Below, in pieces: positions 1 to 64,000 of a stretch of DNA of 64,000 nt. Both the position numbers and the translations under genes were made by a program. The notes under the pieces are model-generated. The model was not told the origin of the DNA. It saw only the letters and a program-made list of their open reading frames with translations, and made no database searches. The stretch lies in assembly GCA_965203905.1 (NCBI GenBank), contig CBDBDQ010000005.1:7296001-7360000 (forward strand), read 5' to 3'. Within the stretch, counting starts at the first letter, position 1; each line of letters opens with the position of its first letter. Origin of the DNA: Spirochaetia bacterium. GTDB lineage: Bacteria; Spirochaetota; Spirochaetia; SZUA-6; Bin103.

Positions 1-63
1 CTGATGGGCCTGTTCCGCAGGCGACGGCGGTACCGCAAGCCGCCGCCGAATCCCCGGCAGTGA
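1..63 (+). CDS. 3' end of an upstream gene (partial, product unknown)
   Basis: Frame 1 reads LMGLFRRRRRYRKPPPNPRQ* and its TGA (61-63) overlaps the GTG start of the next gene (GTGA coupling). Confidence 0.5.
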   Translation: MMGLFRRRRRYRKPPPNPRQ

Positions 64-491
64 TCGTGCATTCGGCAGTTACCGTCTTCGAGGCCGGTGT
101 GGAGCGGGTCGCGGAGCTCGCCGAGCTGAATCGGCAGCTACGGGACGACGAGGGCTACCCCGATCCAATGACTCGCGCCCAGTTTGTCGAACGCATGACG
201 AACTGGTTGCAAGACGGCTATCGGAGCTACCTGGCGTGCGAGGACGGCCACACGGTGGGCTACTGCCTGTTCCGGGAGACCGCCCGGTACTACCAACTCC
301 GTCACTTCTTCGTGGTCCGGGACCGCCGCCGGCGTGGAATCGGGACCGCGCTGCTCGACTGGATGTACGCCCACGTGTGGTCGGGCAAGCCTGTCCTCTT
401 GGAGGTGTTTTCGCACAATGCGCCGGCGGTCGCGTTCTACCGCGCCTACGGCTTTCGCGTTCGCACCACCGTGCTGCGGATGGAGAAGTGA
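60..491 (+). CDS. GNAT family N-acetyltransferase
   Basis: Motif A 'FFVVRDRRRRGIGTALL' and C-terminal 'HNAPAVAFYRAYGF'. Confidence 0.85.
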   Translation: MIVHSAVTVFEAGVERVAELAELNRQLRDDEGYPDPMTRAQFVERMTNWLQDGYRSYLACEDGHTVGYCLFRETARYYQLRHFFVVRDRRRRGIGTALLDWMYAHVWSGKPVLLEVFSHNAPAVAFYRAYGFRVRTTVLRMEK

Positions 492-952
492 GGGGTCTTC
501 TCCAGGGCCACCACCTCGAAGCTGCCGTGCCGCCGTCTGCCCGTCTCTCGATAGCCGCTTCCCGTATACAGGCGTAGCGCGGCCACCTGCTCGGCCGTCG
601 TCTCTACCAACAGCCTGGTGACGCCGCGTTGACGGGCGCATCGTTCAAGGGCCACGAGCAACCGAGTGCCCAGGCCGCGCCGCTGAACGTCGGGATGCAC
701 CCGCATCCGTGTGATCTCGGCACAGCGATCGGTATGTCGCTTGAGCGCTCCCATCGCGACCACCCGCTCGCCGATCACGCCGACCAGGAAATCGCCTCCG
801 GCGGCCAGGTACTCGGCCTCGATGCGGTGCAGATCCCGATCCCACTGCCCGCTCCCCGGATGGGCGCCGACCTGGCGCAACGCCAGGTTGTGAAGCCGCC
901 ACACGGCACCACGGTCCCCGCACCGATAGCGCCGGATCTGCATTCGTTCCAC
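446..952 (-). CDS. GNAT family N-acetyltransferase
   Basis: 'RMRVHPDVQRRGLGTRLL' and 'AALRLYTGSGY'; 3' end overlaps the convergent GNAT by 46 nt. Confidence 0.85.
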   Translation of the reverse strand: MERMQIRRYRCGDRGAVWRLHNLALRQVGAHPGSGQWDRDLHRIEAEYLAAGGDFLVGVIGERVVAMGALKRHTDRCAEITRMRVHPDVQRRGLGTRLLVALERCARQRGVTRLLVETTAEQVAALRLYTGSGYRETGRRRHGSFEVVALEKTPHFSIRSTVVRTRKP

Positions 953-1113
953 GAGCTTGCCCGCTCAAATGCCGAACGGTCGTGACGAACGTAAGAGAGT
1001 GCGCGATGGGGTTTCACTTGCGACGGAATCGATAGCAGGTTTTATGCTCGTAAGAGTAAAGATCAAGGAAAAACGCACTTTCGATTGCGCTGGGAAAGGC
1101 GCTTCCTACTCTT

Positions 1114-1362
1114 TCACATGCTCCCAAGCGGAAAAAATGCGTACGCGTGGACACCTTGGTTGCCTTTCTTGGACCAATCCCCAGCTCTGTGAGCATTGGC
1201 CGCGCTTGCTACAAGCAACTGAGTCTTGAATGGATGATCGACCTCAACTGCGATCGTTGCAAATCCAAGATAATTCGCCGAAAGCGGAATATCGTTGTTT
1301 TGGTGCAGTTCAGGACTTGAAATCTCCTTGAAATCGCCCAACGGAATAAGCGGAGTATTCAT
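1114..1362 (-). CDS. Hypothetical protein (82 aa), low GC, downstream of the SDH protease
   Basis: Strong RBS GAGGAGG (1369-1375) 6 nt before ATG at 1362; same strand and composition as the protease gene. Confidence 0.55.
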   Translation of the reverse strand: MNTPLIPLGDFKEISSPELHQNNDIPLSANYLGFATIAVEVDHPFKTQLLVASAANAHRAGDWSKKGNQGVHAYAFFPLGSM

Positions 1363-1404
1363 CACGTACCTCCTCGGAGCTAAACCTTTCAACATGGCAC
1401 CAAC

Positions 1405-2604
1405 CTAATCGTCTGTCATCTCGCGTTGCCATGACGTATTATATTGTACTGTCTGGAATCCTTGTTGTGGCATCGATTTTATTAACTGATTCGTAATTTC
1501 GTCGGCTGCTTCCTTAATTTGTGCATGAATCGCTGGAACGACCAACTTGTGCAAGTACTCATTGATCTGTTGCGCATCCACTGCCATATTCTCTGGGAAA
1601 GATGGAACTCCTAGTTGCACATTCGGAAGACTAACTGTCACTTGGGGAGGAACCTGTCGTAGTCGTGTAACTCTAAGGTCAGTCTTAAAGACGTCCTTTG
1701 CATGCGTGCTCTCGATAGCTGCTAGTCGTAGGCCTTCCCAAGTCTTCGCCTCAAGGTCTTTAGCGATCAATTCTCCCTGGCCTTCAAATGGGCTCTCCAA
1801 TTCTAGCATTGTCGCGTATTCAGACAAAAGCATCAGCAACTCGTCGTTTATGTCCACATCCTCAGCATTGACGGCAAAGTTAATTCCGATTTCGCGGGCC
1901 TCTGATCGTCGTATCACATGTGAATGACTGCCAATCTCAGAGGCCAGAGCGTCGACAATCCGCTTAATTTTCTCATCACCTAGATCCTCTTTTCGCATTC
2001 GGATCAATTGCTCAGCAACCCGTCGTGTTTGCGACAACAGACGGTTTATTGCACCAAGTCCTAAAGGTGGAACCTGCTTGGCCAAGTCGGAAAATGCTTG
2101 GATTCTTTCGTCAGAGTCGTTAAAACGAAATAGATCCAACAACTCCATATAGCCACGTACATCTTCCACAGACATTGGAAGTGGGTCGCCCGAACTTGGG
2201 TCACGAGGGTTGTGAGGACCGACTTGGATGGTGGCATCAATAGGTCCTAGTTCTGCCATCGGTGTCATGACTATCTCATCCGCACCTACGGCTATTACGG
2301 TGGCTGCACTGTGAGCTCTCGATGGAATAAGCACACCGAATGATCGCTCTTCTAAAAGCTCCCTAATCAGGGTAACGATGCTCCAAGGTGTATCACTATG
2401 ACCGCCGCGACTATAAAGGAAGAGATCAATTTTCTTTGAATCATCCCGGAGCAAGGCGCGGAGGTGTCGCTCAATCATCGGCAAAACATCCGGCGCAATA
2501 CGTGCTTCAACACCCTGCCGGTCACCCGTAACGTAAGCCAACACCTTGGACCGCCGCTTACGCTCAATCTCCGCTAACAGATCAATCCGTTTTGACCGGG
2601 ACAC
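1405..2604 (-). CDS. SDH family Clp-fold serine proteinase (ClpP/SppA-like)
   Basis: Motifs 'LYSRGG', 'AHSAATVIA', 'LGPIDA', 'SHSHVI'; RBS GAGGA; visibly lower GC than the flanks. Confidence 0.85.
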   Translation of the reverse strand: MSRSKRIDLLAEIERKRRSKVLAYVTGDRQGVEARIAPDVLPMIERHLRALLRDDSKKIDLFLYSRGGHSDTPWSIVTLIRELLEERSFGVLIPSRAHSAATVIAVGADEIVMTPMAELGPIDATIQVGPHNPRDPSSGDPLPMSVEDVRGYMELLDLFRFNDSDERIQAFSDLAKQVPPLGLGAINRLLSQTRRVAEQLIRMRKEDLGDEKIKRIVDALASEIGSHSHVIRRSEAREIGINFAVNAEDVDINDELLMLLSEYATMLELESPFEGQGELIAKDLEAKTWEGLRLAAIESTHAKDVFKTDLRVTRLRQVPPQVTVSLPNVQLGVPSFPENMAVDAQQINEYLHKLVVPAIHAQIKEAADEITNQLIKSMPQQGFQTVQYNTSWQREMTDD

Positions 2605-2633
2605 TATGTCCTCATTCGATTCGCCAACCTGCG

Positions 2634-2662
2634 ACTATACTGGCGGCAGCAACCCTGTTCGA
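2634..2662 (-). promoter_or_regulatory. Candidate sigma70 promoter of the SDH protease gene
   Basis: Minus strand TCGAAC-17 nt-TATAGT about 30 nt upstream of the start; -35 is weak. Confidence 0.4.
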
Positions 2663-2858
2663 TCGCTGGCGATACAGGAGCGTCTGTCTCTGAGGGTTCC
2701 CATACGTACTCACCCCCCAACGTCCGTCGCCGGCTCATGCGGCGCATCCGGGGACTAGTCCACTGAGGCTACACAAACCTGCATGAGCTGGCAACTAGCC
2801 TATCCCACGCGGCCTAGCCTGACCCAGTCCCAAGCCGTGGGTGCTCCATAGTCCTCGC

Positions 2859-4688
2859 CTAGTTGCGGGCCCACTCTTCATACAGCCGCTCCACCTGGCG
2901 CACCACCCGCCGCAGGCGAGCGGTGTAACGCCGTTCCAGGGTCCGGTCTCCCGACTGCAGCGCCCGCGTCACCTGACGCTCCAATTCCAGCTTCTCGCTC
3001 TCCAGCCGCTCGATCCGGACTTCCAGCGATTGCTGCGGAACCTGGTGGCCGCCCCCGTCGGCGGTAGCCGCAACCGGACGCCGGGGCTTGCGCTCGGCCC
3101 AGTACTCCGAGAACCCGCCCGCGAAGCGATGCAGCCCCTGGTCGCGCACCTCTACCACCGCGGTCGCGATGCTGTCGAGGAGATAGCGGTCGTGGCTCAC
3201 CAGCAATACGGTCCCGGTGAACTCCAGCAGCGCGTCCTCGATCGCTTCGCAGGAAGGGATGTCCATGTGGTTGGTCGGTTCATCGAGGATCAGGAAGTTG
3301 GCCCGGCGCTGCACCGCCGCCGCAATCTGCAGGCGGTTGCGTTCACCGCCCGACAGAACGCCGATCTGCTTGTCCAGGTCGGCCCAGGTGAACAGGTACC
3401 CCCGCAGGGCGCCCAGGACCTCCCGCCGGTTGCCCAGCCCCAAGTCGATGAACGCGTCCAGAATGGTCTGTTCAGCGGCGAACGTGTCCTGGTTCTGAGC
3501 GCAGTAGCCGACGGTCAGGCTCGGCCCGACGCGCAGCACCGGGTGCTCCCACGCACCGTGGGCAACGATGTCGCGCAGCAGCGTGCTCTTGCCGCAGCCG
3601 TTTGGCCCCACCAGCGCGACCCGCTCCCCGCAGGAGATCTCCAGGCGCGCGTCCCGGAACAGCACGCGGTCGCCGAAACGCCGCTCGTAGCCGAATACCT
3701 GCAACGCCACGTTCGCCCTGCTCCGATCCTGCGGCAACACCACCGACACCCGCTCCTGCCGCAGCTCGGGCCGCGCCACGGCCTGGCTCTCTTCCCGCGC
3801 GAGCTGCGTGCGCCGCGCCCGCAGGCGCCTGCCGTGCGCCTTGTCGGAACGCACGGCGGCAACCGCCGCCAGCCGGGCGACCAGCGCGTTGAGCTGGGCG
3901 ATCCGCTTCTGCGCGGCCACGTAGTCGGCGCGCTGGGCGACCAGCGCCTGCAGTCGGGTCAGCCGATAGTCGGTGTAGTTGCCGCCGTACTCACGGATGT
4001 GTCCGCCGGTGAGTTCCAGGATGCGGGTCACGGTCCGGTCCAGCAGGCGCCGGTTGTGGGACACCAGCAGCACGGCGCCCGGGAAGCCGGCGAGCATCTC
4101 CTCCAGCCACTCCAGACCGGCGTAGTCCAGGTGATTCCCCGGCTCATCCAGCACCAGCAGCCCGGGATCGCCCAGCAGCGCCCGTGCCAGGGAGAGCAGG
4201 TTGCGCTCGCCGCCCGACAGCAGGCCCACGGCTTTGGCGCCCGCGCCGGCCAACCTCACCCGCTCCAGGGCACGTTCCGCCTGCCACGCCGCCTGGTCGC
4301 CGTTCAGGGCATCATAGCGATCGCGTGCCGCCTGGTAGCGGCGCAGAGCAGCGTCCATCCGTTCCTCGCTCGCTCCCGCCAAAGTCTGCTCTGCCGCCCG
4401 CAACGCGTGCTCGGCGGCCGCAACCTCACCCAGCAGGTACTCACGCACGTGCTCCGTCGCCGCCGCGTCCAACTGTTGCGGCACGAATCCGATCTTGAGA
4501 TCCGGGTCGGCCACCACCATGCCCGAGCTCGGCTGCTGCACACGCCTGAGCAGGTGCAGCAGCGTCGACTTGCCGGCACCGTTGGCGCCGATCAACCCCA
4601 GCTTGTCACCCGGATTGACCTGGAAGGAGATGTCGCGCAGGACATCATGGTCTGCGTAGTGCTTCGAGACCTGGTGAAAGCTCAACAC
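2859..4688 (-). CDS. ABC-F family ATP-binding protein
   Basis: Two NBDs (GANGAGKS/LSGGE/LDEPGNHLD and GPNGCGKS/LSGGE/LDEPTNHMD), 'YGGNYTDY' linker, no TM segments. Confidence 0.92.
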   Translation of the reverse strand: MLSFHQVSKHYADHDVLRDISFQVNPGDKLGLIGANGAGKSTLLHLLRRVQQPSSGMVVADPDLKIGFVPQQLDAAATEHVREYLLGEVAAAEHALRAAEQTLAGASEERMDAALRRYQAARDRYDALNGDQAAWQAERALERVRLAGAGAKAVGLLSGGERNLLSLARALLGDPGLLVLDEPGNHLDYAGLEWLEEMLAGFPGAVLLVSHNRRLLDRTVTRILELTGGHIREYGGNYTDYRLTRLQALVAQRADYVAAQKRIAQLNALVARLAAVAAVRSDKAHGRRLRARRTQLAREESQAVARPELRQERVSVVLPQDRSRANVALQVFGYERRFGDRVLFRDARLEISCGERVALVGPNGCGKSTLLRDIVAHGAWEHPVLRVGPSLTVGYCAQNQDTFAAEQTILDAFIDLGLGNRREVLGALRGYLFTWADLDKQIGVLSGGERNRLQIAAAVQRRANFLILDEPTNHMDIPSCEAIEDALLEFTGTVLLVSHDRYLLDSIATAVVEVRDQGLHRFAGGFSEYWAERKPRRPVAATADGGGHQVPQQSLEVRIERLESEKLELERQVTRALQSGDRTLERRYTARLRRVVRQVERLYEEWARN

Positions 4689-4714
4689 GGCGATGAAACC
4701 TGGGCGCGGCGGGC

Positions 4715-5137
4715 CTACCAGCGGTCAGGAACGATCCGGAACCGGCGCCGTCGGTGGATGCGGTAGGTCAGGAAGTCGTCATGGTCGATGGTGAACACCG
4801 TACTGACTCCGGTACGGTTCGCCGTATGCACCAACGTTGCGTCGGCGAAGTCCATGGGGCGGTCGGCGTAGCGCTGCATCAATTCTTCGAGAGCAGGCAG
4901 GTCGTCATCGACGACAGGAAACACGGCGATAGCATCCGACCTGAGCAACCGCCAGGCCGCGGGCACACCTCGCGGATCGCCGCCGAGCAGATGAAACAGC
5001 TCGGCCAGAACGGCGGCGGTAGTCCCAAGTGGCAGACGCAGACGATCGAACGCCGCGACACAGCGACCATGCCACTTGTCGTCCGCGTCGAGGAAGGCCA
5101 GCAGAGCGCCGGTGTCGGCGAGTCCCTCAATGCGCAC
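4715..5137 (-). CDS. vapC: PIN domain (VapC-like) toxin
   Basis: 'LADTGALLAFLD', 'VLAELFHLL', 'MDFADATLV', 'FTIDHDDF'; GTG at 5137 overlaps the antitoxin stop. Confidence 0.88.
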   Translation of the reverse strand: MRIEGLADTGALLAFLDADDKWHGRCVAAFDRLRLPLGTTAAVLAELFHLLGGDPRGVPAAWRLLRSDAIAVFPVVDDDLPALEELMQRYADRPMDFADATLVHTANRTGVSTVFTIDHDDFLTYRIHRRRRFRIVPDRW

Positions 5138-5411
5138 GTCTGGCTTCCAACGCCGCGCGCACACGACGGCTCGCCTGTTCCGCACGGTCGGGATCGCCAC
5201 CGCGGATCGTCCCCGCGCAGCGCAGCGCCTGGTTGCGCATCCGAAGTTGGGACTCCGCGTCCTCTCCGGGTGCCGGGTTGCTGGCCAGCCAGTCGGTGAC
5301 AATCGTTCGCAGCAGATTCGCCACGCTCGTGTTGTCGGCGCGGGCAGCCCGCTCCAGCGCCTCCTTCAGCGCGGTGTCGAGCCGCCAGCTATAGATCTCA
5401 TTGTTGGGCAT
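5127..5411 (-). CDS. Ribbon-helix-helix-like antitoxin paired with the PIN toxin
   Basis: 'IYSWRLDTALKEALERAARADNTSVANLLRTIV' RHH pattern; directly upstream of and overlapping the PIN gene. Confidence 0.75.
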   Translation of the reverse strand: MPNNEIYSWRLDTALKEALERAARADNTSVANLLRTIVTDWLASNPAPGEDAESQLRMRNQALRCAGTIRGGDPDRAEQASRRVRAALEARRAH

Positions 5412-5579
5412 GCAATACACGGTAGTGCACTTCCTTCGCGCAAGGCAATTGGTCCCGGTCAACGCGGTCAACGCCTACTCGACGGAGCCCCGTCCGAGGG
5501 TCAGGAACGATGCGCCTGGGGCGCCCGTCGCAGCGGGGCCGGTAGACTCCACGCGCCGTGCGCGGTAACGTCTCGATCA

Positions 5580-5981
5580 ATGTCGATGAGGATCTACATC
5601 ACGAGCATTTTCGTGGACGACCAGGCCAAGGCGTGTGCGTTCTACACCGGCAAGCTTGGCTTCCGGGTCAAGCATGACATTCCGCTGGGCGAGTACCGCT
5701 GGCTGACGCTCACCACGCGAGACGATCCCGATGGCACGGAACTTCTGCTGGAGCCGAGCAATCACGCCGCCGTCCCGCCCTTCAAAGCCGCGCTCATGGC
5801 CGACGGCATTCCCTTCGCCTCCTTCCAGGTAGACGATCTGGACGCCGAATCCAGCCGTCTCCGCAACCTGGGAGTCGAGTTCGTGCAAGCCCCCACTGCC
5901 GCTGGCGACGTCAAGGTGGCCATGCTCAACGACACCTGCGGCAACCTCGTCCAGCTTGTGGAGACACCGCCCGACGGCTAA
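5580..5981 (+). CDS. VOC family (glyoxalase/bleomycin resistance) protein
   Basis: 'ITSIFVDDQAKACAFYTGKLGF', 'FQVDDLDAE', 'NDTCGNLVQL'. Confidence 0.9.
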   Translation: MSMRIYITSIFVDDQAKACAFYTGKLGFRVKHDIPLGEYRWLTLTTRDDPDGTELLLEPSNHAAVPPFKAALMADGIPFASFQVDDLDAESSRLRNLGVEFVQAPTAAGDVKVAMLNDTCGNLVQLVETPPDG

Positions 5982-5985
5982 ACGA

Positions 5986-6615
5986 ATGCCCCCGGATCGG
6001 GCCGACGCGACCCCGACCCCTCAAGCAACGAGACGTCAAGCAGTCGTGATCTCCGCCAGCATGGCCGAACCCAGCAGAAGCCGGGCCCTTGCACACTTGG
6101 CCCAAGATCTGGTGGCACGCGATCATCGGTGGACCTGCAGCATGATCGATCTGCGCGAGTTCGACGCCCCGAATTTCGACGATCGTTCGATCTACCGCTG
6201 GCCGGGCTATCGTCGTACCCATCGTATGGTCAGCGGGGCCGACGCCGTCGTGATGGCCAGCCCGGTCTACAACTGGGGATGCTCCTCGGAACTCAAGAAG
6301 TTCATCGAGTACGTCGGATCGACGCCGCCGGACGGGAGCTTGGTAGGCGCCCTGTTCGACAAAGTGGTGACCCTGCTCACCGCCGGCGGAATCTCCGAAA
6401 GCTACATGGCGTTTACCAACACGGCGACGTCGCTGATGCTGGACTTCAAGTGCGTAATCAGCCCCTACAACGTCCATGTGCCGGAAGACGCGTGGAATGC
6501 GCAGGGTGAGCTCGATGACCGCTCGCAGCGCCGCCTGAGGAAGTCGATGGGCGTGATGATGGAACTGGGAGATCGCCTGGCCGACCGCACGTATACCTCA
6601 GGCTGGGAAATTTGA
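5986..6615 (+). CDS. NADPH-dependent FMN reductase
   Basis: Flavodoxin-like 'ISASMAEPSRS' and 'ASPVYNWGCSSELKKFIE'. Confidence 0.85.
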   Translation: MPPDRADATPTPQATRRQAVVISASMAEPSRSRALAHLAQDLVARDHRWTCSMIDLREFDAPNFDDRSIYRWPGYRRTHRMVSGADAVVMASPVYNWGCSSELKKFIEYVGSTPPDGSLVGALFDKVVTLLTAGGISESYMAFTNTATSLMLDFKCVISPYNVHVPEDAWNAQGELDDRSQRRLRKSMGVMMELGDRLADRTYTSGWEI

Positions 6616-7340
6616 CAGTGCAAGAAAGAGGGGCGGAACCGACCCGCAAGAGGGTTGCCATCGTAACCGCGGCCAGCCGGGGAATCGGCGCGGCCTGTGC
6701 ACGGCAGCTCGCGGCCGACGGGTACTGCGTTGCCCTCATGGCTCGCAGTGAGCAGGTGCTTGCCGTCGCAGAGGAGGTGAACGGCTTCGCGGTGCGCGGC
6801 GATCTGACGCAGCCGCCGGACATTGCCAGGCTGATCGATGCCGTCGGAGAACGCTGGGGCCGGCTCGACGTACTGGTGAACAACGCCGGCGACCCACCCG
6901 GAGGCGATCCGCTGACGTTGCCCGACGCCGCGTGGTTCGATTCGTTCGAGTTGTTGTTCATGAGCGCATTGAGGCTTACCCGTGCGGCTATGCCGCTGTT
7001 GCGCGCGGCCGGCGGCGGCGCCATCGTCAACATCTCCGCCGCGGACGGGTTGGAACCGACCCTGATGTTCCCGATCGGCGGCTCGATGCGCGCCGCGCTG
7101 AGCGCCCTTACCAAGCTGCTCGCGCGTCGGCTGGCAAGCAACCGCATCCGCGTCAACTCGGTACTGCCGTGGGTGGTGCTCGACCCGGACAGCGAGTGGC
7201 GTTCGGAGGAGATCCCGCTGTCGCGTGCCGCCACCCATGCCGAGGTCGCGCAGGTGGTTTCGTTCCTGTGCAGTCCCGCGGGCTCGTACCTCACGGGGGT
7301 CAACCTCCCGGTTGACGGCGGCTGGTCGCGGCGATTGTAA
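6612..7340 (+). CDS. SDR family oxidoreductase
   Basis: 'TAASRGIG', 'LVNNAG', 'IVNIS', 'YLTGVNLPVDGG'. Confidence 0.9.
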   Translation: MTVQERGAEPTRKRVAIVTAASRGIGAACARQLAADGYCVALMARSEQVLAVAEEVNGFAVRGDLTQPPDIARLIDAVGERWGRLDVLVNNAGDPPGGDPLTLPDAAWFDSFELLFMSALRLTRAAMPLLRAAGGGAIVNISAADGLEPTLMFPIGGSMRAALSALTKLLARRLASNRIRVNSVLPWVVLDPDSEWRSEEIPLSRAATHAEVAQVVSFLCSPAGSYLTGVNLPVDGGWSRRL

Positions 7341-7346
7341 GGCGCC

Positions 7347-9077
7347 TTACTCCGGTTCCGATGCGAACAGGGTGCGGTACTTGTCGCTGGTGCGCAGCAG
7401 CTCGGCGTGGCTGCCATCCGCAGTGATCCGTCCACCGTCGAGGACCAGGATGCGTGGCAGGTCGACGATCGTGCTCACCCGATGCGCGATGATGATCACC
7501 GTTCCCAGGTAGCGCTCGCCGAGCAGCTTCTGATTGATCGACCGTGCGGTGGGGTCGTCGAGTTGGGAAGTCGCCTCATCCAGAACCAGGATCGGACGAT
7601 CGAGCAGCATGGTACGGGCGAGAATCAACCGTTGCCGCTCCCCGGCCGAGAGCCTGCGCCCCCGTTCGCCGACGACCGCGTCGAGACCTCCGGGCAGGCG
7701 CTTGACGAGCTCCAGGAGCTGGGCATCCGCGCACACCGCCAGCAGCTCGCCGTCGCTACTTCGAGGGCGCGCCAGCAGGAGATTGTCCCTGATCGACATG
7801 TTGTAGACGACGCTGTCCTGGCCGATGAGAATTGCGGTCCCCAGTGCCCGCATGCCGTCGGAAGGCCGCAAGCGGCGGCCGCCGATGCGCAACTCGCCCG
7901 ATGTCGCCAGTTGCTGCCCGGCGACGATGCGCGCAATGGATGACTTTCCGCTGCCGGACGAGCCCACGATGGCTATCCGGGTGTTGGCGGGTATGGCGCA
8001 GTCGACGCCATGCAGAACAGGCTCGGCGCCTTCGTACGCGAGGGTCACATCATGCAGCTCGATGTCGGGCGCGCGAGCAGGCACGAGCCGCGCACTCGGC
8101 GGTGGTATCTGCGGCCACCCGGCTACTTCGAAGGAGCGTTGCAGGCGCGGCTCGAGGTTGCCCAGCTCGACGTTGAGTGCGTTGATTCGATCCGCTGCAT
8201 CCAGGACGCGTACGAAGTAACGCATGAACGCAATCAAACCGCCCAAGGTCAGTGCCCCGGCGAAGATCAGTATGCCGCCGAGAAAGTACAGCGTTGCTTG
8301 CGAGACGTAGTGTTCCTGTAGGCGTCCTATGGCGTGCTGCAGGTACGTAAAGGTGTGGCTTGCCCCACGCAGCCGGTCGATTCTGCGCAGCCAGCCCGCC
8401 ATCTTCGCCCTCTGTGCCTCCTCGATCGCCAGCATGCGCACTTCGCGCCAGCCGAGCAGCGATTCGTGCAGCCACGCGGACCATCGTCCCAGCGCTTCCC
8501 GGTGCGCGCGACTGCGCACGCCGGCTTGCCGCTTGATCCACCTCCCCACCAGCCAGATGACGGTCGTGAGCGCGGTTGCGGCCAGTGCGAGCTGCCAGCT
8601 CATGGCGACGCAGACCACGCCCCCGACGACTATGAGACACCAATTGAAGATGCGCTCGATCCGCTGCAGCAGCAGTGCGCCCAATTCCTCCGTGTCGTCC
8701 TCCACCCGTTTGAGCAGCTCACCGGGGGCGTGACGCATCAGCTCGCTCCATGGGAGCCGCTGCATGGACCGAAAGACCCGCATCCGCTGACGGAAGACCA
8801 CGCGGTGCACGGCGCGGTTCTGAACCCAGATCTCCACCGCCTTGAGTATGGTTTCCACCACGTAGACCGTGATGAATCCACCCAGCAGAAGCCACAGGCG
8901 ATCGGCGTTCCGACCGACCAGGACCTCGTCGACGATCAGCCCGATCAGCGCCGGCGGGATGAGCGTAGTGGCGACCAGGAGGCCCTTGAGCGCCACCAGC
9001 AGCATGGCCAACCGGCGCGCCGGACGCAACGCGACCTTGGCTTGGCTCCGCATGCGGGCGGAAGCGTCGATTTTCAC
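7347..9077 (-). CDS. ABC exporter, fused permease/ATPase (heterodimer subunit)
   Basis: N-terminal TM helices; GSSGSGKS, LSAGERQR, LVLDEATS, IAHR. Confidence 0.9.
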   Translation of the reverse strand: MKIDASARMRSQAKVALRPARRLAMLLVALKGLLVATTLIPPALIGLIVDEVLVGRNADRLWLLLGGFITVYVVETILKAVEIWVQNRAVHRVVFRQRMRVFRSMQRLPWSELMRHAPGELLKRVEDDTEELGALLLQRIERIFNWCLIVVGGVVCVAMSWQLALAATALTTVIWLVGRWIKRQAGVRSRAHREALGRWSAWLHESLLGWREVRMLAIEEAQRAKMAGWLRRIDRLRGASHTFTYLQHAIGRLQEHYVSQATLYFLGGILIFAGALTLGGLIAFMRYFVRVLDAADRINALNVELGNLEPRLQRSFEVAGWPQIPPPSARLVPARAPDIELHDVTLAYEGAEPVLHGVDCAIPANTRIAIVGSSGSGKSSIARIVAGQQLATSGELRIGGRRLRPSDGMRALGTAILIGQDSVVYNMSIRDNLLLARPRSSDGELLAVCADAQLLELVKRLPGGLDAVVGERGRRLSAGERQRLILARTMLLDRPILVLDEATSQLDDPTARSINQKLLGERYLGTVIIIAHRVSTIVDLPRILVLDGGRITADGSHAELLRTSDKYRTLFASEPE

Positions 9078-10840
9078 CCAACCTGTTCCTGGAAGAGCCG
9101 CTGATAGGGGGCGCAGTCGCGGATCAATTCGTCGTGCGAGCCGGATGCGGCAATCACGCCGTCGTCGAGGACCAGGATGCGCCGACAGTCGATGATCGAA
9201 CTCAGACGATGGGCAATGATGATGGTCGACTGGCGCCGATCGGCGTCGAACAGCCGACGATAGATGGAGCGCTCCGTGTCGGGATCGACCGCTGAGAGGC
9301 CCTCGTCGATCACCAGCACGGCCGGTTGCCGCAGTAGCACTCGGGCCAGCTCCAGCCGCTGCTTCTCGCCCGCTGAAAGCGTCCGGCCCTCCGACCCGAT
9401 CATTGTTTCCAGTCCGTCCGGGAAGCTGCGCAGGGTGTCACTGATCTGTGCTATCCGGCAGGCATCCCACAGCGACTCCTCCGAGATTGGCTCGGCGTCC
9501 CCATTCGACACTTCCAAGCAGAGATTTGCACGCGCGGTATCGCTGAATATCAGCGGATCCTGCTGCACGAACCCAAACCACTTCCGCACCGACGCGGGGG
9601 AATAGTGGGCGAGCTTGTGCGCATCGATCGTGATCGAGCCAGTCTCGGGGTCGCGCAGCCGTGCAAGCAGCGTCACGATCGATGACTTGCCTGCGCCGCT
9701 GCTTCCCACGATCGCCACCTGTTCGCCGGGCTCGACCCGTAGCGAGATCCCCTGCAGCACCGGGACCTCCTGCCGATAACAAAAGCGCACGTCATCGAAG
9801 ACGACCGCGCGTGGGGTCGCGTCGAGGGCGGGGCCGGCGTCTATCTCGGCCGGCAACTCCAGCACAGCGCGGATGCGGTCCACTCCGACCGAGTAGGTAC
9901 GCATGCGAAACAGCATGTCGCTGAGTTCACTGAGCTCCGTGCGGGCCGTTACGAAGTAGGTTGCCACCGCGATGTATCCACCGATCGTGAGACGGTCGGA
10001 CAGGACCAGCGCACTCACCGCTACGAAGAAAGCGATCTCCAGCGCCGTCGCGAGCAGTTCGCGAACCCGTTCCGCGGAGAGCTCCACCAGCGACTGTCTC
10101 ACCTTGAGTTGAATCAAGCCCCGTAGCCTGGCCACCAGCCAGCGCGCCACGGTGGAAGTGGCTCCCATCTGCTGGAGATCGGCGGTGCCGCGGATGATCT
10201 CGAACAGCCAGCTCGAATAGCCGCCGTACCGCGTACGAAGCGCGTCGGCCACGCGCCGCCCGCGCAGGCCCATCAGATGAGCGAGGAGAGCGGTAAGGGG
10301 CGCCGCTATGGCAGCCATGAGCGCCAGCAGCGGGCTGATGGCTCCCATGAACAGCAGCGCGATCACCAGGCCAATGAACGCATCCGGTATCCAGATGCCG
10401 AACACGTCCACGTACCAGGTGATCTGCTGCGCATCGGTCTCCACCGTCTCGGCCAGGTCGCCGGTCTTCCTGCGCTCGAGCAACTCGCTCCGGACGGAGA
10501 GAATGCGGCGAAATATGCGCCGTCGCACCTTGGAGTCGAAGTCGGTGACCTTGTACACCCAGGAGACGTGACCGATGGCGAACAACCCTTCGTTGGCAAC
10601 CAGCATCATGGCGAAGCACAGCGCCAGCGCCGGGACCAGCGACAGGTCGCGGTGGGTAATCACTTGGTCGACGACCAGCGCGTACACGATGGGCAGCAGA
10701 GCGCGGAAGAAGTGGGTGAACAGGGCATTGACGAGCGACGTGACCCACGCCATCCGGTCGCCGCGCGCCATCCGCCATGCGAACGCCAGACGGCCGCGGT
10801 GCCCTGTCGTGGTGGAGGCGGCGTCGGGGTCGGGGCTCAT
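9074..10840 (-). CDS. ABC exporter, fused permease/ATPase (heterodimer subunit)
   Basis: TM domain; GSSGAGKS, LSAGEKQR, LVIDEG, IAHRLS; 4-nt overlaps with both neighbours. Confidence 0.9.
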   Translation of the reverse strand: MSPDPDAASTTTGHRGRLAFAWRMARGDRMAWVTSLVNALFTHFFRALLPIVYALVVDQVITHRDLSLVPALALCFAMMLVANEGLFAIGHVSWVYKVTDFDSKVRRRIFRRILSVRSELLERRKTGDLAETVETDAQQITWYVDVFGIWIPDAFIGLVIALLFMGAISPLLALMAAIAAPLTALLAHLMGLRGRRVADALRTRYGGYSSWLFEIIRGTADLQQMGATSTVARWLVARLRGLIQLKVRQSLVELSAERVRELLATALEIAFFVAVSALVLSDRLTIGGYIAVATYFVTARTELSELSDMLFRMRTYSVGVDRIRAVLELPAEIDAGPALDATPRAVVFDDVRFCYRQEVPVLQGISLRVEPGEQVAIVGSSGAGKSSIVTLLARLRDPETGSITIDAHKLAHYSPASVRKWFGFVQQDPLIFSDTARANLCLEVSNGDAEPISEESLWDACRIAQISDTLRSFPDGLETMIGSEGRTLSAGEKQRLELARVLLRQPAVLVIDEGLSAVDPDTERSIYRRLFDADRRQSTIIIAHRLSSIIDCRRILVLDDGVIAASGSHDELIRDCAPYQRLFQEQVG

Positions 10841-11244
10841 CGGTCGCGCCGAAAGAGCACCGTCACGGCGTAGCTGAGCAGCGATCGCTCACTCACGGCG
10901 AGCTCGATGGTGGCCTCGGGAGTGTCGATACTGGCGTTCGGGCGTGCCCACACGCGGGTTCCTGTCACCGTGCTCTCGCGACGGAACAGCATCGCCTCAT
11001 GCCGCCGCCCATTGCCGTCGACGATCGATACCCGTTCCGTGGAGGCTTCCGGTGGCGCGGGAAAGTCGGCGACGAACAGCCCGTCATCGGTCGGGCTGGC
11101 CACTGCCGAGACGAACTCCGGGACGGTTGTCGCGGTCGCCACCAGCCACAGGCCATAAAGGGTGGCGACCGACAGGATGATGCCGACCACCGGGGTCTTG
11201 GCCACCAGCACGCGGAGGCGCCGGCGGAAGATGTCTGATGGCAA
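10837..11244 (-). CDS. Hypothetical membrane-anchored accessory protein of the exporter operon (start uncertain)
   Basis: One TM segment 'VVGIILSVATLYGLWLVA'; ATGA overlap with the exporter gene. Confidence 0.6.
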   Translation of the reverse strand: MPSDIFRRRLRVLVAKTPVVGIILSVATLYGLWLVATATTVPEFVSAVASPTDDGLFVADFPAPPEASTERVSIVDGNGRRHEAMLFRRESTVTGTRVWARPNASIDTPEATIELAVSERSLLSYAVTVLFRRDR

Positions 11245-11599
11245 CGATCTACTCGGCGTCCATCAGAGGCTGGTCCGCACGGGCCCATCGCGGACAGACT
11301 TTCGATCATCCGTGCAACGAGGGGTTTGCATCGTCATTCTTCGGGCTCGCCTCACCACTGTGACACGAAAGCACTCTGGCGTCAGCCGGTTCAACCGATC
11401 CGGGCGCAGCCGTCGTTGCCGCCAGACGATCGCGATCCAGAGTCGCCTGACATACCTGGCTCCGCCTCGCACTGCGGTCCACAGTCCTCTCCGCGGCCAC
11501 TCGCCGCCCTTACTCGCCGCCCCCTCGCCGCCCTGTCGGCACTTGCAATCGAAAGTCGGATAGGTGACACTCTCCGCCCGGTGTTCTCGGATTTCCCGT

Positions 11600-12598
<999 letters not shown>

Positions 12599-12603
12599 GC
12601 GCC

Positions 12604-13395
12604 GTGCTGCGCATCTACTGGATCTACTTGAAAACCGCGCTGGCGGAACAGCTTCAGTATCGCTTTGCAGCGGTGATCTACATGTCGAACCGCGTTATCG
12701 AGCCTACCGTGCTGCTCGCGATATGGAGTGCAGTCGCTACCGCTCGTGGCGAGGTAGGAGGTTACTCTGCAGCCGATTTCGCGGCATATTTCATCGCCAC
12801 GATGGTGGTCAATCAGCTAACCTACTCGGCGACCTTCCACTACTTCGAGTGGAGGGTACGGAGCGGAGAGCTGTCCCTTGAGCTGCTCCGGCCGCTGCAT
12901 CCGATTCATGCCGATATCCCGGCGAATCTTGGCGAAAAGTCATTCACTCTGTTAGCCATGATACCGGTGGTAGTGGTGCTGTCCATTCTGTTCCAGCCAT
13001 CATTTGACAGTAACCCTACTATGTTCTTACTGGCATTCGCAGCCCTTGTCCCAGCGTATTGTATTCGTTTCTTTACGGATTGGACATTTGCGATGTCCGC
13101 TTTTTGGACCACCCGCGCATCGGCTTTAGCTGAGATCTACCTGGTGTTCGAACTGTTCTTCTACGGTCGCTTTGCGCCGCTGGAGCTGCTTCCGCCGTGG
13201 CTTGAGCGAATCTCCTGGCTGCTGCCATTTCGGTGGGCAGTATGGTTTCCGGTCGAGTTGGCACTGAATCGTCTGAGTCACGACGAAATCGTAACTGGTT
13301 TTCTGATGCAGGCGCTCTGGTTGGTAGTGACGCTGGTCTGTCTACGTATCGTCTGGTTACGCGGATTGCGCAAGTTCACGGCAGTGGGTGGATAG
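12604..13395 (+). CDS. ABC-2 family permease (COG4587-like), system 1
   Basis: About 6 TM segments, 'VRSGELSLELLRP', 'APLELLP', C-terminal 'FTAVGG'. Confidence 0.88.
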   Translation: MLRIYWIYLKTALAEQLQYRFAAVIYMSNRVIEPTVLLAIWSAVATARGEVGGYSAADFAAYFIATMVVNQLTYSATFHYFEWRVRSGELSLELLRPLHPIHADIPANLGEKSFTLLAMIPVVVVLSILFQPSFDSNPTMFLLAFAALVPAYCIRFFTDWTFAMSAFWTTRASALAEIYLVFELFFYGRFAPLELLPPWLERISWLLPFRWAVWFPVELALNRLSHDEIVTGFLMQALWLVVTLVCLRIVWLRGLRKFTAVGG

Positions 13396-14181
13396 ATGCA
13401 GCGAGTACGCATCGTGTGGACGTTCTTCAAGATCGGTCTGCTCAACGAGTTCGCCTATCGCGCCAATCTCTACCTGCAACTGGTCCAGTCTTGTGCCGCG
13501 GTGGCGATGGCGTTCGGCGGGTTGGTCGTTGTCTTCGGCCACACCGAAACGATCGGTGGGTGGGGGCCTGACGAGGTACTTGCGGTACTCGGAGTGTACT
13601 TGATCATGGGCGCGGCCATCTCCGGCGCAATAGCGCCGAGTATGCGGAAACTGATGGAGGATGTGCGCCGGGGTACGCTGGACTACACATTGACCAAGCC
13701 TGAGGGAAGTCAGTTTCTGGTCAGCATCGGCGAATTCCGCGTATGGAAGCTGGTCGACGCGGTGATCGGGATGATAGTACTGGGCGCAGCACTGCGCCAA
13801 CATGGAGTGGCACTGGGGGCGGCTGATGCCGCCTTGTTCGGAGCCACGATGGTGGCCGGAGGGGCGATCATTTACAGTTTCTTCCTGACCATGGGCGCCT
13901 TGTCATTCTGGTTCCTGCGTATTCAAAACATCATGCTCATCTTCCACAACATGTACCAGGCGGCGCGCTGGCCCATCGGTGTATATCCGCGCTGGCTACG
14001 TATCATTCTGACGTTTGTCGTACCGGTGGCGATTGCTATCACGGTACCGTCAGAGGCTCTCGTATCGCGCCTTACGAGCGAACGGGTCGCGGCAGTCGTG
14101 CTCGCCACACTGCTCTCTTTGACAGTATCCCGGCTGATTTGGCTGCGCGGAGTCAGACACTACTCCGGGGCATCTGCATAA
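13396..14181 (+). CDS. ABC-2 family permease (COG3694/DUF990-like), system 1
   Basis: 'GTLDYTLTKP', 'ARWPIGVYP', 'LTFVVP', C-terminal 'HYSGASA'. Confidence 0.88.
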   Translation: MQRVRIVWTFFKIGLLNEFAYRANLYLQLVQSCAAVAMAFGGLVVVFGHTETIGGWGPDEVLAVLGVYLIMGAAISGAIAPSMRKLMEDVRRGTLDYTLTKPEGSQFLVSIGEFRVWKLVDAVIGMIVLGAALRQHGVALGAADAALFGATMVAGGAIIYSFFLTMGALSFWFLRIQNIMLIFHNMYQAARWPIGVYPRWLRIILTFVVPVAIAITVPSEALVSRLTSERVAAVVLATLLSLTVSRLIWLRGVRHYSGASA

Positions 14182-14338
14182 TCGAGTACGTACCACGGCC
14201 ACAACGAAGTGTATGACGGTTGGTTATGTCTACTGATTCTCACCCACCGACGCCCCTGCGTACGACGAAATGATCGAATCGCCGTGATCAAAGTTGCTGC
14301 GCCCCACCGCGCCGTCCGCAGGTCGTAAGGGCTCCCGG

Positions 14339-14839
14339 GTGGAGATTCAGCGCGGCGGGTTTCACCTTCGGAGGTTCGTTATCGGCGACCTCGCTGGGGT
14401 GCTTGGGCTCGTCCACATGACTGTCGACCGGTCGTACGCGACAACCTACTGCCTCGAAGCGCGCGCCGCGTTCAAGGAATACGCCTCGGCGGACCGGATC
14501 GCGGCGGATGCGAACGCCGGGCTCACCTTGGTCGCCGAGTCCAACGGCGAGGTGGTTGGCACCGCGTCACTGGTCGGCGATGAGATCAGCAGAACCTACG
14601 TGCATCCCGACTACCAGGGCCACGGTCTGGGGAAAGGGCTCATGGCGCTCCTGGAACGTGAGGCCCTGCAACGCGGGCTGGGCGAGGTACGTCTGCACTC
14701 CTCACTCAACGCTGAACGGTTCTACCTCGGCTTGGGATACGAAGTAACCGAGACCGGCGCCATCCCTGTCGCAAACGGACAGGAGCTACCCTATTTCCGC
14801 ATGCGCAAACGATTGTCATCTCCTGACTTGTATCGCTGA
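14339..14839 (+). CDS. GNAT family N-acetyltransferase
   Basis: 'YVHPDYQGHGLGKGLM' and 'SSLNAERFYLGLGY'; start chosen at GTG 14339. Confidence 0.85.
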   Translation: MEIQRGGFHLRRFVIGDLAGVLGLVHMTVDRSYATTYCLEARAAFKEYASADRIAADANAGLTLVAESNGEVVGTASLVGDEISRTYVHPDYQGHGLGKGLMALLEREALQRGLGEVRLHSSLNAERFYLGLGYEVTETGAIPVANGQELPYFRMRKRLSSPDLYR

Positions 14840-15015
14840 ACGTTGATCTCGCTCGAGCGTTGTGAGCGCATCTGTGCAGCGTCATACCACGCCAGCATCC
14901 GCAGCAGCAGGTCCATGCCCACGTCGAACGCCTTCTCGATACGCAGCGCCATCTCCGGCGACAGCACGGCTCTGCGGTTCAGAAATTCCGAAAGCGTCGC
15001 CTGGAGCACCCCCAC
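14791..15015 (-). pseudogene. higA: 5'-truncated HigA/VapI-type antitoxin remnant
   Basis: 'GVLQATLSEFLNRRAVLSPEMALRIEKAFDVGMDLLLRMLAWYD' matches the C-terminal half of HigA; N-terminus and HigB are absent. Confidence 0.75.
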
Positions 15016-15121
15016 AGTATTGTGTATTGTATTGAGCGCGGCCTCAACAAAGCTGTGGAACGCATGACAGTCTGACGAGCCGCCCCGATACTCGAAGAAA
15101 ATAGTTTGGAGACGCTGTTCG

Positions 15122-16108
15122 ATGGACTCGCCCGTGGTCGTGGCTCGCGCTTTGACCAAGGACTTCAAGGTCGCACAGAAGACGAGTGGCCCGTTGAGCA
15201 CGCTACGCCACTTTGTCCGCCGCCGGTACCGCTTGGTACGCGCCGTCGACTCGGTTTCCTTCGCGATACGCGCGGGGGAGCGAGTGGCCATATTGGGTGC
15301 CAACGGCGCCGGCAAGACCACCTTGGTCAAGCTGATGTGCGGCCTGCTGCGCCCCACCGGCGGCCGCGTCGAGTTACTCGGCACGGAGCCGATCACACGT
15401 GAGATCTCCGTTCGCCGGCAAACGGGCTTGGTCTTGGCGGGGCGGGTCCGTCTCTGGCCCGAGCTCACCGCAAACGACAATTTCGAGTTGCTGTACTCAC
15501 TCTACGGCCTGGATGCCGCGGCACACGCCAAGCGCACGGCGCGGCTCGCCACGCTTCTGGGAGTTTCCGGCGACCTGAGTGCCCAAGTGCGGAAGCTGTC
15601 GTTCGGGACGCGCACCAAGCTGGAACTGATTGCTGGGCTACTGCACGCTCCGCGAGTCGTATTCCTGGACGAGCCGACCGTCGGGGTGGACAACCGTACC
15701 CGCGAGGCGCTGCACGACTTTCTCGGCTCTGATCGCGCGGACGGTCTTGGTCGTGACGTGGCGCTGGTGCTCACGTCACACAATCTCGCCGACATCACCC
15801 GCATCGCCCGCCGAGTCCTCCTGATCCGGGAGGGTCGCCTGGTATTCGACGGAATGTTGAGCGACGTGGTCGCCGCGGCGCGAGAAGCAGTGCGCATCAA
15901 GGTGAGAGGTCGCCGTCTGCGAGAGGCAGCGCTGCCCGATGCCCGCGTGGTCAGGAACACGCCGGACCAGTTGGAGCTTGCCGTCCACCCGCACGCCGTC
16001 CGCCGGGTCTTGGCGGCGGTTACCGAGCTACGGGACGTGCAGGACGTGCATACCGACGTGCCGAGCGCGGAGGAGGCGCTACAGGAATTGTACCGACACT
16101 ACGGATGA
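15122..16108 (+). CDS. ABC-2 type ATP-binding protein, system 2
   Basis: GANGAGKTT, LSFGTR, FLDEPTVGVD. Confidence 0.9.
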   Translation: MDSPVVVARALTKDFKVAQKTSGPLSTLRHFVRRRYRLVRAVDSVSFAIRAGERVAILGANGAGKTTLVKLMCGLLRPTGGRVELLGTEPITREISVRRQTGLVLAGRVRLWPELTANDNFELLYSLYGLDAAAHAKRTARLATLLGVSGDLSAQVRKLSFGTRTKLELIAGLLHAPRVVFLDEPTVGVDNRTREALHDFLGSDRADGLGRDVALVLTSHNLADITRIARRVLLIREGRLVFDGMLSDVVAAAREAVRIKVRGRRLREAALPDARVVRNTPDQLELAVHPHAVRRVLAAVTELRDVQDVHTDVPSAEEALQELYRHYG

Positions 16109-16920
16109 ACACTTTCCGCCGTATGGTCGTGGCCATCGGAGAGGCGCCTAGGGTGACCTGGAGCCTGACCACGGCACTCGTCACCCAGTCGATGGAATAT
16201 CGCGCTGACTATCTGCTCAACTTTGGAATGTCGCTGTTGCCGACCCTGATGCTCACATTCGTCTGGTGGTCGATCGAGGGAGCGCGCGGCCCTGATCGTT
16301 GGGACCTGCTGGCGTACTTCCTGGCCGTGCTGCTGTTGGAGCAGCTCACCAACTCTGACAATTTCCAGTGGCGACTGGCGCGGCGCATTCAGAGCGGTGA
16401 TGTCGAACTGGAAGCGCTGGTCGGTACCCCCTTGAGCACCGTTTGGTTCGGGACCGCACTTGGTATGCGAGCCGGACAGTTCCTCGCCAAGAGTCCGGGC
16501 TTATTGCTGCTCGCCGCGGGAGTGGTGCTGGCTGGCTCATGGCAGAGCATCGGGCACTTTGGATACGCGGTTCTGGCCATCTGTGGTGCCTTCGTCGTTC
16601 GCTTCCTTCTGTCCGTCACGGTGTCGGCACTCACATTCTGGATCGATGACGTCGCCGGCATCTACTTCAGCATCCAGTTGGCGGCGAGCGTGTTGTCCGG
16701 CCGTCTGATCCCGATCGACCGGCTCGGCGCGCCGGTCGAGTCGGTGCTCGCGATGACGCCCTTCTACTACATGGTCTTCGCGCCGGCGACGGTGCTGGCA
16801 GGGAGCATCCCGGAGCATCCCGTCCTGGTGGGGCAACTGGTGTGGACGGCGCTTCTGCTGGCCACGGCCTGGGTACTCACACGCGCCGGCCTCCGGCGCT
16901 ATGCGAATGTCGCCGCGTAA
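16105..16920 (+). CDS. ABC-2 family permease, system 2
   Basis: Multiple TM segments, 'MEYRAD', 'LSGRLIP', C-terminal 'GLRRY'. Confidence 0.85.
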   Translation: MNTFRRMVVAIGEAPRVTWSLTTALVTQSMEYRADYLLNFGMSLLPTLMLTFVWWSIEGARGPDRWDLLAYFLAVLLLEQLTNSDNFQWRLARRIQSGDVELEALVGTPLSTVWFGTALGMRAGQFLAKSPGLLLLAAGVVLAGSWQSIGHFGYAVLAICGAFVVRFLLSVTVSALTFWIDDVAGIYFSIQLAASVLSGRLIPIDRLGAPVESVLAMTPFYYMVFAPATVLAGSIPEHPVLVGQLVWTALLLATAWVLTRAGLRRYANVAA

Positions 16921-17698
16921 CGCTGTTGAGGTGGCCGCGGCGGTGCTCAGGGCGAGCGTGCAGGCCGACACGGCGTATCGCGGCGCCTTCCTGGCGCGCG
17001 CAGCAGAGGCCATCGCCAGTCTGGCCCTGTCGATAGCATTCTACGGCCTGATCTACAGCCACACGAGTGGGATAGGCGACTGGAGCTACGCCAACATCCT
17101 GGCCCTCGCCGGGACCTTCGAGATCATTCGCGGCATCGTGCATGGGCTGTTCATGCGCAACCTGCCCGGCCTGCAGGACCGGATTCGGACCGGGACGCTG
17201 GACTACGATCTGATCGCTCCAGTCAACACGCGTTTCCTGGTCTCGTGCCGCCGGCTGTACGTGATGAACTTGCTGAACGTTCTGCTCGGTGTATTCCTGG
17301 TGATCGCGGCGGCCGGCCTCGGAGAATCGTGGCCTGCGCCGGCCGGCGTGGCCGGCTACGTGGTCATGCTGATCTTCGCCGTGGTCGGCAACTACTGCCT
17401 GTGGTTCATGGTGATGTGTTCCGCGTTCTGGCTCGAGAAGGTCGACGGGCTCCAGGAACCCTACCTGGAGATATTGAACCTGTCCCGCTATCCCCCCACC
17501 GTCCTTCCGCGGCCGGTCAGGGTAGCCGTGACGGTGTTGCTACCGGCGTTGGTTAGCGCAGCGCTGCCGGCATCGATGCTCTGGGGCGGGTTCGGCGGGC
17601 ACGTCCTGGGGTTCGGCGCCGGAGTGGCGGCCACTGCCATGCTGTCCTCGCTCGTATTCCGGCGCGGCCTCTTGCGTTACGAGGGGGGCACCGCCTGA
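16907..17698 (+). CDS. ABC-2 family permease (DUF990-like), system 2
   Basis: 'AYRGAF', 'GTLDYDLIAP', 'SRYPPTV', C-terminal 'GLLRYEG'. Confidence 0.85.
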   Translation: MSPRNAVEVAAAVLRASVQADTAYRGAFLARAAEAIASLALSIAFYGLIYSHTSGIGDWSYANILALAGTFEIIRGIVHGLFMRNLPGLQDRIRTGTLDYDLIAPVNTRFLVSCRRLYVMNLLNVLLGVFLVIAAAGLGESWPAPAGVAGYVVMLIFAVVGNYCLWFMVMCSAFWLEKVDGLQEPYLEILNLSRYPPTVLPRPVRVAVTVLLPALVSAALPASMLWGGFGGHVLGFGAGVAATAMLSSLVFRRGLLRYEGGTA

Positions 17699-17989
17699 GT
17701 CTCCCACGTCACCGCGGTGGTATGGAAGAATGTGTTGGTCGCCGAACCTTGAGTTCCGCCACTCGCCCGAGTACTGCCGGCCGTGGCCGGTGGGCAGCAG
17801 TTTCATGGCGGGCTACCGGTCAAAGGGGCAAACACCAGGAGGCCGCCGCCTGATCTGTTACACACCTATTCACGGAATCTTTGAGCCATCCGTGTGACCC
17901 GCAATGGTACTTGGCCTGACTGCACACCGGAAGAGAGGGTGTTGCGGCGTGAGACGGTTGAAGGTGCCACTGAATGCTATGGTGGGATA

Positions 17990-18856
17990 GTGGTCCATTG
18001 TCGGGAGACCCTGTACGTATCGGATATGGACGGAACGTTGCTCCGTACCGACGGATCGCTGTCGCCCTACAGCGTTCGGACGCTGAACCGCCTGATCCAC
18101 GATGGCATGCGGTTTACGGTAGCAAGTGCCAGAGGCTGTGGCCCAATCCGGATCGCTCTGGACGGTCTCCGCCTGGCCCTGCCGGTCATCAACCAGAACG
18201 GCGCGTTCGTTTCGGATCTCGCGACAGGCCGCCATCTGGCGATCCATGCCATGCGACCACAAGTCGCGCATGGCTTGTGGTCGCTGCTTGATCGGGCTGG
18301 GAGCAGACCGTTTCTGATGACCTTCGATGGTGGCCTCGATCGCCTTTACTTCAACGACAGTGTCCTGCGCAACCACGGCATGCGGCGGTTTCTCGAGGAC
18401 CGACAACGGAACCAGGATCCGCGGCTTGCGCACCTCGACCACCTGCAGGACGGCCTGGAGGATCAGGTAGTCTGCCTCACTGCCATCGACCCACTACCCC
18501 GGATTCGGCACTTGGAGCAAGCGATCAGGCTGCGCTACGGCCGATCGGTCGCTTCGCACAGTCACGAGGAACACGGACTCTGGCTCTTGGCGATCCACGA
18601 CTCCTGCGCCACCAAGGAGCAGGGCATAGCCCATGTGCTCCAAGGGCAGAACCTGCCGTTACCTCGCTTGGTGGTGTTCGGCGACCAGATCAATGATGCC
18701 GGCATGTTCCGCATGGCCGACGAAGCGTACGCGGTGGCCGGCGCTGTGCCCGACCTCGCGCAACATGCCACCGCCGTGATCGGCTCCAACGATGACGATG
18801 CCGTGGCCCGATGGCTGGACGCCCACTGGCGCTGTTATGCCCGTTGCGGTGAATGA
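17990..18856 (+). CDS. Cof-type HAD superfamily hydrolase
   Basis: 'SDMDGTLL', 'VASAR', 'ATKEQG', 'FGDQINDAGMF'. Confidence 0.9.
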   Translation: MVHCRETLYVSDMDGTLLRTDGSLSPYSVRTLNRLIHDGMRFTVASARGCGPIRIALDGLRLALPVINQNGAFVSDLATGRHLAIHAMRPQVAHGLWSLLDRAGSRPFLMTFDGGLDRLYFNDSVLRNHGMRRFLEDRQRNQDPRLAHLDHLQDGLEDQVVCLTAIDPLPRIRHLEQAIRLRYGRSVASHSHEEHGLWLLAIHDSCATKEQGIAHVLQGQNLPLPRLVVFGDQINDAGMFRMADEAYAVAGAVPDLAQHATAVIGSNDDDAVARWLDAHWRCYARCGE

Positions 18857-18917
18857 CGCGAAAAAAGACCCCGGCGCCGCGCGGTTACGTTGGCACATCG
18901 GTGGGAAACCGGTAAGC

Positions 18918-19643
18918 ATGCTTCGGACGATCTTTTTCGATGTTGACGGCACACTGCTGGACGACGACGCCAACTGGCGCTCAGCGGTGGCGGCAACCGC
19001 GCGACTAATCGCCGATCGCTGCCCTCCGCTCGGCCGTGAGGAGCTGACCTCGGCGTATTGCGACGCGGCCACTGAGATCTGGCGCACGATCCGAGACGCA
19101 CAAGAGGCGCCGTGGGGCAACATGGACGATCCTGGCATCGTCCGCAGGGTTTGGCACTCCGCACTCGCGGGCTTGGCTGCCTCAGGCGACGATTCCTCCG
19201 AATATGCGGCACACGCCTACGCCCGGTTCAGGCTCGCGCGAGTCTCAGTGTTCGCCGATGTCAGGGGCTGTCTGGCGAGCCTGCAGGACAAGTACCGGCT
19301 CGGGGTGATAACGAACGGTTCTAACGCCACCCATCTCCCCAAGATCGCTGCGGCCGGTCTGGATGAGTACTTCGAATCGGTTACTACCACCGACTGCGGG
19401 GCGGGCAAGCCGCTGCCCACCATCTTCAATCACGCCCTTGCAGGGCTGGATGCCAAGCCAGCGTCCAGCGCCTTCGTCGGAGACTCGCTGCACTGGGACA
19501 TCGCCGGCGCCAACCAGGTCGGTATATTCTCCATCTGGCTTAACCGAGCCGGCACACAGCGCGCGTCCCGTGACCCAGTACCGCGGGCCGAAATCGCCTC
19601 TCTCCACGAACTTCCCGAGTTGCTCAGCCGAGCCGACCCATGA
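18918..19643 (+). CDS. HAD family hydrolase (YjjG/YigB-like)
   Basis: 'FFDVDGTLLD', 'ITNG', 'GKP', 'VGDSLHWDIAGA'. Confidence 0.9.
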   Translation: MLRTIFFDVDGTLLDDDANWRSAVAATARLIADRCPPLGREELTSAYCDAATEIWRTIRDAQEAPWGNMDDPGIVRRVWHSALAGLAASGDDSSEYAAHAYARFRLARVSVFADVRGCLASLQDKYRLGVITNGSNATHLPKIAAAGLDEYFESVTTTDCGAGKPLPTIFNHALAGLDAKPASSAFVGDSLHWDIAGANQVGIFSIWLNRAGTQRASRDPVPRAEIASLHELPELLSRADP

Positions 19644-19795
19644 ATATCAGTCGCACCGCCAAGGCCCCCCAGCACCCCAACCCAGCCTCCACTTATGTTC
19701 GCGCGCGGGCGACCGCCGCGGCCAGCGTCCGATATTGTAGCCGCGAGCGCAGGCACGAACGGGCGCGCGGAGCTGTACATGAAGGGCAAGCGGCA

Positions 19796-19840
19796 GGACT
19801 GCGCGCCCGCGTCACGCGCTTGCGTAGCGCGGGCGGGTCC
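19796..19840. repeat. GC-rich imperfect palindrome (REP-like or terminator-like hairpin)
   Basis: GGAC..CGCCCGCG..ACGC-GCTT-GCGT..CGCGGGCG.GTCC self-complementary, intergenic. Confidence 0.45.
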
Positions 19841-20012
19841 AAGACTACCCGTCGAGGGGCATGATGAAAATCGGTGTATTACCGCCTGGCACCACGGCAA
19901 TCCCATGGATAGCCTGAGAAGAACGTCCTCACGTTTGCTTTCTGTGGGTAACCGAACATACTTGGTGACAGCCGCCCGACGGGCAGTGTCAATTCGAAAA
20001 ATAGGAGACGGC

Positions 20013-20042
20013 TTGACGCCGATTCGGCGCGGTTGGCATTCT
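20013..20042 (+). promoter_or_regulatory. Candidate promoter for a leaderless methyltransferase mRNA
   Basis: TTGACG-18 nt-CATTCT, GTG start 6 nt downstream, no RBS. Confidence 0.45.
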
Positions 20043-20048
20043 TTCCTC

Positions 20049-20720
20049 GTGAGTTCTGCCGAGCCTTTCTGGGAACGGGCCTATCGGGACGACAGAGCGG
20101 ATACCTTTGGTCGTCCCAGCTCCGAGATCGTTTCGCTGGCGGACCGCCTGACGAGAGGGGCGTTGGTCCTGGACATGGGTTGTGGCGAGGGGCGGAATGC
20201 TCGATTCTTGGCCACGCGCGGGTTTCAGGTGGACGCCTTCGACGTGTCGGAGGCGGGGATCAACAAGCTCACGCGCATGGCTGCCCTAGAGGAGGTGAGC
20301 GTAAACGCATGGGTAGCCGACCTGAACACTTTTTGGTTCTCTCGTGCCTACGACGTCATCATCGCCCACGGAGTCCTGCATCTGCTCAAACGGGAAGTGT
20401 GGTCACGGCTAATCACTGAAATGAAGGAAAGCACTCGGACCGGCGGCGTCAACGCGGTGTCCGTGTTTACCGATGAGATTCCCCCCCCTCCTGATATGGC
20501 GCCGTTTACTGTAGGGATCTTCAAGGTCGGAGAACTGGCCGGTCAGTACGCCGACTGGCACCAGGAACAAGCCACGTCCTATATCCTCGAGGACGAGCAT
20601 CCCGGCGGTCTTCGCCACCGTCACTCCATCGACAAAGTCGTCGCCTGGAAAATAACGGAAGAGGCAGATAGCGCGTCCAAACCCAATCAGGGCCAAGATC
20701 GACCGGAAGCGCAACCGTGA
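20049..20720 (+). CDS. Class I SAM-dependent methyltransferase (TehB-like)
   Basis: 'VLDMGCGEGRNARFLA', 'FDVSEAGI', 'YDVIIAHGVLH'. Confidence 0.9.
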   Translation: MSSAEPFWERAYRDDRADTFGRPSSEIVSLADRLTRGALVLDMGCGEGRNARFLATRGFQVDAFDVSEAGINKLTRMAALEEVSVNAWVADLNTFWFSRAYDVIIAHGVLHLLKREVWSRLITEMKESTRTGGVNAVSVFTDEIPPPPDMAPFTVGIFKVGELAGQYADWHQEQATSYILEDEHPGGLRHRHSIDKVVAWKITEEADSASKPNQGQDRPEAQP

Positions 20721-20946
20721 CGGCACGATTCTAAAATGACACACTACCCGGGCAGGCGTTAACTCGGGCGCAGTTCGGCAGTCCGCGTGGTGAACATCGG
20801 TCGCGTTTACGTTGGATACAGTTCGCGCCACGTCGCGCAAATCTCGTCTACCGAACCACGGGCTACGAAGAGTCAGGTTGCTTTATCAAAAATTTGCTGT
20901 AACACTGGCCGCGAGTCTCACCAGTTGGCTCAGGAGGTATACCCCA

Positions 20947-21408
20947 ATGAGAGGAGTAGCGGTAGTGGCAATACGCCAGACCACGAGGGATCACGAGGTT
21001 CTGTTGCTTCGAAGAACTCAGAGCAACGCTGGCCAGTGGTGTCAGATTTCTGGGAAGATAGAGTCTGGCGAGACAGCGTCGCAGGCTGCGCTACGCGAGA
21101 TGAAGGAGGAGACGGGGCTGATACCAAGCCGGTTCTATTCCGCTGACCTGTGCGAACAATTCTACGAGATCGGAAGGAACTCTATCTGGCTCGCTCCAAT
21201 CTTCGTCGCGTACGTGGAACCCGAGGTCACCGTCACGTTGAACGAGGAACACAGCGAGTACTTCTGGACCTCGCTCGGCCGTGCTATTGAATTGCTGCCG
21301 TTTCCCGGTCAGAAGTCGATGTTGATGCACATTCGTCATTGGTTCGTGGAGCGTGAACCTTCTCGGCTTCTCGAGATCGACGTCAGCTCGGTCGTACGGG
21401 CGAAGTGA
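20947..21408 (+). CDS. NUDIX hydrolase
   Basis: Nudix box GKIESGETASQAALREMKEETG; RBS AGGAGG. Confidence 0.92.
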   Translation: MRGVAVVAIRQTTRDHEVLLLRRTQSNAGQWCQISGKIESGETASQAALREMKEETGLIPSRFYSADLCEQFYEIGRNSIWLAPIFVAYVEPEVTVTLNEEHSEYFWTSLGRAIELLPFPGQKSMLMHIRHWFVEREPSRLLEIDVSSVVRAK

Positions 21409-21723
21409 CAATAGTGAGACGATATACCGCTGAGACGGTGGCAGCCACTCTGCGGCGGAGGCTTGCTGCTCGACCGCGGATCTTCGGAGGATAGGCATCC
21501 GCGTCACGGAGTTAGCGTCGGGATCGGCATGAAAATGCGCTGCGACCGCGTTTCGCAACGAGAAGTGAGCCGGGATGCGATTTTTTCCATGGGCGCGAGT
21601 GTAACTCCTGGTGCTGCTCGAGTTCCAGAATAGAGTGGTTGGCAAGAGGCGGAGAATCCCGGACAGATCCGCCCGACGAATGGATTGAGATTTTCCCGCG
21701 CAGCCGGCCGCGCGACCATGCCA

Positions 21724-21812
21724 AGCTGCGAGGTCGCTCATCCAACCAGGACCGGACGATCCAGCAGCATCGAGGGGGCGAGAATCAATCTCTGGCGTGC
21801 GCCGGCCGAGAG
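21724..21812 (-). pseudogene. Degenerate fragment of an ABC exporter NBD, paralogous to 7561-7652
   Basis: Reads LSAGARQRLILAPSMLLDRPVLV then a frameshifted DE-TSQL; aligns at DNA level to the 7347-9077 gene. Confidence 0.75.
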
Positions 21813-22113
21813 TCGGCTCGCTCGCCAATTGCCGCATCGAGCCCCGCGCAGCTCGCCGAGCCAATAGAGTTGGCGAGTGATCGAATTGACCATACTACCT
21901 GGACTCACTACATTTCGGCATGGAGTCAGCTCGGCACACCGACGCATGCAGCGTCCTGCACCACCGCAGGACGGTTGGCATCTTGTGGGCGCCACGGCGG
22001 GAGCTGTACGAGGGCATTTCCGGGCACATTGGGCCGAACCTGCGGACCAGTAGCCTGATCAAGTCGACGTTCGCTTCGGTACGTCAGCCGGCACTCTCTT
22101 AAGATCGGATAGC

Positions 22114-22911
22114 ATGCGGCCCCGGCTCTACGGCCATATCCTCAAGACACGATTTCTGTCGAGCCTTGCGTATCGAACGGAGTTGGTGTTCCTCGTTCTG
22201 ACAAGCTTCGTCGTGGTGCTCGGAATGTCGTTTCTTTGGAAAGCCCTCTACGGCGACCAGGGGAGCGGGCGCGCCCTGACCCTCAACCAGATGCTGGTGT
22301 ACCTCATCGTCGCCCAGATGATGAATCAACTGCTGTTCTCCAACCTGCCCGAACGGATCAACGAACGTGTCTACCACGGCAACATCAGCATCGACCTGAT
22401 CCGACCGGTGCCGCTGTGGGCGGCGTGGGTGGCCGAGGATGTGGGCGACGCGTTGAGCCGGCTGCTTATCCGGGGCATTCCGCTGCTCATAGTTGCGTCG
22501 GTCCTGATTGCGCTTCCGCAACCGGCGAGTGGGTCGCTGTTCCTGTGGTTCCTGGTCAGTCTCGGTCTCAGCTACGCGCTTATGACGTCAATCGGCTACA
22601 TCGTCGGCCTCACGTCCATCTGGTACATGGACTTCGGCGACTTCGGCAAAGTGGTTCGCGCGAGCGTTGTATTCCTATCCGGAAGCGTGGTGCCGATCTG
22701 GTTCTTCCCTGAGTGGTTCCAGCGGATCTCGTCGCTTCTGCCCTTCATCTATATCTATCAATTCCCGATCGGGATCTACATCGGGAAGTACTCGATCGGC
22801 GAGATCCTCAATGGTCTCGCGGCGCAGCTCTTTTGGATTGCACTGGGTGTCCTCGGTGGCCTGTTGATGTGGAATCTGGTCAAGAAGAAGATCGTGGTCC
22901 AGGGCGGATGA
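22114..22911 (+). CDS. ABC-2 family permease (COG4587-like), system 3
   Basis: 'LAYRTE', 'GNISIDLIRP', 'LSGSVVPIWFFP', C-terminal 'VVQGG'. Confidence 0.9.
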   Translation: MRPRLYGHILKTRFLSSLAYRTELVFLVLTSFVVVLGMSFLWKALYGDQGSGRALTLNQMLVYLIVAQMMNQLLFSNLPERINERVYHGNISIDLIRPVPLWAAWVAEDVGDALSRLLIRGIPLLIVASVLIALPQPASGSLFLWFLVSLGLSYALMTSIGYIVGLTSIWYMDFGDFGKVVRASVVFLSGSVVPIWFFPEWFQRISSLLPFIYIYQFPIGIYIGKYSIGEILNGLAAQLFWIALGVLGGLLMWNLVKKKIVVQGG

Positions 22912-23723
22912 TGAGCACCCTCCGCCGACACCTCCGCGTCAGCCTGTTCTACACGAAGCTGTCGTTGATCCGCCTCATTGAGTATCCGGTCTACCTCCAG
23001 AGCACTTTCTTGATGAATCTGACCACCGCCGTAACCGGCTTCTTCGTCCTCCGCGTGATGTTCACGGAGTTCCAGGCGATCGGCGAGTGGGACATCGCCA
23101 GCGTGTCGTTTCTCTACAGCTTCAATCTCATCACCCACGGGATCGTGCTGGTCGTAGCGCAACCGATCTGGTACATGGGGCGGAGGATCTTGAGCGGCGA
23201 TTTCGACCTGATGCTGGTGCGCCCGCTCGACACGCTCTGGCTCCACATCTCACGTGGCGTCAACTACATGGACCTGGCCAACCCCATCCTGGCGCTGCTC
23301 ATGATCATCTACAGCTTGGGCGAGCTTGGTTTCACTCCAACGATCAGCAACGTGGTCGGGTTGGTGCTGCTTGTTTTCTTGTGCAGCGTCATCCGCGCCG
23401 CTCTCTACTTGATCGGCTCGACGACATGCTTCTGGTGGCGCAACCGCGAGTCACTCAAGGAGTTCTCGGCGACGCTGATGAACGACATCGGCCGCTACCC
23501 GCTGACCGCCTACCCGTGGGCGATGCAGTTCATCCTCACCTTCCTCATACCAACGGGCTTTGTTGCATTCTACCCGGCGTCGGCGGTGCTGCACATCAAG
23601 GATGGTCTCGTTGCCGGCTCTGCGATCTACGTGACCCTCGCGATCATGGTCGTAGTACTCTCGATAGGTTCCTACCTGTTCTTCCGCCTTGGGCTCAGGT
23701 ATTATGAAAGCGTCGGGCACTGA
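22908..23723 (+). CDS. ABC-2 family permease (COG3694-like), system 3
   Basis: 'GDFDLMLVRP', 'RYPLTAYP', 'LTFLIP', C-terminal 'YESVGH'. Confidence 0.9.
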   Translation: MMSTLRRHLRVSLFYTKLSLIRLIEYPVYLQSTFLMNLTTAVTGFFVLRVMFTEFQAIGEWDIASVSFLYSFNLITHGIVLVVAQPIWYMGRRILSGDFDLMLVRPLDTLWLHISRGVNYMDLANPILALLMIIYSLGELGFTPTISNVVGLVLLVFLCSVIRAALYLIGSTTCFWWRNRESLKEFSATLMNDIGRYPLTAYPWAMQFILTFLIPTGFVAFYPASAVLHIKDGLVAGSAIYVTLAIMVVVLSIGSYLFFRLGLRYYESVGH

Positions 23724-23724
23724 G

Positions 23725-24729
23725 ATGGGCATCATCGAGACGACACGTGTCTCCAAGACTTTCAAAGTAAACCAGAAGAAGAAGGGACTGATCGGCGCAG
23801 TTAAGGGACTGCTGTTCCCTGACATTCGCCACATCGAGGCGGTCAAGGACGTATCGTTCAGTATCGAGGAAGGCGAGATCGTGGGCTACATCGGTCCGAA
23901 CGGATCCGGAAAGAGCACCACCATCAAGATGCTTTGCGGCATCCTCCATCCATCGGCGGGCGCTGTCAAGGTGAACGGTCTTGATCTTCCCAGGCAGCGA
24001 CGCCACTTGGCGATGGACATCGGTGTGGTGTTCGGCCAACGCAGTCAACTGTATTGGGACATCCGACTGGGGGAAACATTCGAGCTATTCAAGCGCATGT
24101 ACGACATCAGCGACGCCGACTACACCCAGCGCATGGGCGTCTTCCACGAATTGCTCGACATCGGGGATTTCGTCGACCAGCCGGTGCGCCAGCTCTCCCT
24201 CGGCCAGAGCATACGGGGCAACTTGGTGAGCGCGTTCCTCCACTCCCCCAAGCTGCTATTCCTGGACGAGCCGACGATCGGCCTCGATATCGTCGGGAAG
24301 AAGAAGATTCAGACGTTCATCAAGGAGATGAACCGCGAGTACCACACGACCGTCGTCCTGACGACCCACGACCTGTCTGACGTCGAGAAGCTCTGCGAGC
24401 GCGTCATCGTGATCAACCACGGTGAGATCGTCGAGGACGACAGACTTGTGAACATCACTCGCAAGCTGGCTCCCTACAAGCTCATCCATGTGCTGACTGA
24501 CGGTACCATTCCGCCCATCAACGTAGCTGGGTGCCGGCTGCGATCGGTGGACGGCAGCAGGATGTGTCTCGAATTCGACCACCATCGACACGACTCCGTC
24601 GAGCTCATCGCAAAGCTTTCACGCCTCATGCAGATCAATGACTTCAGCATCGTCGATCCTGACATCGAGGAGGTCATTGGGACTTACTACGGAGCACCAC
24701 CGGCGGATCGCGCCGATGGACTGTCGTAG
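23725..24729 (+). CDS. ABC-2 type ATP-binding protein (COG4586-like), system 3
   Basis: GPNGSGKSTT, 'VFGQRSQLYWD', LSLGQ, FLDEPTIGLD. Confidence 0.92.
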   Translation: MGIIETTRVSKTFKVNQKKKGLIGAVKGLLFPDIRHIEAVKDVSFSIEEGEIVGYIGPNGSGKSTTIKMLCGILHPSAGAVKVNGLDLPRQRRHLAMDIGVVFGQRSQLYWDIRLGETFELFKRMYDISDADYTQRMGVFHELLDIGDFVDQPVRQLSLGQSIRGNLVSAFLHSPKLLFLDEPTIGLDIVGKKKIQTFIKEMNREYHTTVVLTTHDLSDVEKLCERVIVINHGEIVEDDRLVNITRKLAPYKLIHVLTDGTIPPINVAGCRLRSVDGSRMCLEFDHHRHDSVELIAKLSRLMQINDFSIVDPDIEEVIGTYYGAPPADRADGLS

Positions 24730-24927
24730 CCTCGCAGTCGACCGTTGCCGTCCTGGCGCCGGCGACGCGGGCCAGTCCGGTGTACAACACGGCCTTGGGG
24801 CGGCACCACGATGCGCACACGCGTGACTATTGACGCTGGTCATGGTACCCTCCTGATCGGAAGCTGGAAAGCCCGCTGACGCTGCCGATTCGTGGTCAGC
24901 TCGGGTGCTGTTCTCCTCCATACTTCG

Positions 24928-25707
24928 ATGCGTACCCGACACTTGAACATGACCATTGACGAGTTCCACCTGATGGCGAGAGAGCCAGGATGGAAGTATG
25001 AGTACTGGAGCGGGCAAGCGCATATCTCTCCCGCCCATCGGTCAGTCTCCGCGTCCCTCGAAATCGAACCACGTGCATGCCGATCTCCTTGTCGGATCCG
25101 GCCCGCGGAAAGCAGCTACGAGCGGGCGACGATTGCCGCTTTCGTGGCCGCCTTCAGAGATACCATCGATTTTTGTGACTGGGAGGAGACGAGAATCGCC
25201 GATTCGGCAAGAGACAACGTGATCGGATTCTTCTCCGGCGAACGCGGAGAGCCTCATCCGGCGTCGCGCCTGGCGTTGGTCGCCCATCCGGAAGTCGAGC
25301 AGGAGTCAGTCGTTGGTGCTGCCCTCGTAGCCGAAATGAAAGACGAGTCCGTGCGGTTGGATCTACTATTCGTGACGCCGGAGTGGCAACGAATGGGTGT
25401 AGCTACAGCCCTTGTGACAGCGACTCTCAATCAACTGTATGAGAGCGGCCACAGGACGTTGAAGAGTCGATACAACCTCGGTAATGCTGGGAGCAGGGCA
25501 TGGCACAGAGCGTTCGGGTTCGTAGACGATTGCGACCTGTTGTTGGCAGAATCGTACTATCGCCTGGCTAAACATGAGCTTTGGCGAAGAGAGAAAGTCG
25601 GCGATCTCACACAGGTAGAGCGCCAGAAACTGAACCTGGAGATCGATCTCTGGAGAGTCCAGGCTGACAAACTGTCGGTTGCTGCAAGGCGTTGGCGCGC
25701 GCATTGA
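24928..25707 (+). CDS. GNAT family N-acetyltransferase with N- and C-terminal extensions
   Basis: 'LFVTPEWQRMGVATAL' and 'GNAGSRAWHRAFGF'. Confidence 0.82.
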   Translation: MRTRHLNMTIDEFHLMAREPGWKYEYWSGQAHISPAHRSVSASLEIEPRACRSPCRIRPAESSYERATIAAFVAAFRDTIDFCDWEETRIADSARDNVIGFFSGERGEPHPASRLALVAHPEVEQESVVGAALVAEMKDESVRLDLLFVTPEWQRMGVATALVTATLNQLYESGHRTLKSRYNLGNAGSRAWHRAFGFVDDCDLLLAESYYRLAKHELWRREKVGDLTQVERQKLNLEIDLWRVQADKLSVAARRWRAH

Positions 25708-25895
25708 GTTCGGTGCGCCGCGCACTACGCCATTGCGGCCGGGACGCAGCCACAGGGCGATTCGGCTTGCCTGTAATCGAAAGGCGCAATTTTTTTTGAA
25801 GCTTTCGCCGATTTTTTCTCGTTCATGGGTTGACACGGTATTGGCCGTCCGATCCGACGACATTCCCGACCGGGCACGAATCTAGCCGAGAATAC

Positions 25896-25925
25896 GCGTG
25901 GCGGGCGCTCTGTCCCCCGCCACGC
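25896..25925. repeat. 10-bp perfect-stem hairpin upstream of the DUF222-HNH gene
   Basis: GCGTGGCGGG...CCCGCCACGC. Confidence 0.5.
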
Positions 25926-26016
25926 AGCCAATGATCCTGAACCTCAAAAGTCGGCATCCGACCGCTCTACGGGGCGTCAGTGGGTGGTCGAAATCCGGGT
26001 GTACGATAGCCCCATC

Positions 26017-27684
26017 ATGGAACACGACACGAGGACGACCGCGCCCCAGGCCACGGCACGAGCCGCGGTCGAGTGGGCTGAGCCCACGGCGACCGAGCTG
26101 CCCGCGGGCGCGGTCGCTGCGGCTAAGCCCGCTCACGGGACGCCGGTGGAGAGTTGCGTTGCGACGTCGCCCACTGCCGTGGACGCGGCGCCGCCGGAAG
26201 CTGCCGAGCCACCCGACCTGGACCAGCTCGGTGACCAGATAGCCGCGCTGTCGGCACGCATCGACGCCGCCACCTACGAGCTGCTGTGCCACCTGCACCG
26301 TTTCGACCGCCACCACGGCTGGGAGGGCTTCCGGTCCTGCGCCCACTGGCTCAACTGGCGCACGGGCCTCGATCTCGGCGCCGCCCGCGAAAAGCTGCGC
26401 GTGGCCGCCGCGCTGGCCGACCTGAACCACATCGCTGCGGCGCTGGCGTGCGGGCAACTCTCCTACTCGAAGGTGCGTGCGCTGACCCGGATCGCCACGC
26501 CGGGCACCGAAGCGCGGCTACTGGCTGTGGCCTTGAGTTCCACCGCGGCGCAGGTGGAGCGGCTGGTGCGGGGGTGGCGGCAGGCGGACCGCGAGGCGCA
26601 GCCCGATGCCGAGCAGGTGCGCTTGGCCAGCCGCGGTCTGAGGATGGAGGTGGACGAGAAGGGGATGGTCGTGGTGCGCGGGCGACTGACGCCGGAGGTT
26701 GGCGCGGTGCTGCTGCGCGCGGTGGAGGCGGCGCTGGAGCAGGTGCCCGCGCCCGCCGAGGGCGAGCAGGCGACGTTGGCGCAGCGGCGGGCGGATGCGC
26801 TGGGGCTGGTGGCGGAGAGTGCGCTGGCCGGCGGGCTCGATCCGGGCAGCGCCGGCGACCGGTTCCAGGTGACGGTGCACGTGCCAGCGGAAGCGCTCGC
26901 CTCCCGCGAACCGGCCACTGCGGCCCCCGGCGCAATTTCCGCGGAAACGCGCGCCGCGAGCCAGGCGGCAGCGGAAGCGACCGTTCCGGCGCCGCCGTAC
27001 GGGCAGCAGGTCGCCGGACGCGCCGCGGCCGGAGGAGCGGCCGGCGCTCTGCAGCGCGTTTCCGCGGAAGGGTGCGAGCTCGGCGTGGTGGCGCCGGAGC
27101 CTCCGGGACCGGCAACCGACCGCGACGCCGGTCAGGCGGTGATCGAGCAGGCCGGCGGACTTCACGTCGGCCGCGACGCGGTGCGCCGCGTGGCCTGCGA
27201 TTCCGGCCTGGTGGTGCTGGGCCATGGCTCCGACGGCGAGGTGCTCGACGCCGGCCGCAGGACCCGTACCGTCCCCACCGCCCTGCGCCGCGTCCTGCAG
27301 GACCGCGATCGTAACCAGTGCCAGTTCCCCGGCTGCGAGAGCCGCCACTGCGACGCCGATCACGTCGTGCACTGGGCCGACGGTGGCGAGACTCGGCTGA
27401 GCAATCTGGTTTTGTGCTGTCGTTTCCATCACCGCGCCCTGCACGAAGAGGGCTTCCGGGTGGTGGCGACCGATGACGGCCGGTTCCAGTTCCTGCGCCC
27501 GGACGGGGTGCCGCTGCCGGCGGTGCCGGCGGCGGCGCGCTGGGCGGGGGCGCCGCGGGCGCCGACCGATGCACGGCTGGAGGCGGCCGGGATCAGCATC
27601 GGTCCGCATACCGCGACGCCCGAGTGGTACGGGGAACCGCTGGAGCTGGCGGCCGCGCTCGACGTCCTGTGGGAGCCCCCGTAG
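26017..27684 (+). CDS. DUF222 domain-containing HNH endonuclease
   Basis: 'FRSCAHWLNWRTG', 'LSYSKVRALTR', 'RRADAL', 'CQFPGC..DADHVVHWADGGETRLSNLVLCCRFHHRALH'. Confidence 0.9.
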   Translation: MEHDTRTTAPQATARAAVEWAEPTATELPAGAVAAAKPAHGTPVESCVATSPTAVDAAPPEAAEPPDLDQLGDQIAALSARIDAATYELLCHLHRFDRHHGWEGFRSCAHWLNWRTGLDLGAAREKLRVAAALADLNHIAAALACGQLSYSKVRALTRIATPGTEARLLAVALSSTAAQVERLVRGWRQADREAQPDAEQVRLASRGLRMEVDEKGMVVVRGRLTPEVGAVLLRAVEAALEQVPAPAEGEQATLAQRRADALGLVAESALAGGLDPGSAGDRFQVTVHVPAEALASREPATAAPGAISAETRAASQAAAEATVPAPPYGQQVAGRAAAGGAAGALQRVSAEGCELGVVAPEPPGPATDRDAGQAVIEQAGGLHVGRDAVRRVACDSGLVVLGHGSDGEVLDAGRRTRTVPTALRRVLQDRDRNQCQFPGCESRHCDADHVVHWADGGETRLSNLVLCCRFHHRALHEEGFRVVATDDGRFQFLRPDGVPLPAVPAAARWAGAPRAPTDARLEAAGISIGPHTATPEWYGEPLELAAALDVLWEPP

Positions 27685-27766
27685 CGGCGGTCCGGCGCAG
27701 CGCTGCCCGCGCACTGCCTGGGGCTTGTACCGGCGTGCCGCCCGACCCGCTCGAGTACGGATTCGC

Positions 27767-28674
27767 GGAAGTGCGTCAGTTTTGAAAATCCACCCTGTTG
27801 GCACTGCACGCCACGCGACGAGCTAACGTTACTCAATCCTTCTCCGCTCACGGTGGCGGTGAGCCCGGGGATCGAAGTTGTGGGCGTGTGCCCACATGCC
27901 GCGCTTCGCTTCACGCGCCCCCCGCTCGAGTTGTTTGTAGCGGTCATGGTAGGCGGCGATAGCAAGTCCTTCCCACACCATCCATTCACCGATGTCTCTG
28001 CCCTCGCAGGTCACAGTGCCGACTATCCGCCCGAACTTATCCACGCTCTCGACCGCCACACTGACATGCTTGCCGCCAATTTTCTGAATGAGCGCGCTCT
28101 TCACGCGCCTCCCGTGGTTGAACCAGTATCCGTCCTGATGTTTGGCCTTCTGATCCCATTCGGGCGCGTCGAGTCCGGCGAGGCGCACTTCCTTTCTGGC
28201 CACCCGTATCCCGTCGCCGTCGGTCACATACGCTTTGCCCGTGATCGTACGGGTAGGGCTCTCTACCCAGCGAGCGGGGAAGGCGGGTGTCTCGACCCGA
28301 TGCGCGGGGCGGAGCTGCGCTCCAGATGACCGGTAGTCCACGCGTCGCTGCTCTGGTCCTGTTCCGCTCGAATGCCCCTTTTTCTTCTGCCGGTGAGAAC
28401 GCTTCCCTGGGATGAGCAGGATGACGACAACGACAACGAGAGTAATCAACCACCACCACTTCGCGACCCATCCAGAGAACGCATCGAACAGCATGTCCCT
28501 CGAATATCGGGGACATGGAGTGCTGGCTTTACGGGCACCACTATCCCTCGCCACCACGATCGGCGTCTCTGTCGTCCCTCCGGCTGGTCGCCAGCGGCGC
28601 TCGCTGGAAAAAAGCGATGCCGCTCGATGGAGGGGGCTGCTACCCAGGCTCTGATTTCAAACTGACGCACTTCC
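27767..28674. mobile_element. Non-autonomous 908-bp element with terminal inverted repeats carrying a thermonuclease gene
   Basis: GGAAGTGCGTCAGTTTTGAAAATC (27767-27790) versus GATTTCAAACTGACGCACTTCC (28653-28674); outer 16 bp are a perfect inverted repeat; no transposase and no target-site duplication seen. Confidence 0.75.
27829..28557 (-). CDS. Thermonuclease (SNase-like) family protein with N-terminal TM segment (start may be the downstream ATG, MLFDAF)
   Basis: 'VTDGDGI', 'VRLAGLDAPE', 'DKFGRIVG', 'AREAKRGMW'. Confidence 0.88.
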   Translation of the reverse strand: MVARDSGARKASTPCPRYSRDMLFDAFSGWVAKWWWLITLVVVVVILLIPGKRSHRQKKKGHSSGTGPEQRRVDYRSSGAQLRPAHRVETPAFPARWVESPTRTITGKAYVTDGDGIRVARKEVRLAGLDAPEWDQKAKHQDGYWFNHGRRVKSALIQKIGGKHVSVAVESVDKFGRIVGTVTCEGRDIGEWMVWEGLAIAAYHDRYKQLERGAREAKRGMWAHAHNFDPRAHRHRERRRIE

Positions 28675-28713
28675 CAAGCTTGACTCTGTAAACGGGTCCG
28701 CTTATATCTCGGC

Positions 28714-29535
28714 ATGGAGCCGGAGCGACACGCCGAGGGATGCAACGTCCTGCAAGCCCACCGGTCGGGTGAGGCACTTGGGCGGGTTGCCGGCGCCGCC
28801 TCGCGGAGCAACGAGTTCGGCCAGCCGATCGGAATGCCGGTTGCCGGCTGGAAGCCACCGCCGGCTCCCGACCGCTCCATCCGAAGGGGACAGTACTGTC
28901 AGTTGGAGCCGCTGTGCGAGGAAGCGCACGGCCGTTCCCTGTTCGACGCCTTCGCCGCCGACGCGCGTGGGGTCAACTGGACCTACATGCCGTACGGGCC
29001 GTTCGCGGCGTACGCGGACTTCAGCCGCTGGCTGGGCTGGGCCTGTGAGGCGACCGATCCCCTGTTCTTCGCCGTGCTCGACGCGGCCCGCGGGAGGGCG
29101 GCGGGGTTTGCCTCGTATCTCAACATCGACCCGGCCAACGGCTCCATCGAGGTGGGTCACATCCACTTCTCCGAGGAGCTCAAGCGGACCCGCGCCGCCA
29201 CCGAGGCGATGTACCTGCTGATGAAGCACGCCTTCGATCTCGGCTATCGCCGCTACGAGTGGAAGTGCGACGCGCTCAACCGGCCGTCGCGCGCCGCGGC
29301 GCGGCGTCTCGGGTTCCGCTTCGAAGGGCTGTTCCGCAACGCCGTGGTCTACAACGGGCGCACCCGGGACAGCGCCTGGCACTCGATCGTCGACCGCGAG
29401 TGGCCGCGCCTGGACGCCGCCTTTCGCACCTGGCTGGCCGCGGCCAACTTCACCGCCGGCGGGCATCAGCGTCAGAGTCTGAGCACGCTCACCGCGCCGC
29501 ACTCCACCGACATCGTCGCGGTAGTCGGCGGCTAG
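28714..29535 (+). CDS. GNAT family acetyltransferase (RimJ/RimL-like)
   Basis: 'NEFGQPIG', 'WTYMPYGPF', 'SIEVGHI', 'LGYRRYEWKCDALN', 'GRTRDSAW'. Confidence 0.9.
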   Translation: MEPERHAEGCNVLQAHRSGEALGRVAGAASRSNEFGQPIGMPVAGWKPPPAPDRSIRRGQYCQLEPLCEEAHGRSLFDAFAADARGVNWTYMPYGPFAAYADFSRWLGWACEATDPLFFAVLDAARGRAAGFASYLNIDPANGSIEVGHIHFSEELKRTRAATEAMYLLMKHAFDLGYRRYEWKCDALNRPSRAAARRLGFRFEGLFRNAVVYNGRTRDSAWHSIVDREWPRLDAAFRTWLAAANFTAGGHQRQSLSTLTAPHSTDIVAVVGG

Positions 29536-29539
29536 CACG

Positions 29540-31396
29540 ATGGCATCCGAGTTCACCGCGGCTGCCGCCTCGGCGCCGCGCGCTACCCAATTCGATACCC
29601 GTTCCCCGGGACGCTGGATCGTGTCGCATCTGCGCTGCTATCCCGTGGTGTTCGTTCTCGCGATCGTGCTCCAGCTCACCTCCTGGTCGTTGTTCGCCTC
29701 GATGCCGGTGATGATCGGCCGCGCCGCGCAGGGGGTCATCGACGGCCTCGGCAGCCGCGAACTGCTGCTGGCGGCCCTCCGCCTGCTGGGCGTCATGGCC
29801 GGCAACTCCGCGGCGCTGATCGGCGTGATGGCATGCGCCGCCAGCCTCGGGCACCGCCTGCAGCGCGACGCCCGCGACGAGCTGTACCGCGGCCTGCTCG
29901 GCAAGAGTCAGACCTTTCACAACCGCCAGCGCATCGGCGACCTGGTGGCGCGCGCCACCGACGACACGCGCCTGGTCAACGAGATGATCAACCCCGCCCT
30001 CGTCTACCTCACCGACCTGCCGATCGGCTTCGTGGTGACGCTGACCTACGTGATCCTGATCGATCCGGTTCTGGCGCTCGTGCCGGCGCTCTACGGCCTG
30101 GCGTTTGCCGCCGCGGTGCGCGACCACATGCGCCGCGTGGGTCCGGCGCTGGCGGAACAGCGCACCCAGTACGGGCGCCTGGCCGCGGTGGCCGAAGAGG
30201 TGATCACCGGCATCGAGGTGGTCAAGGCCACCGTGCGCGAAGCCTGGGAGCAGCGGCGCTTCCGCGGCGCCGCCGGCGTGCTCCGCGACCTGATGGTGCG
30301 CCAGGGCAGGATCGAGGCGCTCAACGTGGCGTTGCTGGCGTTCGGCATCGCGACGGCGCTGGCGCTGCTGCACGGTATCGTGGTGCTGCACGCGGGCCGC
30401 ATCGAGCTGAGCGAGCTGATCGCCTTCGTCGGGCTGATGGCGCTGTTCCGCAACCCCAGCAACAAGGCGACCACGGTGTTCTCTCAGCTTCGCAACGGCG
30501 TCGCGGGGGCGCGCCGGATCCTTGCCCTGCTCACGGCGTCCACGGAGCTGGACCAGAACACCGGTGGCCACGAGGCCGCGATGCGCGGGGAAATCGCGTT
30601 CGAGCGGGCCTCCTTCGGCTACCACCGCGGACAGACGGTGCTGGCCGACGTCGACCTGCACATCGCCGCCGGCGAGACGGTCGCGCTGGTCGGCCAGACC
30701 GGATCCGCCAAGACCACCCTCACCCAGTTGGTGAACCGCACCTACGACCCCGGCGCCGGACGCATCGCCATCGACGGCGTCGACCTGCGCGACTGGAACC
30801 TGACCAGCCTGCGCTCACAGATCGCCACCATCGAGCAGGACGTGTTTCTGTTCTCCCTGTCGATCGCCGACAACATCGCCTTCGCCCGCCCCGGCGCCCG
30901 CCGGCAGGACCTGGAAGCCGCGGCCCGCGCTGCCGCCGCGCACGACTTCATCGAATCGTTCACCGACGGCTACGACACCATCATCGGCGAACGCGGCGTC
31001 ACCCTGTCCGGCGGCCAGCGCCAGCGCATCGCCCTGGCGCGCGCCTATCTGAAGGACCCGCGCATCCTGATCCTGGACGACTCCACCAGTGCCATCGACA
31101 GCGCCACCGAGGACGAGATCCAGCGCGCGCTCTACACCGTACAGCGGGGGCGCACCACGCTGCTCATCACCCACCGGCTGTCGCAGATCCGCTGGGCCGA
31201 CCGCGTACTGGTGCTCGACCGCGGCCGGGTGGTGGCCAACGGCCCGCACGACGAGCTGCTGGCCACCTCGGAGGTCTACCGCCGCATCTTCAGCCACTAC
31301 GAGATAGACCTGCCGCCGTTGCGCGGCCCGCGTCCCGGCGCGGCAACGCCCAAGGGAGGCGTCCCCGTGGGCGACGCAACCGGGAAGGCACGGTAG
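29540..31396 (+). CDS. ABC exporter fused permease/ATPase (degenerate-site subunit)
   Basis: TM domain; GQTGSAKT, LSGGQRQR, LILDDSTS. Confidence 0.92.
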   Translation: MASEFTAAAASAPRATQFDTRSPGRWIVSHLRCYPVVFVLAIVLQLTSWSLFASMPVMIGRAAQGVIDGLGSRELLLAALRLLGVMAGNSAALIGVMACAASLGHRLQRDARDELYRGLLGKSQTFHNRQRIGDLVARATDDTRLVNEMINPALVYLTDLPIGFVVTLTYVILIDPVLALVPALYGLAFAAAVRDHMRRVGPALAEQRTQYGRLAAVAEEVITGIEVVKATVREAWEQRRFRGAAGVLRDLMVRQGRIEALNVALLAFGIATALALLHGIVVLHAGRIELSELIAFVGLMALFRNPSNKATTVFSQLRNGVAGARRILALLTASTELDQNTGGHEAAMRGEIAFERASFGYHRGQTVLADVDLHIAAGETVALVGQTGSAKTTLTQLVNRTYDPGAGRIAIDGVDLRDWNLTSLRSQIATIEQDVFLFSLSIADNIAFARPGARRQDLEAAARAAAAHDFIESFTDGYDTIIGERGVTLSGGQRQRIALARAYLKDPRILILDDSTSAIDSATEDEIQRALYTVQRGRTTLLITHRLSQIRWADRVLVLDRGRVVANGPHDELLATSEVYRRIFSHYEIDLPPLRGPRPGAATPKGGVPVGDATGKAR

Positions 31397-33231
31397 TGCG
31401 CTCTCCCTACGACGGCCTCTCCGCCGAGGGATACGACCGCCGCTACCGCGACCGGGAGCTGGTTAACCGCATCCTCGGCTTCTTCCGCGCCGAACGCCGC
31501 GCCATGCTCATGGTGTCGACGGCGATCGTGGCCGGCTCGCTGATCGGGGCGGCGCTGCCCATCGTGTTGTCGCGCACCATCGACCAGGTGGCGACCGCGG
31601 GGTTCTCCCTCGGCGCCGTGGCCGTGGCCGTAGCGGCCATCCTGCTGTTGAGCCTGTCGGACTGGGGCTTCAGCGCCCTGGACCGGACCGTGGCCGCCCG
31701 TGCCGTGAGCAACGTGGTGCTGCGCCTGCGCCGCGCCGTCTTCGACGCGGTGCTCCGCCACGACCTCTCGTTCTTCGACCGCTACCCTACCGGCGGCATC
31801 GTCAGCCGCGTGCTGTCCGACACGCAGGCGTTCTCCGAAGTCGTGACCATGACCATCCAGGTGGTGAGCGAGGTGATCCTGACCGCGCTGATCTTCGCCT
31901 ACCTGTTCACCATCGACGTGCCGCTGACGCTGGTCGCGCTGCTCCTGGTGCCGGCGACCTGCTCCGTGGCGCTCGGATTCAGGCGCCTCTCCCGCCGCGT
32001 GGTGACCCAGTCGCGCCGCTCGGTGGGCGACGTCAGCGGTCACGTACACGAGACCATGAGCGGGATCGCGGTGGCCAAGTCGTTTCGCAAGGAGCAGCTC
32101 CTGTATGACCAGTTCGCGCCGGTGAACGAGCGTTCGTTTCGCCTCGGCTGGCGCCACGACGTGGTGTTCGCCAGCTTCACGCCGCTGCTGGGCACCGTCG
32201 CCGCGCTGGGCTCCGCGGCCCTGGTGTACGCGGGCGGGATGCGCGCGGAGTTGGGCGGCCTCACCATCGGCGAGTGGTACCTGTACCTGCTGACGGTGCG
32301 CCTGCTGTGGTTCCGGCTCGCCCTGATCGCCGCGTTCTGGAACCGGTTCCAGCTCGGCCTGGCCGCCGGGGAACGGGTGTTCGCGCTGATCGATACCGAG
32401 CCGCAGGTGGTGCAGACCGGTTCCGCACCGGTGCCCGCCGTGAACGGACACATCGAGCTGCGCAACGTGCGCTTCCACTACCGGGAAGGCGAAGGCGTAT
32501 TCGACGATTTCTCCCTTACCGTTCAGCCCGGAGAGACCCTGGCGCTGGTGGGGCACACCGGTTCCGGCAAGTCGAGCATCACCAAGCTGGTGTCCCGCTT
32601 CTACGAGTTCCAGGGCGGCGAGATCCTGGTTGACGGACGCGACATCCGCGGCCTGGACCTGGCCGGCTACCGCTCCCACCTGGGCTTCGTGACCCAGGTG
32701 CCGTTCCTGTTCAACGGCAGCGTGCTGGACAACATCCGCTACGGCCGCGGCGACGCCGACGATGCCACCGTGGCGGCCACCGCGGCCCGGGTGGGCGGCG
32801 GCGACTGGATCGACACCCTCCCCAACGGGCTCGCCACCGAGGTGACCGAGCGCGGGCGCAACCTGTCGCTCGGCCAGCGCCAGCTCATCGCCCTGAGCCG
32901 CGTCCTGCTGCAGGACCCCGCCGTGCTGATCCTCGACGAGGCCACCGCAAGCATCGACCCTCTCACCGAGGCGCTGGTGCAGGAGGGCATGGACGAGCTG
33001 CTGCGCGAGCGCACCGCCGTCGTCATCGCCCACCGCCTGTCCACCATCAAGCGCGCCGACCGCATCGTCGTGCTGCGCTCCGGCACCATCATCGAACAGG
33101 GCACCCACGACGGGCTGCTGCAGGCCGGCGGCCACTACGCCGAGCTCTACAACGCCTACTTCCGCCACCAGAGCCTGGATTACGTCGAGACCGCCCCCGG
33201 CAGCGCGGCGCCCCTGCCGTCAGCGCGATGA
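31396..33231 (+). CDS. ABC exporter fused permease/ATPase (partner subunit)
   Basis: Real gene is the 3' part of ORF 29833..33231, starting at GTG 31396; GHTGSGKS, LSLGQRQ, LILDEATAS. Confidence 0.9.
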   Translation: MRSPYDGLSAEGYDRRYRDRELVNRILGFFRAERRAMLMVSTAIVAGSLIGAALPIVLSRTIDQVATAGFSLGAVAVAVAAILLLSLSDWGFSALDRTVAARAVSNVVLRLRRAVFDAVLRHDLSFFDRYPTGGIVSRVLSDTQAFSEVVTMTIQVVSEVILTALIFAYLFTIDVPLTLVALLLVPATCSVALGFRRLSRRVVTQSRRSVGDVSGHVHETMSGIAVAKSFRKEQLLYDQFAPVNERSFRLGWRHDVVFASFTPLLGTVAALGSAALVYAGGMRAELGGLTIGEWYLYLLTVRLLWFRLALIAAFWNRFQLGLAAGERVFALIDTEPQVVQTGSAPVPAVNGHIELRNVRFHYREGEGVFDDFSLTVQPGETLALVGHTGSGKSSITKLVSRFYEFQGGEILVDGRDIRGLDLAGYRSHLGFVTQVPFLFNGSVLDNIRYGRGDADDATVAATAARVGGGDWIDTLPNGLATEVTERGRNLSLGQRQLIALSRVLLQDPAVLILDEATASIDPLTEALVQEGMDELLRERTAVVIAHRLSTIKRADRIVVLRSGTIIEQGTHDGLLQAGGHYAELYNAYFRHQSLDYVETAPGSAAPLPSAR

Positions 33232-34053
33232 GCCGGTGGTGAGGCCGGCGATGAAGTACTTGGACAGGAAGGAGAACAGCAGCAGCACCGGCAGGTAGGA
33301 GATGAAGCTCATGGCGTTCAGGCCGCCCCAGTTCTGGGTCAGGGTGGAGTGCATGGCGAAGAAGATCTTCACCGGCGCGGTGTGCTTCTCCACCGCGGCC
33401 TGCAGGTAGGTGCGCGCCGCGATGTACTCGTTCCAGTTGTTCAGGAACAGGAAGATGGTGGTGCTGATGATGCCGGGCGCGCTGATCGGCAGGATGATGC
33501 GCACCAGCGTCTGCAGCCGCGAGCAGCCGTCCACCCGCGCCGCGTCCTCCAGCTCCTTGGGCAGCGACTGGAAGAAGCCGCGCATGATCCACACCGTCCA
33601 CGGGATGCCCCAGCCGCCGTAGATCAGGATCAGCCCGGTGTAGGTGCTCAGCAGCTTCAGCTTGGCCAGCATCACGTAGATCGGGATCAGGTTGGTGAGC
33701 CCCGGCACCGTCATCGAGGCCAGGATCAGCACCAGCACCACGCTGTTGCCGACGAAGCGGAAGCGCGCCAGCGAGTACGCCGCCAGCACCCCGACGACCA
33801 GCGAGATGGCCGTCGCCACCCCGGAGATGAACAGGCTGTTGAGCACGTTGCGGTAGAACTGCCCCACGACGAAGGTGCTGTAGTAGTGCTGCAGGGTCGC
33901 CCGTTGCGGAATCCAGCGCGGCGGCGAGGTGAAGATGTCCTGGTCCACCTTGATCGAGGTGGAGACGCCCCACAGCAGCGGAAACAGCGACCACACCGAG
34001 ACCAGCACGATCAGGGCGTATACCAGGGTGGTGAGGGCTCTGCTACGCTGCAT
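33220..34053 (-). CDS. Carbohydrate ABC transporter permease (MalG-like)
   Basis: EAA loop 'LPKELEDAARVDG', 'NNWNEY', 'FIAGLTTG'. Confidence 0.92.
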   Translation of the reverse strand: MQRSRALTTLVYALIVLVSVWSLFPLLWGVSTSIKVDQDIFTSPPRWIPQRATLQHYYSTFVVGQFYRNVLNSLFISGVATAISLVVGVLAAYSLARFRFVGNSVVLVLILASMTVPGLTNLIPIYVMLAKLKLLSTYTGLILIYGGWGIPWTVWIMRGFFQSLPKELEDAARVDGCSRLQTLVRIILPISAPGIISTTIFLFLNNWNEYIAARTYLQAAVEKHTAPVKIFFAMHSTLTQNWGGLNAMSFISYLPVLLLFSFLSKYFIAGLTTGSSR

Positions 34054-34068
34054 CCTCAGCCCTTCTCA

Positions 34069-34944
34069 TCAGTAGACGTTCTCCGCCTTGATCAGCTTGA
34101 TGTAGCCGATGGCGAGGCCGATGTTCACCACGAACAGCACCAGCGCGATCACCGAACCCAGACCCAGCCGCGTGTAGCGGAACGCCACCCGCCACATGTA
34201 CAGCGGCAGCGCCGTAGTGGCGCGCGACGGCCCCCCGTTGGTGATGGTCAGCGGCATCGTCAGCTCGTTGAAAAAGTTGATGGTGAGGATCACCAGCACT
34301 ACCAGGATCGCCGGCCGCAGCAGCGGCAGGGTGAGCCGCGCGAAGCGCTGCAGCGGCCCGGCGCCGTCGGTGAGCGCCGACTCGTAGATCTCCTGCGGCA
34401 GCGACAGCACCGCGGCGTAGAACAGCAAGGCGGTGAACGGCAGCGTCTTCCACACCCCGCCGGCGATGATCATGATCATCGCCGAGTTGGGCCGGCCGAG
34501 CCAGTTCACCCGCTCCAGCCCGAACATCAGCAGGGCCTCGTTCATGGCCCCGAACTCGGCGCTCAGGATCCACTTCCAGAGGATGCCCGCCACCACCGCG
34601 GAGATGATCCACGGCAGGATGGCGATGTACTTGAACACCTGGTTGCCGCGCTCCGGCTGCGCCAGCAGGATGCCCATCCCCAGGCTGGCCACCAGGGTCA
34701 GGCCCACGGTGAAGCAACAGTAGACCACCGAGATGCGCGCCGACTCCCAGAAGAAGTCGTCCTCCAGCAGCCAGGCGTAGTTGCCGATGCCGACGTACTT
34801 GAGCCGCGCCAGCCCGCCCTCGAAGAACGACAGGTAGATCGTGTATCCCAGCGGATAGAACGACACCATGAAGATCAGGAACAGGGCCGGCACCAGCGAC
34901 AGGTACTGGAACCGGTGCAGGTTGAGGTAGCGCAGTGGCGACAT
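34069..34944 (-). CDS. Carbohydrate ABC transporter permease (MalF-like)
   Basis: 'VGIGNY', 'LPQEIYESALTDGA', 'TNGGPS'. Confidence 0.92.
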   Translation of the reverse strand: MSPLRYLNLHRFQYLSLVPALFLIFMVSFYPLGYTIYLSFFEGGLARLKYVGIGNYAWLLEDDFFWESARISVVYCCFTVGLTLVASLGMGILLAQPERGNQVFKYIAILPWIISAVVAGILWKWILSAEFGAMNEALLMFGLERVNWLGRPNSAMIMIIAGGVWKTLPFTALLFYAAVLSLPQEIYESALTDGAGPLQRFARLTLPLLRPAILVVLVILTINFFNELTMPLTITNGGPSRATTALPLYMWRVAFRYTRLGLGSVIALVLFVVNIGLAIGYIKLIKAENVY

Positions 34945-35026
34945 GGCGTCGCTCAGGGTTCAGGACGGCGCCGGTACCGGGCCCACCGGTGCGACGGCAG
35001 ACACGGTCCGGCGCGAGCCGACCCGC

Positions 35027-35093
35027 CCGCGGCACCGCCTGGCGGCGCCGCGCAACGGGTCGCGACTCTCGTCCGCTGGACGCGGGTCGTTGC
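35027..35093. promoter_or_regulatory. Intercistronic hairpins between the SBP and permease genes
   Basis: Two adjacent GC-rich imperfect stems at the position typical of mRNA-stabilising structures in ABC operons. Confidence 0.4.
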
Positions 35094-35104
35094 CCGCCGG
35101 GCGT

Positions 35105-36376
35105 TCAGTTGGCGAACAGCGAGTCGTAGCGGTCCGCGGCGGCATCCAGGGCCGCCTGCGCCGTCTCGTCGCCCAGCAGCACCTTGCCCAGGGCGCTGGC
35201 CAGCAGGTCGTTCATCTCCGGCAGGTTCTCCAGCCGCGGCAGCGGCACCGCCGTCGGTGCGATCTCCTCCAGCATGATGCGCTTCACCTCGGGATCCTCG
35301 AAGTCGGGCGCCACGCTCTTGAGGATTGGCAGGAAGCCGCCCAGCTTGCCGTAGGGCGCGTCGGTGACGTTGATCCACAGCGTCATCAGCTCGAACGCCG
35401 TGGCGATCTTCTCGTCGGCGATGTTGGCGGGCATGAACAGCGCCCAGTTGTCGTTGTAGGTGACGTGCTTGCCCGACTCGATGGTCTTGGGAATCGGCGC
35501 CACGCCGACCTGCGGAAACATGTCGGCGGCCTGCTGCGCCATCTGCTTGTACTCCCAGATGCCGTCGATGTAGCTGCCGTAGACGCCGGCCCGGAACCCG
35601 GCCTCGATCTCGGCGTCGTCGGCGGCGGCAATGGTCTCCGGGCTGATGCCGTACTTGCCGATCCAGTCGCGCTGGAACTCCGCCACCTGCACCCCGATGT
35701 CGCTGTTGAACGCCGCCTTGCCGTCGGCACCGACCACCTCGCCGCCGGCGCTCAGCAGCATGAGCTGGAAGTAGGCGGGTCCCTGGTCGTAGCCGGGGCC
35801 GCCGGCGTGGCCGTAGGCCCAGCGGTTGTTGCCGGTCATCACCTGGCCGGCGCGGATCACGTCCTCCCAGGTCTTGGGGTTGGGGATGCCGGCGTCCGCG
35901 TACCAGTCCTTGCGGTAGTAGAAGATGTAGTGGTGGCCGCCGATGGCGGGAATGCCGTACAGCTTGCCGTCGTAGGTGTAGGCGTCCAGCGTGCCCTCGC
36001 GGAAGTTGTCCTTGCCCTCGTAGGTGGCGAACAGATCGTCGACCGCGCGGAAGTAGCCGCCATTGACCATCTTGGTGGTGCCGCTCGAATACTGCTGCAC
36101 GATGTCGGGCGGGTCGCCCGCACCGTAGGCGGCGATGAACTGCGGCACCAGGTCGCGCTCGCCCACCGTGGTGAAGGTCAGGTCGATGTTCGGGTAATTC
36201 TCCTCCACCGTGGCGATGAACTCGCGGCCGGGACCGCCCCAGAGCTGATCGGGCGACACGTCCACCGACAGCCACATGTCCATGTCGATGGTGGAACCCG
36301 CACCCTCCTGCTCGCCGGCGCCGAACGCCAGGCCGGCCGCGGCGAGCGCTACGATACCTATGGTCAGATACTTCAT
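35105..36376 (-). CDS. Sugar ABC transporter extracellular solute-binding protein
   Basis: RBS GGAGG; signal 'MKYLTIGIVALAAAGLAFGAGEQE'; 'PPDIV', 'DGKLYGIP', 'YYRKDW', 'PKTWED'. Confidence 0.92.
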   Translation of the reverse strand: MKYLTIGIVALAAAGLAFGAGEQEGAGSTIDMDMWLSVDVSPDQLWGGPGREFIATVEENYPNIDLTFTTVGERDLVPQFIAAYGAGDPPDIVQQYSSGTTKMVNGGYFRAVDDLFATYEGKDNFREGTLDAYTYDGKLYGIPAIGGHHYIFYYRKDWYADAGIPNPKTWEDVIRAGQVMTGNNRWAYGHAGGPGYDQGPAYFQLMLLSAGGEVVGADGKAAFNSDIGVQVAEFQRDWIGKYGISPETIAAADDAEIEAGFRAGVYGSYIDGIWEYKQMAQQAADMFPQVGVAPIPKTIESGKHVTYNDNWALFMPANIADEKIATAFELMTLWINVTDAPYGKLGGFLPILKSVAPDFEDPEVKRIMLEEIAPTAVPLPRLENLPEMNDLLASALGKVLLGDETAQAALDAAADRYDSLFAN

Positions 36377-36459
36377 GCGCAAACCTCCGCGCCTAGCTCT
36401 ACCAGCGGGAGTATGGTCTGTCAACTGGAACGCGCTCGGCTTGCTCGGCCTGCCTTGCG

Positions 36460-37110
36460 CTACACGATCGGGCGCATGGCGAGGGCGATCGAGGCTTCGA
36501 TCTCCCACACCGCCTGCGACACCGCCTGGCCGATCAGGTCGAGCTTGCGTACCTGCTCGATGCGCTCCTCGGCATGTTGCCGCTCGCGGCGCGAAAGCAG
36601 TTCGCGGAACAGGCCGCAGGCATCCGCGAGGCAGATGATGACGATGTCGCGCGGGGCGGGGATCACGTCGCTGAACAGCACCTCCATGATGCGCAGCTTG
36701 ACCTCGCGCTCGGCCTTGCCGTCGACCACCGGATAGCGCCGCGACCGGAACACCCACAGGAAGCGGTCGTCGCGCCGCTGCAGGATGCCGCGCTCGATGA
36801 GCCGTTGCAGCACCGCCTCGCGGATGTAGCCGGCGTCCTCGGCGATCCGTTCCACCCAATAGCGGGCGTCCTGGGTCTCGGGCGCGCGCGCGATCCGGGC
36901 CAGCGTCGGGTCCAGCAGATTGTCCCCGACCGGCGTCGAATCGACCAGCATGAGCTGCTTCGGATCGGTGTCGATCCGGTTCGCCAGCGCCAGGTCCATC
37001 AGCACCGCGCCCGAGAGGGCACACTGCAGCGACGACTCGGGCACGCCCACGAATGTCCCGCCCTCGTCATCGAGCAGGAGCAGCATGATCTCTTCCGCAA
37101 ATCTCAGCAT
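36460..37110 (-). CDS. GPP34/GOLPH3 family phosphoprotein
   Basis: 'LRFAEEIMLLLLDDEGG', 'GAVLMDLALANRID', 'RFLWVFRSRRYP'. Confidence 0.85.
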   Translation of the reverse strand: MLRFAEEIMLLLLDDEGGTFVGVPESSLQCALSGAVLMDLALANRIDTDPKQLMLVDSTPVGDNLLDPTLARIARAPETQDARYWVERIAEDAGYIREAVLQRLIERGILQRRDDRFLWVFRSRRYPVVDGKAEREVKLRIMEVLFSDVIPAPRDIVIICLADACGLFRELLSRRERQHAEERIEQVRKLDLIGQAVSQAVWEIEASIALAMRPIV

Positions 37111-37181
37111 CGCCTCGTTCCTGGACATACCGTAGGGGGCGACGCGCCCGCTGTCAAATGCTTGCGCGCCACCCCCGGGCG

Positions 37182-38825
37182 TCAGCCGTACTGGCGGTCG
37201 AACACCTTCTGGGCGATCTCCAGCATGCGCTCCAGGCCCATCCGCTCCAGCGTACCGACGTAGCCGTCCCAGTCCGCGTCCACGTCCAGGTCGCCGGTGA
37301 TGAACTTGACCCAGGCCTCGTTGTGGTAGGCCAGGATCTCCGTGCGCAGCGCCTGGTACTCGTCGTTCTCGTCCTCGGTCATGTTGAGCACCGGCAGCAC
37401 CAGGTTCTCGTCCGGCACGTACTCCCAGTACTTGAGAGACTGGCGGTACAGGCGGCCGGCGTCGTTGTATGGGTCGCCGTCGTCGACGGTGCGGAACTCG
37501 TAGCCCTGGCGCGGGTACATCCACAGCCAGGCGCGGTTCTGTTCCTGCTCGGCCCACATGAACACGTGCTCGATCAGGTTGGCCTGGGTGCCGTAGAAGC
37601 TCATCTCGCCTTCCGCCGGCCAGTCCCAGTCGGTGCCCTCCTCACCCTGGTAGATGCGCCACTGCGCCTCCTGGGTGGCCAGGAAGTCGAACCAGCGCCA
37701 GGCGATCAGCGGCTCCTCCGCCTCGCTGGTGATGGCGCCCCAGCCGGGCACCGTCGAGAACGGGTTGAAGGCGGCGGTGCGGTGGCCGTCCGGGCCTTCC
37801 AGCGCCGGGTAGTTGTTGAACCAGTTGTTGTAGGTCTCGTGGCCCGCGTCGATGAAGCGGTTCTTGATGTGCTGGGAGATGATCACCGGCCGCGCCGCGT
37901 CGCCGCCCATCACCAGTTGCTTCATCTGCTGCTGGTCCTGCACGAACTGCTCCCGGTCCCACAGCCCCTCGGCGTAGAGCTGGTGCTGGTAGCGCAGGCC
38001 GTCGCGGAACTGCTCGCTCACGATCGGGCTCCACAGCATGCCATTCTCGTCCACGTTGATGCGCCGCCAGTCGACGTACACGAACGCGTTCATGGTGAAG
38101 AGCTGGGGAATCTCGCCCTTCTCGCCGGTGAACGGGATCTCGTCGTTGGGGTCGCCGTTGCCGTTGACGTCGGTGACCTTGGCCTTGCGCAGCATCTCCA
38201 GGAAGCCGTCGGTGGTGTCGGGAATGCCCAGGCCCAGGGTCTCCATGAACTGGTCGTTGTACCACGCCTTGGCGTAGGGCCGGTTCTGGCGGATCAGCGA
38301 CATCGAGCCGATCGAGTAGATGTTGCCGTCCGGCATGGTCATCTGGCTGGCGGTGAGCGGAATCTGCTCGTACAGCTTCTTGATGTGCACCGACTCGTTC
38401 TCGATGTAGTCGTTCAATGGGACCAGCAACCCCTGCGACCCGTAGGCGAAGTCGACACCACGCACGATCTGGTTGCCCAGGAAGATGTCGGGCAGGTCGG
38501 CGCCGCTGGCCAGCATCAGGTTGGCCTTGTTGCGCCCCTCGCCGCCCCATTGCAGCGTCTGCCACTCGATCTTGACGTTGGTCTGCTCCTCCGCCCACTG
38601 CGTCGCGGTGTTGGTGCTGATGTCGACGATGTTGGGCGGGATGATCGCGGCCACGGTCAGGGTGTAGGGCTCGTCGACGATGGGGAGCTGACCCACGCCG
38701 TTGATCATCACCCCGGACGCCGCGGCGCCCTCCTCTTCGCCGCTGGCGAAGGCCGACTGCGCCCCCGCCAGGAGCAAGATGAGCAGCACCACGCCACTCC
38801 CCCGAAGCACACGTCTGGAATTCAT
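37182..38825 (-). CDS. Extracellular solute-binding protein (LplA-like family 1)
   Basis: RBS AAGGAG; signal 'AQSAFASGEEE'; 'LPIVDEP', 'MLASGADLPD', 'DVNGNGDPNDEIP', 'KFITG..DADWDGYV'. Confidence 0.92.
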   Translation of the reverse strand: MNSRRVLRGSGVVLLILLLAGAQSAFASGEEEGAAASGVMINGVGQLPIVDEPYTLTVAAIIPPNIVDISTNTATQWAEEQTNVKIEWQTLQWGGEGRNKANLMLASGADLPDIFLGNQIVRGVDFAYGSQGLLVPLNDYIENESVHIKKLYEQIPLTASQMTMPDGNIYSIGSMSLIRQNRPYAKAWYNDQFMETLGLGIPDTTDGFLEMLRKAKVTDVNGNGDPNDEIPFTGEKGEIPQLFTMNAFVYVDWRRINVDENGMLWSPIVSEQFRDGLRYQHQLYAEGLWDREQFVQDQQQMKQLVMGGDAARPVIISQHIKNRFIDAGHETYNNWFNNYPALEGPDGHRTAAFNPFSTVPGWGAITSEAEEPLIAWRWFDFLATQEAQWRIYQGEEGTDWDWPAEGEMSFYGTQANLIEHVFMWAEQEQNRAWLWMYPRQGYEFRTVDDGDPYNDAGRLYRQSLKYWEYVPDENLVLPVLNMTEDENDEYQALRTEILAYHNEAWVKFITGDLDVDADWDGYVGTLERMGLERMLEIAQKVFDRQYG

Positions 38826-38978
38826 GTTCTTCTCCTTCTTGTTGCCCGCCGCACCGGCGACGGATCGATCGATGCCGCCCGACTCCGGGTCAGCCTGCAG
38901 GTGAGCCTATCACGACACCTGGATCAACCGCCAAGCACAATCACCCCAACACCCCAACGCCTCGGTGGCTCCCTCCCG

Positions 38979-39854
38979 CTACCCACCGTTCCACCGTTCC
39001 GGCTGAATCAGCGGGAAGCCGCGACCGACCAGGGCGTGCCCATCCTCGACCTCGAATCCCGGCACCAATGGATGGTTGGGGGTTTGCGAGAGCTTCACGC
39101 GCACGCCGTCGGCCATATAGATCATGACGTGGGCTCGACGTTGCCGGGAGGTCGTATTTGGGGGCGTCGCGTGAAAGTTGAGACAGTGGTGAAACATGCA
39201 CTCGCCCGCCTTGAGCTCGACGGGTGTACCAATGCCGATCGGTTCATGGCGCATCGCCTGCCGCGGCGTCTCGGGCAGAGCATCCGGATCCTTAGCCTGC
39301 TCCCTGGCCTGGAGCTCGGCGGCGTAGGCATCCAGACCGAAGCGGGGATCACGATGGCTCGCCGGCACCACGTGCATGCAGCCATTCACCGTCGTAACGT
39401 CATCGAGCGCCAGCCAACAACTCACCAGGCGAGGCTCGCCCAAAGGCCACAGGTAGAAATCCTGATGAAACTCGAAGTGCCCGTTGTCTCCCGGCGGCTT
39501 GGAGATGATCTGATCGTGCCACAGCCGCACCCGGGGAGTGTCGAGCAGCGCACCCACAATGCCTGATAGGACCGGGTGGTGCATGATGCGCGCGAACATC
39601 GCCTCCCGCTTCCACATGTTGATGAACTGGGTGATGGCCCGGCCCTCGGGATAATCTTCACCGCCGCGACGGTGGCCATATCCGAACTCGTGATGGCTGC
39701 CATCACCGCCCGCAGCCTCGAGCTCGATGACTCTATCCAGCCCGGCGCGCATCTCTTCGACCTGGTTCAAGTCGAGAATGCGGCCACACTTCAGATAGCC
39801 GTTTTCATGAAAAAACCGAATCTGTTCAGGGCTGATCACAACCACTCCTTTCAC
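38979..39854 (-). CDS. Phytanoyl-CoA dioxygenase (PhyH) family Fe(II)/2OG enzyme
   Basis: 'FHENGY', HxD 'FHQD', 'WLALDD..NGCM', distal His 'FHATPPN'. Confidence 0.92.
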   Translation of the reverse strand: MKGVVVISPEQIRFFHENGYLKCGRILDLNQVEEMRAGLDRVIELEAAGGDGSHHEFGYGHRRGGEDYPEGRAITQFINMWKREAMFARIMHHPVLSGIVGALLDTPRVRLWHDQIISKPPGDNGHFEFHQDFYLWPLGEPRLVSCWLALDDVTTVNGCMHVVPASHRDPRFGLDAYAAELQAREQAKDPDALPETPRQAMRHEPIGIGTPVELKAGECMFHHCLNFHATPPNTTSRQRRAHVMIYMADGVRVKLSQTPNHPLVPGFEVEDGHALVGRGFPLIQPERWNGG

Positions 39855-39977
39855 CCGTAGTCCATCGGCAGAGCGCGGCGCGAGCGAACCCCGCGCCGTG
39901 AATCACTGTTGGTGGATTCGTTCGAAGACCTCCGCCAGCTCCTCGATCGCCGCGTCATATCCTCCCTTTTCCCTGCG

Positions 39978-41867
39978 CGCCGCCGCCTGGGCTGCGCACG
40001 TCGGTGCGGTCGTTGCGCTACGCCACCGCGTCGCTGAACACCATCTCCCAGCCGTGGAACACCACTGCCAAACCCGTGAACCGGACGGCCGGGAACTGCC
40101 GCGCCAGGCGCTCGTCCGCCAGGTAGCGCCGCAACTGCGCCGTGGCGTCGCCGGCCGCCGCCGCGACGGCCTCGTCGTCCGCCGGCTCGCCGCGAGCCAA
40201 GTACTTCAACTCGATCAGATAGCCGGTGCGCAGGTGCGGATAGCGCGCCAGCAACGGCTCCAGGCTGATGTCCGCGTGCCCCTTCCCCAGCTCCGCCTCC
40301 GACCGGAACACGTAGTAGCCTGCGACGCTCAAGTAGGCGGCCAGGAATCCCAGCGCCCCGGCACGGGGCGCCATGACCTTCTCCCCGCCGATGTAATCCC
40401 GTATCCCCGTCTGCGCCGCGATCGCCTCGCTCAGGTACTCCAGCACCGGCCGCCACTCGCCCTCGTTGGCCATCCCCAGCATCAGTTGCTCGAACCGGTG
40501 CAGGTCGACCCGGAACACCCCCACGTCCTTGTAGCCGTCGCGCAGGTAGCCGTACATCAGCCGCTTCACCGTCTGGTTCGGGATCGCCAGCGTCGGCGTC
40601 ACCCCCTGCACCTCGCGGATGCTCAGCAGCCCGAAGTAGTGCAGCAGCGACAGGAAGTTCTGCGGCTCGGCGAGCTCGTGCTGCGGAAAGCCGGGCTGGA
40701 TGTCGCTGTCCACCTGTTCCTCACCGATGATCGTCCGCAACAGGTCGAAGTTGCCGTTGAGCTGCCGCCCCACCACCAGCAGGTGGCGCAGCTTGCCGTA
40801 GTCGATGCGCACGTTGGTGTCGATCAGGTACTTCGGCACGCGTCGGTTCGGGATCGACTGGTCCAGGTAGTAGAGCACCATGTCGGTGTTGTAGAGGTCG
40901 GTCTCGGCCTCCTCCGCGAACCGGTAGCCGTTGTACCACTGGCCCATGATGCCCATGGCGGTGGCCACGTCCTGATTGAACACGCCGCAATCCCGGTAGG
41001 TCTCGACCAGGTTCCGCACCTCCGCCTCGGTGAAGCCGACCATCTCGTTGAAGTCGGGGTGCAGGCTGATGTTCTTGCCGATGTTGAAGCCGCTGGTGAC
41101 GTCGTCCATGGTCACCGGCGACACCCCGGTGATGAACAGGCGGTCGATGCCGCCGCCGCTGCGGTCCGTGCCGCCCTTGAGGGTGGCGAAGAAGCTGCGA
41201 AAGAAGCCGCCGCCGTGGGTGAAGGAGTGGTACGCCTCCGCGCCGTGGTGCGCCAGCACGGTGTTGGCGAAGTTGTCGTACTCGTCGATCAGCACGTACA
41301 GCGGAATGCCGTGGTCGCCGACGTAGCGGAACAGCTCTCCCAGCTTCTCGGTGATCGACGACGGTGCGAGGATCTCTCGCAGCGCCGCTTCGGGAAACAG
41401 GTCGGGATGCCGGCGCAGCGTCCCCCGCAGCTCCGTGTGGCAATGCCCCTCGAAGCGTTGCTCCAGGGTCTCCAGCTTGTCGCTTACCATCGAGAAGTTG
41501 AAGCGCAGGGTGACGTAGCGGCTGCGTTCCTCCGTCGGATCCCGACCGATGTCGGTGCCACCAAATGTGGCGTCGAAGTCGTCCGCCCAGAAGCGGTCGT
41601 AGTAGTTCTCCAGCAGCGACACCCACAGCGTCTTGCCGAACCGCCGCGGGCGGATCAGGAAGGCGTAGTGCTCCTGCTCCAGACGCCGCAGGAAGCGGGT
41701 CTTGTCCACGTACAGCCAGCGGTTCAGGCGAATGCGCCGGAAGTCGCCTTGACCGTAGGGAATGTGCGGATAAGCGGGAGTCTCGTCCACTGAAGACCGT
41801 GCCGACGACACTCTATCGCCCGCGCGACGGCCCCTCAAGCAGCGAACGGCCGCTCGGCGGCCCGCTC
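39978..41867. repeat. Copy 1 of a ~1.9-kb direct repeat (copy 2 at about 43264-45153, offset 3286)
   Basis: Gene plus short 5' and 3' flanks are duplicated; long identical tracts alternate with divergent patches. Confidence 0.92.
40018..41790 (-). CDS. AAA-ATPase-like domain plus PD-(D/E)XK nuclease protein (590 aa), copy 1
   Basis: 'IPYG..DF', 'YVDKTRF', 'RPRRFGKT', 'LIDEYDNF', 'FITGVSP', 'WYNGYRF', 'GHADI..IELKY'. Confidence 0.92.
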   Translation of the reverse strand: MDETPAYPHIPYGQGDFRRIRLNRWLYVDKTRFLRRLEQEHYAFLIRPRRFGKTLWVSLLENYYDRFWADDFDATFGGTDIGRDPTEERSRYVTLRFNFSMVSDKLETLEQRFEGHCHTELRGTLRRHPDLFPEAALREILAPSSITEKLGELFRYVGDHGIPLYVLIDEYDNFANTVLAHHGAEAYHSFTHGGGFFRSFFATLKGGTDRSGGGIDRLFITGVSPVTMDDVTSGFNIGKNISLHPDFNEMVGFTEAEVRNLVETYRDCGVFNQDVATAMGIMGQWYNGYRFAEEAETDLYNTDMVLYYLDQSIPNRRVPKYLIDTNVRIDYGKLRHLLVVGRQLNGNFDLLRTIIGEEQVDSDIQPGFPQHELAEPQNFLSLLHYFGLLSIREVQGVTPTLAIPNQTVKRLMYGYLRDGYKDVGVFRVDLHRFEQLMLGMANEGEWRPVLEYLSEAIAAQTGIRDYIGGEKVMAPRAGALGFLAAYLSVAGYYVFRSEAELGKGHADISLEPLLARYPHLRTGYLIELKYLARGEPADDEAVAAAAGDATAQLRRYLADERLARQFPAVRFTGLAVVFHGWEMVFSDAVA

Positions 41868-42062
41868 ACTGGCGGCACGGTCAAGCCAGCCTGCTTGAGC
41901 ACTTGGCTCAGCGTACCGGCCCTCATGTCGTGCACCAGGATTCCCAGCCACCACCACTATGCCACGCTTGGTAGCGTGTCGCATCACCCGGTGGCTGCCC
42001 CGGCGACGAACCTCGTACCGACCGTCCTCGTGCAACTGCCTAAACACCTCCGCGCTACGTAC
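41866..42062 (-). pseudogene. hicA: HicA toxin, frameshifted, no HicB
   Basis: 'LHEDGRYEVRRRGSHRVMRHATKRGIVVVAGNPG' continues after a 1-nt shift as 'HDMRAGTLSQVLKQAGL'. Confidence 0.8.
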
Positions 42063-42327
42063 GCCTCGCCTCAGTGGCGCCTCCGTCCGGCGTCACGACT
42101 GAAAGCGGGCCGGCGTCGTGGGCACCGCCCGGCACAGGGGACCTATGAACCTTGCTACCGAAAAGGACCGCCTGTAGGCGGTCTAATCGGCGTCGCTGGC
42201 ATCGTCAAACGAATCCAGGTCGATGGTCTCGTCGCCTCTGGCTAACGTCACCCCATCGCTGTGCCCTATCAGCTCGAACCCGAGGGTCAGGGCACGCCTC
42301 TGAAGCATGTCCACGTAGTGTTTTGGC

Positions 42328-42837
42328 TCATGCTCCCTTGTCGGTATTGGGGGCTCTGGCTTTACCCTTTCTTACCCTAATTGCGTTCGGCGGCACATGC
42401 TTGGTGAAGTCCACTTCTGAATCGGACGGATATTGGAATGACACGACTGATCGACCATGCTTATGGGTGACGGCGAATCCGCTTTCCCTGATGATGTCCA
42501 TGCCAATCAGCATGTCATCTTCCATGATGCCGTCCATCACCTCGACTGCCTCAAAAAGCACTTCGTTCGGGAGTCGGATATTCACGGTGTAGAGATTCGC
42601 TTCCCGCGTTCCGTTCACCGTGTGCTGGATCTCTTGGTCAGTAGGCTGGAGATCCAACTTCTCCACGACCTGTTCGGAAATAACCGAAACCACGGCCCCG
42701 GTGGCCCAGACGGCCATGAACGGAAGATATGTCGGGGGGCTCCCCTCAGGCGGGCGCGGGGCTGCGATCTCCGCTTGGATCTCGAGAGTCCACTTGCGCT
42801 CCTTCGACCGCTCGGTGCACGATCTTACCGTAATCAT
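42328..42837 (-). CDS. Retropepsin-like aspartic protease homologue with the catalytic Asp replaced (WATGA)
   Basis: 'AVWATGA..SVIS..VVEKLDL' and 'DMLIGMDII' match clan AA motifs; codon 42705-42703 is GCC where GAC is expected. Confidence 0.8.
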   Translation of the reverse strand: MITVRSCTERSKERKWTLEIQAEIAAPRPPEGSPPTYLPFMAVWATGAVVSVISEQVVEKLDLQPTDQEIQHTVNGTREANLYTVNIRLPNEVLFEAVEVMDGIMEDDMLIGMDIIRESGFAVTHKHGRSVVSFQYPSDSEVDFTKHVPPNAIRVRKGKARAPNTDKGA

Positions 42838-43097
42838 TCAACGCGCAGTCTGCCGGAACGGAAGATTGCAGGGCGTTCTTCGTCTTTGCGGAGGCACTGC
42901 CGGATCAGGAAGATCGAATCGTCCGAGAAGTTTCTGACCGCGTGGAAGTATGCCTCCTTTCGGTCCGGGAAGAATCCAACGAAGTCCCCGCAGGCCAGCA
43001 GGTACTGGAGGTGGTGGTGACGGAGGTACTCCTCGCGCTCGGCCTCGATGCGGTCATTGAGCCGTCTGAGCTCCTTGATAGTTGCCGTGTCTGGCAT
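42834..43097 (-). CDS. Small protein coupled to the retropepsin (DUF5678-like)
   Basis: RBS AGGAG, ATGA overlap, pattern 'QYLL..FVGFFPDRKEAY..FLIRQC'. Confidence 0.7.
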   Translation of the reverse strand: MPDTATIKELRRLNDRIEAEREEYLRHHHLQYLLACGDFVGFFPDRKEAYFHAVRNFSDDSIFLIRQCLRKDEERPAIFRSGRLRVE

Positions 43098-43159
43098 GTG
43101 CTCTCTCTCCTGCAGGGCTGCTGGATGGTGGGTGTAGGGTAGCCGCTGCACCATCCGAC

Positions 43160-43188
43160 AAGTTATCCACAGGGTGGCAGACTGTCAA
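43160..43188 (-). promoter_or_regulatory. sigma70 promoter with an overlapping perfect DnaA box
   Basis: Minus strand TTGACA-17 nt-TAACTT; TTATCCACA at 43163-43171. Confidence 0.65.
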
Positions 43189-43263
43189 ATCCCTTGACGT
43201 TCAGCCGCGTGAGCGCGGCGACAGGTCCGGCGGCGAGGTTTACGCCCAAGGCGCATGGACGCG

Positions 43264-45153
43264 GGCCGCCGCCTGGGCTGCGCACGTCGGTTCGGTCGTT
43301 GCGCTACGCCACCGCGTCGCTGAACACCATCTCCCAGCCGTGGAACACCACCGCCAGACCCGTGAACCGCACCTCTGGGAACTGCCGCGCCAGGCGCTCG
43401 TCCGCCAGGTAGCGCCGCAACTGCGCCGTGGCGTCGCCGGCCGCCGCCGCGACGGCCTCGTCGTCCGCCGGCTCGCCGCGAGCCAAGTACTTCAACTCGA
43501 TCAGATAGCCGGTGCGCAGGTGCGGATAGCGCGCCAGCAACGGCTCCAGGCTGATGTCCGCGTGCCCCTTCCCCAGCTCCGCCTCCGACCGGAACACGTA
43601 GTAGCCTGCGACGCTCAAGTAGGCGGCCAGGAATCCCAGCGCCCCGGCACGGGGCGCCATGACCTTCTCCCCGCCGATGTAATCCCGTATCCCCGTCTGC
43701 GCCGCGATCGCCTCGCTCAGGTACTCCAGCACCGGCCGCCACTCGCCCTCGTTGGCCATCCCCAGCATCAGTTGCTCGAACCGGTGCAGGTCGACCCGGA
43801 ACACCCCCACGTCCTTGTAGCCGTCGCGCAGGTAGCCGTACATCAGCCGCTTCACCGTCTGGTTCGGGATCGCCAGCGTCGGCGTCACCCCCTGCACCTC
43901 GCGGATGCTCAGCAGCCCGAAGTAGTGCAGCAGCGACAGGAAGTTCTGCGGCTCGGCGAGCTCGTGCTGCGGAAAGCCGGGCTGGATGTCGCTGTCTACC
44001 CGCTCCTCACCGATGACGTTGCGCAGCAGATCGAAGTTGCCGTTCAACTGCCGGCCCACCACCAGCAGGTGGCGCAGCTTGCCGTAGTCGATGCGCACGT
44101 TGGTGTCGATCAGGTACTTCGGCACGCGTCGGTTCGGGATCGACTGGTCCAGGTAGTAGAGCACCATGTCGGTGTTGTAGAGGTCGGTCTCGGCCTCCTC
44201 CGCGAACCGGTAGCCGTTGTACCACTCGCCCATGATACCCATGGCGGTGTCTACGCCCTGATCGAACACGCCGTGGTCCTGGTAGGTTTCCACCAGGCGC
44301 CGTACCTCCGCCTCGGTGAAGCCGACCATCTCGTTGAAGTCGGGGTGCAGGCTGATGTTCTTGCCGATGTTGAAGCCGCTGGTGACGTCGTCCATGGTCA
44401 CCGGCGACACCCCGGTGATGAACAGGCGGTCGATGCCGCCGCCGCTCCGGTCCGTGCCGCCCTTGAGGGTGGCGAAGAAGCTGCGGAAGAAGCCGCCGCC
44501 GTGGGCGAAGGCGTGGTACGCCTCGGCGCCGTGGTGCGCCAGCACGGTGTTGGCGAAGTTGTCGTACTCGTCGATCAGCACGTACAGCGGGATGTCGTGG
44601 TCGGCCGCGTAGCGGAACAGTCGCCCGAGCTTGCCGGTGATCGACGGCGGCGCCAGGATGCGCTGCAACGCAGCCTCGGGAAACAGGTCGGGATGGCGCT
44701 CCAGCGTGCCCTCCAGCTCCGTGTGGCAGTGCATCTCGAATTCCCGCTCCAGCGTTTCGAGCTTGTCGTTGACCGCTGAGAAATCGAAGCGCAGAGTGAC
44801 GTAGCGGCTGCGTTCCTGCGTCGGGTCCTGCCCGATGTCCGTGCCGGCAAAGGTGGCGTCGAAGTCGCCGGCCCAGAAACGGTCGTAGTAGTTCTCCAGC
44901 AGCGACACCCACAGCGTCTTGCCAAACCGCCGCGGGCGAATCAGGAAGGCGTAGTGCTCCTGCTCCAGGCGCCGCAGGAAGCGGGTCTTGTCCACGTACA
45001 GCCAGCGGTTCAGGCGAATGCGCCGGAAGTCGCCTTGGCCGTATGGGATATGTGGGTACGCGGGAGTCTCGTCCATTGAAGGCCGTGCCGACGACACTCT
45101 ATCGCCCGCGCGACGGCCCCTCAAGGAGCGAACGGCCGCTCGGCGGCCCGCTC
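43264..45153. repeat. Copy 2 of the ~1.9-kb direct repeat
   Basis: Aligns to about 39978-41867. Confidence 0.92.
43304..45076 (-). CDS. AAA-ATPase-like domain plus PD-(D/E)XK nuclease protein (590 aa), copy 2
   Basis: Same motifs and same 1773-nt length as copy 1; the ORF extension to 46009 is the antisense shadow of the RTX gene. Confidence 0.92.
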   Translation of the reverse strand: MDETPAYPHIPYGQGDFRRIRLNRWLYVDKTRFLRRLEQEHYAFLIRPRRFGKTLWVSLLENYYDRFWAGDFDATFAGTDIGQDPTQERSRYVTLRFDFSAVNDKLETLEREFEMHCHTELEGTLERHPDLFPEAALQRILAPPSITGKLGRLFRYAADHDIPLYVLIDEYDNFANTVLAHHGAEAYHAFAHGGGFFRSFFATLKGGTDRSGGGIDRLFITGVSPVTMDDVTSGFNIGKNISLHPDFNEMVGFTEAEVRRLVETYQDHGVFDQGVDTAMGIMGEWYNGYRFAEEAETDLYNTDMVLYYLDQSIPNRRVPKYLIDTNVRIDYGKLRHLLVVGRQLNGNFDLLRNVIGEERVDSDIQPGFPQHELAEPQNFLSLLHYFGLLSIREVQGVTPTLAIPNQTVKRLMYGYLRDGYKDVGVFRVDLHRFEQLMLGMANEGEWRPVLEYLSEAIAAQTGIRDYIGGEKVMAPRAGALGFLAAYLSVAGYYVFRSEAELGKGHADISLEPLLARYPHLRTGYLIELKYLARGEPADDEAVAAAAGDATAQLRRYLADERLARQFPEVRFTGLAVVFHGWEMVFSDAVA

Positions 45154-45385
45154 GCTTGCGCGCGGCACGGCGCTCCTGCAGTTCCTCGAACCGGGCGCCA
45201 CATCCGCTATGGATGGCCCCCGCACCCCCCCTGGGTCGGCGGCGGGTTGTGTGATCTGTGTCCCCGCCGGCTGCTCCCGGGCGGGCGTAGATCACGTAAT
45301 ATTCTTGGTTTGCTCGCGTTTTGTCACGTTTCGAACACGAAGTTGGGAAATCGCATGCGGTACGCTTGGGGTGGAGGATAACGTA

Positions 45386-47098
45386 ATGCCAGAGACAACA
45401 GGCACTTCGGGCAACGACCAGATCTTCTCCGGCGACGGCGACCAGGAGATCTACGGCGGCGACGGCGACGACTTCATCTACTCCAGGGAGGGCGACGACG
45501 TACTCTACGGCGGCGACGGCAACGACAACGTGTCCGGCAACTGGGGTGACGACGAGGTCTACGGCGGTGCCGGCGAAGACAAAGTTTTTGGCGGGAGGGA
45601 CGACGACGAGGTCTACGGCGGTGCCGGCAACGACTGGGTCTCCGGCGGTCGCGGGAGCGACCGCGTCTACGGCGACGCCGGCGACGACACCGTTCTGGGC
45701 GGCACCGGCAACGACTACGTCTACGGCGGCACCGGCAACGACAAGGTCTACGGCGGCGGCGGCAACGACGAGGTCTACGGCGGCGAGGGGAGGGACACCA
45801 TCACCGGCGGTGAGGGTGACGACGTCCTGTATGGCGACGACCCCGATACGACTCCCGGCGACGGCAAGCCGACATTGCTCGACCGGAAGGGCGTCGTCGA
45901 CGACCAGGTCGGCGCGGACGAGATCTACGGCGGCGACGGTGCCGACACCATCTACGGTGGCATCGGCGCAGACACCATCCGGGGCGGCGGGGGTGCAGAC
46001 ACGATCCATGGCGGGGCAGGTGCAGACACGATCGAAGGTGATGTACTAGTCCTCAACCAGAACGACGCCCCGGCCGCCGACGAAATCTACGGTGGCGAAG
46101 GCGACGACACGATCCGCGCCAACCAAGGCGACGACACGGTCTACGGCGGTGAGGGCGCAGACACCATCTATGGTGGTGCGGGCGCAGACACGATCCATGG
46201 CGGTGACGGCGACGACACCATCTACGGTGGTGCGGGCGCAGACACGATCCGTGGCGATGCCGGCGCAGACACGATTCGTGGCGGTGCCGACGCCGACACC
46301 ATTCGTGGCGGTGCGGGCGCAGACATCATCCATGGCGATGGGGGCACCGACACCATCTATGGCGGTGACGGCGCCGATACGATCCATGGTGGCGAAGGCG
46401 GAGACAAGCTCTACGGTGGCGCCGGCAACGACACGGTGTACTCCGGCGGATACGGGGGCCTGGTCTACGGCGGTGACGGCGACGACACGCTCCACGCCGG
46501 CGGGGGCCGCGCCGGGCTTCAGGGTGACGCGGGCGACGACACGCTCATCGGCGGCGCCGGCGGTGACTCGATGTGGGGCGACAACAAGCTGAAGTACGGC
46601 CCGGCCGGCAACGACACGCTCGACGGCCGCGGCGGCAACGACAACCTCTTTGGCGGCCACGGAGACGACGTGTTGCGCGGTGGCTCCGGCCGTGACAGCC
46701 TCCACGGCGGCACCGGCACCGACACGCTCGACGGCGGTTCGGAGAACGACTGGCTCTACGGCTGGAAGGGCGACGACAGGATCGAGGGCGGCGGCGGCGA
46801 CGACAGCCTCACCGGCGGCGCGGGCGCGGATACGTTCGTGTTCGGTCCCGGACACGGGAACGACACCGTCAAGGACTTCGGCGACGGGGGCGACGTGATC
46901 GACCTCACGGCGCTGAGCGGCATTACCGGTTTCGACGACCTGACCATTACCGCGAGCGGCAACGACACCGTTATCGACTTGCGCGCGAACGGCGGGGGCA
47001 CGATCCGGCTGGAGGGCGTCAACGCCGCTGATCTGGATGCCGGCGACTTCCTGTTCCACGATCCGGCTACGGCGGACTCGGCTCAGGACGCCATGTAG
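45386..47098 (+). CDS. RTX/hemolysin-type calcium-binding repeat protein (570 aa)
   Basis: RBS GGAGG; about 45-50 GGxGxDxUx nonapeptides; C-terminal T1SS-type tail 'ADTFVF..GNDTVKDF..DVIDL..DFLF'. Confidence 0.93.
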   Translation: MPETTGTSGNDQIFSGDGDQEIYGGDGDDFIYSREGDDVLYGGDGNDNVSGNWGDDEVYGGAGEDKVFGGRDDDEVYGGAGNDWVSGGRGSDRVYGDAGDDTVLGGTGNDYVYGGTGNDKVYGGGGNDEVYGGEGRDTITGGEGDDVLYGDDPDTTPGDGKPTLLDRKGVVDDQVGADEIYGGDGADTIYGGIGADTIRGGGGADTIHGGAGADTIEGDVLVLNQNDAPAADEIYGGEGDDTIRANQGDDTVYGGEGADTIYGGAGADTIHGGDGDDTIYGGAGADTIRGDAGADTIRGGADADTIRGGAGADIIHGDGGTDTIYGGDGADTIHGGEGGDKLYGGAGNDTVYSGGYGGLVYGGDGDDTLHAGGGRAGLQGDAGDDTLIGGAGGDSMWGDNKLKYGPAGNDTLDGRGGNDNLFGGHGDDVLRGGSGRDSLHGGTGTDTLDGGSENDWLYGWKGDDRIEGGGGDDSLTGGAGADTFVFGPGHGNDTVKDFGDGGDVIDLTALSGITGFDDLTITASGNDTVIDLRANGGGTIRLEGVNAADLDAGDFLFHDPATADSAQDAM

Positions 47099-47102
47099 GA
47101 CG

Positions 47103-47173
47103 GCCCGCGGGCTAAGCGCCCGCGGGGTAAGCGTATCGCCGCGCAACCCTCGCGCAGGGTCGTGGCGGTACGC
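47103..47173. terminator. 15-bp tandem repeat followed by a long hairpin between convergent genes
   Basis: GCCCGCGGG(C/G)TAAGC twice (47103-47132); stem GCGTATCGCCGCG..ACCCT/AGGGT..CGTGGCGGTACGC (47131-47173); no U-tract. Confidence 0.45.
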
Positions 47174-47195
47174 ACGCCCGCTACGATACGGACAA

Positions 47196-47987
47196 TCAGC
47201 GCGTCTTCTGGACCAGGAGGGTCCTGGGACGCCGTTCCTGTGCCGTCTTGAACAGCGAAAAGGTCTGGTTCACCAAGCTGACGGCACTGGAGATATGTTC
47301 GAGATAGGCATCGAGTTCGGGAGTGCGGGCGGCTTCGATGAGTTGTACCGCACGGTCCTGAGGAACGGTTTCGAATTGGCAGTAGAACAGCGGTTCACCG
47401 CGTGAGAGCCGCAATGGCCGCTCGAGGTCGTGCCACTCGAACGCCCACATCAACGGCCGCGGCCACACGTCGATGGGAAAACGGCCGCCGAAGATGGTGC
47501 CGGGCCAGGGTTCGCGGCGGTAGTGCATGAACGGGGCGATCTGCGACAGGTAGACCGGTTCATCCGCCACGAACACGTACGGAAGGACCACCTGAATCGT
47601 CGGCCGGTCGGCGTAACGCCACTCGACCTCATTGGTGATACTGATTAGGGATTGGAGCTTTCTCTGGCGCACCGGTGAGGCTTCGCCGAGCAGGTTGCGC
47701 AAACCGGGTCTGCCGTTCTCGCCCCGCACGAACGCGAGGTGCAGGTCGAATGGACACTTCACCTCAAAATACCGGCTCTCCAGATTGCGAATCGCAGGGC
47801 ACCGCGAGGCGGACTTCGCATGGTGCCTGTTGACCTCCACCGAGCGCACCCGCGCCGGCGCCCCGTAGACCACGCCCGTGCGTTCGTCCGTCAGCAGCCA
47901 GCCGACTTTGACCGGACCGGAATGCGGGCCGTCGAGCGGCAACGCGTGGGTAACGCGGAACTCCATCGCCTGATTCGCAGCAGCCAT
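47196..47987 (-). CDS. Hypothetical protein, globular-looking ('SRCPAI..ESRYFEVKCPFD', 'GGRFPI..WPRPLMWAFEW')
   Basis: Long ORF with RBS AGGA and protein-like composition; family not confidently recognised. Confidence 0.75.
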   Translation of the reverse strand: MAAANQAMEFRVTHALPLDGPHSGPVKVGWLLTDERTGVVYGAPARVRSVEVNRHHAKSASRCPAIRNLESRYFEVKCPFDLHLAFVRGENGRPGLRNLLGEASPVRQRKLQSLISITNEVEWRYADRPTIQVVLPYVFVADEPVYLSQIAPFMHYRREPWPGTIFGGRFPIDVWPRPLMWAFEWHDLERPLRLSRGEPLFYCQFETVPQDRAVQLIEAARTPELDAYLEHISSAVSLVNQTFSLFKTAQERRPRTLLVQKTR

Positions 47988-48361
47988 GGCTTCCTATATT
48001 GTAGTGACCTGCACCAAAACTGGCAACGGGAATGCCCGCCGGTAGTGTATCTGGCGTAACAGTGGTGAAACTAATAAAGAACTCGCCATTTCGCGAATAG
48101 ACCGATGCGGTGTCATCTTGAGTCTATAGAACGCTGGGGAACGCAAGTCCATGCTTTACAATACTTTCTGTAGAGAAGCATGGACCGCGAGGACCAGGGC
48201 AGGGCAAGAGGGGTTGCATAACATGCACCCCCGGGTGCAAAATATCTGAGAGATAGGCGCCCGATCCCAACTCGGGCGCTCGCACCGAACTGGCGGCCCC
48301 TGGTATTCTTTGCCAGTGGAAGGAATTTGGGCCGCAGGTGGCCCCGAAGGAGGCACCACGG

Positions 48362-48427
48362 ATGCCTACGCCAAAGCGCCCCCGCGAGGTAGCCCGCAAG
48401 GCAGTTGCTGCCCGCTGGGCGAAGTAA
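48362..48427 (+). pseudogene. Internally deleted small basic protein (KRPR...ARKAAAARW type), 21 aa
   Basis: RBS AAGGAGG then MPTPKRPR|EVARKAVAARWAK*, the two termini of a small basic protein family joined. Confidence 0.6.
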
Positions 48428-48431
48428 AACC

Positions 48432-48647
48432 ATGACCGACCACGAGCGAGACGATCTGCTACTGGAAATCCGGGCCATGCTGGTTGAACACGGCGAGCGC
48501 CTGGAGCGCATTGAGCAAGACCACGGCGATAAGTTGGACCGCCTTCTTGCGGTTTCTCAAGGACAAGCGGCGGCGCGTGTGACGACAGATGAGCGCCTGG
48601 CCGTGTTGGAAGGGCGCGTTGCAGACTTAGAGCGCAACGCCGGGTAA
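48432..48647 (+). CDS. Small coiled-coil hypothetical protein
   Basis: ATG 4 nt after the previous stop; heptad-like 'LERIEQ..LDRLL..LEGRVADLE'. Confidence 0.6.
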   Translation: MTDHERDDLLLEIRAMLVEHGERLERIEQDHGDKLDRLLAVSQGQAAARVTTDERLAVLEGRVADLERNAG

Positions 48648-48815
48648 ATGGCGAAGCGTATAGTGCCGGAGGTTTCCTTGTTCCGGTCGACCGAGTTACT
48701 ACGCTGGTCAATCACATCTGGAGTCCTGCCAGGGGAGCGCTCTGCGGGGCATGAACAGAGGGAACTATGAGCCGGCCATGCTACGCTCGCTTCAGACAGA
48801 CTTGACGCGTTGCGG

Positions 48816-49742
48816 TCAGCCTTTCAGGGAGCCAATCATGACCCCCTTGATGAAGTGCTTCTGCACGAACGGATAGATGCACAGCACCGGCACGCTGGCC
48901 ACGATGATGATCGCGAACTTGATCAGTTCCATCAGTCCGAGCCGGCCCTCGTCGATCAGCGCCGCGTCCAGGTCCTGCATCATGTCGACGTCGATGTCGT
49001 TGATGATCAGCACTTGGCGCAGAAAAAGCTGCAGCGGAAACAGGTTCTGATCGTGCAGGTAGAGCAGCGCGGGGAAGTAGGAGTTCCAGTGCCCGACCGC
49101 GTAGAACAGCACGTTCACCGCGGTGATCGCACCCGACAGCGGAATCACCACCCGCCACACGAACGAGAAGTCGTTGGCGCCGTCGATCTTGGCGGCCTCC
49201 AGCAGCTCGCTCGGGACGTAGGACTGGTAGTAGGTGCGGGTGATGATCACGTTCCACACCCCCAACGCGGTCGGCAGCAGCATCGCCCAGCGGGTGTTCA
49301 TGATGCCCAGCTTCTGAATCAGCACGTAGGTGGGGATCAGCCCGCCGTGAAACAGCAGGGTGAAGGTCATCAGGAACATGATGAAGCCGCGTCCGGCCAT
49401 GTCGCGCCGCGACAGCGGGTAGGCGGCCAGGATCGTCAGCACCACGTTGATGCCGGTGCCCACCACGGTGTAGACCAGCGTGTTGGCGTAACCGATCCAG
49501 GTCTTGGAGTAGTTGAGCACCGCGCGGTAGCCGTCCAGCGAGAGGTCCACCGGCCACAGCCACACGTGCCCGCTCAGCACCGCCTTCACCGAACTGAACG
49601 ACGAGCTGACGATGTACACCAGCGGATAGAGCACGATCAGCAGGGCGAAGGCCAGGAACAGGTGGTTGAACGCCGAGTAGACGCGGTCGCCGCGCGACAG
49701 GCGGATGCTGCGGCGCTCGGCGAGCTGCTGGTCGGCGATCAT
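48816..49742 (-). CDS. Carbohydrate ABC permease (LplC-like)
   Basis: 'AAYPLSR', 'GGLIPTY', 'ELLEAAKIDGA', 'YAVGHWNSYF', 'YPFVQKHFIKGVMIGSLKG'. Confidence 0.93.
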   Translation of the reverse strand: MIADQQLAERRSIRLSRGDRVYSAFNHLFLAFALLIVLYPLVYIVSSSFSSVKAVLSGHVWLWPVDLSLDGYRAVLNYSKTWIGYANTLVYTVVGTGINVVLTILAAYPLSRRDMAGRGFIMFLMTFTLLFHGGLIPTYVLIQKLGIMNTRWAMLLPTALGVWNVIITRTYYQSYVPSELLEAAKIDGANDFSFVWRVVIPLSGAITAVNVLFYAVGHWNSYFPALLYLHDQNLFPLQLFLRQVLIINDIDVDMMQDLDAALIDEGRLGLMELIKFAIIIVASVPVLCIYPFVQKHFIKGVMIGSLKG

Positions 49743-49752
49743 GCGGCCGCCC

Positions 49753-50754
49753 CTACCACAGGCTGGTGTCGCTGACCCGCCGCGCCAGGGCGTTCACCGC
49801 CACCAGCATGACCAGGTTCACCACCGAGTTGAACAGCCCCACCGCCGCGGCATAGGAGAAGTTGGGGGGCTGCCAGGCGATGCCGCGCTTGTAGACGAAG
49901 GTCTGGATCACCTCGCTGGTCTCCAGGTTCATGGCGTTCTGCAGCAGGAACACCTTCTCGAAGCCGACGCTCATCAGGTTGCCGACGTTGAGGATCAGCA
50001 GGATGATCGCGGTGGGCATGATCGCCGGCAGGTCGATGTGCCAGTTGCGCTGCAGCATGCCGGCGCCGTCCACGATCGCCGCCTCGTGCAGCTCCGGCGA
50101 CACCGAGGCCAGCGCCGCCAGGAAGATGATCGACGCGTAGCCCGCCTGCTGCCAGATGCCGGAGAACACGTAGATGGTCTGGAACCACTCCGGGCGCCCC
50201 ATGAAGCCGATCGGCTGCAGCCCGAACGCGGCGATGAACTTGTTGACGATGCCCACGCTCGGCGACAGGAACTGGATGATCATCCCGCACATCACCACCG
50301 TGGAGATGAAGTGGGGGGCGTAGGTGACGAGTTGCACCGTCTTCTTGAAGCGCCGCGCCTGGCTGTTGTTGAGCGCGATCGCCAGGATGATCGGCACCGG
50401 GAACCCGGCCACCAGCAAGTAGGCGCTGATGCTGATGGTGTTGCGCACGACGCGCTGGAACTGGAACGACTTGAAGAACGCGATGAAGTGATCCAGGCCG
50501 ATCCACTCGCTGCCCCAGATGCCGAGCGCGGCGCGGTACTTCTTGAACGCCAGTTGCGCCCCGTACATCGGCACGTAGTGAAAGATCACCAGGTACACCA
50601 GCGGCAGCGCCACCAGCACGTAGAGCTGCCAGTTGTGCGCCAGCGTCTTGCGCAGGCGGGCGGGAAGCGGCCTCCGGCCGGCCAGCGGCTCGGCCAACGT
50701 CGTGTCCCCTGGGCTTCGCATCGCCGTCATCGCGTTCTCCGGAGAGGGTGCCAC
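49753..50754 (-). CDS. Polysaccharide ABC permease (LplB-like)
   Basis: 'YVPMYG', 'APHFISTVV', 'ELHEAAIVDGA', 'GFEKVFLLQN', 'AVGLFNS'; start chosen after RBS GGAGG. Confidence 0.92.
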   Translation of the reverse strand: MAPSPENAMTAMRSPGDTTLAEPLAGRRPLPARLRKTLAHNWQLYVLVALPLVYLVIFHYVPMYGAQLAFKKYRAALGIWGSEWIGLDHFIAFFKSFQFQRVVRNTISISAYLLVAGFPVPIILAIALNNSQARRFKKTVQLVTYAPHFISTVVMCGMIIQFLSPSVGIVNKFIAAFGLQPIGFMGRPEWFQTIYVFSGIWQQAGYASIIFLAALASVSPELHEAAIVDGAGMLQRNWHIDLPAIMPTAIILLILNVGNLMSVGFEKVFLLQNAMNLETSEVIQTFVYKRGIAWQPPNFSYAAAVGLFNSVVNLVMLVAVNALARRVSDTSLW

Positions 50755-50823
50755 ATCGTCCCTCCCGTGGCCAGCGCACGCCGCCCCATTGTGCCCCGTG
50801 GCGGCCACCCGGCGGTGCGCGGG

Positions 50824-50946
50824 CTACGCGGAGACGGTCCTGGCGAGGCGGAGGCCGAGGTTGTTGTTGGCCGTGCGCATGTAGCCCGGCTTGGCATACC
50901 AGGAGCCGCCGCGGATCCCCCGGTTGGTGCAGTCGCCCTGCTGCTC
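50824..50946 (-). pseudogene. C-terminal remnant of a formylglycine-generating enzyme (SUMF1/FGE) family gene
   Basis: 'GDCTNRGIRGGSWYAKPGYMRTAN|NNLGLRLART' with the usual spacer between motifs missing; no N-terminus. Confidence 0.75.
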
Positions 50947-51132
50947 CCGGCGCGTGGTTCAGGCGACGTCATCGCGCTACGAGTTCCGGGCCCGGTGTGA
51001 GTTCGAGCCCCAGGGTGGCGAGCGGAAGTGATGGCGTGGCGTACCCTCCCAACGCCCGGCTCCTGCCGGCGATCGAGGTCAAATGGTATAGTGCGCCGTT
51101 ACTTCCCCGGCGGACCGGCCGCCTTGCGTCGC

Positions 51133-51198
51133 TTGGCCAGGGCGGCCACGAAGCATGAACGACGCCAGTACGAGGTGAGCCATGAGACAAGAACATGA
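51133..51198 (+). pseudogene. C-terminal stub of a BrnT-like toxin
   Basis: 'LARAATKHERRQYE' resembles the BrnT 'SARKAT..ERK.YE' tail and overlaps the antitoxin start. Confidence 0.6.
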
Positions 51199-51382
51199 CT
51201 TTTCGAAGGGAGAACGTGGCAGATTCTACCACGAAAGTACGAAGCTGAGCTTACCGGTCTATCTGGAGGAAGGCGTGTGGCGCTACCTCGATGAGCGGGC
51301 AGAATCGAAGGGCGTGGAGGTCTCCCAACTTGTCAACGAAATGCTGCGTCAGGACATAGCGTTGATCGAGACCGTGAAGTAG
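51182..51382 (+). CDS. BrnA/CopG-like antitoxin
   Basis: 'MRQEHDFSKGERGRFY..PVYLE..LVNEMLR'. Confidence 0.75.
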   Translation: MRQEHDFSKGERGRFYHESTKLSLPVYLEEGVWRYLDERAESKGVEVSQLVNEMLRQDIALIETVK

Positions 51383-51397
51383 GGTCAACCGGTTCCG

Positions 51398-51525
51398 GCG
51401 AACGAGGCGAGTGGCAACGGTCTTCGCGTTTTCTGAGCGACGTGATCACGGAGACGGGATCCACGACTGCATCGCCGGCGAGAAGGTGAAACAGGAATTC
51501 CTGGCGGCCTACCTGAGCATGACCG
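51398..51525 (+). pseudogene. Third, degenerate fragment of the AAA-ATPase/nuclease gene
   Basis: Frameshifted 'ANE..EW..FLSDVI..HDCIAGEKVKQEFLAAYLSM' aligns to 'ANEGEW..YLSEAI..RDYIGGEKV..GFLAAYLSV'. Confidence 0.75.
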
Positions 51526-51839
51526 GAGTAGCCAGGCTCCTTGCACCAGCCTGATCGAAGCTGCAGTGTCGGGCCCTACCGAAGGGATGCCTCGTGAGCA
51601 GCTCAGGCCGCTGTTGGCCTACTGGCACGCTGCTATGGCGCCTCGCTACCGCTGCACATCGGTGACTCGGAGGATGCACGGATGAATGCCAGGTGATCGT
51701 CCTACCCCGGCGCGATCTCGACCCCATCCCGCAGCAAGATCAGGATAGTACCGCCGCAGCAAGCGTGGTTACTGCGACCGATTGCAGACGCCGGTGACAG
51801 ATGGGACGGAGCTAACACCGGAAGCGACTGTGCCTTGCC

Positions 51840-52483
51840 TCATGTTGTCCTCGGATGTATGGTAGCGGCAAACCTCCCCGCCGTCCGGGTCCACGTGGCT
51901 TGAACTGGCGGGCTTTTTCTTATTTCGAAACGCTGCGACACGTCATCGACCCACACCAGCGTTCGCCATGGCTTCCTGGAGGGATGAAAGAGCCTTGCAG
52001 TTTCATCCTGGCAGCGACGGAGCGCAGTACGGATGGCGTTCGGCTCTGCAGCACCGGCTCTGAGCAGGGACGGGATGACCGGAGCAACCGTCGACTGATC
52101 TGTGTTGCGATACCGGTGTATTGCGTGCAGAGGAGACCAGGGATTCCATGCTGATAGCACGCCGCGACTATCTCGTCACCGTCGAATGACGAGTATCCAC
52201 AGCGGGACTTCAATCGATAGGTGCACAGCACTGCCTGCGCTCTGTGCTGCACTCCTGCGACGAAATGGTCGAGATCCGCTATGGGTCCTGCTTCAGGGAC
52301 CGGTGTGATCCCCAGGTCCTCGATCGAGTACGCGTATCCCTCCCGCGCTCTCGCATCGTCGTCGATCACCAGAATCCGGTCGATCGCGTCCGCGCTCCTG
52401 GTCACGTCAGGTCCCCAGGAGCGGAAGTTGCCCGGTGATCTCCGCCGCTCCGAGGTCGCCGTGCCCTCGGGCGGCGACTTCAC
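51840..52483 (-). pseudogene. Response-regulator receiver-like protein, frameshifted near 52079
   Basis: 'RILVIDDD..AVLCTYRL..FDGDEIV..IPGLLCTQY' continues in another frame as 'IPSLL..RKPWRTLVWVDDV'. Confidence 0.65.
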
Positions 52484-52544
52484 CTTTCCAGTCGACGCCC
52501 GCCGCCGACGCGTTTCCTGCTTCGTTCACTGTACCTGCAGTTTA

Positions 52545-53171
52545 TCAGTTCGGCGTGTCCCGTCCGGCAGCCGGCTTCGATGGAGAAGGCGTAGTCTGCG
52601 CCGGTGGGCTGTTATTGCGTAGCGGCTCCATCCGGGGATACAGAGTAGATTGCTTGGGATCGTTGACCTTAGGCGCCTCCCCTATACGGGAACGGGAACG
52701 GATCGCATCCGCTATTGGTGCGAGTCGTGATGGACCTGAGAACATTCCTTCCGTGGCGATCCTTCGAATTTCAGCGACTTCCATCGTCGCCATGAACTTG
52801 AACACTCTAGCAACGGAGTCGCGTCTCGATTTCGGTTCGGCCTGATCGATCCTATAGATCTGATAGAAATTGCGAACATCACCAAGGCTTGGCAGGAAAG
52901 ACTTGCTCTCGAACAGTTCCGCAAGCTCCACCAGTACTGTTCTCGTTTCCTCATCAAGTTCCATCTTGGCGACACACTCTAGTGCGTTCATCCTGCTCCT
53001 ATTCTTCTTCTTGGAAGTAGCGGAGTCAGCGTTGTCTACTTCTCTGTGTGGTTCTCGGCGATTGGTGGAATCGCGTGATGCAGCAACATCACGAAGATTC
53101 TCTTGAACCCTATCCAATCCGTATTGACGAACCAATGAACGCAATGAGTCTCTGAGTTTCGTGTCCCTCAT
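52545..53171 (-). CDS. Hypothetical protein coupled to the ParA-like ATPase
   Basis: ATGA overlap with the ParA stop; lower GC; 208-aa ORF. Confidence 0.75.
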   Translation of the reverse strand: MRDTKLRDSLRSLVRQYGLDRVQENLRDVAASRDSTNRREPHREVDNADSATSKKKNRSRMNALECVAKMELDEETRTVLVELAELFESKSFLPSLGDVRNFYQIYRIDQAEPKSRRDSVARVFKFMATMEVAEIRRIATEGMFSGPSRLAPIADAIRSRSRIGEAPKVNDPKQSTLYPRMEPLRNNSPPAQTTPSPSKPAAGRDTPN

Positions 53172-54040
53172 GACTGCGTACCACCCGTATCTGTTGTGCC
53201 GTGTAAGAGTTTCTCGAAGAACTCCCGTGCGAAGTGTTCAAAGAGGATAGCATCGCCGAGATGATGGTAGTCTCCGCGCATCATCTTTGGAAAGCCGCGC
53301 GAGAACGGGATCTGGTTGTCGAATACGAACCATCCGCTCTGGCGTGCTTCGGAACGTATCTCCATAATCGATCTCTTTCTTTCGGGGCCACCTCTGTTCC
53401 CACTGTAGTGATAGGAAGAGTTGATGATGACAACGCCAATCACATCAATCTGATGGCCTCGGTTGTCGTTTCTGAACTTGCTGAGGGAGTCATTCAGCAG
53501 CGGAAATCCAATGGTTGCGAAGTACTCCGGTCTAACAGGAACTAGGACGTAGCGTGAGGCATGATATGCGGCTTGTGTGAATATGGACTCGGTCGGGGCA
53601 CAATCGACGATGATGAGATCCATGTCCTGAAAGTTCTGGGAGATGATTCGTGCCAAGATCCGTGCATCGGGTCTGATCGATCCAATCAGGTGATCCGAGA
53701 AATCGAATCTTGATGGAATAAGCCGTAAGTTAGGCTCAACATCCTTCGTCGCTTGATCGATGTCAAGTGACGTCGGTGATGACGCCGAGCCCGATGGAGG
53801 CTGGTATCCGTTGAACATCTCGACAATAGACGGTGAATGATCCCTCAGAAACCGCCGATATGAATGATCTCCCAGCAAAGCCTGCGAAAGATTCGCCTGC
53901 GGGTCGAGGTCAACTGCTAGAACCTTCAAATCGGCTTCCCTTGACGCGTGTCGGCACAGCAGCGAAGCGACGGTGGTCTTACCAACTCCGCCCTTCATGT
54001 TGATCACGGAAACGCAGATTGGACGATGATTAGCTATCAT
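53168..54040 (-). CDS. ParA family ATPase (no adjacent ParB)
   Basis: 'NMKGGVGKTT', 'DLDPQANLS', 'IIVDCAP'; RBS AAGGA before ATG 54040. Confidence 0.88.
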   Translation of the reverse strand: MIANHRPICVSVINMKGGVGKTTVASLLCRHASREADLKVLAVDLDPQANLSQALLGDHSYRRFLRDHSPSIVEMFNGYQPPSGSASSPTSLDIDQATKDVEPNLRLIPSRFDFSDHLIGSIRPDARILARIISQNFQDMDLIIVDCAPTESIFTQAAYHASRYVLVPVRPEYFATIGFPLLNDSLSKFRNDNRGHQIDVIGVVIINSSYHYSGNRGGPERKRSIMEIRSEARQSGWFVFDNQIPFSRGFPKMMRGDYHHLGDAILFEHFAREFFEKLLHGTTDTGGTQS

Positions 54041-54186
54041 TAGGAATTCCTTCTCGAATCCGCCATCGACTCGTCGAAGATGAGTCGTTCGAACGCGACA
54101 TAACACCGATGGCGCGTGGATTAGCCTGACTGGTCTACAGGGCAACGTGCCACTACGGAAAAGGGACGGCGCGTGATCGGCTGCAA

Positions 54187-54780
54187 CTATGCCAGGCACG
54201 TCTCTCCATTCCCTTGTCGCGATACGCTCGGCTTGAGCAGTGGCAGACGTACCGTGTCGCATCTGTTCCAGCGAGTGTCGGAAGATCGCAACTGGATTGA
54301 ACGCCATAGGCGCAGCCTCAGATCGGACAGCGGTGGTGCCGTATGGGGGCCGGGGTGCCCATGCGGATGCCTCTCGAACAGAAGATCCCACAGGTAGCGG
54401 TAGCTCTGTCCGTGCAGGCTCTCACTGATGACGTGCATCCCGCCGGGCAGCGGCAGCTCGGCGAGCTTCGCGTTGCCGAGCCGATCCGCCCATGTCCACA
54501 GCCCGCTGCGCGCGGGCTCCGGCGCGATGAAGGTGTGGTACAGCATTGCCATCAGGTGCGACTTGCCCTGTCCGCGCTCGCCGATCAGCACGAAGGGCCG
54601 CCCGTGCCCGGCGCCCACCGTCTCGATCGCGGCGAGAGCGTCCGCCGACGGATAGGTGATCTCGAGGAAGTCTGCGGCCGCGATCTGCGTGGCGCCCGTG
54701 TTGCTGGAGTTGGTCAGCTCGATCGCCGTGCCCTTGAGCCGGCGCCCGCGAAACTCCTTGCGCAGCGTCAGATGAAGCAT
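54187..54780 (-). pseudogene. Truncated N-terminus of an anti-phage-associated DUF499 AAA+ ATPase
   Basis: 'LTLRKEFRGRRLKGTAIEL..FLEITYP..IGERGQGKSHLMA' recognised from memory; similarity appears to end near 54358, far short of full length. Confidence 0.75.
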
Positions 54781-54900
54781 TGCGTCAGTCTACCCCACCA
54801 CAGCCCACCTTGCCCTCTCGCTGATGGTCCGTTGCGTGCCATGCGGGCCCGATGATAGCCCAACCGGCGCACGCTGGCAGTGCCAACGGCGAATCTAAGG

Positions 54901-55608
54901 TCAGTGCGGCATCTGATCCCAGGTTCGGCCGTCGAGCGTCCGCCCCGTCCGCTTCTTGAACACGCCTCCCCACTGTTTGAAGAAGAACGGCACCTCGCTG
55001 GTTACACAGTTGTCGCGGATGGCGCGTACCCAATCAGCGTCCATGGGCCGTGCGCCCGGGCCCGACTCACCGCCGACGATCACCCAGTCGATACCCTCCA
55101 GCGCAAGGTGCGGCAACGGTCCGAGCAGGGGCTCGATTGACAGGAACCTCGTTTGGGCGCCGGTCTCCTTGAGTGCCGCCAGCCGTCCGAGCCACTGTTC
55201 CGACTCTATGCTCGTACCGAGCCAGATGTTCGGAGTCCAGTGCAAACGACGGTTCAACTCGACGACGCGGCGCGGCCGCTTGGTAAGCACCTGAAAGGTG
55301 TGGCGGGATGCCCGGTTCATGACCTCGAAGACGGCTTCGATGAACGCGGACGGTACCGAGTCGTGGAACAGGTCGGACATGGAATTGACGAACACGAGCC
55401 TTGGCCGACGCCACTTCAGCGGCTCTCCGAGAGTCGACTCGTGTACGGCGACCGAGAATCCGCCCCGGTACTTAGCCACTCCCATGGCCTGCAGTCTCCT
55501 GGACAACCGCTCCGCGTAGCAGAACTTGCACCCCGGGCTGATCTTCGAGCAGCCCGTGACCGGGTTCCAGGTGACCTCGGTCCACTCGATCGCGGAGCGC
55601 GTCGACAC
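54901..55608 (-). CDS. DUF5131 / phage Gp37-Gp68 family three-Cys-motif protein
   Basis: 'IEWTEVTWNPVTGCSKISPGCKFCYAE', 'FVNSMSDLFH', 'WVIVGGESG', 'FFFKQWGG'. Confidence 0.95.
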   Translation of the reverse strand: MSTRSAIEWTEVTWNPVTGCSKISPGCKFCYAERLSRRLQAMGVAKYRGGFSVAVHESTLGEPLKWRRPRLVFVNSMSDLFHDSVPSAFIEAVFEVMNRASRHTFQVLTKRPRRVVELNRRLHWTPNIWLGTSIESEQWLGRLAALKETGAQTRFLSIEPLLGPLPHLALEGIDWVIVGGESGPGARPMDADWVRAIRDNCVTSEVPFFFKQWGGVFKKRTGRTLDGRTWDQMPH

Positions 55609-55610
55609 CG

Positions 55611-56470
55611 TTACAGGTTCTCCAGGATGTGGCCCGCGATACGCTGCGCGGCGCCGATAGCCTTGCCACTACGACTGCCGACGCAGAACAGAAACTCGAA
55701 CAGCGGCGCGCTCGTGGAGTTTCGCAGAGTTCGCGACCGCTTGAGAAACCGGGCACCGAACAACATCGCAAGTTTGTTCTTGTAGATGTCGAGTAGTCCG
55801 TCCACGCCAGGATCCCTTTCATGCTCGACATTGCCAAACAGAGTCTGCTGCGGGTTTTGCCGGTACAACTCACGCCAACTGTCATCGCCGAACACCGTGG
55901 TCAGCCGGGCAACCCAGCCGGGTGCGATGTCGTCCGGTCTCCTCGCCGTCGGTAGCATTCGCGCTATCGCGGATACCGGAAACAGAATCCACGTGTCCAA
56001 CGCGTCGAATCCAGCTATCCGTTCGATGGTGGACCACTCCACCTCCGTAGCGAAGGGGTCAAGAAACAGGACGCCGCGCCAGCGACGCCAATCCTGATGA
56101 AGATCATGCAGAAACCTGTTCGCATCCGCGTTTACGATTTTAATGTCGCGGTCAGGCCACCCTGCTCTGAGACGTTCAAGCTCATCGCATCGCGCCGGTC
56201 CTTCTCGACGAATATCAACCTGTCGAATTGTTTGTCGCCTACGTCCAACGCTATCGTTGCCGGAACCGCGCATGAAGTCGGTAGCCTCAGGATCATCCTG
56301 CTGGAGCTCTACGTAACCGCTACCGCGAAGGCGTCGATATACATGAGCTGGAACGGCTGATTCTTCAGAGCCGTGGTATATGCGTTCAGGTACGTTTCGA
56401 GTATACCGAGCTTCTCGCGGGTCCATCGTCCGCCGTAGCGGGCTCTTGCTCCGGCTACGCGATCAGCCAC
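55611..56470 (-). pseudogene. tcmP: Three-Cys-motif partner protein TcmP with three frameshifts
   Basis: Reconstructed 'YGGRWTREKLGILETYLNAYTTALK..YIDAFA|GSG..GS|ATIALD..FDRLIFVEKD|PARC..FLDPF'; adjacent to DUF5131. Confidence 0.85.
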
Positions 56471-56489
56471 TCCAGTTCCACCCGCTGAA

Positions 56490-57551
56490 TCAGCCCGCGC
56501 TGCCCTGGACCGCGATCTTGATCACGGTCTCGCCGCCGAGGCGGTAGTCGCCGTTGAGGGCCTGGAAGCCGTTCTTCACCTCGGCCAGCGGCAGGATGTG
56601 GCTCACCAGGTCGGCGAACGGGAACTCCTGCTTCTCCAGGATCGGCATGGCGCGCACGAAGTGCTCGTAACGGGTGCCCCACACGGCCTCCAGGGTCAGG
56701 TTCTTGCGCATCAGGAGCTGGTTGATGTTGAAGTCGAGCGAGCCCATGTCGACGAAGTGCCCCACCTCGACGAAGGTGCCGCTGCGGCGCAGGTACTGCA
56801 GCCCCTCGGGGGTGGCCGGGAGGAAGCCGGCGCACTCCAGCACCACGTCCGCGCCCTCGCTCCGCGGCGTGTGCGACTTGACCAGCTCGATACGCTCCTC
56901 GACGGAGGTGACCTCGGCAATGTCGATGGTGACATCCGCGCCGCAGCGCCGCGCCAGCTCCAGCCGCTCCGGCGGCCCGCCCACCACGATCAGGGTGCCC
57001 GCGCCGCGCAACCTGGCGGCGATCAGGGTGAGCAGGCCGATAGCACCGCTGCCCTGCACCACCACCGTATCGCCGATCAGGATGTTGCCGCGCAGTGCCG
57101 CGTGCACGCCGACCGTGAACGGCTCGGTAATCACCGCCACGCGGGTAGGCGCGCCGGTCTTGATGAAGCAGGTAGTCGGAAGATTCAGGTAGATGTACTC
57201 GGCGAAGCCGCCGTTGAAGTGCGGCGCGCGGTCCGGGTCGGGAAGAAAGCCGTAGGCGCCGTAGCGGCCCTCGGTGCCGGGAGCGAAGATCACCCGGTCG
57301 CCCTCGCGCACCCGGTTGCCCACGTAGTCATGGGTGACGCCGGCCCCTAGCGAATCGATGATGCCGACGTTCTCGTGGCCCATGATCACTTCGCTCTCCA
57401 CCCCGTTCTGCCAGTTGTGCAGGTCGGTGCCGCAGATGCCGCCCAGCTCCTGGCGCAGCAGCACGGTGCCCGGCTCCGGATCCGGCACCGGGTACTCCCG
57501 CACGTCGAATTCCTGCCCCAACGCCACCACGGCGCGTCCGGTTCTGGCCAT
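56490..57551 (-). CDS. Zinc-binding alcohol dehydrogenase family protein
   Basis: 'GICGTD', 'MGHE', 'VQGSGAIG'; RBS GGAGG. Confidence 0.9.
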   Translation of the reverse strand: MARTGRAVVALGQEFDVREYPVPDPEPGTVLLRQELGGICGTDLHNWQNGVESEVIMGHENVGIIDSLGAGVTHDYVGNRVREGDRVIFAPGTEGRYGAYGFLPDPDRAPHFNGGFAEYIYLNLPTTCFIKTGAPTRVAVITEPFTVGVHAALRGNILIGDTVVVQGSGAIGLLTLIAARLRGAGTLIVVGGPPERLELARRCGADVTIDIAEVTSVEERIELVKSHTPRSEGADVVLECAGFLPATPEGLQYLRRSGTFVEVGHFVDMGSLDFNINQLLMRKNLTLEAVWGTRYEHFVRAMPILEKQEFPFADLVSHILPLAEVKNGFQALNGDYRLGGETVIKIAVQGSAG

Positions 57552-57730
57552 TGCCACCTCCGCGGACCAGCATGCCGCGAACCCGCGCCGAGTATCTACC
57601 GCACGTGGCGCGCCCGGCGGGCCGGGCCGGTCACGGCTCACGCCCCTTTGCCGGTGGTCCGCTCGCCGGTAAGCTGAAGCCGTCGCGGTGGCGGGTTCCC
57701 GGTACCGGCGGCGACGCAAGGAGGAGCGGT

Positions 57731-59164
57731 GTGAGTGATCTCGATCTGTGCCTGCGACCCGCCGTGGAGCAGGCGGCCCTGGTGCGGGCGCGGAAGCTGA
57801 GCGCCGGCGAGCTGCTGGCCGCCCACCTGGCGCAGATCGAGCGCCTCAATCCACGGGTCAACGCCATCTGCACCCTGGATGCCGAGGGCGCCACGGCTGC
57901 GGCGGCGCGGCTCGACGCCGAACTCGCAGCAGGGGCAGAGCCGGGCCCGCTCGCCGGGCTGCCGGTCGCGGTCAAGGATCTGGTCGACGTGGCCGGGCTG
58001 CCCACCACCCGCGGATCGCCCATCTTTCGGAGTGCCGTCGCCGACCACGACGACCTGATGGTGCAGCGCATGCGCGCCGCCGGAGCCGTGATCGTGGGCA
58101 AGAGCAACGTGCCCGAGTTCGGCGCCGGGTCGCACACCTTCAACACCGTGTTCGGAGTGACCCGCAATCCCTGGGACCTGGGTCGCTCCGCGGGCGGCAG
58201 CAGCGGCGGCGGCGCCGCGGCACTGACCAGCGGCATGGTGGCCGTGGCGGACGGCAGCGACTACGGCGGCTCGGTCCGCAATCCGCCCAACTTCAACAGC
58301 GTGGTGGGGCTGCGGCCCACGCCCGGGCGCATTCCCAAGGTACCGGCGGGCGACCCGTGGGAGACCCTCAGCGTACTCGGTCCCATGGGCCGTACCGTGG
58401 CCGACGCCGCACTGCTGCTCAGCGCGATCGCCGGACCCGACCCGCGCGACCCCACGGCCATCTGCGCAGCTCCCGGATCGTTCGCCGACGTAACGCCCGC
58501 CGACCTCAAGGGCTGCCGGGTCGCATACAGCCCCGACCTCGGGATGCTGCCGGTGGAACCGGCCGTGACCGCCGCGATCGAAGGTGCCCTGCCCCTGCTC
58601 AGCGACCTCGGCTGCGTCGTGGAGCAGGCGCACCCCGATCTCTCCGGCGGCGCGGAGGCGTTCGACGTGATCCGCGCCCTGCGCTTCGCCGCCGACCATG
58701 CCGAGACCCTTCGCCACCACCGCGCGCAGCTCAAGGACACCGTAATCTGGAACATCGAGCGCGGTCTGGCCCTGACCGTGGACCAGATACTCTGCGCCCA
58801 GGAGTTGCGTGCAGTTCAGTTCCTGCGCATGAGCGCGTTCCTGGAACGGTTCGATGTGCTGATCCTTCCGGTTTCGCAGGTGCTTCCGTTTCCAGTCGAG
58901 GTGGACTGGGTGCGCTCCATCGAGGGCGTGTCGATGGCGACCTACATCGACTGGATGCAGAGTTGCTCGCTGATCACCATGACCTCGCACCCGGCGCTGT
59001 CGCTGCCCTGCGGCTTCACCCCCGAGGGTCTGCCGGTGGGCGCCCAGATCGTCGGCCGTTACCGCGGCGAAGCGGACCTGCTGGCCTTCGCCGCCGCCTG
59101 GGAGGCCGCCCTCGGCGTCTCCTCCCGCCGCCCCGCACTGGCGTATGCCGGCGCTCCAGTGTGA
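57731..59164 (+). CDS. Amidase signature family protein
   Basis: 'GLPVAVKD', 'GKSNVPEFG', 'GGSSGG', 'GSDYGGSVRNP'; RBS AGGAGG. Confidence 0.93.
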   Translation: MSDLDLCLRPAVEQAALVRARKLSAGELLAAHLAQIERLNPRVNAICTLDAEGATAAAARLDAELAAGAEPGPLAGLPVAVKDLVDVAGLPTTRGSPIFRSAVADHDDLMVQRMRAAGAVIVGKSNVPEFGAGSHTFNTVFGVTRNPWDLGRSAGGSSGGGAAALTSGMVAVADGSDYGGSVRNPPNFNSVVGLRPTPGRIPKVPAGDPWETLSVLGPMGRTVADAALLLSAIAGPDPRDPTAICAAPGSFADVTPADLKGCRVAYSPDLGMLPVEPAVTAAIEGALPLLSDLGCVVEQAHPDLSGGAEAFDVIRALRFAADHAETLRHHRAQLKDTVIWNIERGLALTVDQILCAQELRAVQFLRMSAFLERFDVLILPVSQVLPFPVEVDWVRSIEGVSMATYIDWMQSCSLITMTSHPALSLPCGFTPEGLPVGAQIVGRYRGEADLLAFAAAWEAALGVSSRRPALAYAGAPV

Positions 59165-59236
59165 CGTACGCCACCGGGTCACGTACCCGACCGCTGTCTG
59201 GCAAACCAGCGGGAATCAGTACATGCTGGAGGCGCC

Positions 59237-59491
59237 GTGGCACCTCGATTGAAGGCAACGGAACTGCGCGAGTATGCCCGCCGTGACTGGGGTGCGCCGG
59301 CAAGGTTGGCACGAGGTCAGCGGGCGATGCTACCGGTCGAGCACAAGGTCAGGCTGGGCATCGAGCTGTACGAAGCGGCGCGAGCCACGCGGCGCGACTG
59401 GCCCGACGAGGCCTCGCGCCGCGCCGACCTGGCGCACCACCGGCGGGTACGCGCGCTCCTGGACCGCGCGGCGCATGTCGGCGCTCGCTGA
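59237..59491 (+). CDS. Small hypothetical protein, partner of the nucleotidyltransferase
   Basis: RBS GGAGG; overlaps the downstream gene. Confidence 0.65.
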   Translation: MAPRLKATELREYARRDWGAPARLARGQRAMLPVEHKVRLGIELYEAARATRRDWPDEASRRADLAHHRRVRALLDRAAHVGAR

Positions 59492-60041
59492 CACGCTGGC
59501 CGCCCTGGTCCGGGTATTTGACGGGCAGGGGCTGCCGTGGTTCGTGTTTGGAGCGCAGGCTATCGCGGTACGCGGAGCCCCGCGGGCGACCCAGGACGTC
59601 GACGTAACCGTCCAGGTAGCTCGGCGTCATCTCCCGGACCTCCTGGCCGGGCTCCAGGCCGCGGGGTTACGTCACCGTTATCCCGACCTGGCGGATGAGC
59701 TGGTCGCCGACGGAGCGGTGCTGCCGCTCTCTCACGCCTCCGGCATGGAAGTGGATCTGGTGCTCGCGGGATCCGGGCTGGAAGCGCTTGCCCTCGCCCG
59801 CGCGACGAAAGTCGCAATTGACGGCGTGGCAGTACCGGTAGCCCATGCCACCGACCTCGCCGTGATGAAGGTGCTTGCCGGCCGCGGCAAGGACCTGGAC
59901 GATTTGCGTTCGCTACTGGCAGGCGGCGAGGTCGATCTCGACGAGGCGCGCGACCTCCTCGGCCAACTCGAGGAAGCACTGGCGCAGAGCGACCTGCTGC
60001 CCCGGCTGGAGCAGGCGATTGCCGAACGCCGCGAGCGTTGA
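59475..60041 (+). CDS. Nucleotidyltransferase (DUF6036/AbiEii-like)
   Basis: 'FGAQA..RATQDVD', 'VDLVL', 'LAVMKVLAGRGKDLDD'. Confidence 0.8.
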   Translation: MSALADTLAALVRVFDGQGLPWFVFGAQAIAVRGAPRATQDVDVTVQVARRHLPDLLAGLQAAGLRHRYPDLADELVADGAVLPLSHASGMEVDLVLAGSGLEALALARATKVAIDGVAVPVAHATDLAVMKVLAGRGKDLDDLRSLLAGGEVDLDEARDLLGQLEEALAQSDLLPRLEQAIAERRER

Positions 60042-60140
60042 AGGGAGCGGCAACGGGAACAGCGGGATCGACGGGTCGCCGCAGGCGAGCGTGCAGAGTT
60101 ATAGTTTGTGGCGATGGCAGTTCTCGGCACCAGCACACGG

Positions 60141-61058
60141 ATGGCGCACGCCGTGTCGCAGCAGCCGCTGTTGGAGGCGATCTCCGAACGCGTGCTGCTG
60201 GCGGACGGAGCCATGGGGACGCAACTGCAGCGGGCAGGCCTCGAACCGGGCGGTGCCGGCGAGGCGTGGAATATCGACAACCCGGACGCGGTGCTGGCGA
60301 TCCAGCGCGGCTACGTCGAGGCCGGTTCGGACTGTCTGCTCAGCAATACGTTCGGTGCCTGCCGCGTCATGCTGGAGCGGCACTCGCTGGCCGACCGCGT
60401 TGCGCCGATCAACGCGCAGGGAGTGGCGCTCGCGCGCGCCGCGTTCGGCGGCCGGCCGGGCTACGTGATCGGCGACATCGGACCGTTCGGCGGCTTGATG
60501 GAGCCGTACGGCGAGGTGCCGCAGGAAGCGGTGCTGGCGGCCTTCCGCGAGCAGGCGGCGGCCCTGGTGGGCGCCGGCGCCGACGCGGTGATCATCGAGA
60601 CCCAGACCGCGCTGGAGGAGATCGGCCTGGGCATCGCCGCCGCCAGGGAAGCCGGTGCCGCCTGCGTCATCGCCTCCATGGCCTTCGACCTGAACCGCGA
60701 CGGCAGGGACGTGCGTACCATGATGGGCGTGCGGGTGGAACAGGCGGCCGAGGTGCTGCAGGATGCCGGCGCCGATATCCTGGCCATCAACTGCGGCACC
60801 GGGGTGGACATGGCCTGGGCCGCGCGGATCCTCGAACGCTACCGCTCGGCCTCCGATCTGCCGCTCATGGCCAAGCCCAACAACGGCCTTCCGGAGCTTG
60901 TCGACATGGAGGTGGTGTACCGCCAGACCCCGGAGCAGATGGTGGTCGGCCTCGACGCGGTGCTCGCCGCCGGCGCCCGCATCGTCGGCGGCTGCTGCGG
61001 CACCACCGCCGAGCACGTGCGCCGCCTCCGGGGCGTGGTCGACGCCTGGAACGAATAG
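60141..61058 (+). CDS. Homocysteine S-methyltransferase family protein (stand-alone MetH N-terminal domain)
   Basis: 'DGAMGTQL', 'NTFG', 'IETQ', 'INC', 'PNNGLP', 'GGCCGT'. Confidence 0.92.
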   Translation: MAHAVSQQPLLEAISERVLLADGAMGTQLQRAGLEPGGAGEAWNIDNPDAVLAIQRGYVEAGSDCLLSNTFGACRVMLERHSLADRVAPINAQGVALARAAFGGRPGYVIGDIGPFGGLMEPYGEVPQEAVLAAFREQAAALVGAGADAVIIETQTALEEIGLGIAAAREAGAACVIASMAFDLNRDGRDVRTMMGVRVEQAAEVLQDAGADILAINCGTGVDMAWAARILERYRSASDLPLMAKPNNGLPELVDMEVVYRQTPEQMVVGLDAVLAAGARIVGGCCGTTAEHVRRLRGVVDAWNE

Positions 61059-61075
61059 GGCGTCCCAGGCTCCCG

Positions 61076-62266
61076 CTACGCCGGCACCTCGTTCACCACG
61101 AGCCGCAGTTCCGCCGCCACCAGGCGGCGCTCCGCCTCGGTTCCCACGCTCAGGCGGATGCAACGGTCGAGGGGCGGCGCCCCCGGCTTGCGCACGAACA
61201 CCCCGCGTTCGATGAGGGCACCCATCACCGCTTCCGCCCGCCCCCGGGTGCCGAGATCGAAGCACACGAAGTTGGTCTCCGACGGCAGGGTCGGCAGCCC
61301 CAGCGCGCGCCCCAGCTCGTGGTACGCGGCGCGGCCGGCGGCGACCTCGCGGGCCACCCCGGCCACGAACGCCGCATCCGCCAGTGAGGCCCGGGCCGCC
61401 TCCTGGGCCACCCGGCTCACCCCGAACTGCAGGCGCAGCTTGTTCAGCCCCGTGCACACCGCGGGGGCGCCCACCGCGTACGCGATGCGCGCCCCCGCCA
61501 TGCCATGCGCCTTGGAGAAGGTGCGCAGGACCACTACCCGGGGATCGTCCGTGAGCAGGGAGCGCGCCGGGGCGGTGGGCGCATAGTCGATGTACGCCTC
61601 GTCCAGCGCCAGGATGCAGCCGCTGGGAAGCGCGGCGACGAAATCCCGCACCGCGCCCTCCGCCTGCCAGGTGCCGGAAGGATTGTCCGGGTTCGCCAGG
61701 TACACCACGGTGGCGCCGGACGCGGCGCCGGCGGCGCGGGCGCGGATGCTCTCGCTGGCCCGTGCCTGGGCCGCCAGCGCGGCCAGGTCCACGTGGTCGT
61801 CGGCACCGTACGGCACGGCATCCAGCGGCACGCCGAAGGTCGCCGTGTGGTAGGCGAAGGTGGGATAGGAGCCGAAGGCCATCACCGCCCGGCCGCCGTC
61901 AGTCGCGAAGGCCCGAACCACGAGGGCGAGCAGATCGTCGATGCCGGCGCCTACCAGCACCTGGTCCACGTCGACCCCGTGATGCGCCGCCAGATCGGCG
62001 CGCAGGTCGTAGTTCTCCGGATCCCCGTACCAGGAGAGCCGCTCGATGGCGGCAGCGGCGGCGGCCCGCGCGCGCGGCGACATGCCGAAAGCGCTCTCGT
62101 TGGCCCCGACCCGGACCCGGAACCTGCGGCCGGTGTCGCGCTCCAGTGCCTCCGGCCCGACGAAGGGGTTGGCCGCATCCAGGCCGGCCACCAGCCTGGC
62201 AAACGGGGGCGCGCCCTGCGCCGCCGGGTCACGCTGACTAGGTTCCACGGCTGCCGATCCTAACAC
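61076..62266 (-). CDS. PLP-dependent aminotransferase class I/II (HisC-like)
   Basis: 'GANES', 'NPDNPSG', 'LDEAY', 'RTFSKAHGMAGARI'; start uncertain. Confidence 0.9.
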   Translation of the reverse strand: MLGSAAVEPSQRDPAAQGAPPFARLVAGLDAANPFVGPEALERDTGRRFRVRVGANESAFGMSPRARAAAAAAIERLSWYGDPENYDLRADLAAHHGVDVDQVLVGAGIDDLLALVVRAFATDGGRAVMAFGSYPTFAYHTATFGVPLDAVPYGADDHVDLAALAAQARASESIRARAAGAASGATVVYLANPDNPSGTWQAEGAVRDFVAALPSGCILALDEAYIDYAPTAPARSLLTDDPRVVVLRTFSKAHGMAGARIAYAVGAPAVCTGLNKLRLQFGVSRVAQEAARASLADAAFVAGVAREVAAGRAAYHELGRALGLPTLPSETNFVCFDLGTRGRAEAVMGALIERGVFVRKPGAPPLDRCIRLSVGTEAERRLVAAELRLVVNEVPA

Positions 62267-62295
62267 ACCCCGTGCCGCCCGCGACGCCGACGGGA

Positions 62296-62748
62296 TCAGT
62301 TGTCAGCCTCGTCCTTGTCCCCGTCCTCGTCCTGAGACGTGGCCTTGATGAGCGTCACGACGTTGCAGCCCTCTTCCCGGCGGTATTCGACGGTGTCCAT
62401 CATCTGGTGCACCAGGAACAGCCCCAGACCGCCAAGGGGAGTGTCTTCGAGCGACGTATCGAGGTCGCGTTCCGGCACCAGCGCCAGATCGAACGGCATG
62501 CTGTCGTCCACGATCACCACCACCAGGGACTGCTCTTCCAGGCGCACGATGATCTCGATCTGGTGGCGCTCGTCATCCTCGTAGCCGTAGCTGATGGTGT
62601 TGGTCAGGATCTCGTCGATCGCCAGGTTGAGCGCGTAGGCGGCGTGCTGCAGGTCATGCGCCGCGCAGAACCCGTCGATCTGTGCCGCGGCACCCGCAAT
62701 CTCGCGCAGCTCATTGGCGAGCGAGATCTCCAGCCACTGGTCACTCAT
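62296..62748 (-). CDS. RsbW-like anti-sigma factor / Ser-Thr kinase (HATPase)
   Basis: 'LAIDEILTNTISYG', 'DD..PFD', 'GGLGLFLVHQMMD..Y..N'. Confidence 0.88.
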   Translation of the reverse strand: MSDQWLEISLANELREIAGAAAQIDGFCAAHDLQHAAYALNLAIDEILTNTISYGYEDDERHQIEIIVRLEEQSLVVVIVDDSMPFDLALVPERDLDTSLEDTPLGGLGLFLVHQMMDTVEYRREEGCNVVTLIKATSQDEDGDKDEADN

Positions 62749-64000
62749 TCTTCACGCAGGGAGCGCAGGAAGTAATCGCTCAGCGGCTTGGCCAGATAGC
62801 TGAGCGGAGAACGCTCTCCGGTCTGGATGTGGATCTCCACCGGCATGCCGGGCGTCAGGGTGAGGCCGGCGGTCCGCAGCCTGCCGGACTCCGCGGGCCC
62901 GCCCAGGGTCACTTCGACCACGTACCACGCCCGGCCGCTGTCGTCGTCGCGCACGGCGTCTCCCGAGACCCGCCGTACCTGCCCCTCGTACTCCGGCGTC
63001 GTACGCGCCGGAAAGGCGCTGAAGCGCAGCTTTGCCGGCTGCCCCGGGTACACCTGGTCGACGTGGATCGGCGCGAGCTGCGCCTTCGCCACCAGGTCCG
63101 CTCCCGCCGGCACGATCTGCAGGATCGGCTCACCCGGCAGCACCACCTCGCGCGGCGCGAATACCCGCATGCCGAACACCTCACCCGTCACCGGGGCGCG
63201 CACCTCCAGCCGCCCCAGGCGCTCGCGGACCGCGGCCAGCCGCTCCCGCACCTCGTTCTCGCGGGAGTGGACCTCGCGCGCCTGCTCCTCCGCCTCCTCG
63301 ATCCGCCTGGTGTCGATCTGCAGGATCAGGAGCTCGTATTCCGCGATGCGGCTGCGCGTGCGGGCGATGGCGGCGGTGTTGGTCCCCGCCTGTCCCCGCA
63401 GGTTCTCCGCGGCGCGCTCCAGTGAGAGCAGCGCGCTGCGGTCCATGCCGCCCTGCTCGACCAGCCTGCGCCTGGCGCCGAGTTCCTCGGCGAGCAGCAC
63501 GCTCTGCTGCTGCAGCGCCGCGGCCCGCGCCTCCAGCCCGGCGATCTCCTGCCGCGCCTGCGCGATCCGTTCGCGCAGCCGCGCCACTTCGCCGGTGCGC
63601 GCGTCGTTACGCGCCCGGAACAGCCGCTCCTGCCCCGCGAGGATCTCCCGTACGTCCGCGTCGCTGGTGCCGAGCGCGGCGAGCTCCGGGTCCCACGCCA
63701 CGGTGTCCGCGTTGCGGAACTCCGCCTCCAGCCGGTTGCGCCGTGCCACCAGCTCGACATGCTGCGCCCGCAGGATCGCCGCTTCCGAGCGCGGCAGCGC
63801 ATCGTCGAACCGCAGCAGCACGTCACCGGCCGCTACCTCGGCACCGTCCCGCACCATGATCTCGCTCACCGTGCCGCCGTCGATGTGCTCCACGACCTGG
63901 TTGTGGCTCTCGGTCGCCACCCAGCCGCTCACGATCACGGCGCCGGAAATCGAGGCGAGCACGCTCCAGCCGGCGATTCCGCCAACCAGCACCGCCAGCG
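62745..64000 (-). CDS. HlyD family type I secretion periplasmic adaptor (5' end outside the window)
   Basis: 'VEHIDGGTV', long coiled coil, 'VRAPVTGEV', 'TPGMPVE..IQTGERSPLSYLAKP'. Confidence 0.93.
   Translation of the reverse strand, partial: LAVLVGGIAGWSVLASISGAVIVSGWVATESHNQVVEHIDGGTVSEIMVRDGAEVAAGDVLLRFDDALPRSEAAILRAQHVELVARRNRLEAEFRNADTVAWDPELAALGTSDADVREILAGQERLFRARNDARTGEVARLRERIAQARQEIAGLEARAAALQQQSVLLAEELGARRRLVEQGGMDRSALLSLERAAENLRGQAGTNTAAIARTRSRIAEYELLILQIDTRRIEEAEEQAREVHSRENEVRERLAAVRERLGRLEVRAPVTGEVFGMRVFAPREVVLPGEPILQIVPAGADLVAKAQLAPIHVDQVYPGQPAKLRFSAFPARTTPEYEGQVRRVSGDAVRDDDSGRAWYVVEVTLGGPAESGRLRTAGLTLTPGMPVEIHIQTGERSPLSYLAKPLSDYFLRSLREE

Follow-up and report, generated by a model that had tools for sequence, protein, structure and literature searches.

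In the window, by which we mean the whole 64-kb stretch of DNA analysed, a unit of 908 bp with one credible gene lies in the spacer between a gene for an endonuclease of the HNH type and a gene for an acetyltransferase of the GNAT type. The unit is bounded by an inverted repeat, both arms of which are intergenic. From left to right, the following features make up the locus, P0077, P0122, P0006 and P0080 denoting homologues of the enclosed nuclease:

25984..27684, plus strand: DUF222 and HNH endonuclease gene, the left neighbour, 74.3% G+C; it adjoins the nuclease gene in P0077, too
27767..27790, plus strand: left terminal inverted repeat, perfect over its outer 16 nt and, over the inner 8 nt, identical to the right arm save two 1-nt indels
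27791..27828, minus strand: 3' non-coding region of the nuclease gene within the unit, conserved in P0077 and P0122 to, or near, the inner edge of the left repeat
27829..28494, minus strand: SNase-family (thermonuclease) gene, 221 aa from ATG, the ORF being open back to a GTG at 28557; G+C 61.1%
28495..28652, minus strand: 5' non-coding region of the nuclease gene within the unit; P0006 and P0080, both of which are GTG-started, conserve about 63 nt in front of the ATG
28653..28674, minus strand: right terminal inverted repeat, 22 nt, reading ...ATT TCA AAC TGA CGC ACT TCC on the plus strand (frame ending in 'ISN*')
28675..28682, no strand: palindromic 8-mer CAAGCTTG, which touches the right end of the unit; the same 8-mer would stand at the left end in P0077, judging from the translation THFPSL
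28680..28708, plus strand: promoter-like site of the GNAT operon, TTGACT-17 nt-TATATC, 5 nt outside the unit and not a part of it
28714..29535, plus strand: RimJ/RimL-type GNAT acetyltransferase gene, the right neighbour, heading an operon with two ABC exporter genes

The 908-bp unit and its perfect 16-bp inverted repeats, reported in a first-pass annotation of this DNA, are present: GGAAGTGCGTCAGTTT at 27767-27782 faces its exact reverse complement at 28659-28674, i.e., 16 nt that are 100% complementary and stand 876 nt apart. The similarity had been stated to reach about 22 bp, and this is borne out by the extended repeat GGAAGTGCGTCAGTTT[T]GAAA[A]TC (27767-27790 versus 28653-28674), which agrees in 22 of 24 columns and contains two 1-nt indels in runs of T and A, the right arm being short of one T and one A relative to the left arm. 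Blastn of the arms matched 20 of 21 positions with one gap, and the match is not continued by the base outside either arm. A target duplication is absent from the window, as had likewise been noted, the 8-nt flanks being GGATTCGC on the left and CAAGCTTG on the right. It is conceivable that CAAGCTTG represents a former target duplication or the outer part of the repeat. A second copy of the repeat was not found in the 64-kb window, and TTTCAAACTGA, searched with one mismatch allowed, occurs there solely in the right arm. An ORF of 97 aa (28372-28665, ...QALISN*) runs into this arm and stops at the TGA residing in it. The ends had been likened to those of elements whose transposase ends in 'ISN*'; the frame itself exists, but it has no family match in Pfam or NCBIfam.

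The enclosed gene had been described as the only one in the unit and as coding for a membrane-anchored SNase-like protein. This holds true: it matches Pfam PF00565 with an E value of 2.7e-15 and 57.2 bits (cut-off 21), and the N-terminus of the encoded protein features a single hydrophobic anchor, MLFDAFSGWVAKWWWLITLVVVVVILLIPG, followed by the basic stretch KRSHRQKKKGH. From this basic stretch, the nuclease domain is predicted to face the cytoplasm, an unusual placement if true. Alignment with PDB entry 1snd_A (E 0.0024) brings the motifs RL..D.PE and DK.GR into register, with VRLAGLDAPE placed over FRLLLVDTPE and DKFGR over DKYGR, and the columns of both motifs are invariant or nearly so in 19 aligned sequences. 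We take them to be the catalytic Arg, Asp, Glu and Arg of staphylococcal nuclease, and the protein is presumably an active nuclease. PADLOC and NCBIfam yielded only sub-threshold matches of the SNase type. We found 411 homologues at E values of at most 1e-5, eight of which are 77-95% identical, while a large group at 60-72% identity begins with MDRIGLEDML... and the few homologues that carry an organism name all stem from Alphaproteobacteria (e.g. Boseongicola, 66%). The family is common on plasmids, among which tblastn retrieved 4865 records of thermonuclease family protein, all of them below 60% identity and the best at 33-40%. Five distant homologues (P0046, P0064, P0067, P0095 and P0103) have long N-terminal extensions that share no common sequence upstream of the start, and flanks conserved across the whole family are therefore not present.

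The start codon of the GNAT gene follows 5 nt past the promoter-like site at 28680-28708, an arrangement that suggests a leaderless transcript. This site is missing from the promoter scan because the rule applied there needs a T at position 6 of the second hexamer; a paralogous site at 21886-21914 (TTGACC-17 nt-TACATT) passes the rule. GNAT orthologues that are extended at the N-terminus keep the -10 region (PVY[FL]G before MEPE), and the promoter is therefore resident at this place, with the unit just upstream of it. The extensions, seen in P0128, P0130 and P0132, go no further than the promoter. The residues SQA in P0132 were considered as a match to the flank and dismissed, as they are 15 nt out of register with TCCCAAGCT of the window. 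The GNAT orthologues form a series of 93-74% identity with a length of 273 aa and a shared MEPxR[HY] start, and the named, more distant relatives belong to Acidobacteriota, Planctomycetes and Salinisphaera, i.e., to phyla different from that of the named SNase homologues. The sole plasmid matches of the HNH gene are actinobacterial, at 37%. When the 'longest contig' values of the 120 listed SNase matches were compared with those of the 120 listed GNAT matches, no shared value emerged, several contigs on each side being of megabase size. This is a weak hint that linkage of the two genes is not the rule; the underlying contig data are partial, clusters of 39 members being listed with one contig, and for this reason we give the comparison little weight. 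No Rfam family was detected in the window.

As a null for the inverted repeat, 1000 windows were simulated on the basis of local first-order Markov composition and perfect 16-nt inverted pairs with a distance of 50-3000 nt between the arms were counted. At least one such pair arose in 148 of the 1000 windows, and a pair as A+T-rich as that of the unit (at most 8 G+C) in 3. The real window contains two further perfect 16-nt pairs, both within ORFs:

26937/27054: perfect 16-nt pair within the HNH ORF, built on the palindrome TTCCGCGGAA
29697/30203: perfect 16-nt pair within the ABC-exporter ORF

Since the real window thus holds three perfect pairs, the simulated null is too lenient, and length alone does not distinguish the pair of the unit. 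What sets it apart is that it is the sole perfect 16-nt pair in the window with both arms intergenic, that exactly one gene is enclosed, that the match extends past the perfect core and that the G+C content drops. The unit has 61.0% G+C compared to 76.8% in the left spacer (27685-27766), 74.3% in the HNH gene and 69.8% in the GNAT gene, and the sharp fall from 76.8% to 61.0% coincides with the left arm. In line with this, GC3 is 0.70 for the SNase gene versus 0.86, 0.89 and 0.93 in three neighbouring genes. In all, the window contains 129 inverted pairs that are 18 nt or longer and have arms no more than 6 kb apart, and the 25 longest of these are all G+C-rich and 70-85% complementary. Cataloguing of other gene-enclosing inverted pairs had been proposed, and none of comparable quality is found among these 25.

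It could be argued that the inverted match of 16-24 nt is fortuitous and functionless and that the SNase gene was acquired horizontally in another way, e.g. by recombination within an island. The 148 simulated windows and the two additional pairs in the real one would agree with this, as would the lack of a target duplication, a transposase and another copy, a scan of 185,579 genomes that stayed at chance level and two relatives without an intact left repeat (scan and relatives are addressed below). Such an explanation would have to accommodate the rarity of equally A+T-rich pairs (just 3 in 1000 simulations), the intergenic position of arms that enclose exactly one gene and coincide on the left with a break in G+C content, a match that goes on for 6 bases past the perfect 16 and the fact that P0077 appears to retain the terminal residues of the repeat together with the same 8-mer flank. 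We consider a fortuitous match rather unlikely, and the repeat is taken as real in what follows, albeit not overwhelmingly so.

The statement that the unit lacks a transposase proved correct. In Pfam searches, the 116 ORFs examined in the window (49 likely genes and 67 further ORFs in otherwise uncovered stretches) gave no match to a transposase, integrase or resolvase family, and no transposase remnant appeared in 10 alternative-frame ORFs that cover the unit with its junctions, NCBIfam being negative as well. An autonomous element with matching ends, which the first-pass annotation had suggested to look for, was encountered neither in the window nor in plasmids, phages or 185,579 species genomes, the latter being scanned with an exact 20-nt pattern. 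With blastn, the unit did not match any of 72,556 plasmids and 50,697 phage records, and a 51-nt query from the right end gave one match in these sets, with an E value of 0.9. The genome scan covered one genome for each of the 185,579 species and made use of a 20-nt end that fits both arms (GGAAGTGCGTCAGTTT, 0-1 base, GAAA); as an exact pattern it misses diverged ends. The end occurs at three places, each time solitary, compared to about two expected by chance (calculated for 596 Gb, two strands and two spacings). Two of the matches are from metagenome-assembled genomes (MAGs) of Acidobacteria and one is from a MAG of the Sphingomonadales:

L001: intergenic, with 22 nt in common with the right arm
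L002: within an ORF of 429 aa
L003: within an ORF of 217 aa

An inverted partner within 6 kb, with up to 3 mismatches allowed, is absent from L001 and L003 and, as judged from the ORF map only, from L002, and in none of the three cases does a transposase-sized ORF read into the end. Being solitary and devoid of such an ORF, the three matches were not accepted as related elements and are treated as chance. The arms of the window itself do not appear among the matches; the source genome is thus either outside the collection or masked in it. One may envisage an undescribed group of elements, absent from isolate genomes, that has this repeat as its end and the transposase of which resides elsewhere in the uncultured, high-G+C source genome and mobilizes single genes of the nuclease or defence type in trans, the SNase unit being one of many cassettes that seed the island. 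We regard this as very improbable.

Inverted repeats of 16-24 nt around some 0.9 kb beside a promoter are also reminiscent of DNA inversion switches, and inversion of elements by recombination between their terminal repeats has been described (PMC3004938). A recombinase might flip the 876-bp interior and thereby switch the reading of the SNase gene or of the GNAT promoter. However, none of the 116 ORFs in the window encodes a recombinase, and the orientation relative to the HNH gene is the same in P0077 as in the window. Furthermore, a flip would not bring about an obvious change in expression because the segment comprises an entire gene together with an upstream region of its own. An invertible segment is accordingly a very doubtful explanation. 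Interpretation of the arms as an integron attC site was dropped, as they are 876 nt apart and an integrase family match is missing.

The first-pass annotation went further and proposed related ends at 20727, 19982, 21879 and 48041 that together could constitute a gene capture system based on insertion sequence ends and feeding accessory arrays. Within 3 mismatches of the 16-mer, the only site in the window is 20733-20748 (chance mean 0.44 in shuffles). The degenerate core GGWAGTGYGTCA has 18 matches with up to 2 mismatches versus 14.9 +/- 4.1 expected, a number reached by 24 of 100 shuffles, and GGTAGTRT has 3 matches versus 1.0 +/- 1.0 expected, reached by 5 of 100. Blastn with 7-nt words and E values below 10 did not link any of the four sites to either arm, and site 21879 shares bases with the promoter-like site at 21886, namely in its -35 hexamer. 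The proposed ends are thus at chance level. What 21.9 kb and 28.7 kb truly share is a 69-nt direct repeat (21909-21977 and 28703-28771, 74% identical, E 9e-9); it includes the -10 box as well as the initial codons (ME[PS]xRHxxxCxVL), is located outside the unit and is unrelated to the inverted repeat. With the related ends at chance level and the sole shared repeat outside the unit, the capture reading is therefore without support in the window. It is true that accessory genes abound in the window (for GNATs, ABC-2 transporters, HAD and NUDIX proteins and a methyltransferase), lying in a 13-kb block of 60.5% G+C, and that GGAAGTG fits the GGnnnTG with which ends of the IS1 family start. A family of IS1-type ends distributed across the window is nevertheless contradicted by the chance level of all four further sites, one of which overlaps a promoter -35, by the lack of a comparable gene-enclosing pair among the 25 longest inverted pairs and by the lack of a transposase in the window. 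The proposal is largely refuted within the window, and we deem it exceedingly unlikely.

As a proxy for junction DNA in relatives, we used mis-framed ORFs in the protein database and read them by way of their translation. The search with the left junction led to P0077, P0122 and P0121, the last of which, an ORF antisense to an HNH paralogue that has another neighbour, gives no information. P0077 (272 aa, on a contig of 4363 nt) is a frameshifted SNase that reads ...FNHGRRVK and then proceeds in the +1 frame of the C-terminal region, just as expected if 190 nt had been deleted between two direct repeats of 16 nt (27909 and 28099). Of the final 31 residues of P0077, 27 agree with the HNH 3' end read as reverse complement (window 27688-27596; E 2e-14). 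The SNase gene is thus arranged tail to tail with the same HNH gene and in the same orientation as in the window, with a divergence in this stretch of roughly 4% as estimated from out-of-frame identities. As the same HNH gene is the neighbour in both cases, the insertion is older than the split of the two lineages. Synteny of the SNase gene in relatives lacking the repeats had been named as evidence that would speak against a mobile cassette; it is observed in part, in so far as P0077 is syntenic on the HNH side and does not have an intact left repeat.

Between ...SNVSSSR and the HNH stop codon, P0077 has 67 residues (201 nt) compared to 124 nt in the window, and this tail bears no clear similarity to the window save at its very start. 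There, P0077 reads THFPSL where the left end in the window reads GVQCQQGGFSKLTHF followed by RESV.... By translation, THF corresponds to ACGCACTTC, with which the repeat ends on its outer side (last 10 nt), and PSL corresponds to CAAGCTTG, not to the left flank in the window. In fact, THFPSL is the exact translation of the right junction in the window, where ACGCACTTCC is joined to CAAGCTTG (28665-28682, plus strand). At its left end P0077 is 36 nt shorter. The simplest reading is that the left end of P0077 consists of the repeat terminus abutted by CAAGCTTG, 36 nt of inner repeat and spacer having been lost. As CAAGCTTG is its own reverse complement, this junction would, on the simplest reading, imply an ancestral unit with CAAGCTTG on both sides, which hints at an old 8-bp flank duplication or else at ends with an outer, palindromic portion. 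The argument is made up of six residues deduced from the P0077 translation, and because the 67-residue tail has three exact matches of 6 residues to the whole window translated in six frames, it is persuasive only by position, the match beginning with the first residue past the homology and falling on the junction. P0122 (103 aa, on a contig of 2870 nt) agrees with the window as far as ...SNVSSPRDVQCQQ, after which it has VTGRF and a stop in place of the GGFSKLTHF of the window, i.e., it diverges at the inner edge of the left arm. In both readable relatives, the left repeat is consequently not intact in that frame, and in both the conserved block ends at or near it. For the right junction, an antisense ORF of 144 aa (28446-28880) had no match among 1.84 billion representative proteins.

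Two separate insertions would also be compatible with the missing target duplication, and the inner parts of the arms differ by two indels. It is therefore conceivable that one insertion sequence independently left two solo ends, or two miniature elements, on either side of a resident gene in a composite-like fashion. Such an origin is at odds with arms of only about 24 nt that are accompanied by no further repeated sequence inside or outside, with the absence of other such ends from the 64 kb and with the nature of the enclosed gene, which is foreign DNA because the break in G+C falls on the left arm itself. We consider it improbable.

The interpretation we prefer, with roughly even confidence, is that of an old, apparently now sedentary and probably inactive cassette of the mobile insertion cassette (MIC) type that carries a membrane-tethered nuclease. 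The 908-bp unit would then be what remains of a non-autonomous transposable cassette, with terminal repeats of about 24 nt possibly serving as substrates for a DDE transposase acting in trans and with a passenger predicted to be a membrane-tethered, calcium-type nuclease of the SNase family equipped with its own upstream region. That a transposase moved the unit we infer from its having terminal repeats. The cassette would have entered the spacer between the HNH gene and the GNAT-ABC-exporter operon, 5 nt upstream of the -35 hexamer, before the split from the P0077 lineage. Possibly, the insertion duplicated CAAGCTTG or brought it along, and the left copy may later have been lost in the window via a rearrangement that also shortened the spacer. 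An empty-site allele would consist of the HNH stop codon, the spacer, a single CAAGCTTGACT and the promoter, without the SNase gene. The notion of a non-autonomous passenger cassette, put forward in the first-pass annotation, is thus retained on account of the terminal repeats, the foreign composition of the gene, the missing transposase and the hint from the P0077 junction, although an autonomous element to go with it was not found in the sets searched. Evidence that the unit still moves, or that genes are captured on a wider scale, was not found.

Should the unit be a true MIC, it would show that nuclease genes are moved by small transposase-less cassettes between distant, largely uncultured bacteria, and the 24-nt end would provide a handle for finding the responsible transposase. 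As it stands, we are dealing with one probable relic that does not establish a new mechanism of gene capture and changes little in the views on accessory regions. Transposase-less cassettes with ends resembling those of insertion sequences are already known, and the unit is at best a new member with a nuclease as passenger, residing in an uncultured bacterium of high G+C content.

Switches of the fim/hin type invert DNA segments that are surrounded by short inverted repeats and situated beside a promoter. The unit shares with them the short inverted repeats and the location of a segment shorter than 1 kb beside a promoter, but differs in that a recombinase is not encoded within the 64 kb, that the segment comprises a complete gene and not a promoter and that its orientation is the same in P0077. 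Ends of the Tn3 family are about 38 bp long, start with GGGG and are associated with 5-bp duplications. Those of the unit, in contrast, are about 24 nt long and start with GGAAG, and we do not claim membership in this family. In the IS1 family, ends conform to GGnnnTG, the stop codon of the transposase is located inside the right repeat and duplications of 8-9 bp are formed. The unit resembles this family in having GGAAGTG at both ends, a TGA stop inside the right arm and a possible old 8-bp duplication. The fit to GGnnnTG is weak, as it constrains four bases only, and unlike IS1 elements the unit is not accompanied by an InsA/InsB-type, fused or other transposase among the 116 ORFs, nor by an 8-9-bp duplication in the window. 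The consulted passages of the IS1-related article PMC10017437 do not give the IS1 end sequence.

Closer parallels exist among cassettes that are not autonomous. According to PMC4337579, the TnXax1-related MICs of Xanthomonas, which are derived from Tn3, are non-autonomous and defined by the terminal repeats of the parent, and some harbor passenger genes; like these MITEs and Tn3-derived cassettes, the unit would consist of nothing but terminal repeats of a parent transposon and a passenger. Among the MICs treated in PMC3913671, mic-qnrD and mic-qnrS2 reside on small plasmids and, as with the unit, a matching transposase could not be named for them; the repeats of mic-qnrD are imperfect and comprise 24 bp. 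MIC231 from Bacillus cereus, as cited in the same paper, has ends identical to those of IS231, which moves it in trans (IS231A), and published mics usually show a target duplication. The unit differs from MIC231 and most mics in that a duplication is absent from the window, a cognate element was not found and a single copy is present in 64 kb. In structure, it fits the mic definition as published in PMC3913671, sharing with MICs a passenger gene with its own expression signals, short terminal inverted repeats and the absence of a transposase inside or nearby.

Some parts of the window differ in base composition or are built from repeated sequences. The G+C content of positions 12600-25900 is 60.5% over 13 kb, compared with a background of 65-75%. 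Three similar ABC-2 transporter operons, each consisting of an ATPase gene and two ABC2_membrane_6 genes, reside in this block together with genes for GNATs, two HAD hydrolases, a TehB-like methyltransferase and a NUDIX protein, and the whole looks like an accessory island assembled from repeated modules. The segment 1000-2600, flanked by GNAT and ABC-F genes, has a G+C content of 47-50% and is clearly foreign DNA. A further stretch, 51200-55600, lies at 50-59% G+C and may be what remains of an integrative element, a phage or a plasmid. Genes in these two regions are:

1405-2604, minus strand: 399-aa ORF, ClpP-like SDH-type serine proteinase family (E 5e-13)
51182-51382: ribbon-helix-helix fragment
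53168-54391, minus strand: ParA/AAA_31-type ATPase
54901-55608: DUF5131 gene

A 208-aa ORF overlapping the end of the ParA/AAA_31-type ATPase gene matches no known family.

Two genes that each encode an AAA-ATPase_like + PDDEXK_9 protein have their ends within a direct repeat, 300 nt or longer (39975-40274 and 43261-43560, 97% identity, spacing 3286 nt). This pair looks like a tandem duplication of recent date; an aspartyl-protease-like ORF and a HicA-like fragment are located between the copies.

40018-41838: AAA-ATPase_like + PDDEXK_9 gene
41835-42047: HicA-like fragment
ending at 43304: second AAA-ATPase_like + PDDEXK_9 gene

Repetition is also seen at 45209-47098, where a 629-aa protein consists mostly of RTX calcium-binding nonapeptide repeats (16 stretches matched, E 7e-101) and the DNA has a 27-nt periodicity.

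Shorter repeats occur in and around the SNase unit. Within the SNase gene, 16-nt direct repeats (27909-27924 and 28099-28114) are identical at 15 of 16 positions and spaced by 190 nt. In P0077, a relative of this SNase adjoining the same HNH gene, exactly the stretch between them appears to have been deleted, which frameshifted the gene. Two more perfect 16-nt inverted pairs are both intra-ORF, 26937-26952/27054-27069 in the HNH gene and 29697-29712/30203-30218 in the ABC exporter, and the number of such pairs in the window exceeds that in a composition-based simulation (mean ~0.2 per window). The unit's right end shares 22 consecutive bases, ATTTCAAACTGACGCACTTCCC, with positions 5999-6020 of L001, an Acidobacteriaceae MAG locus and the sole match running past the search pattern. 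The spot is intergenic, with neither partner arm nor transposase, and the match is probably due to chance.

Two segments, 21886-21977 and 28680-28771, each carry a promoter-like site (TTGACY, 17 nt, TAYATY) followed by the first ~17 codons, which encode ME[PS]xRHxxxCxVL; a 69-nt repeat within them shows 74% identity (E 9e-9). The ATG lies 5 nt downstream of the -10 element, a spacing that suggests leaderless transcripts. One copy (28680-28771) heads the GNAT/ABC-exporter operon and the other a 60-aa ORF immediately upstream of an ABC-2 transporter operon. Copying of a promoter-plus-start module could account for the duplication, as could a common regulatory leader.
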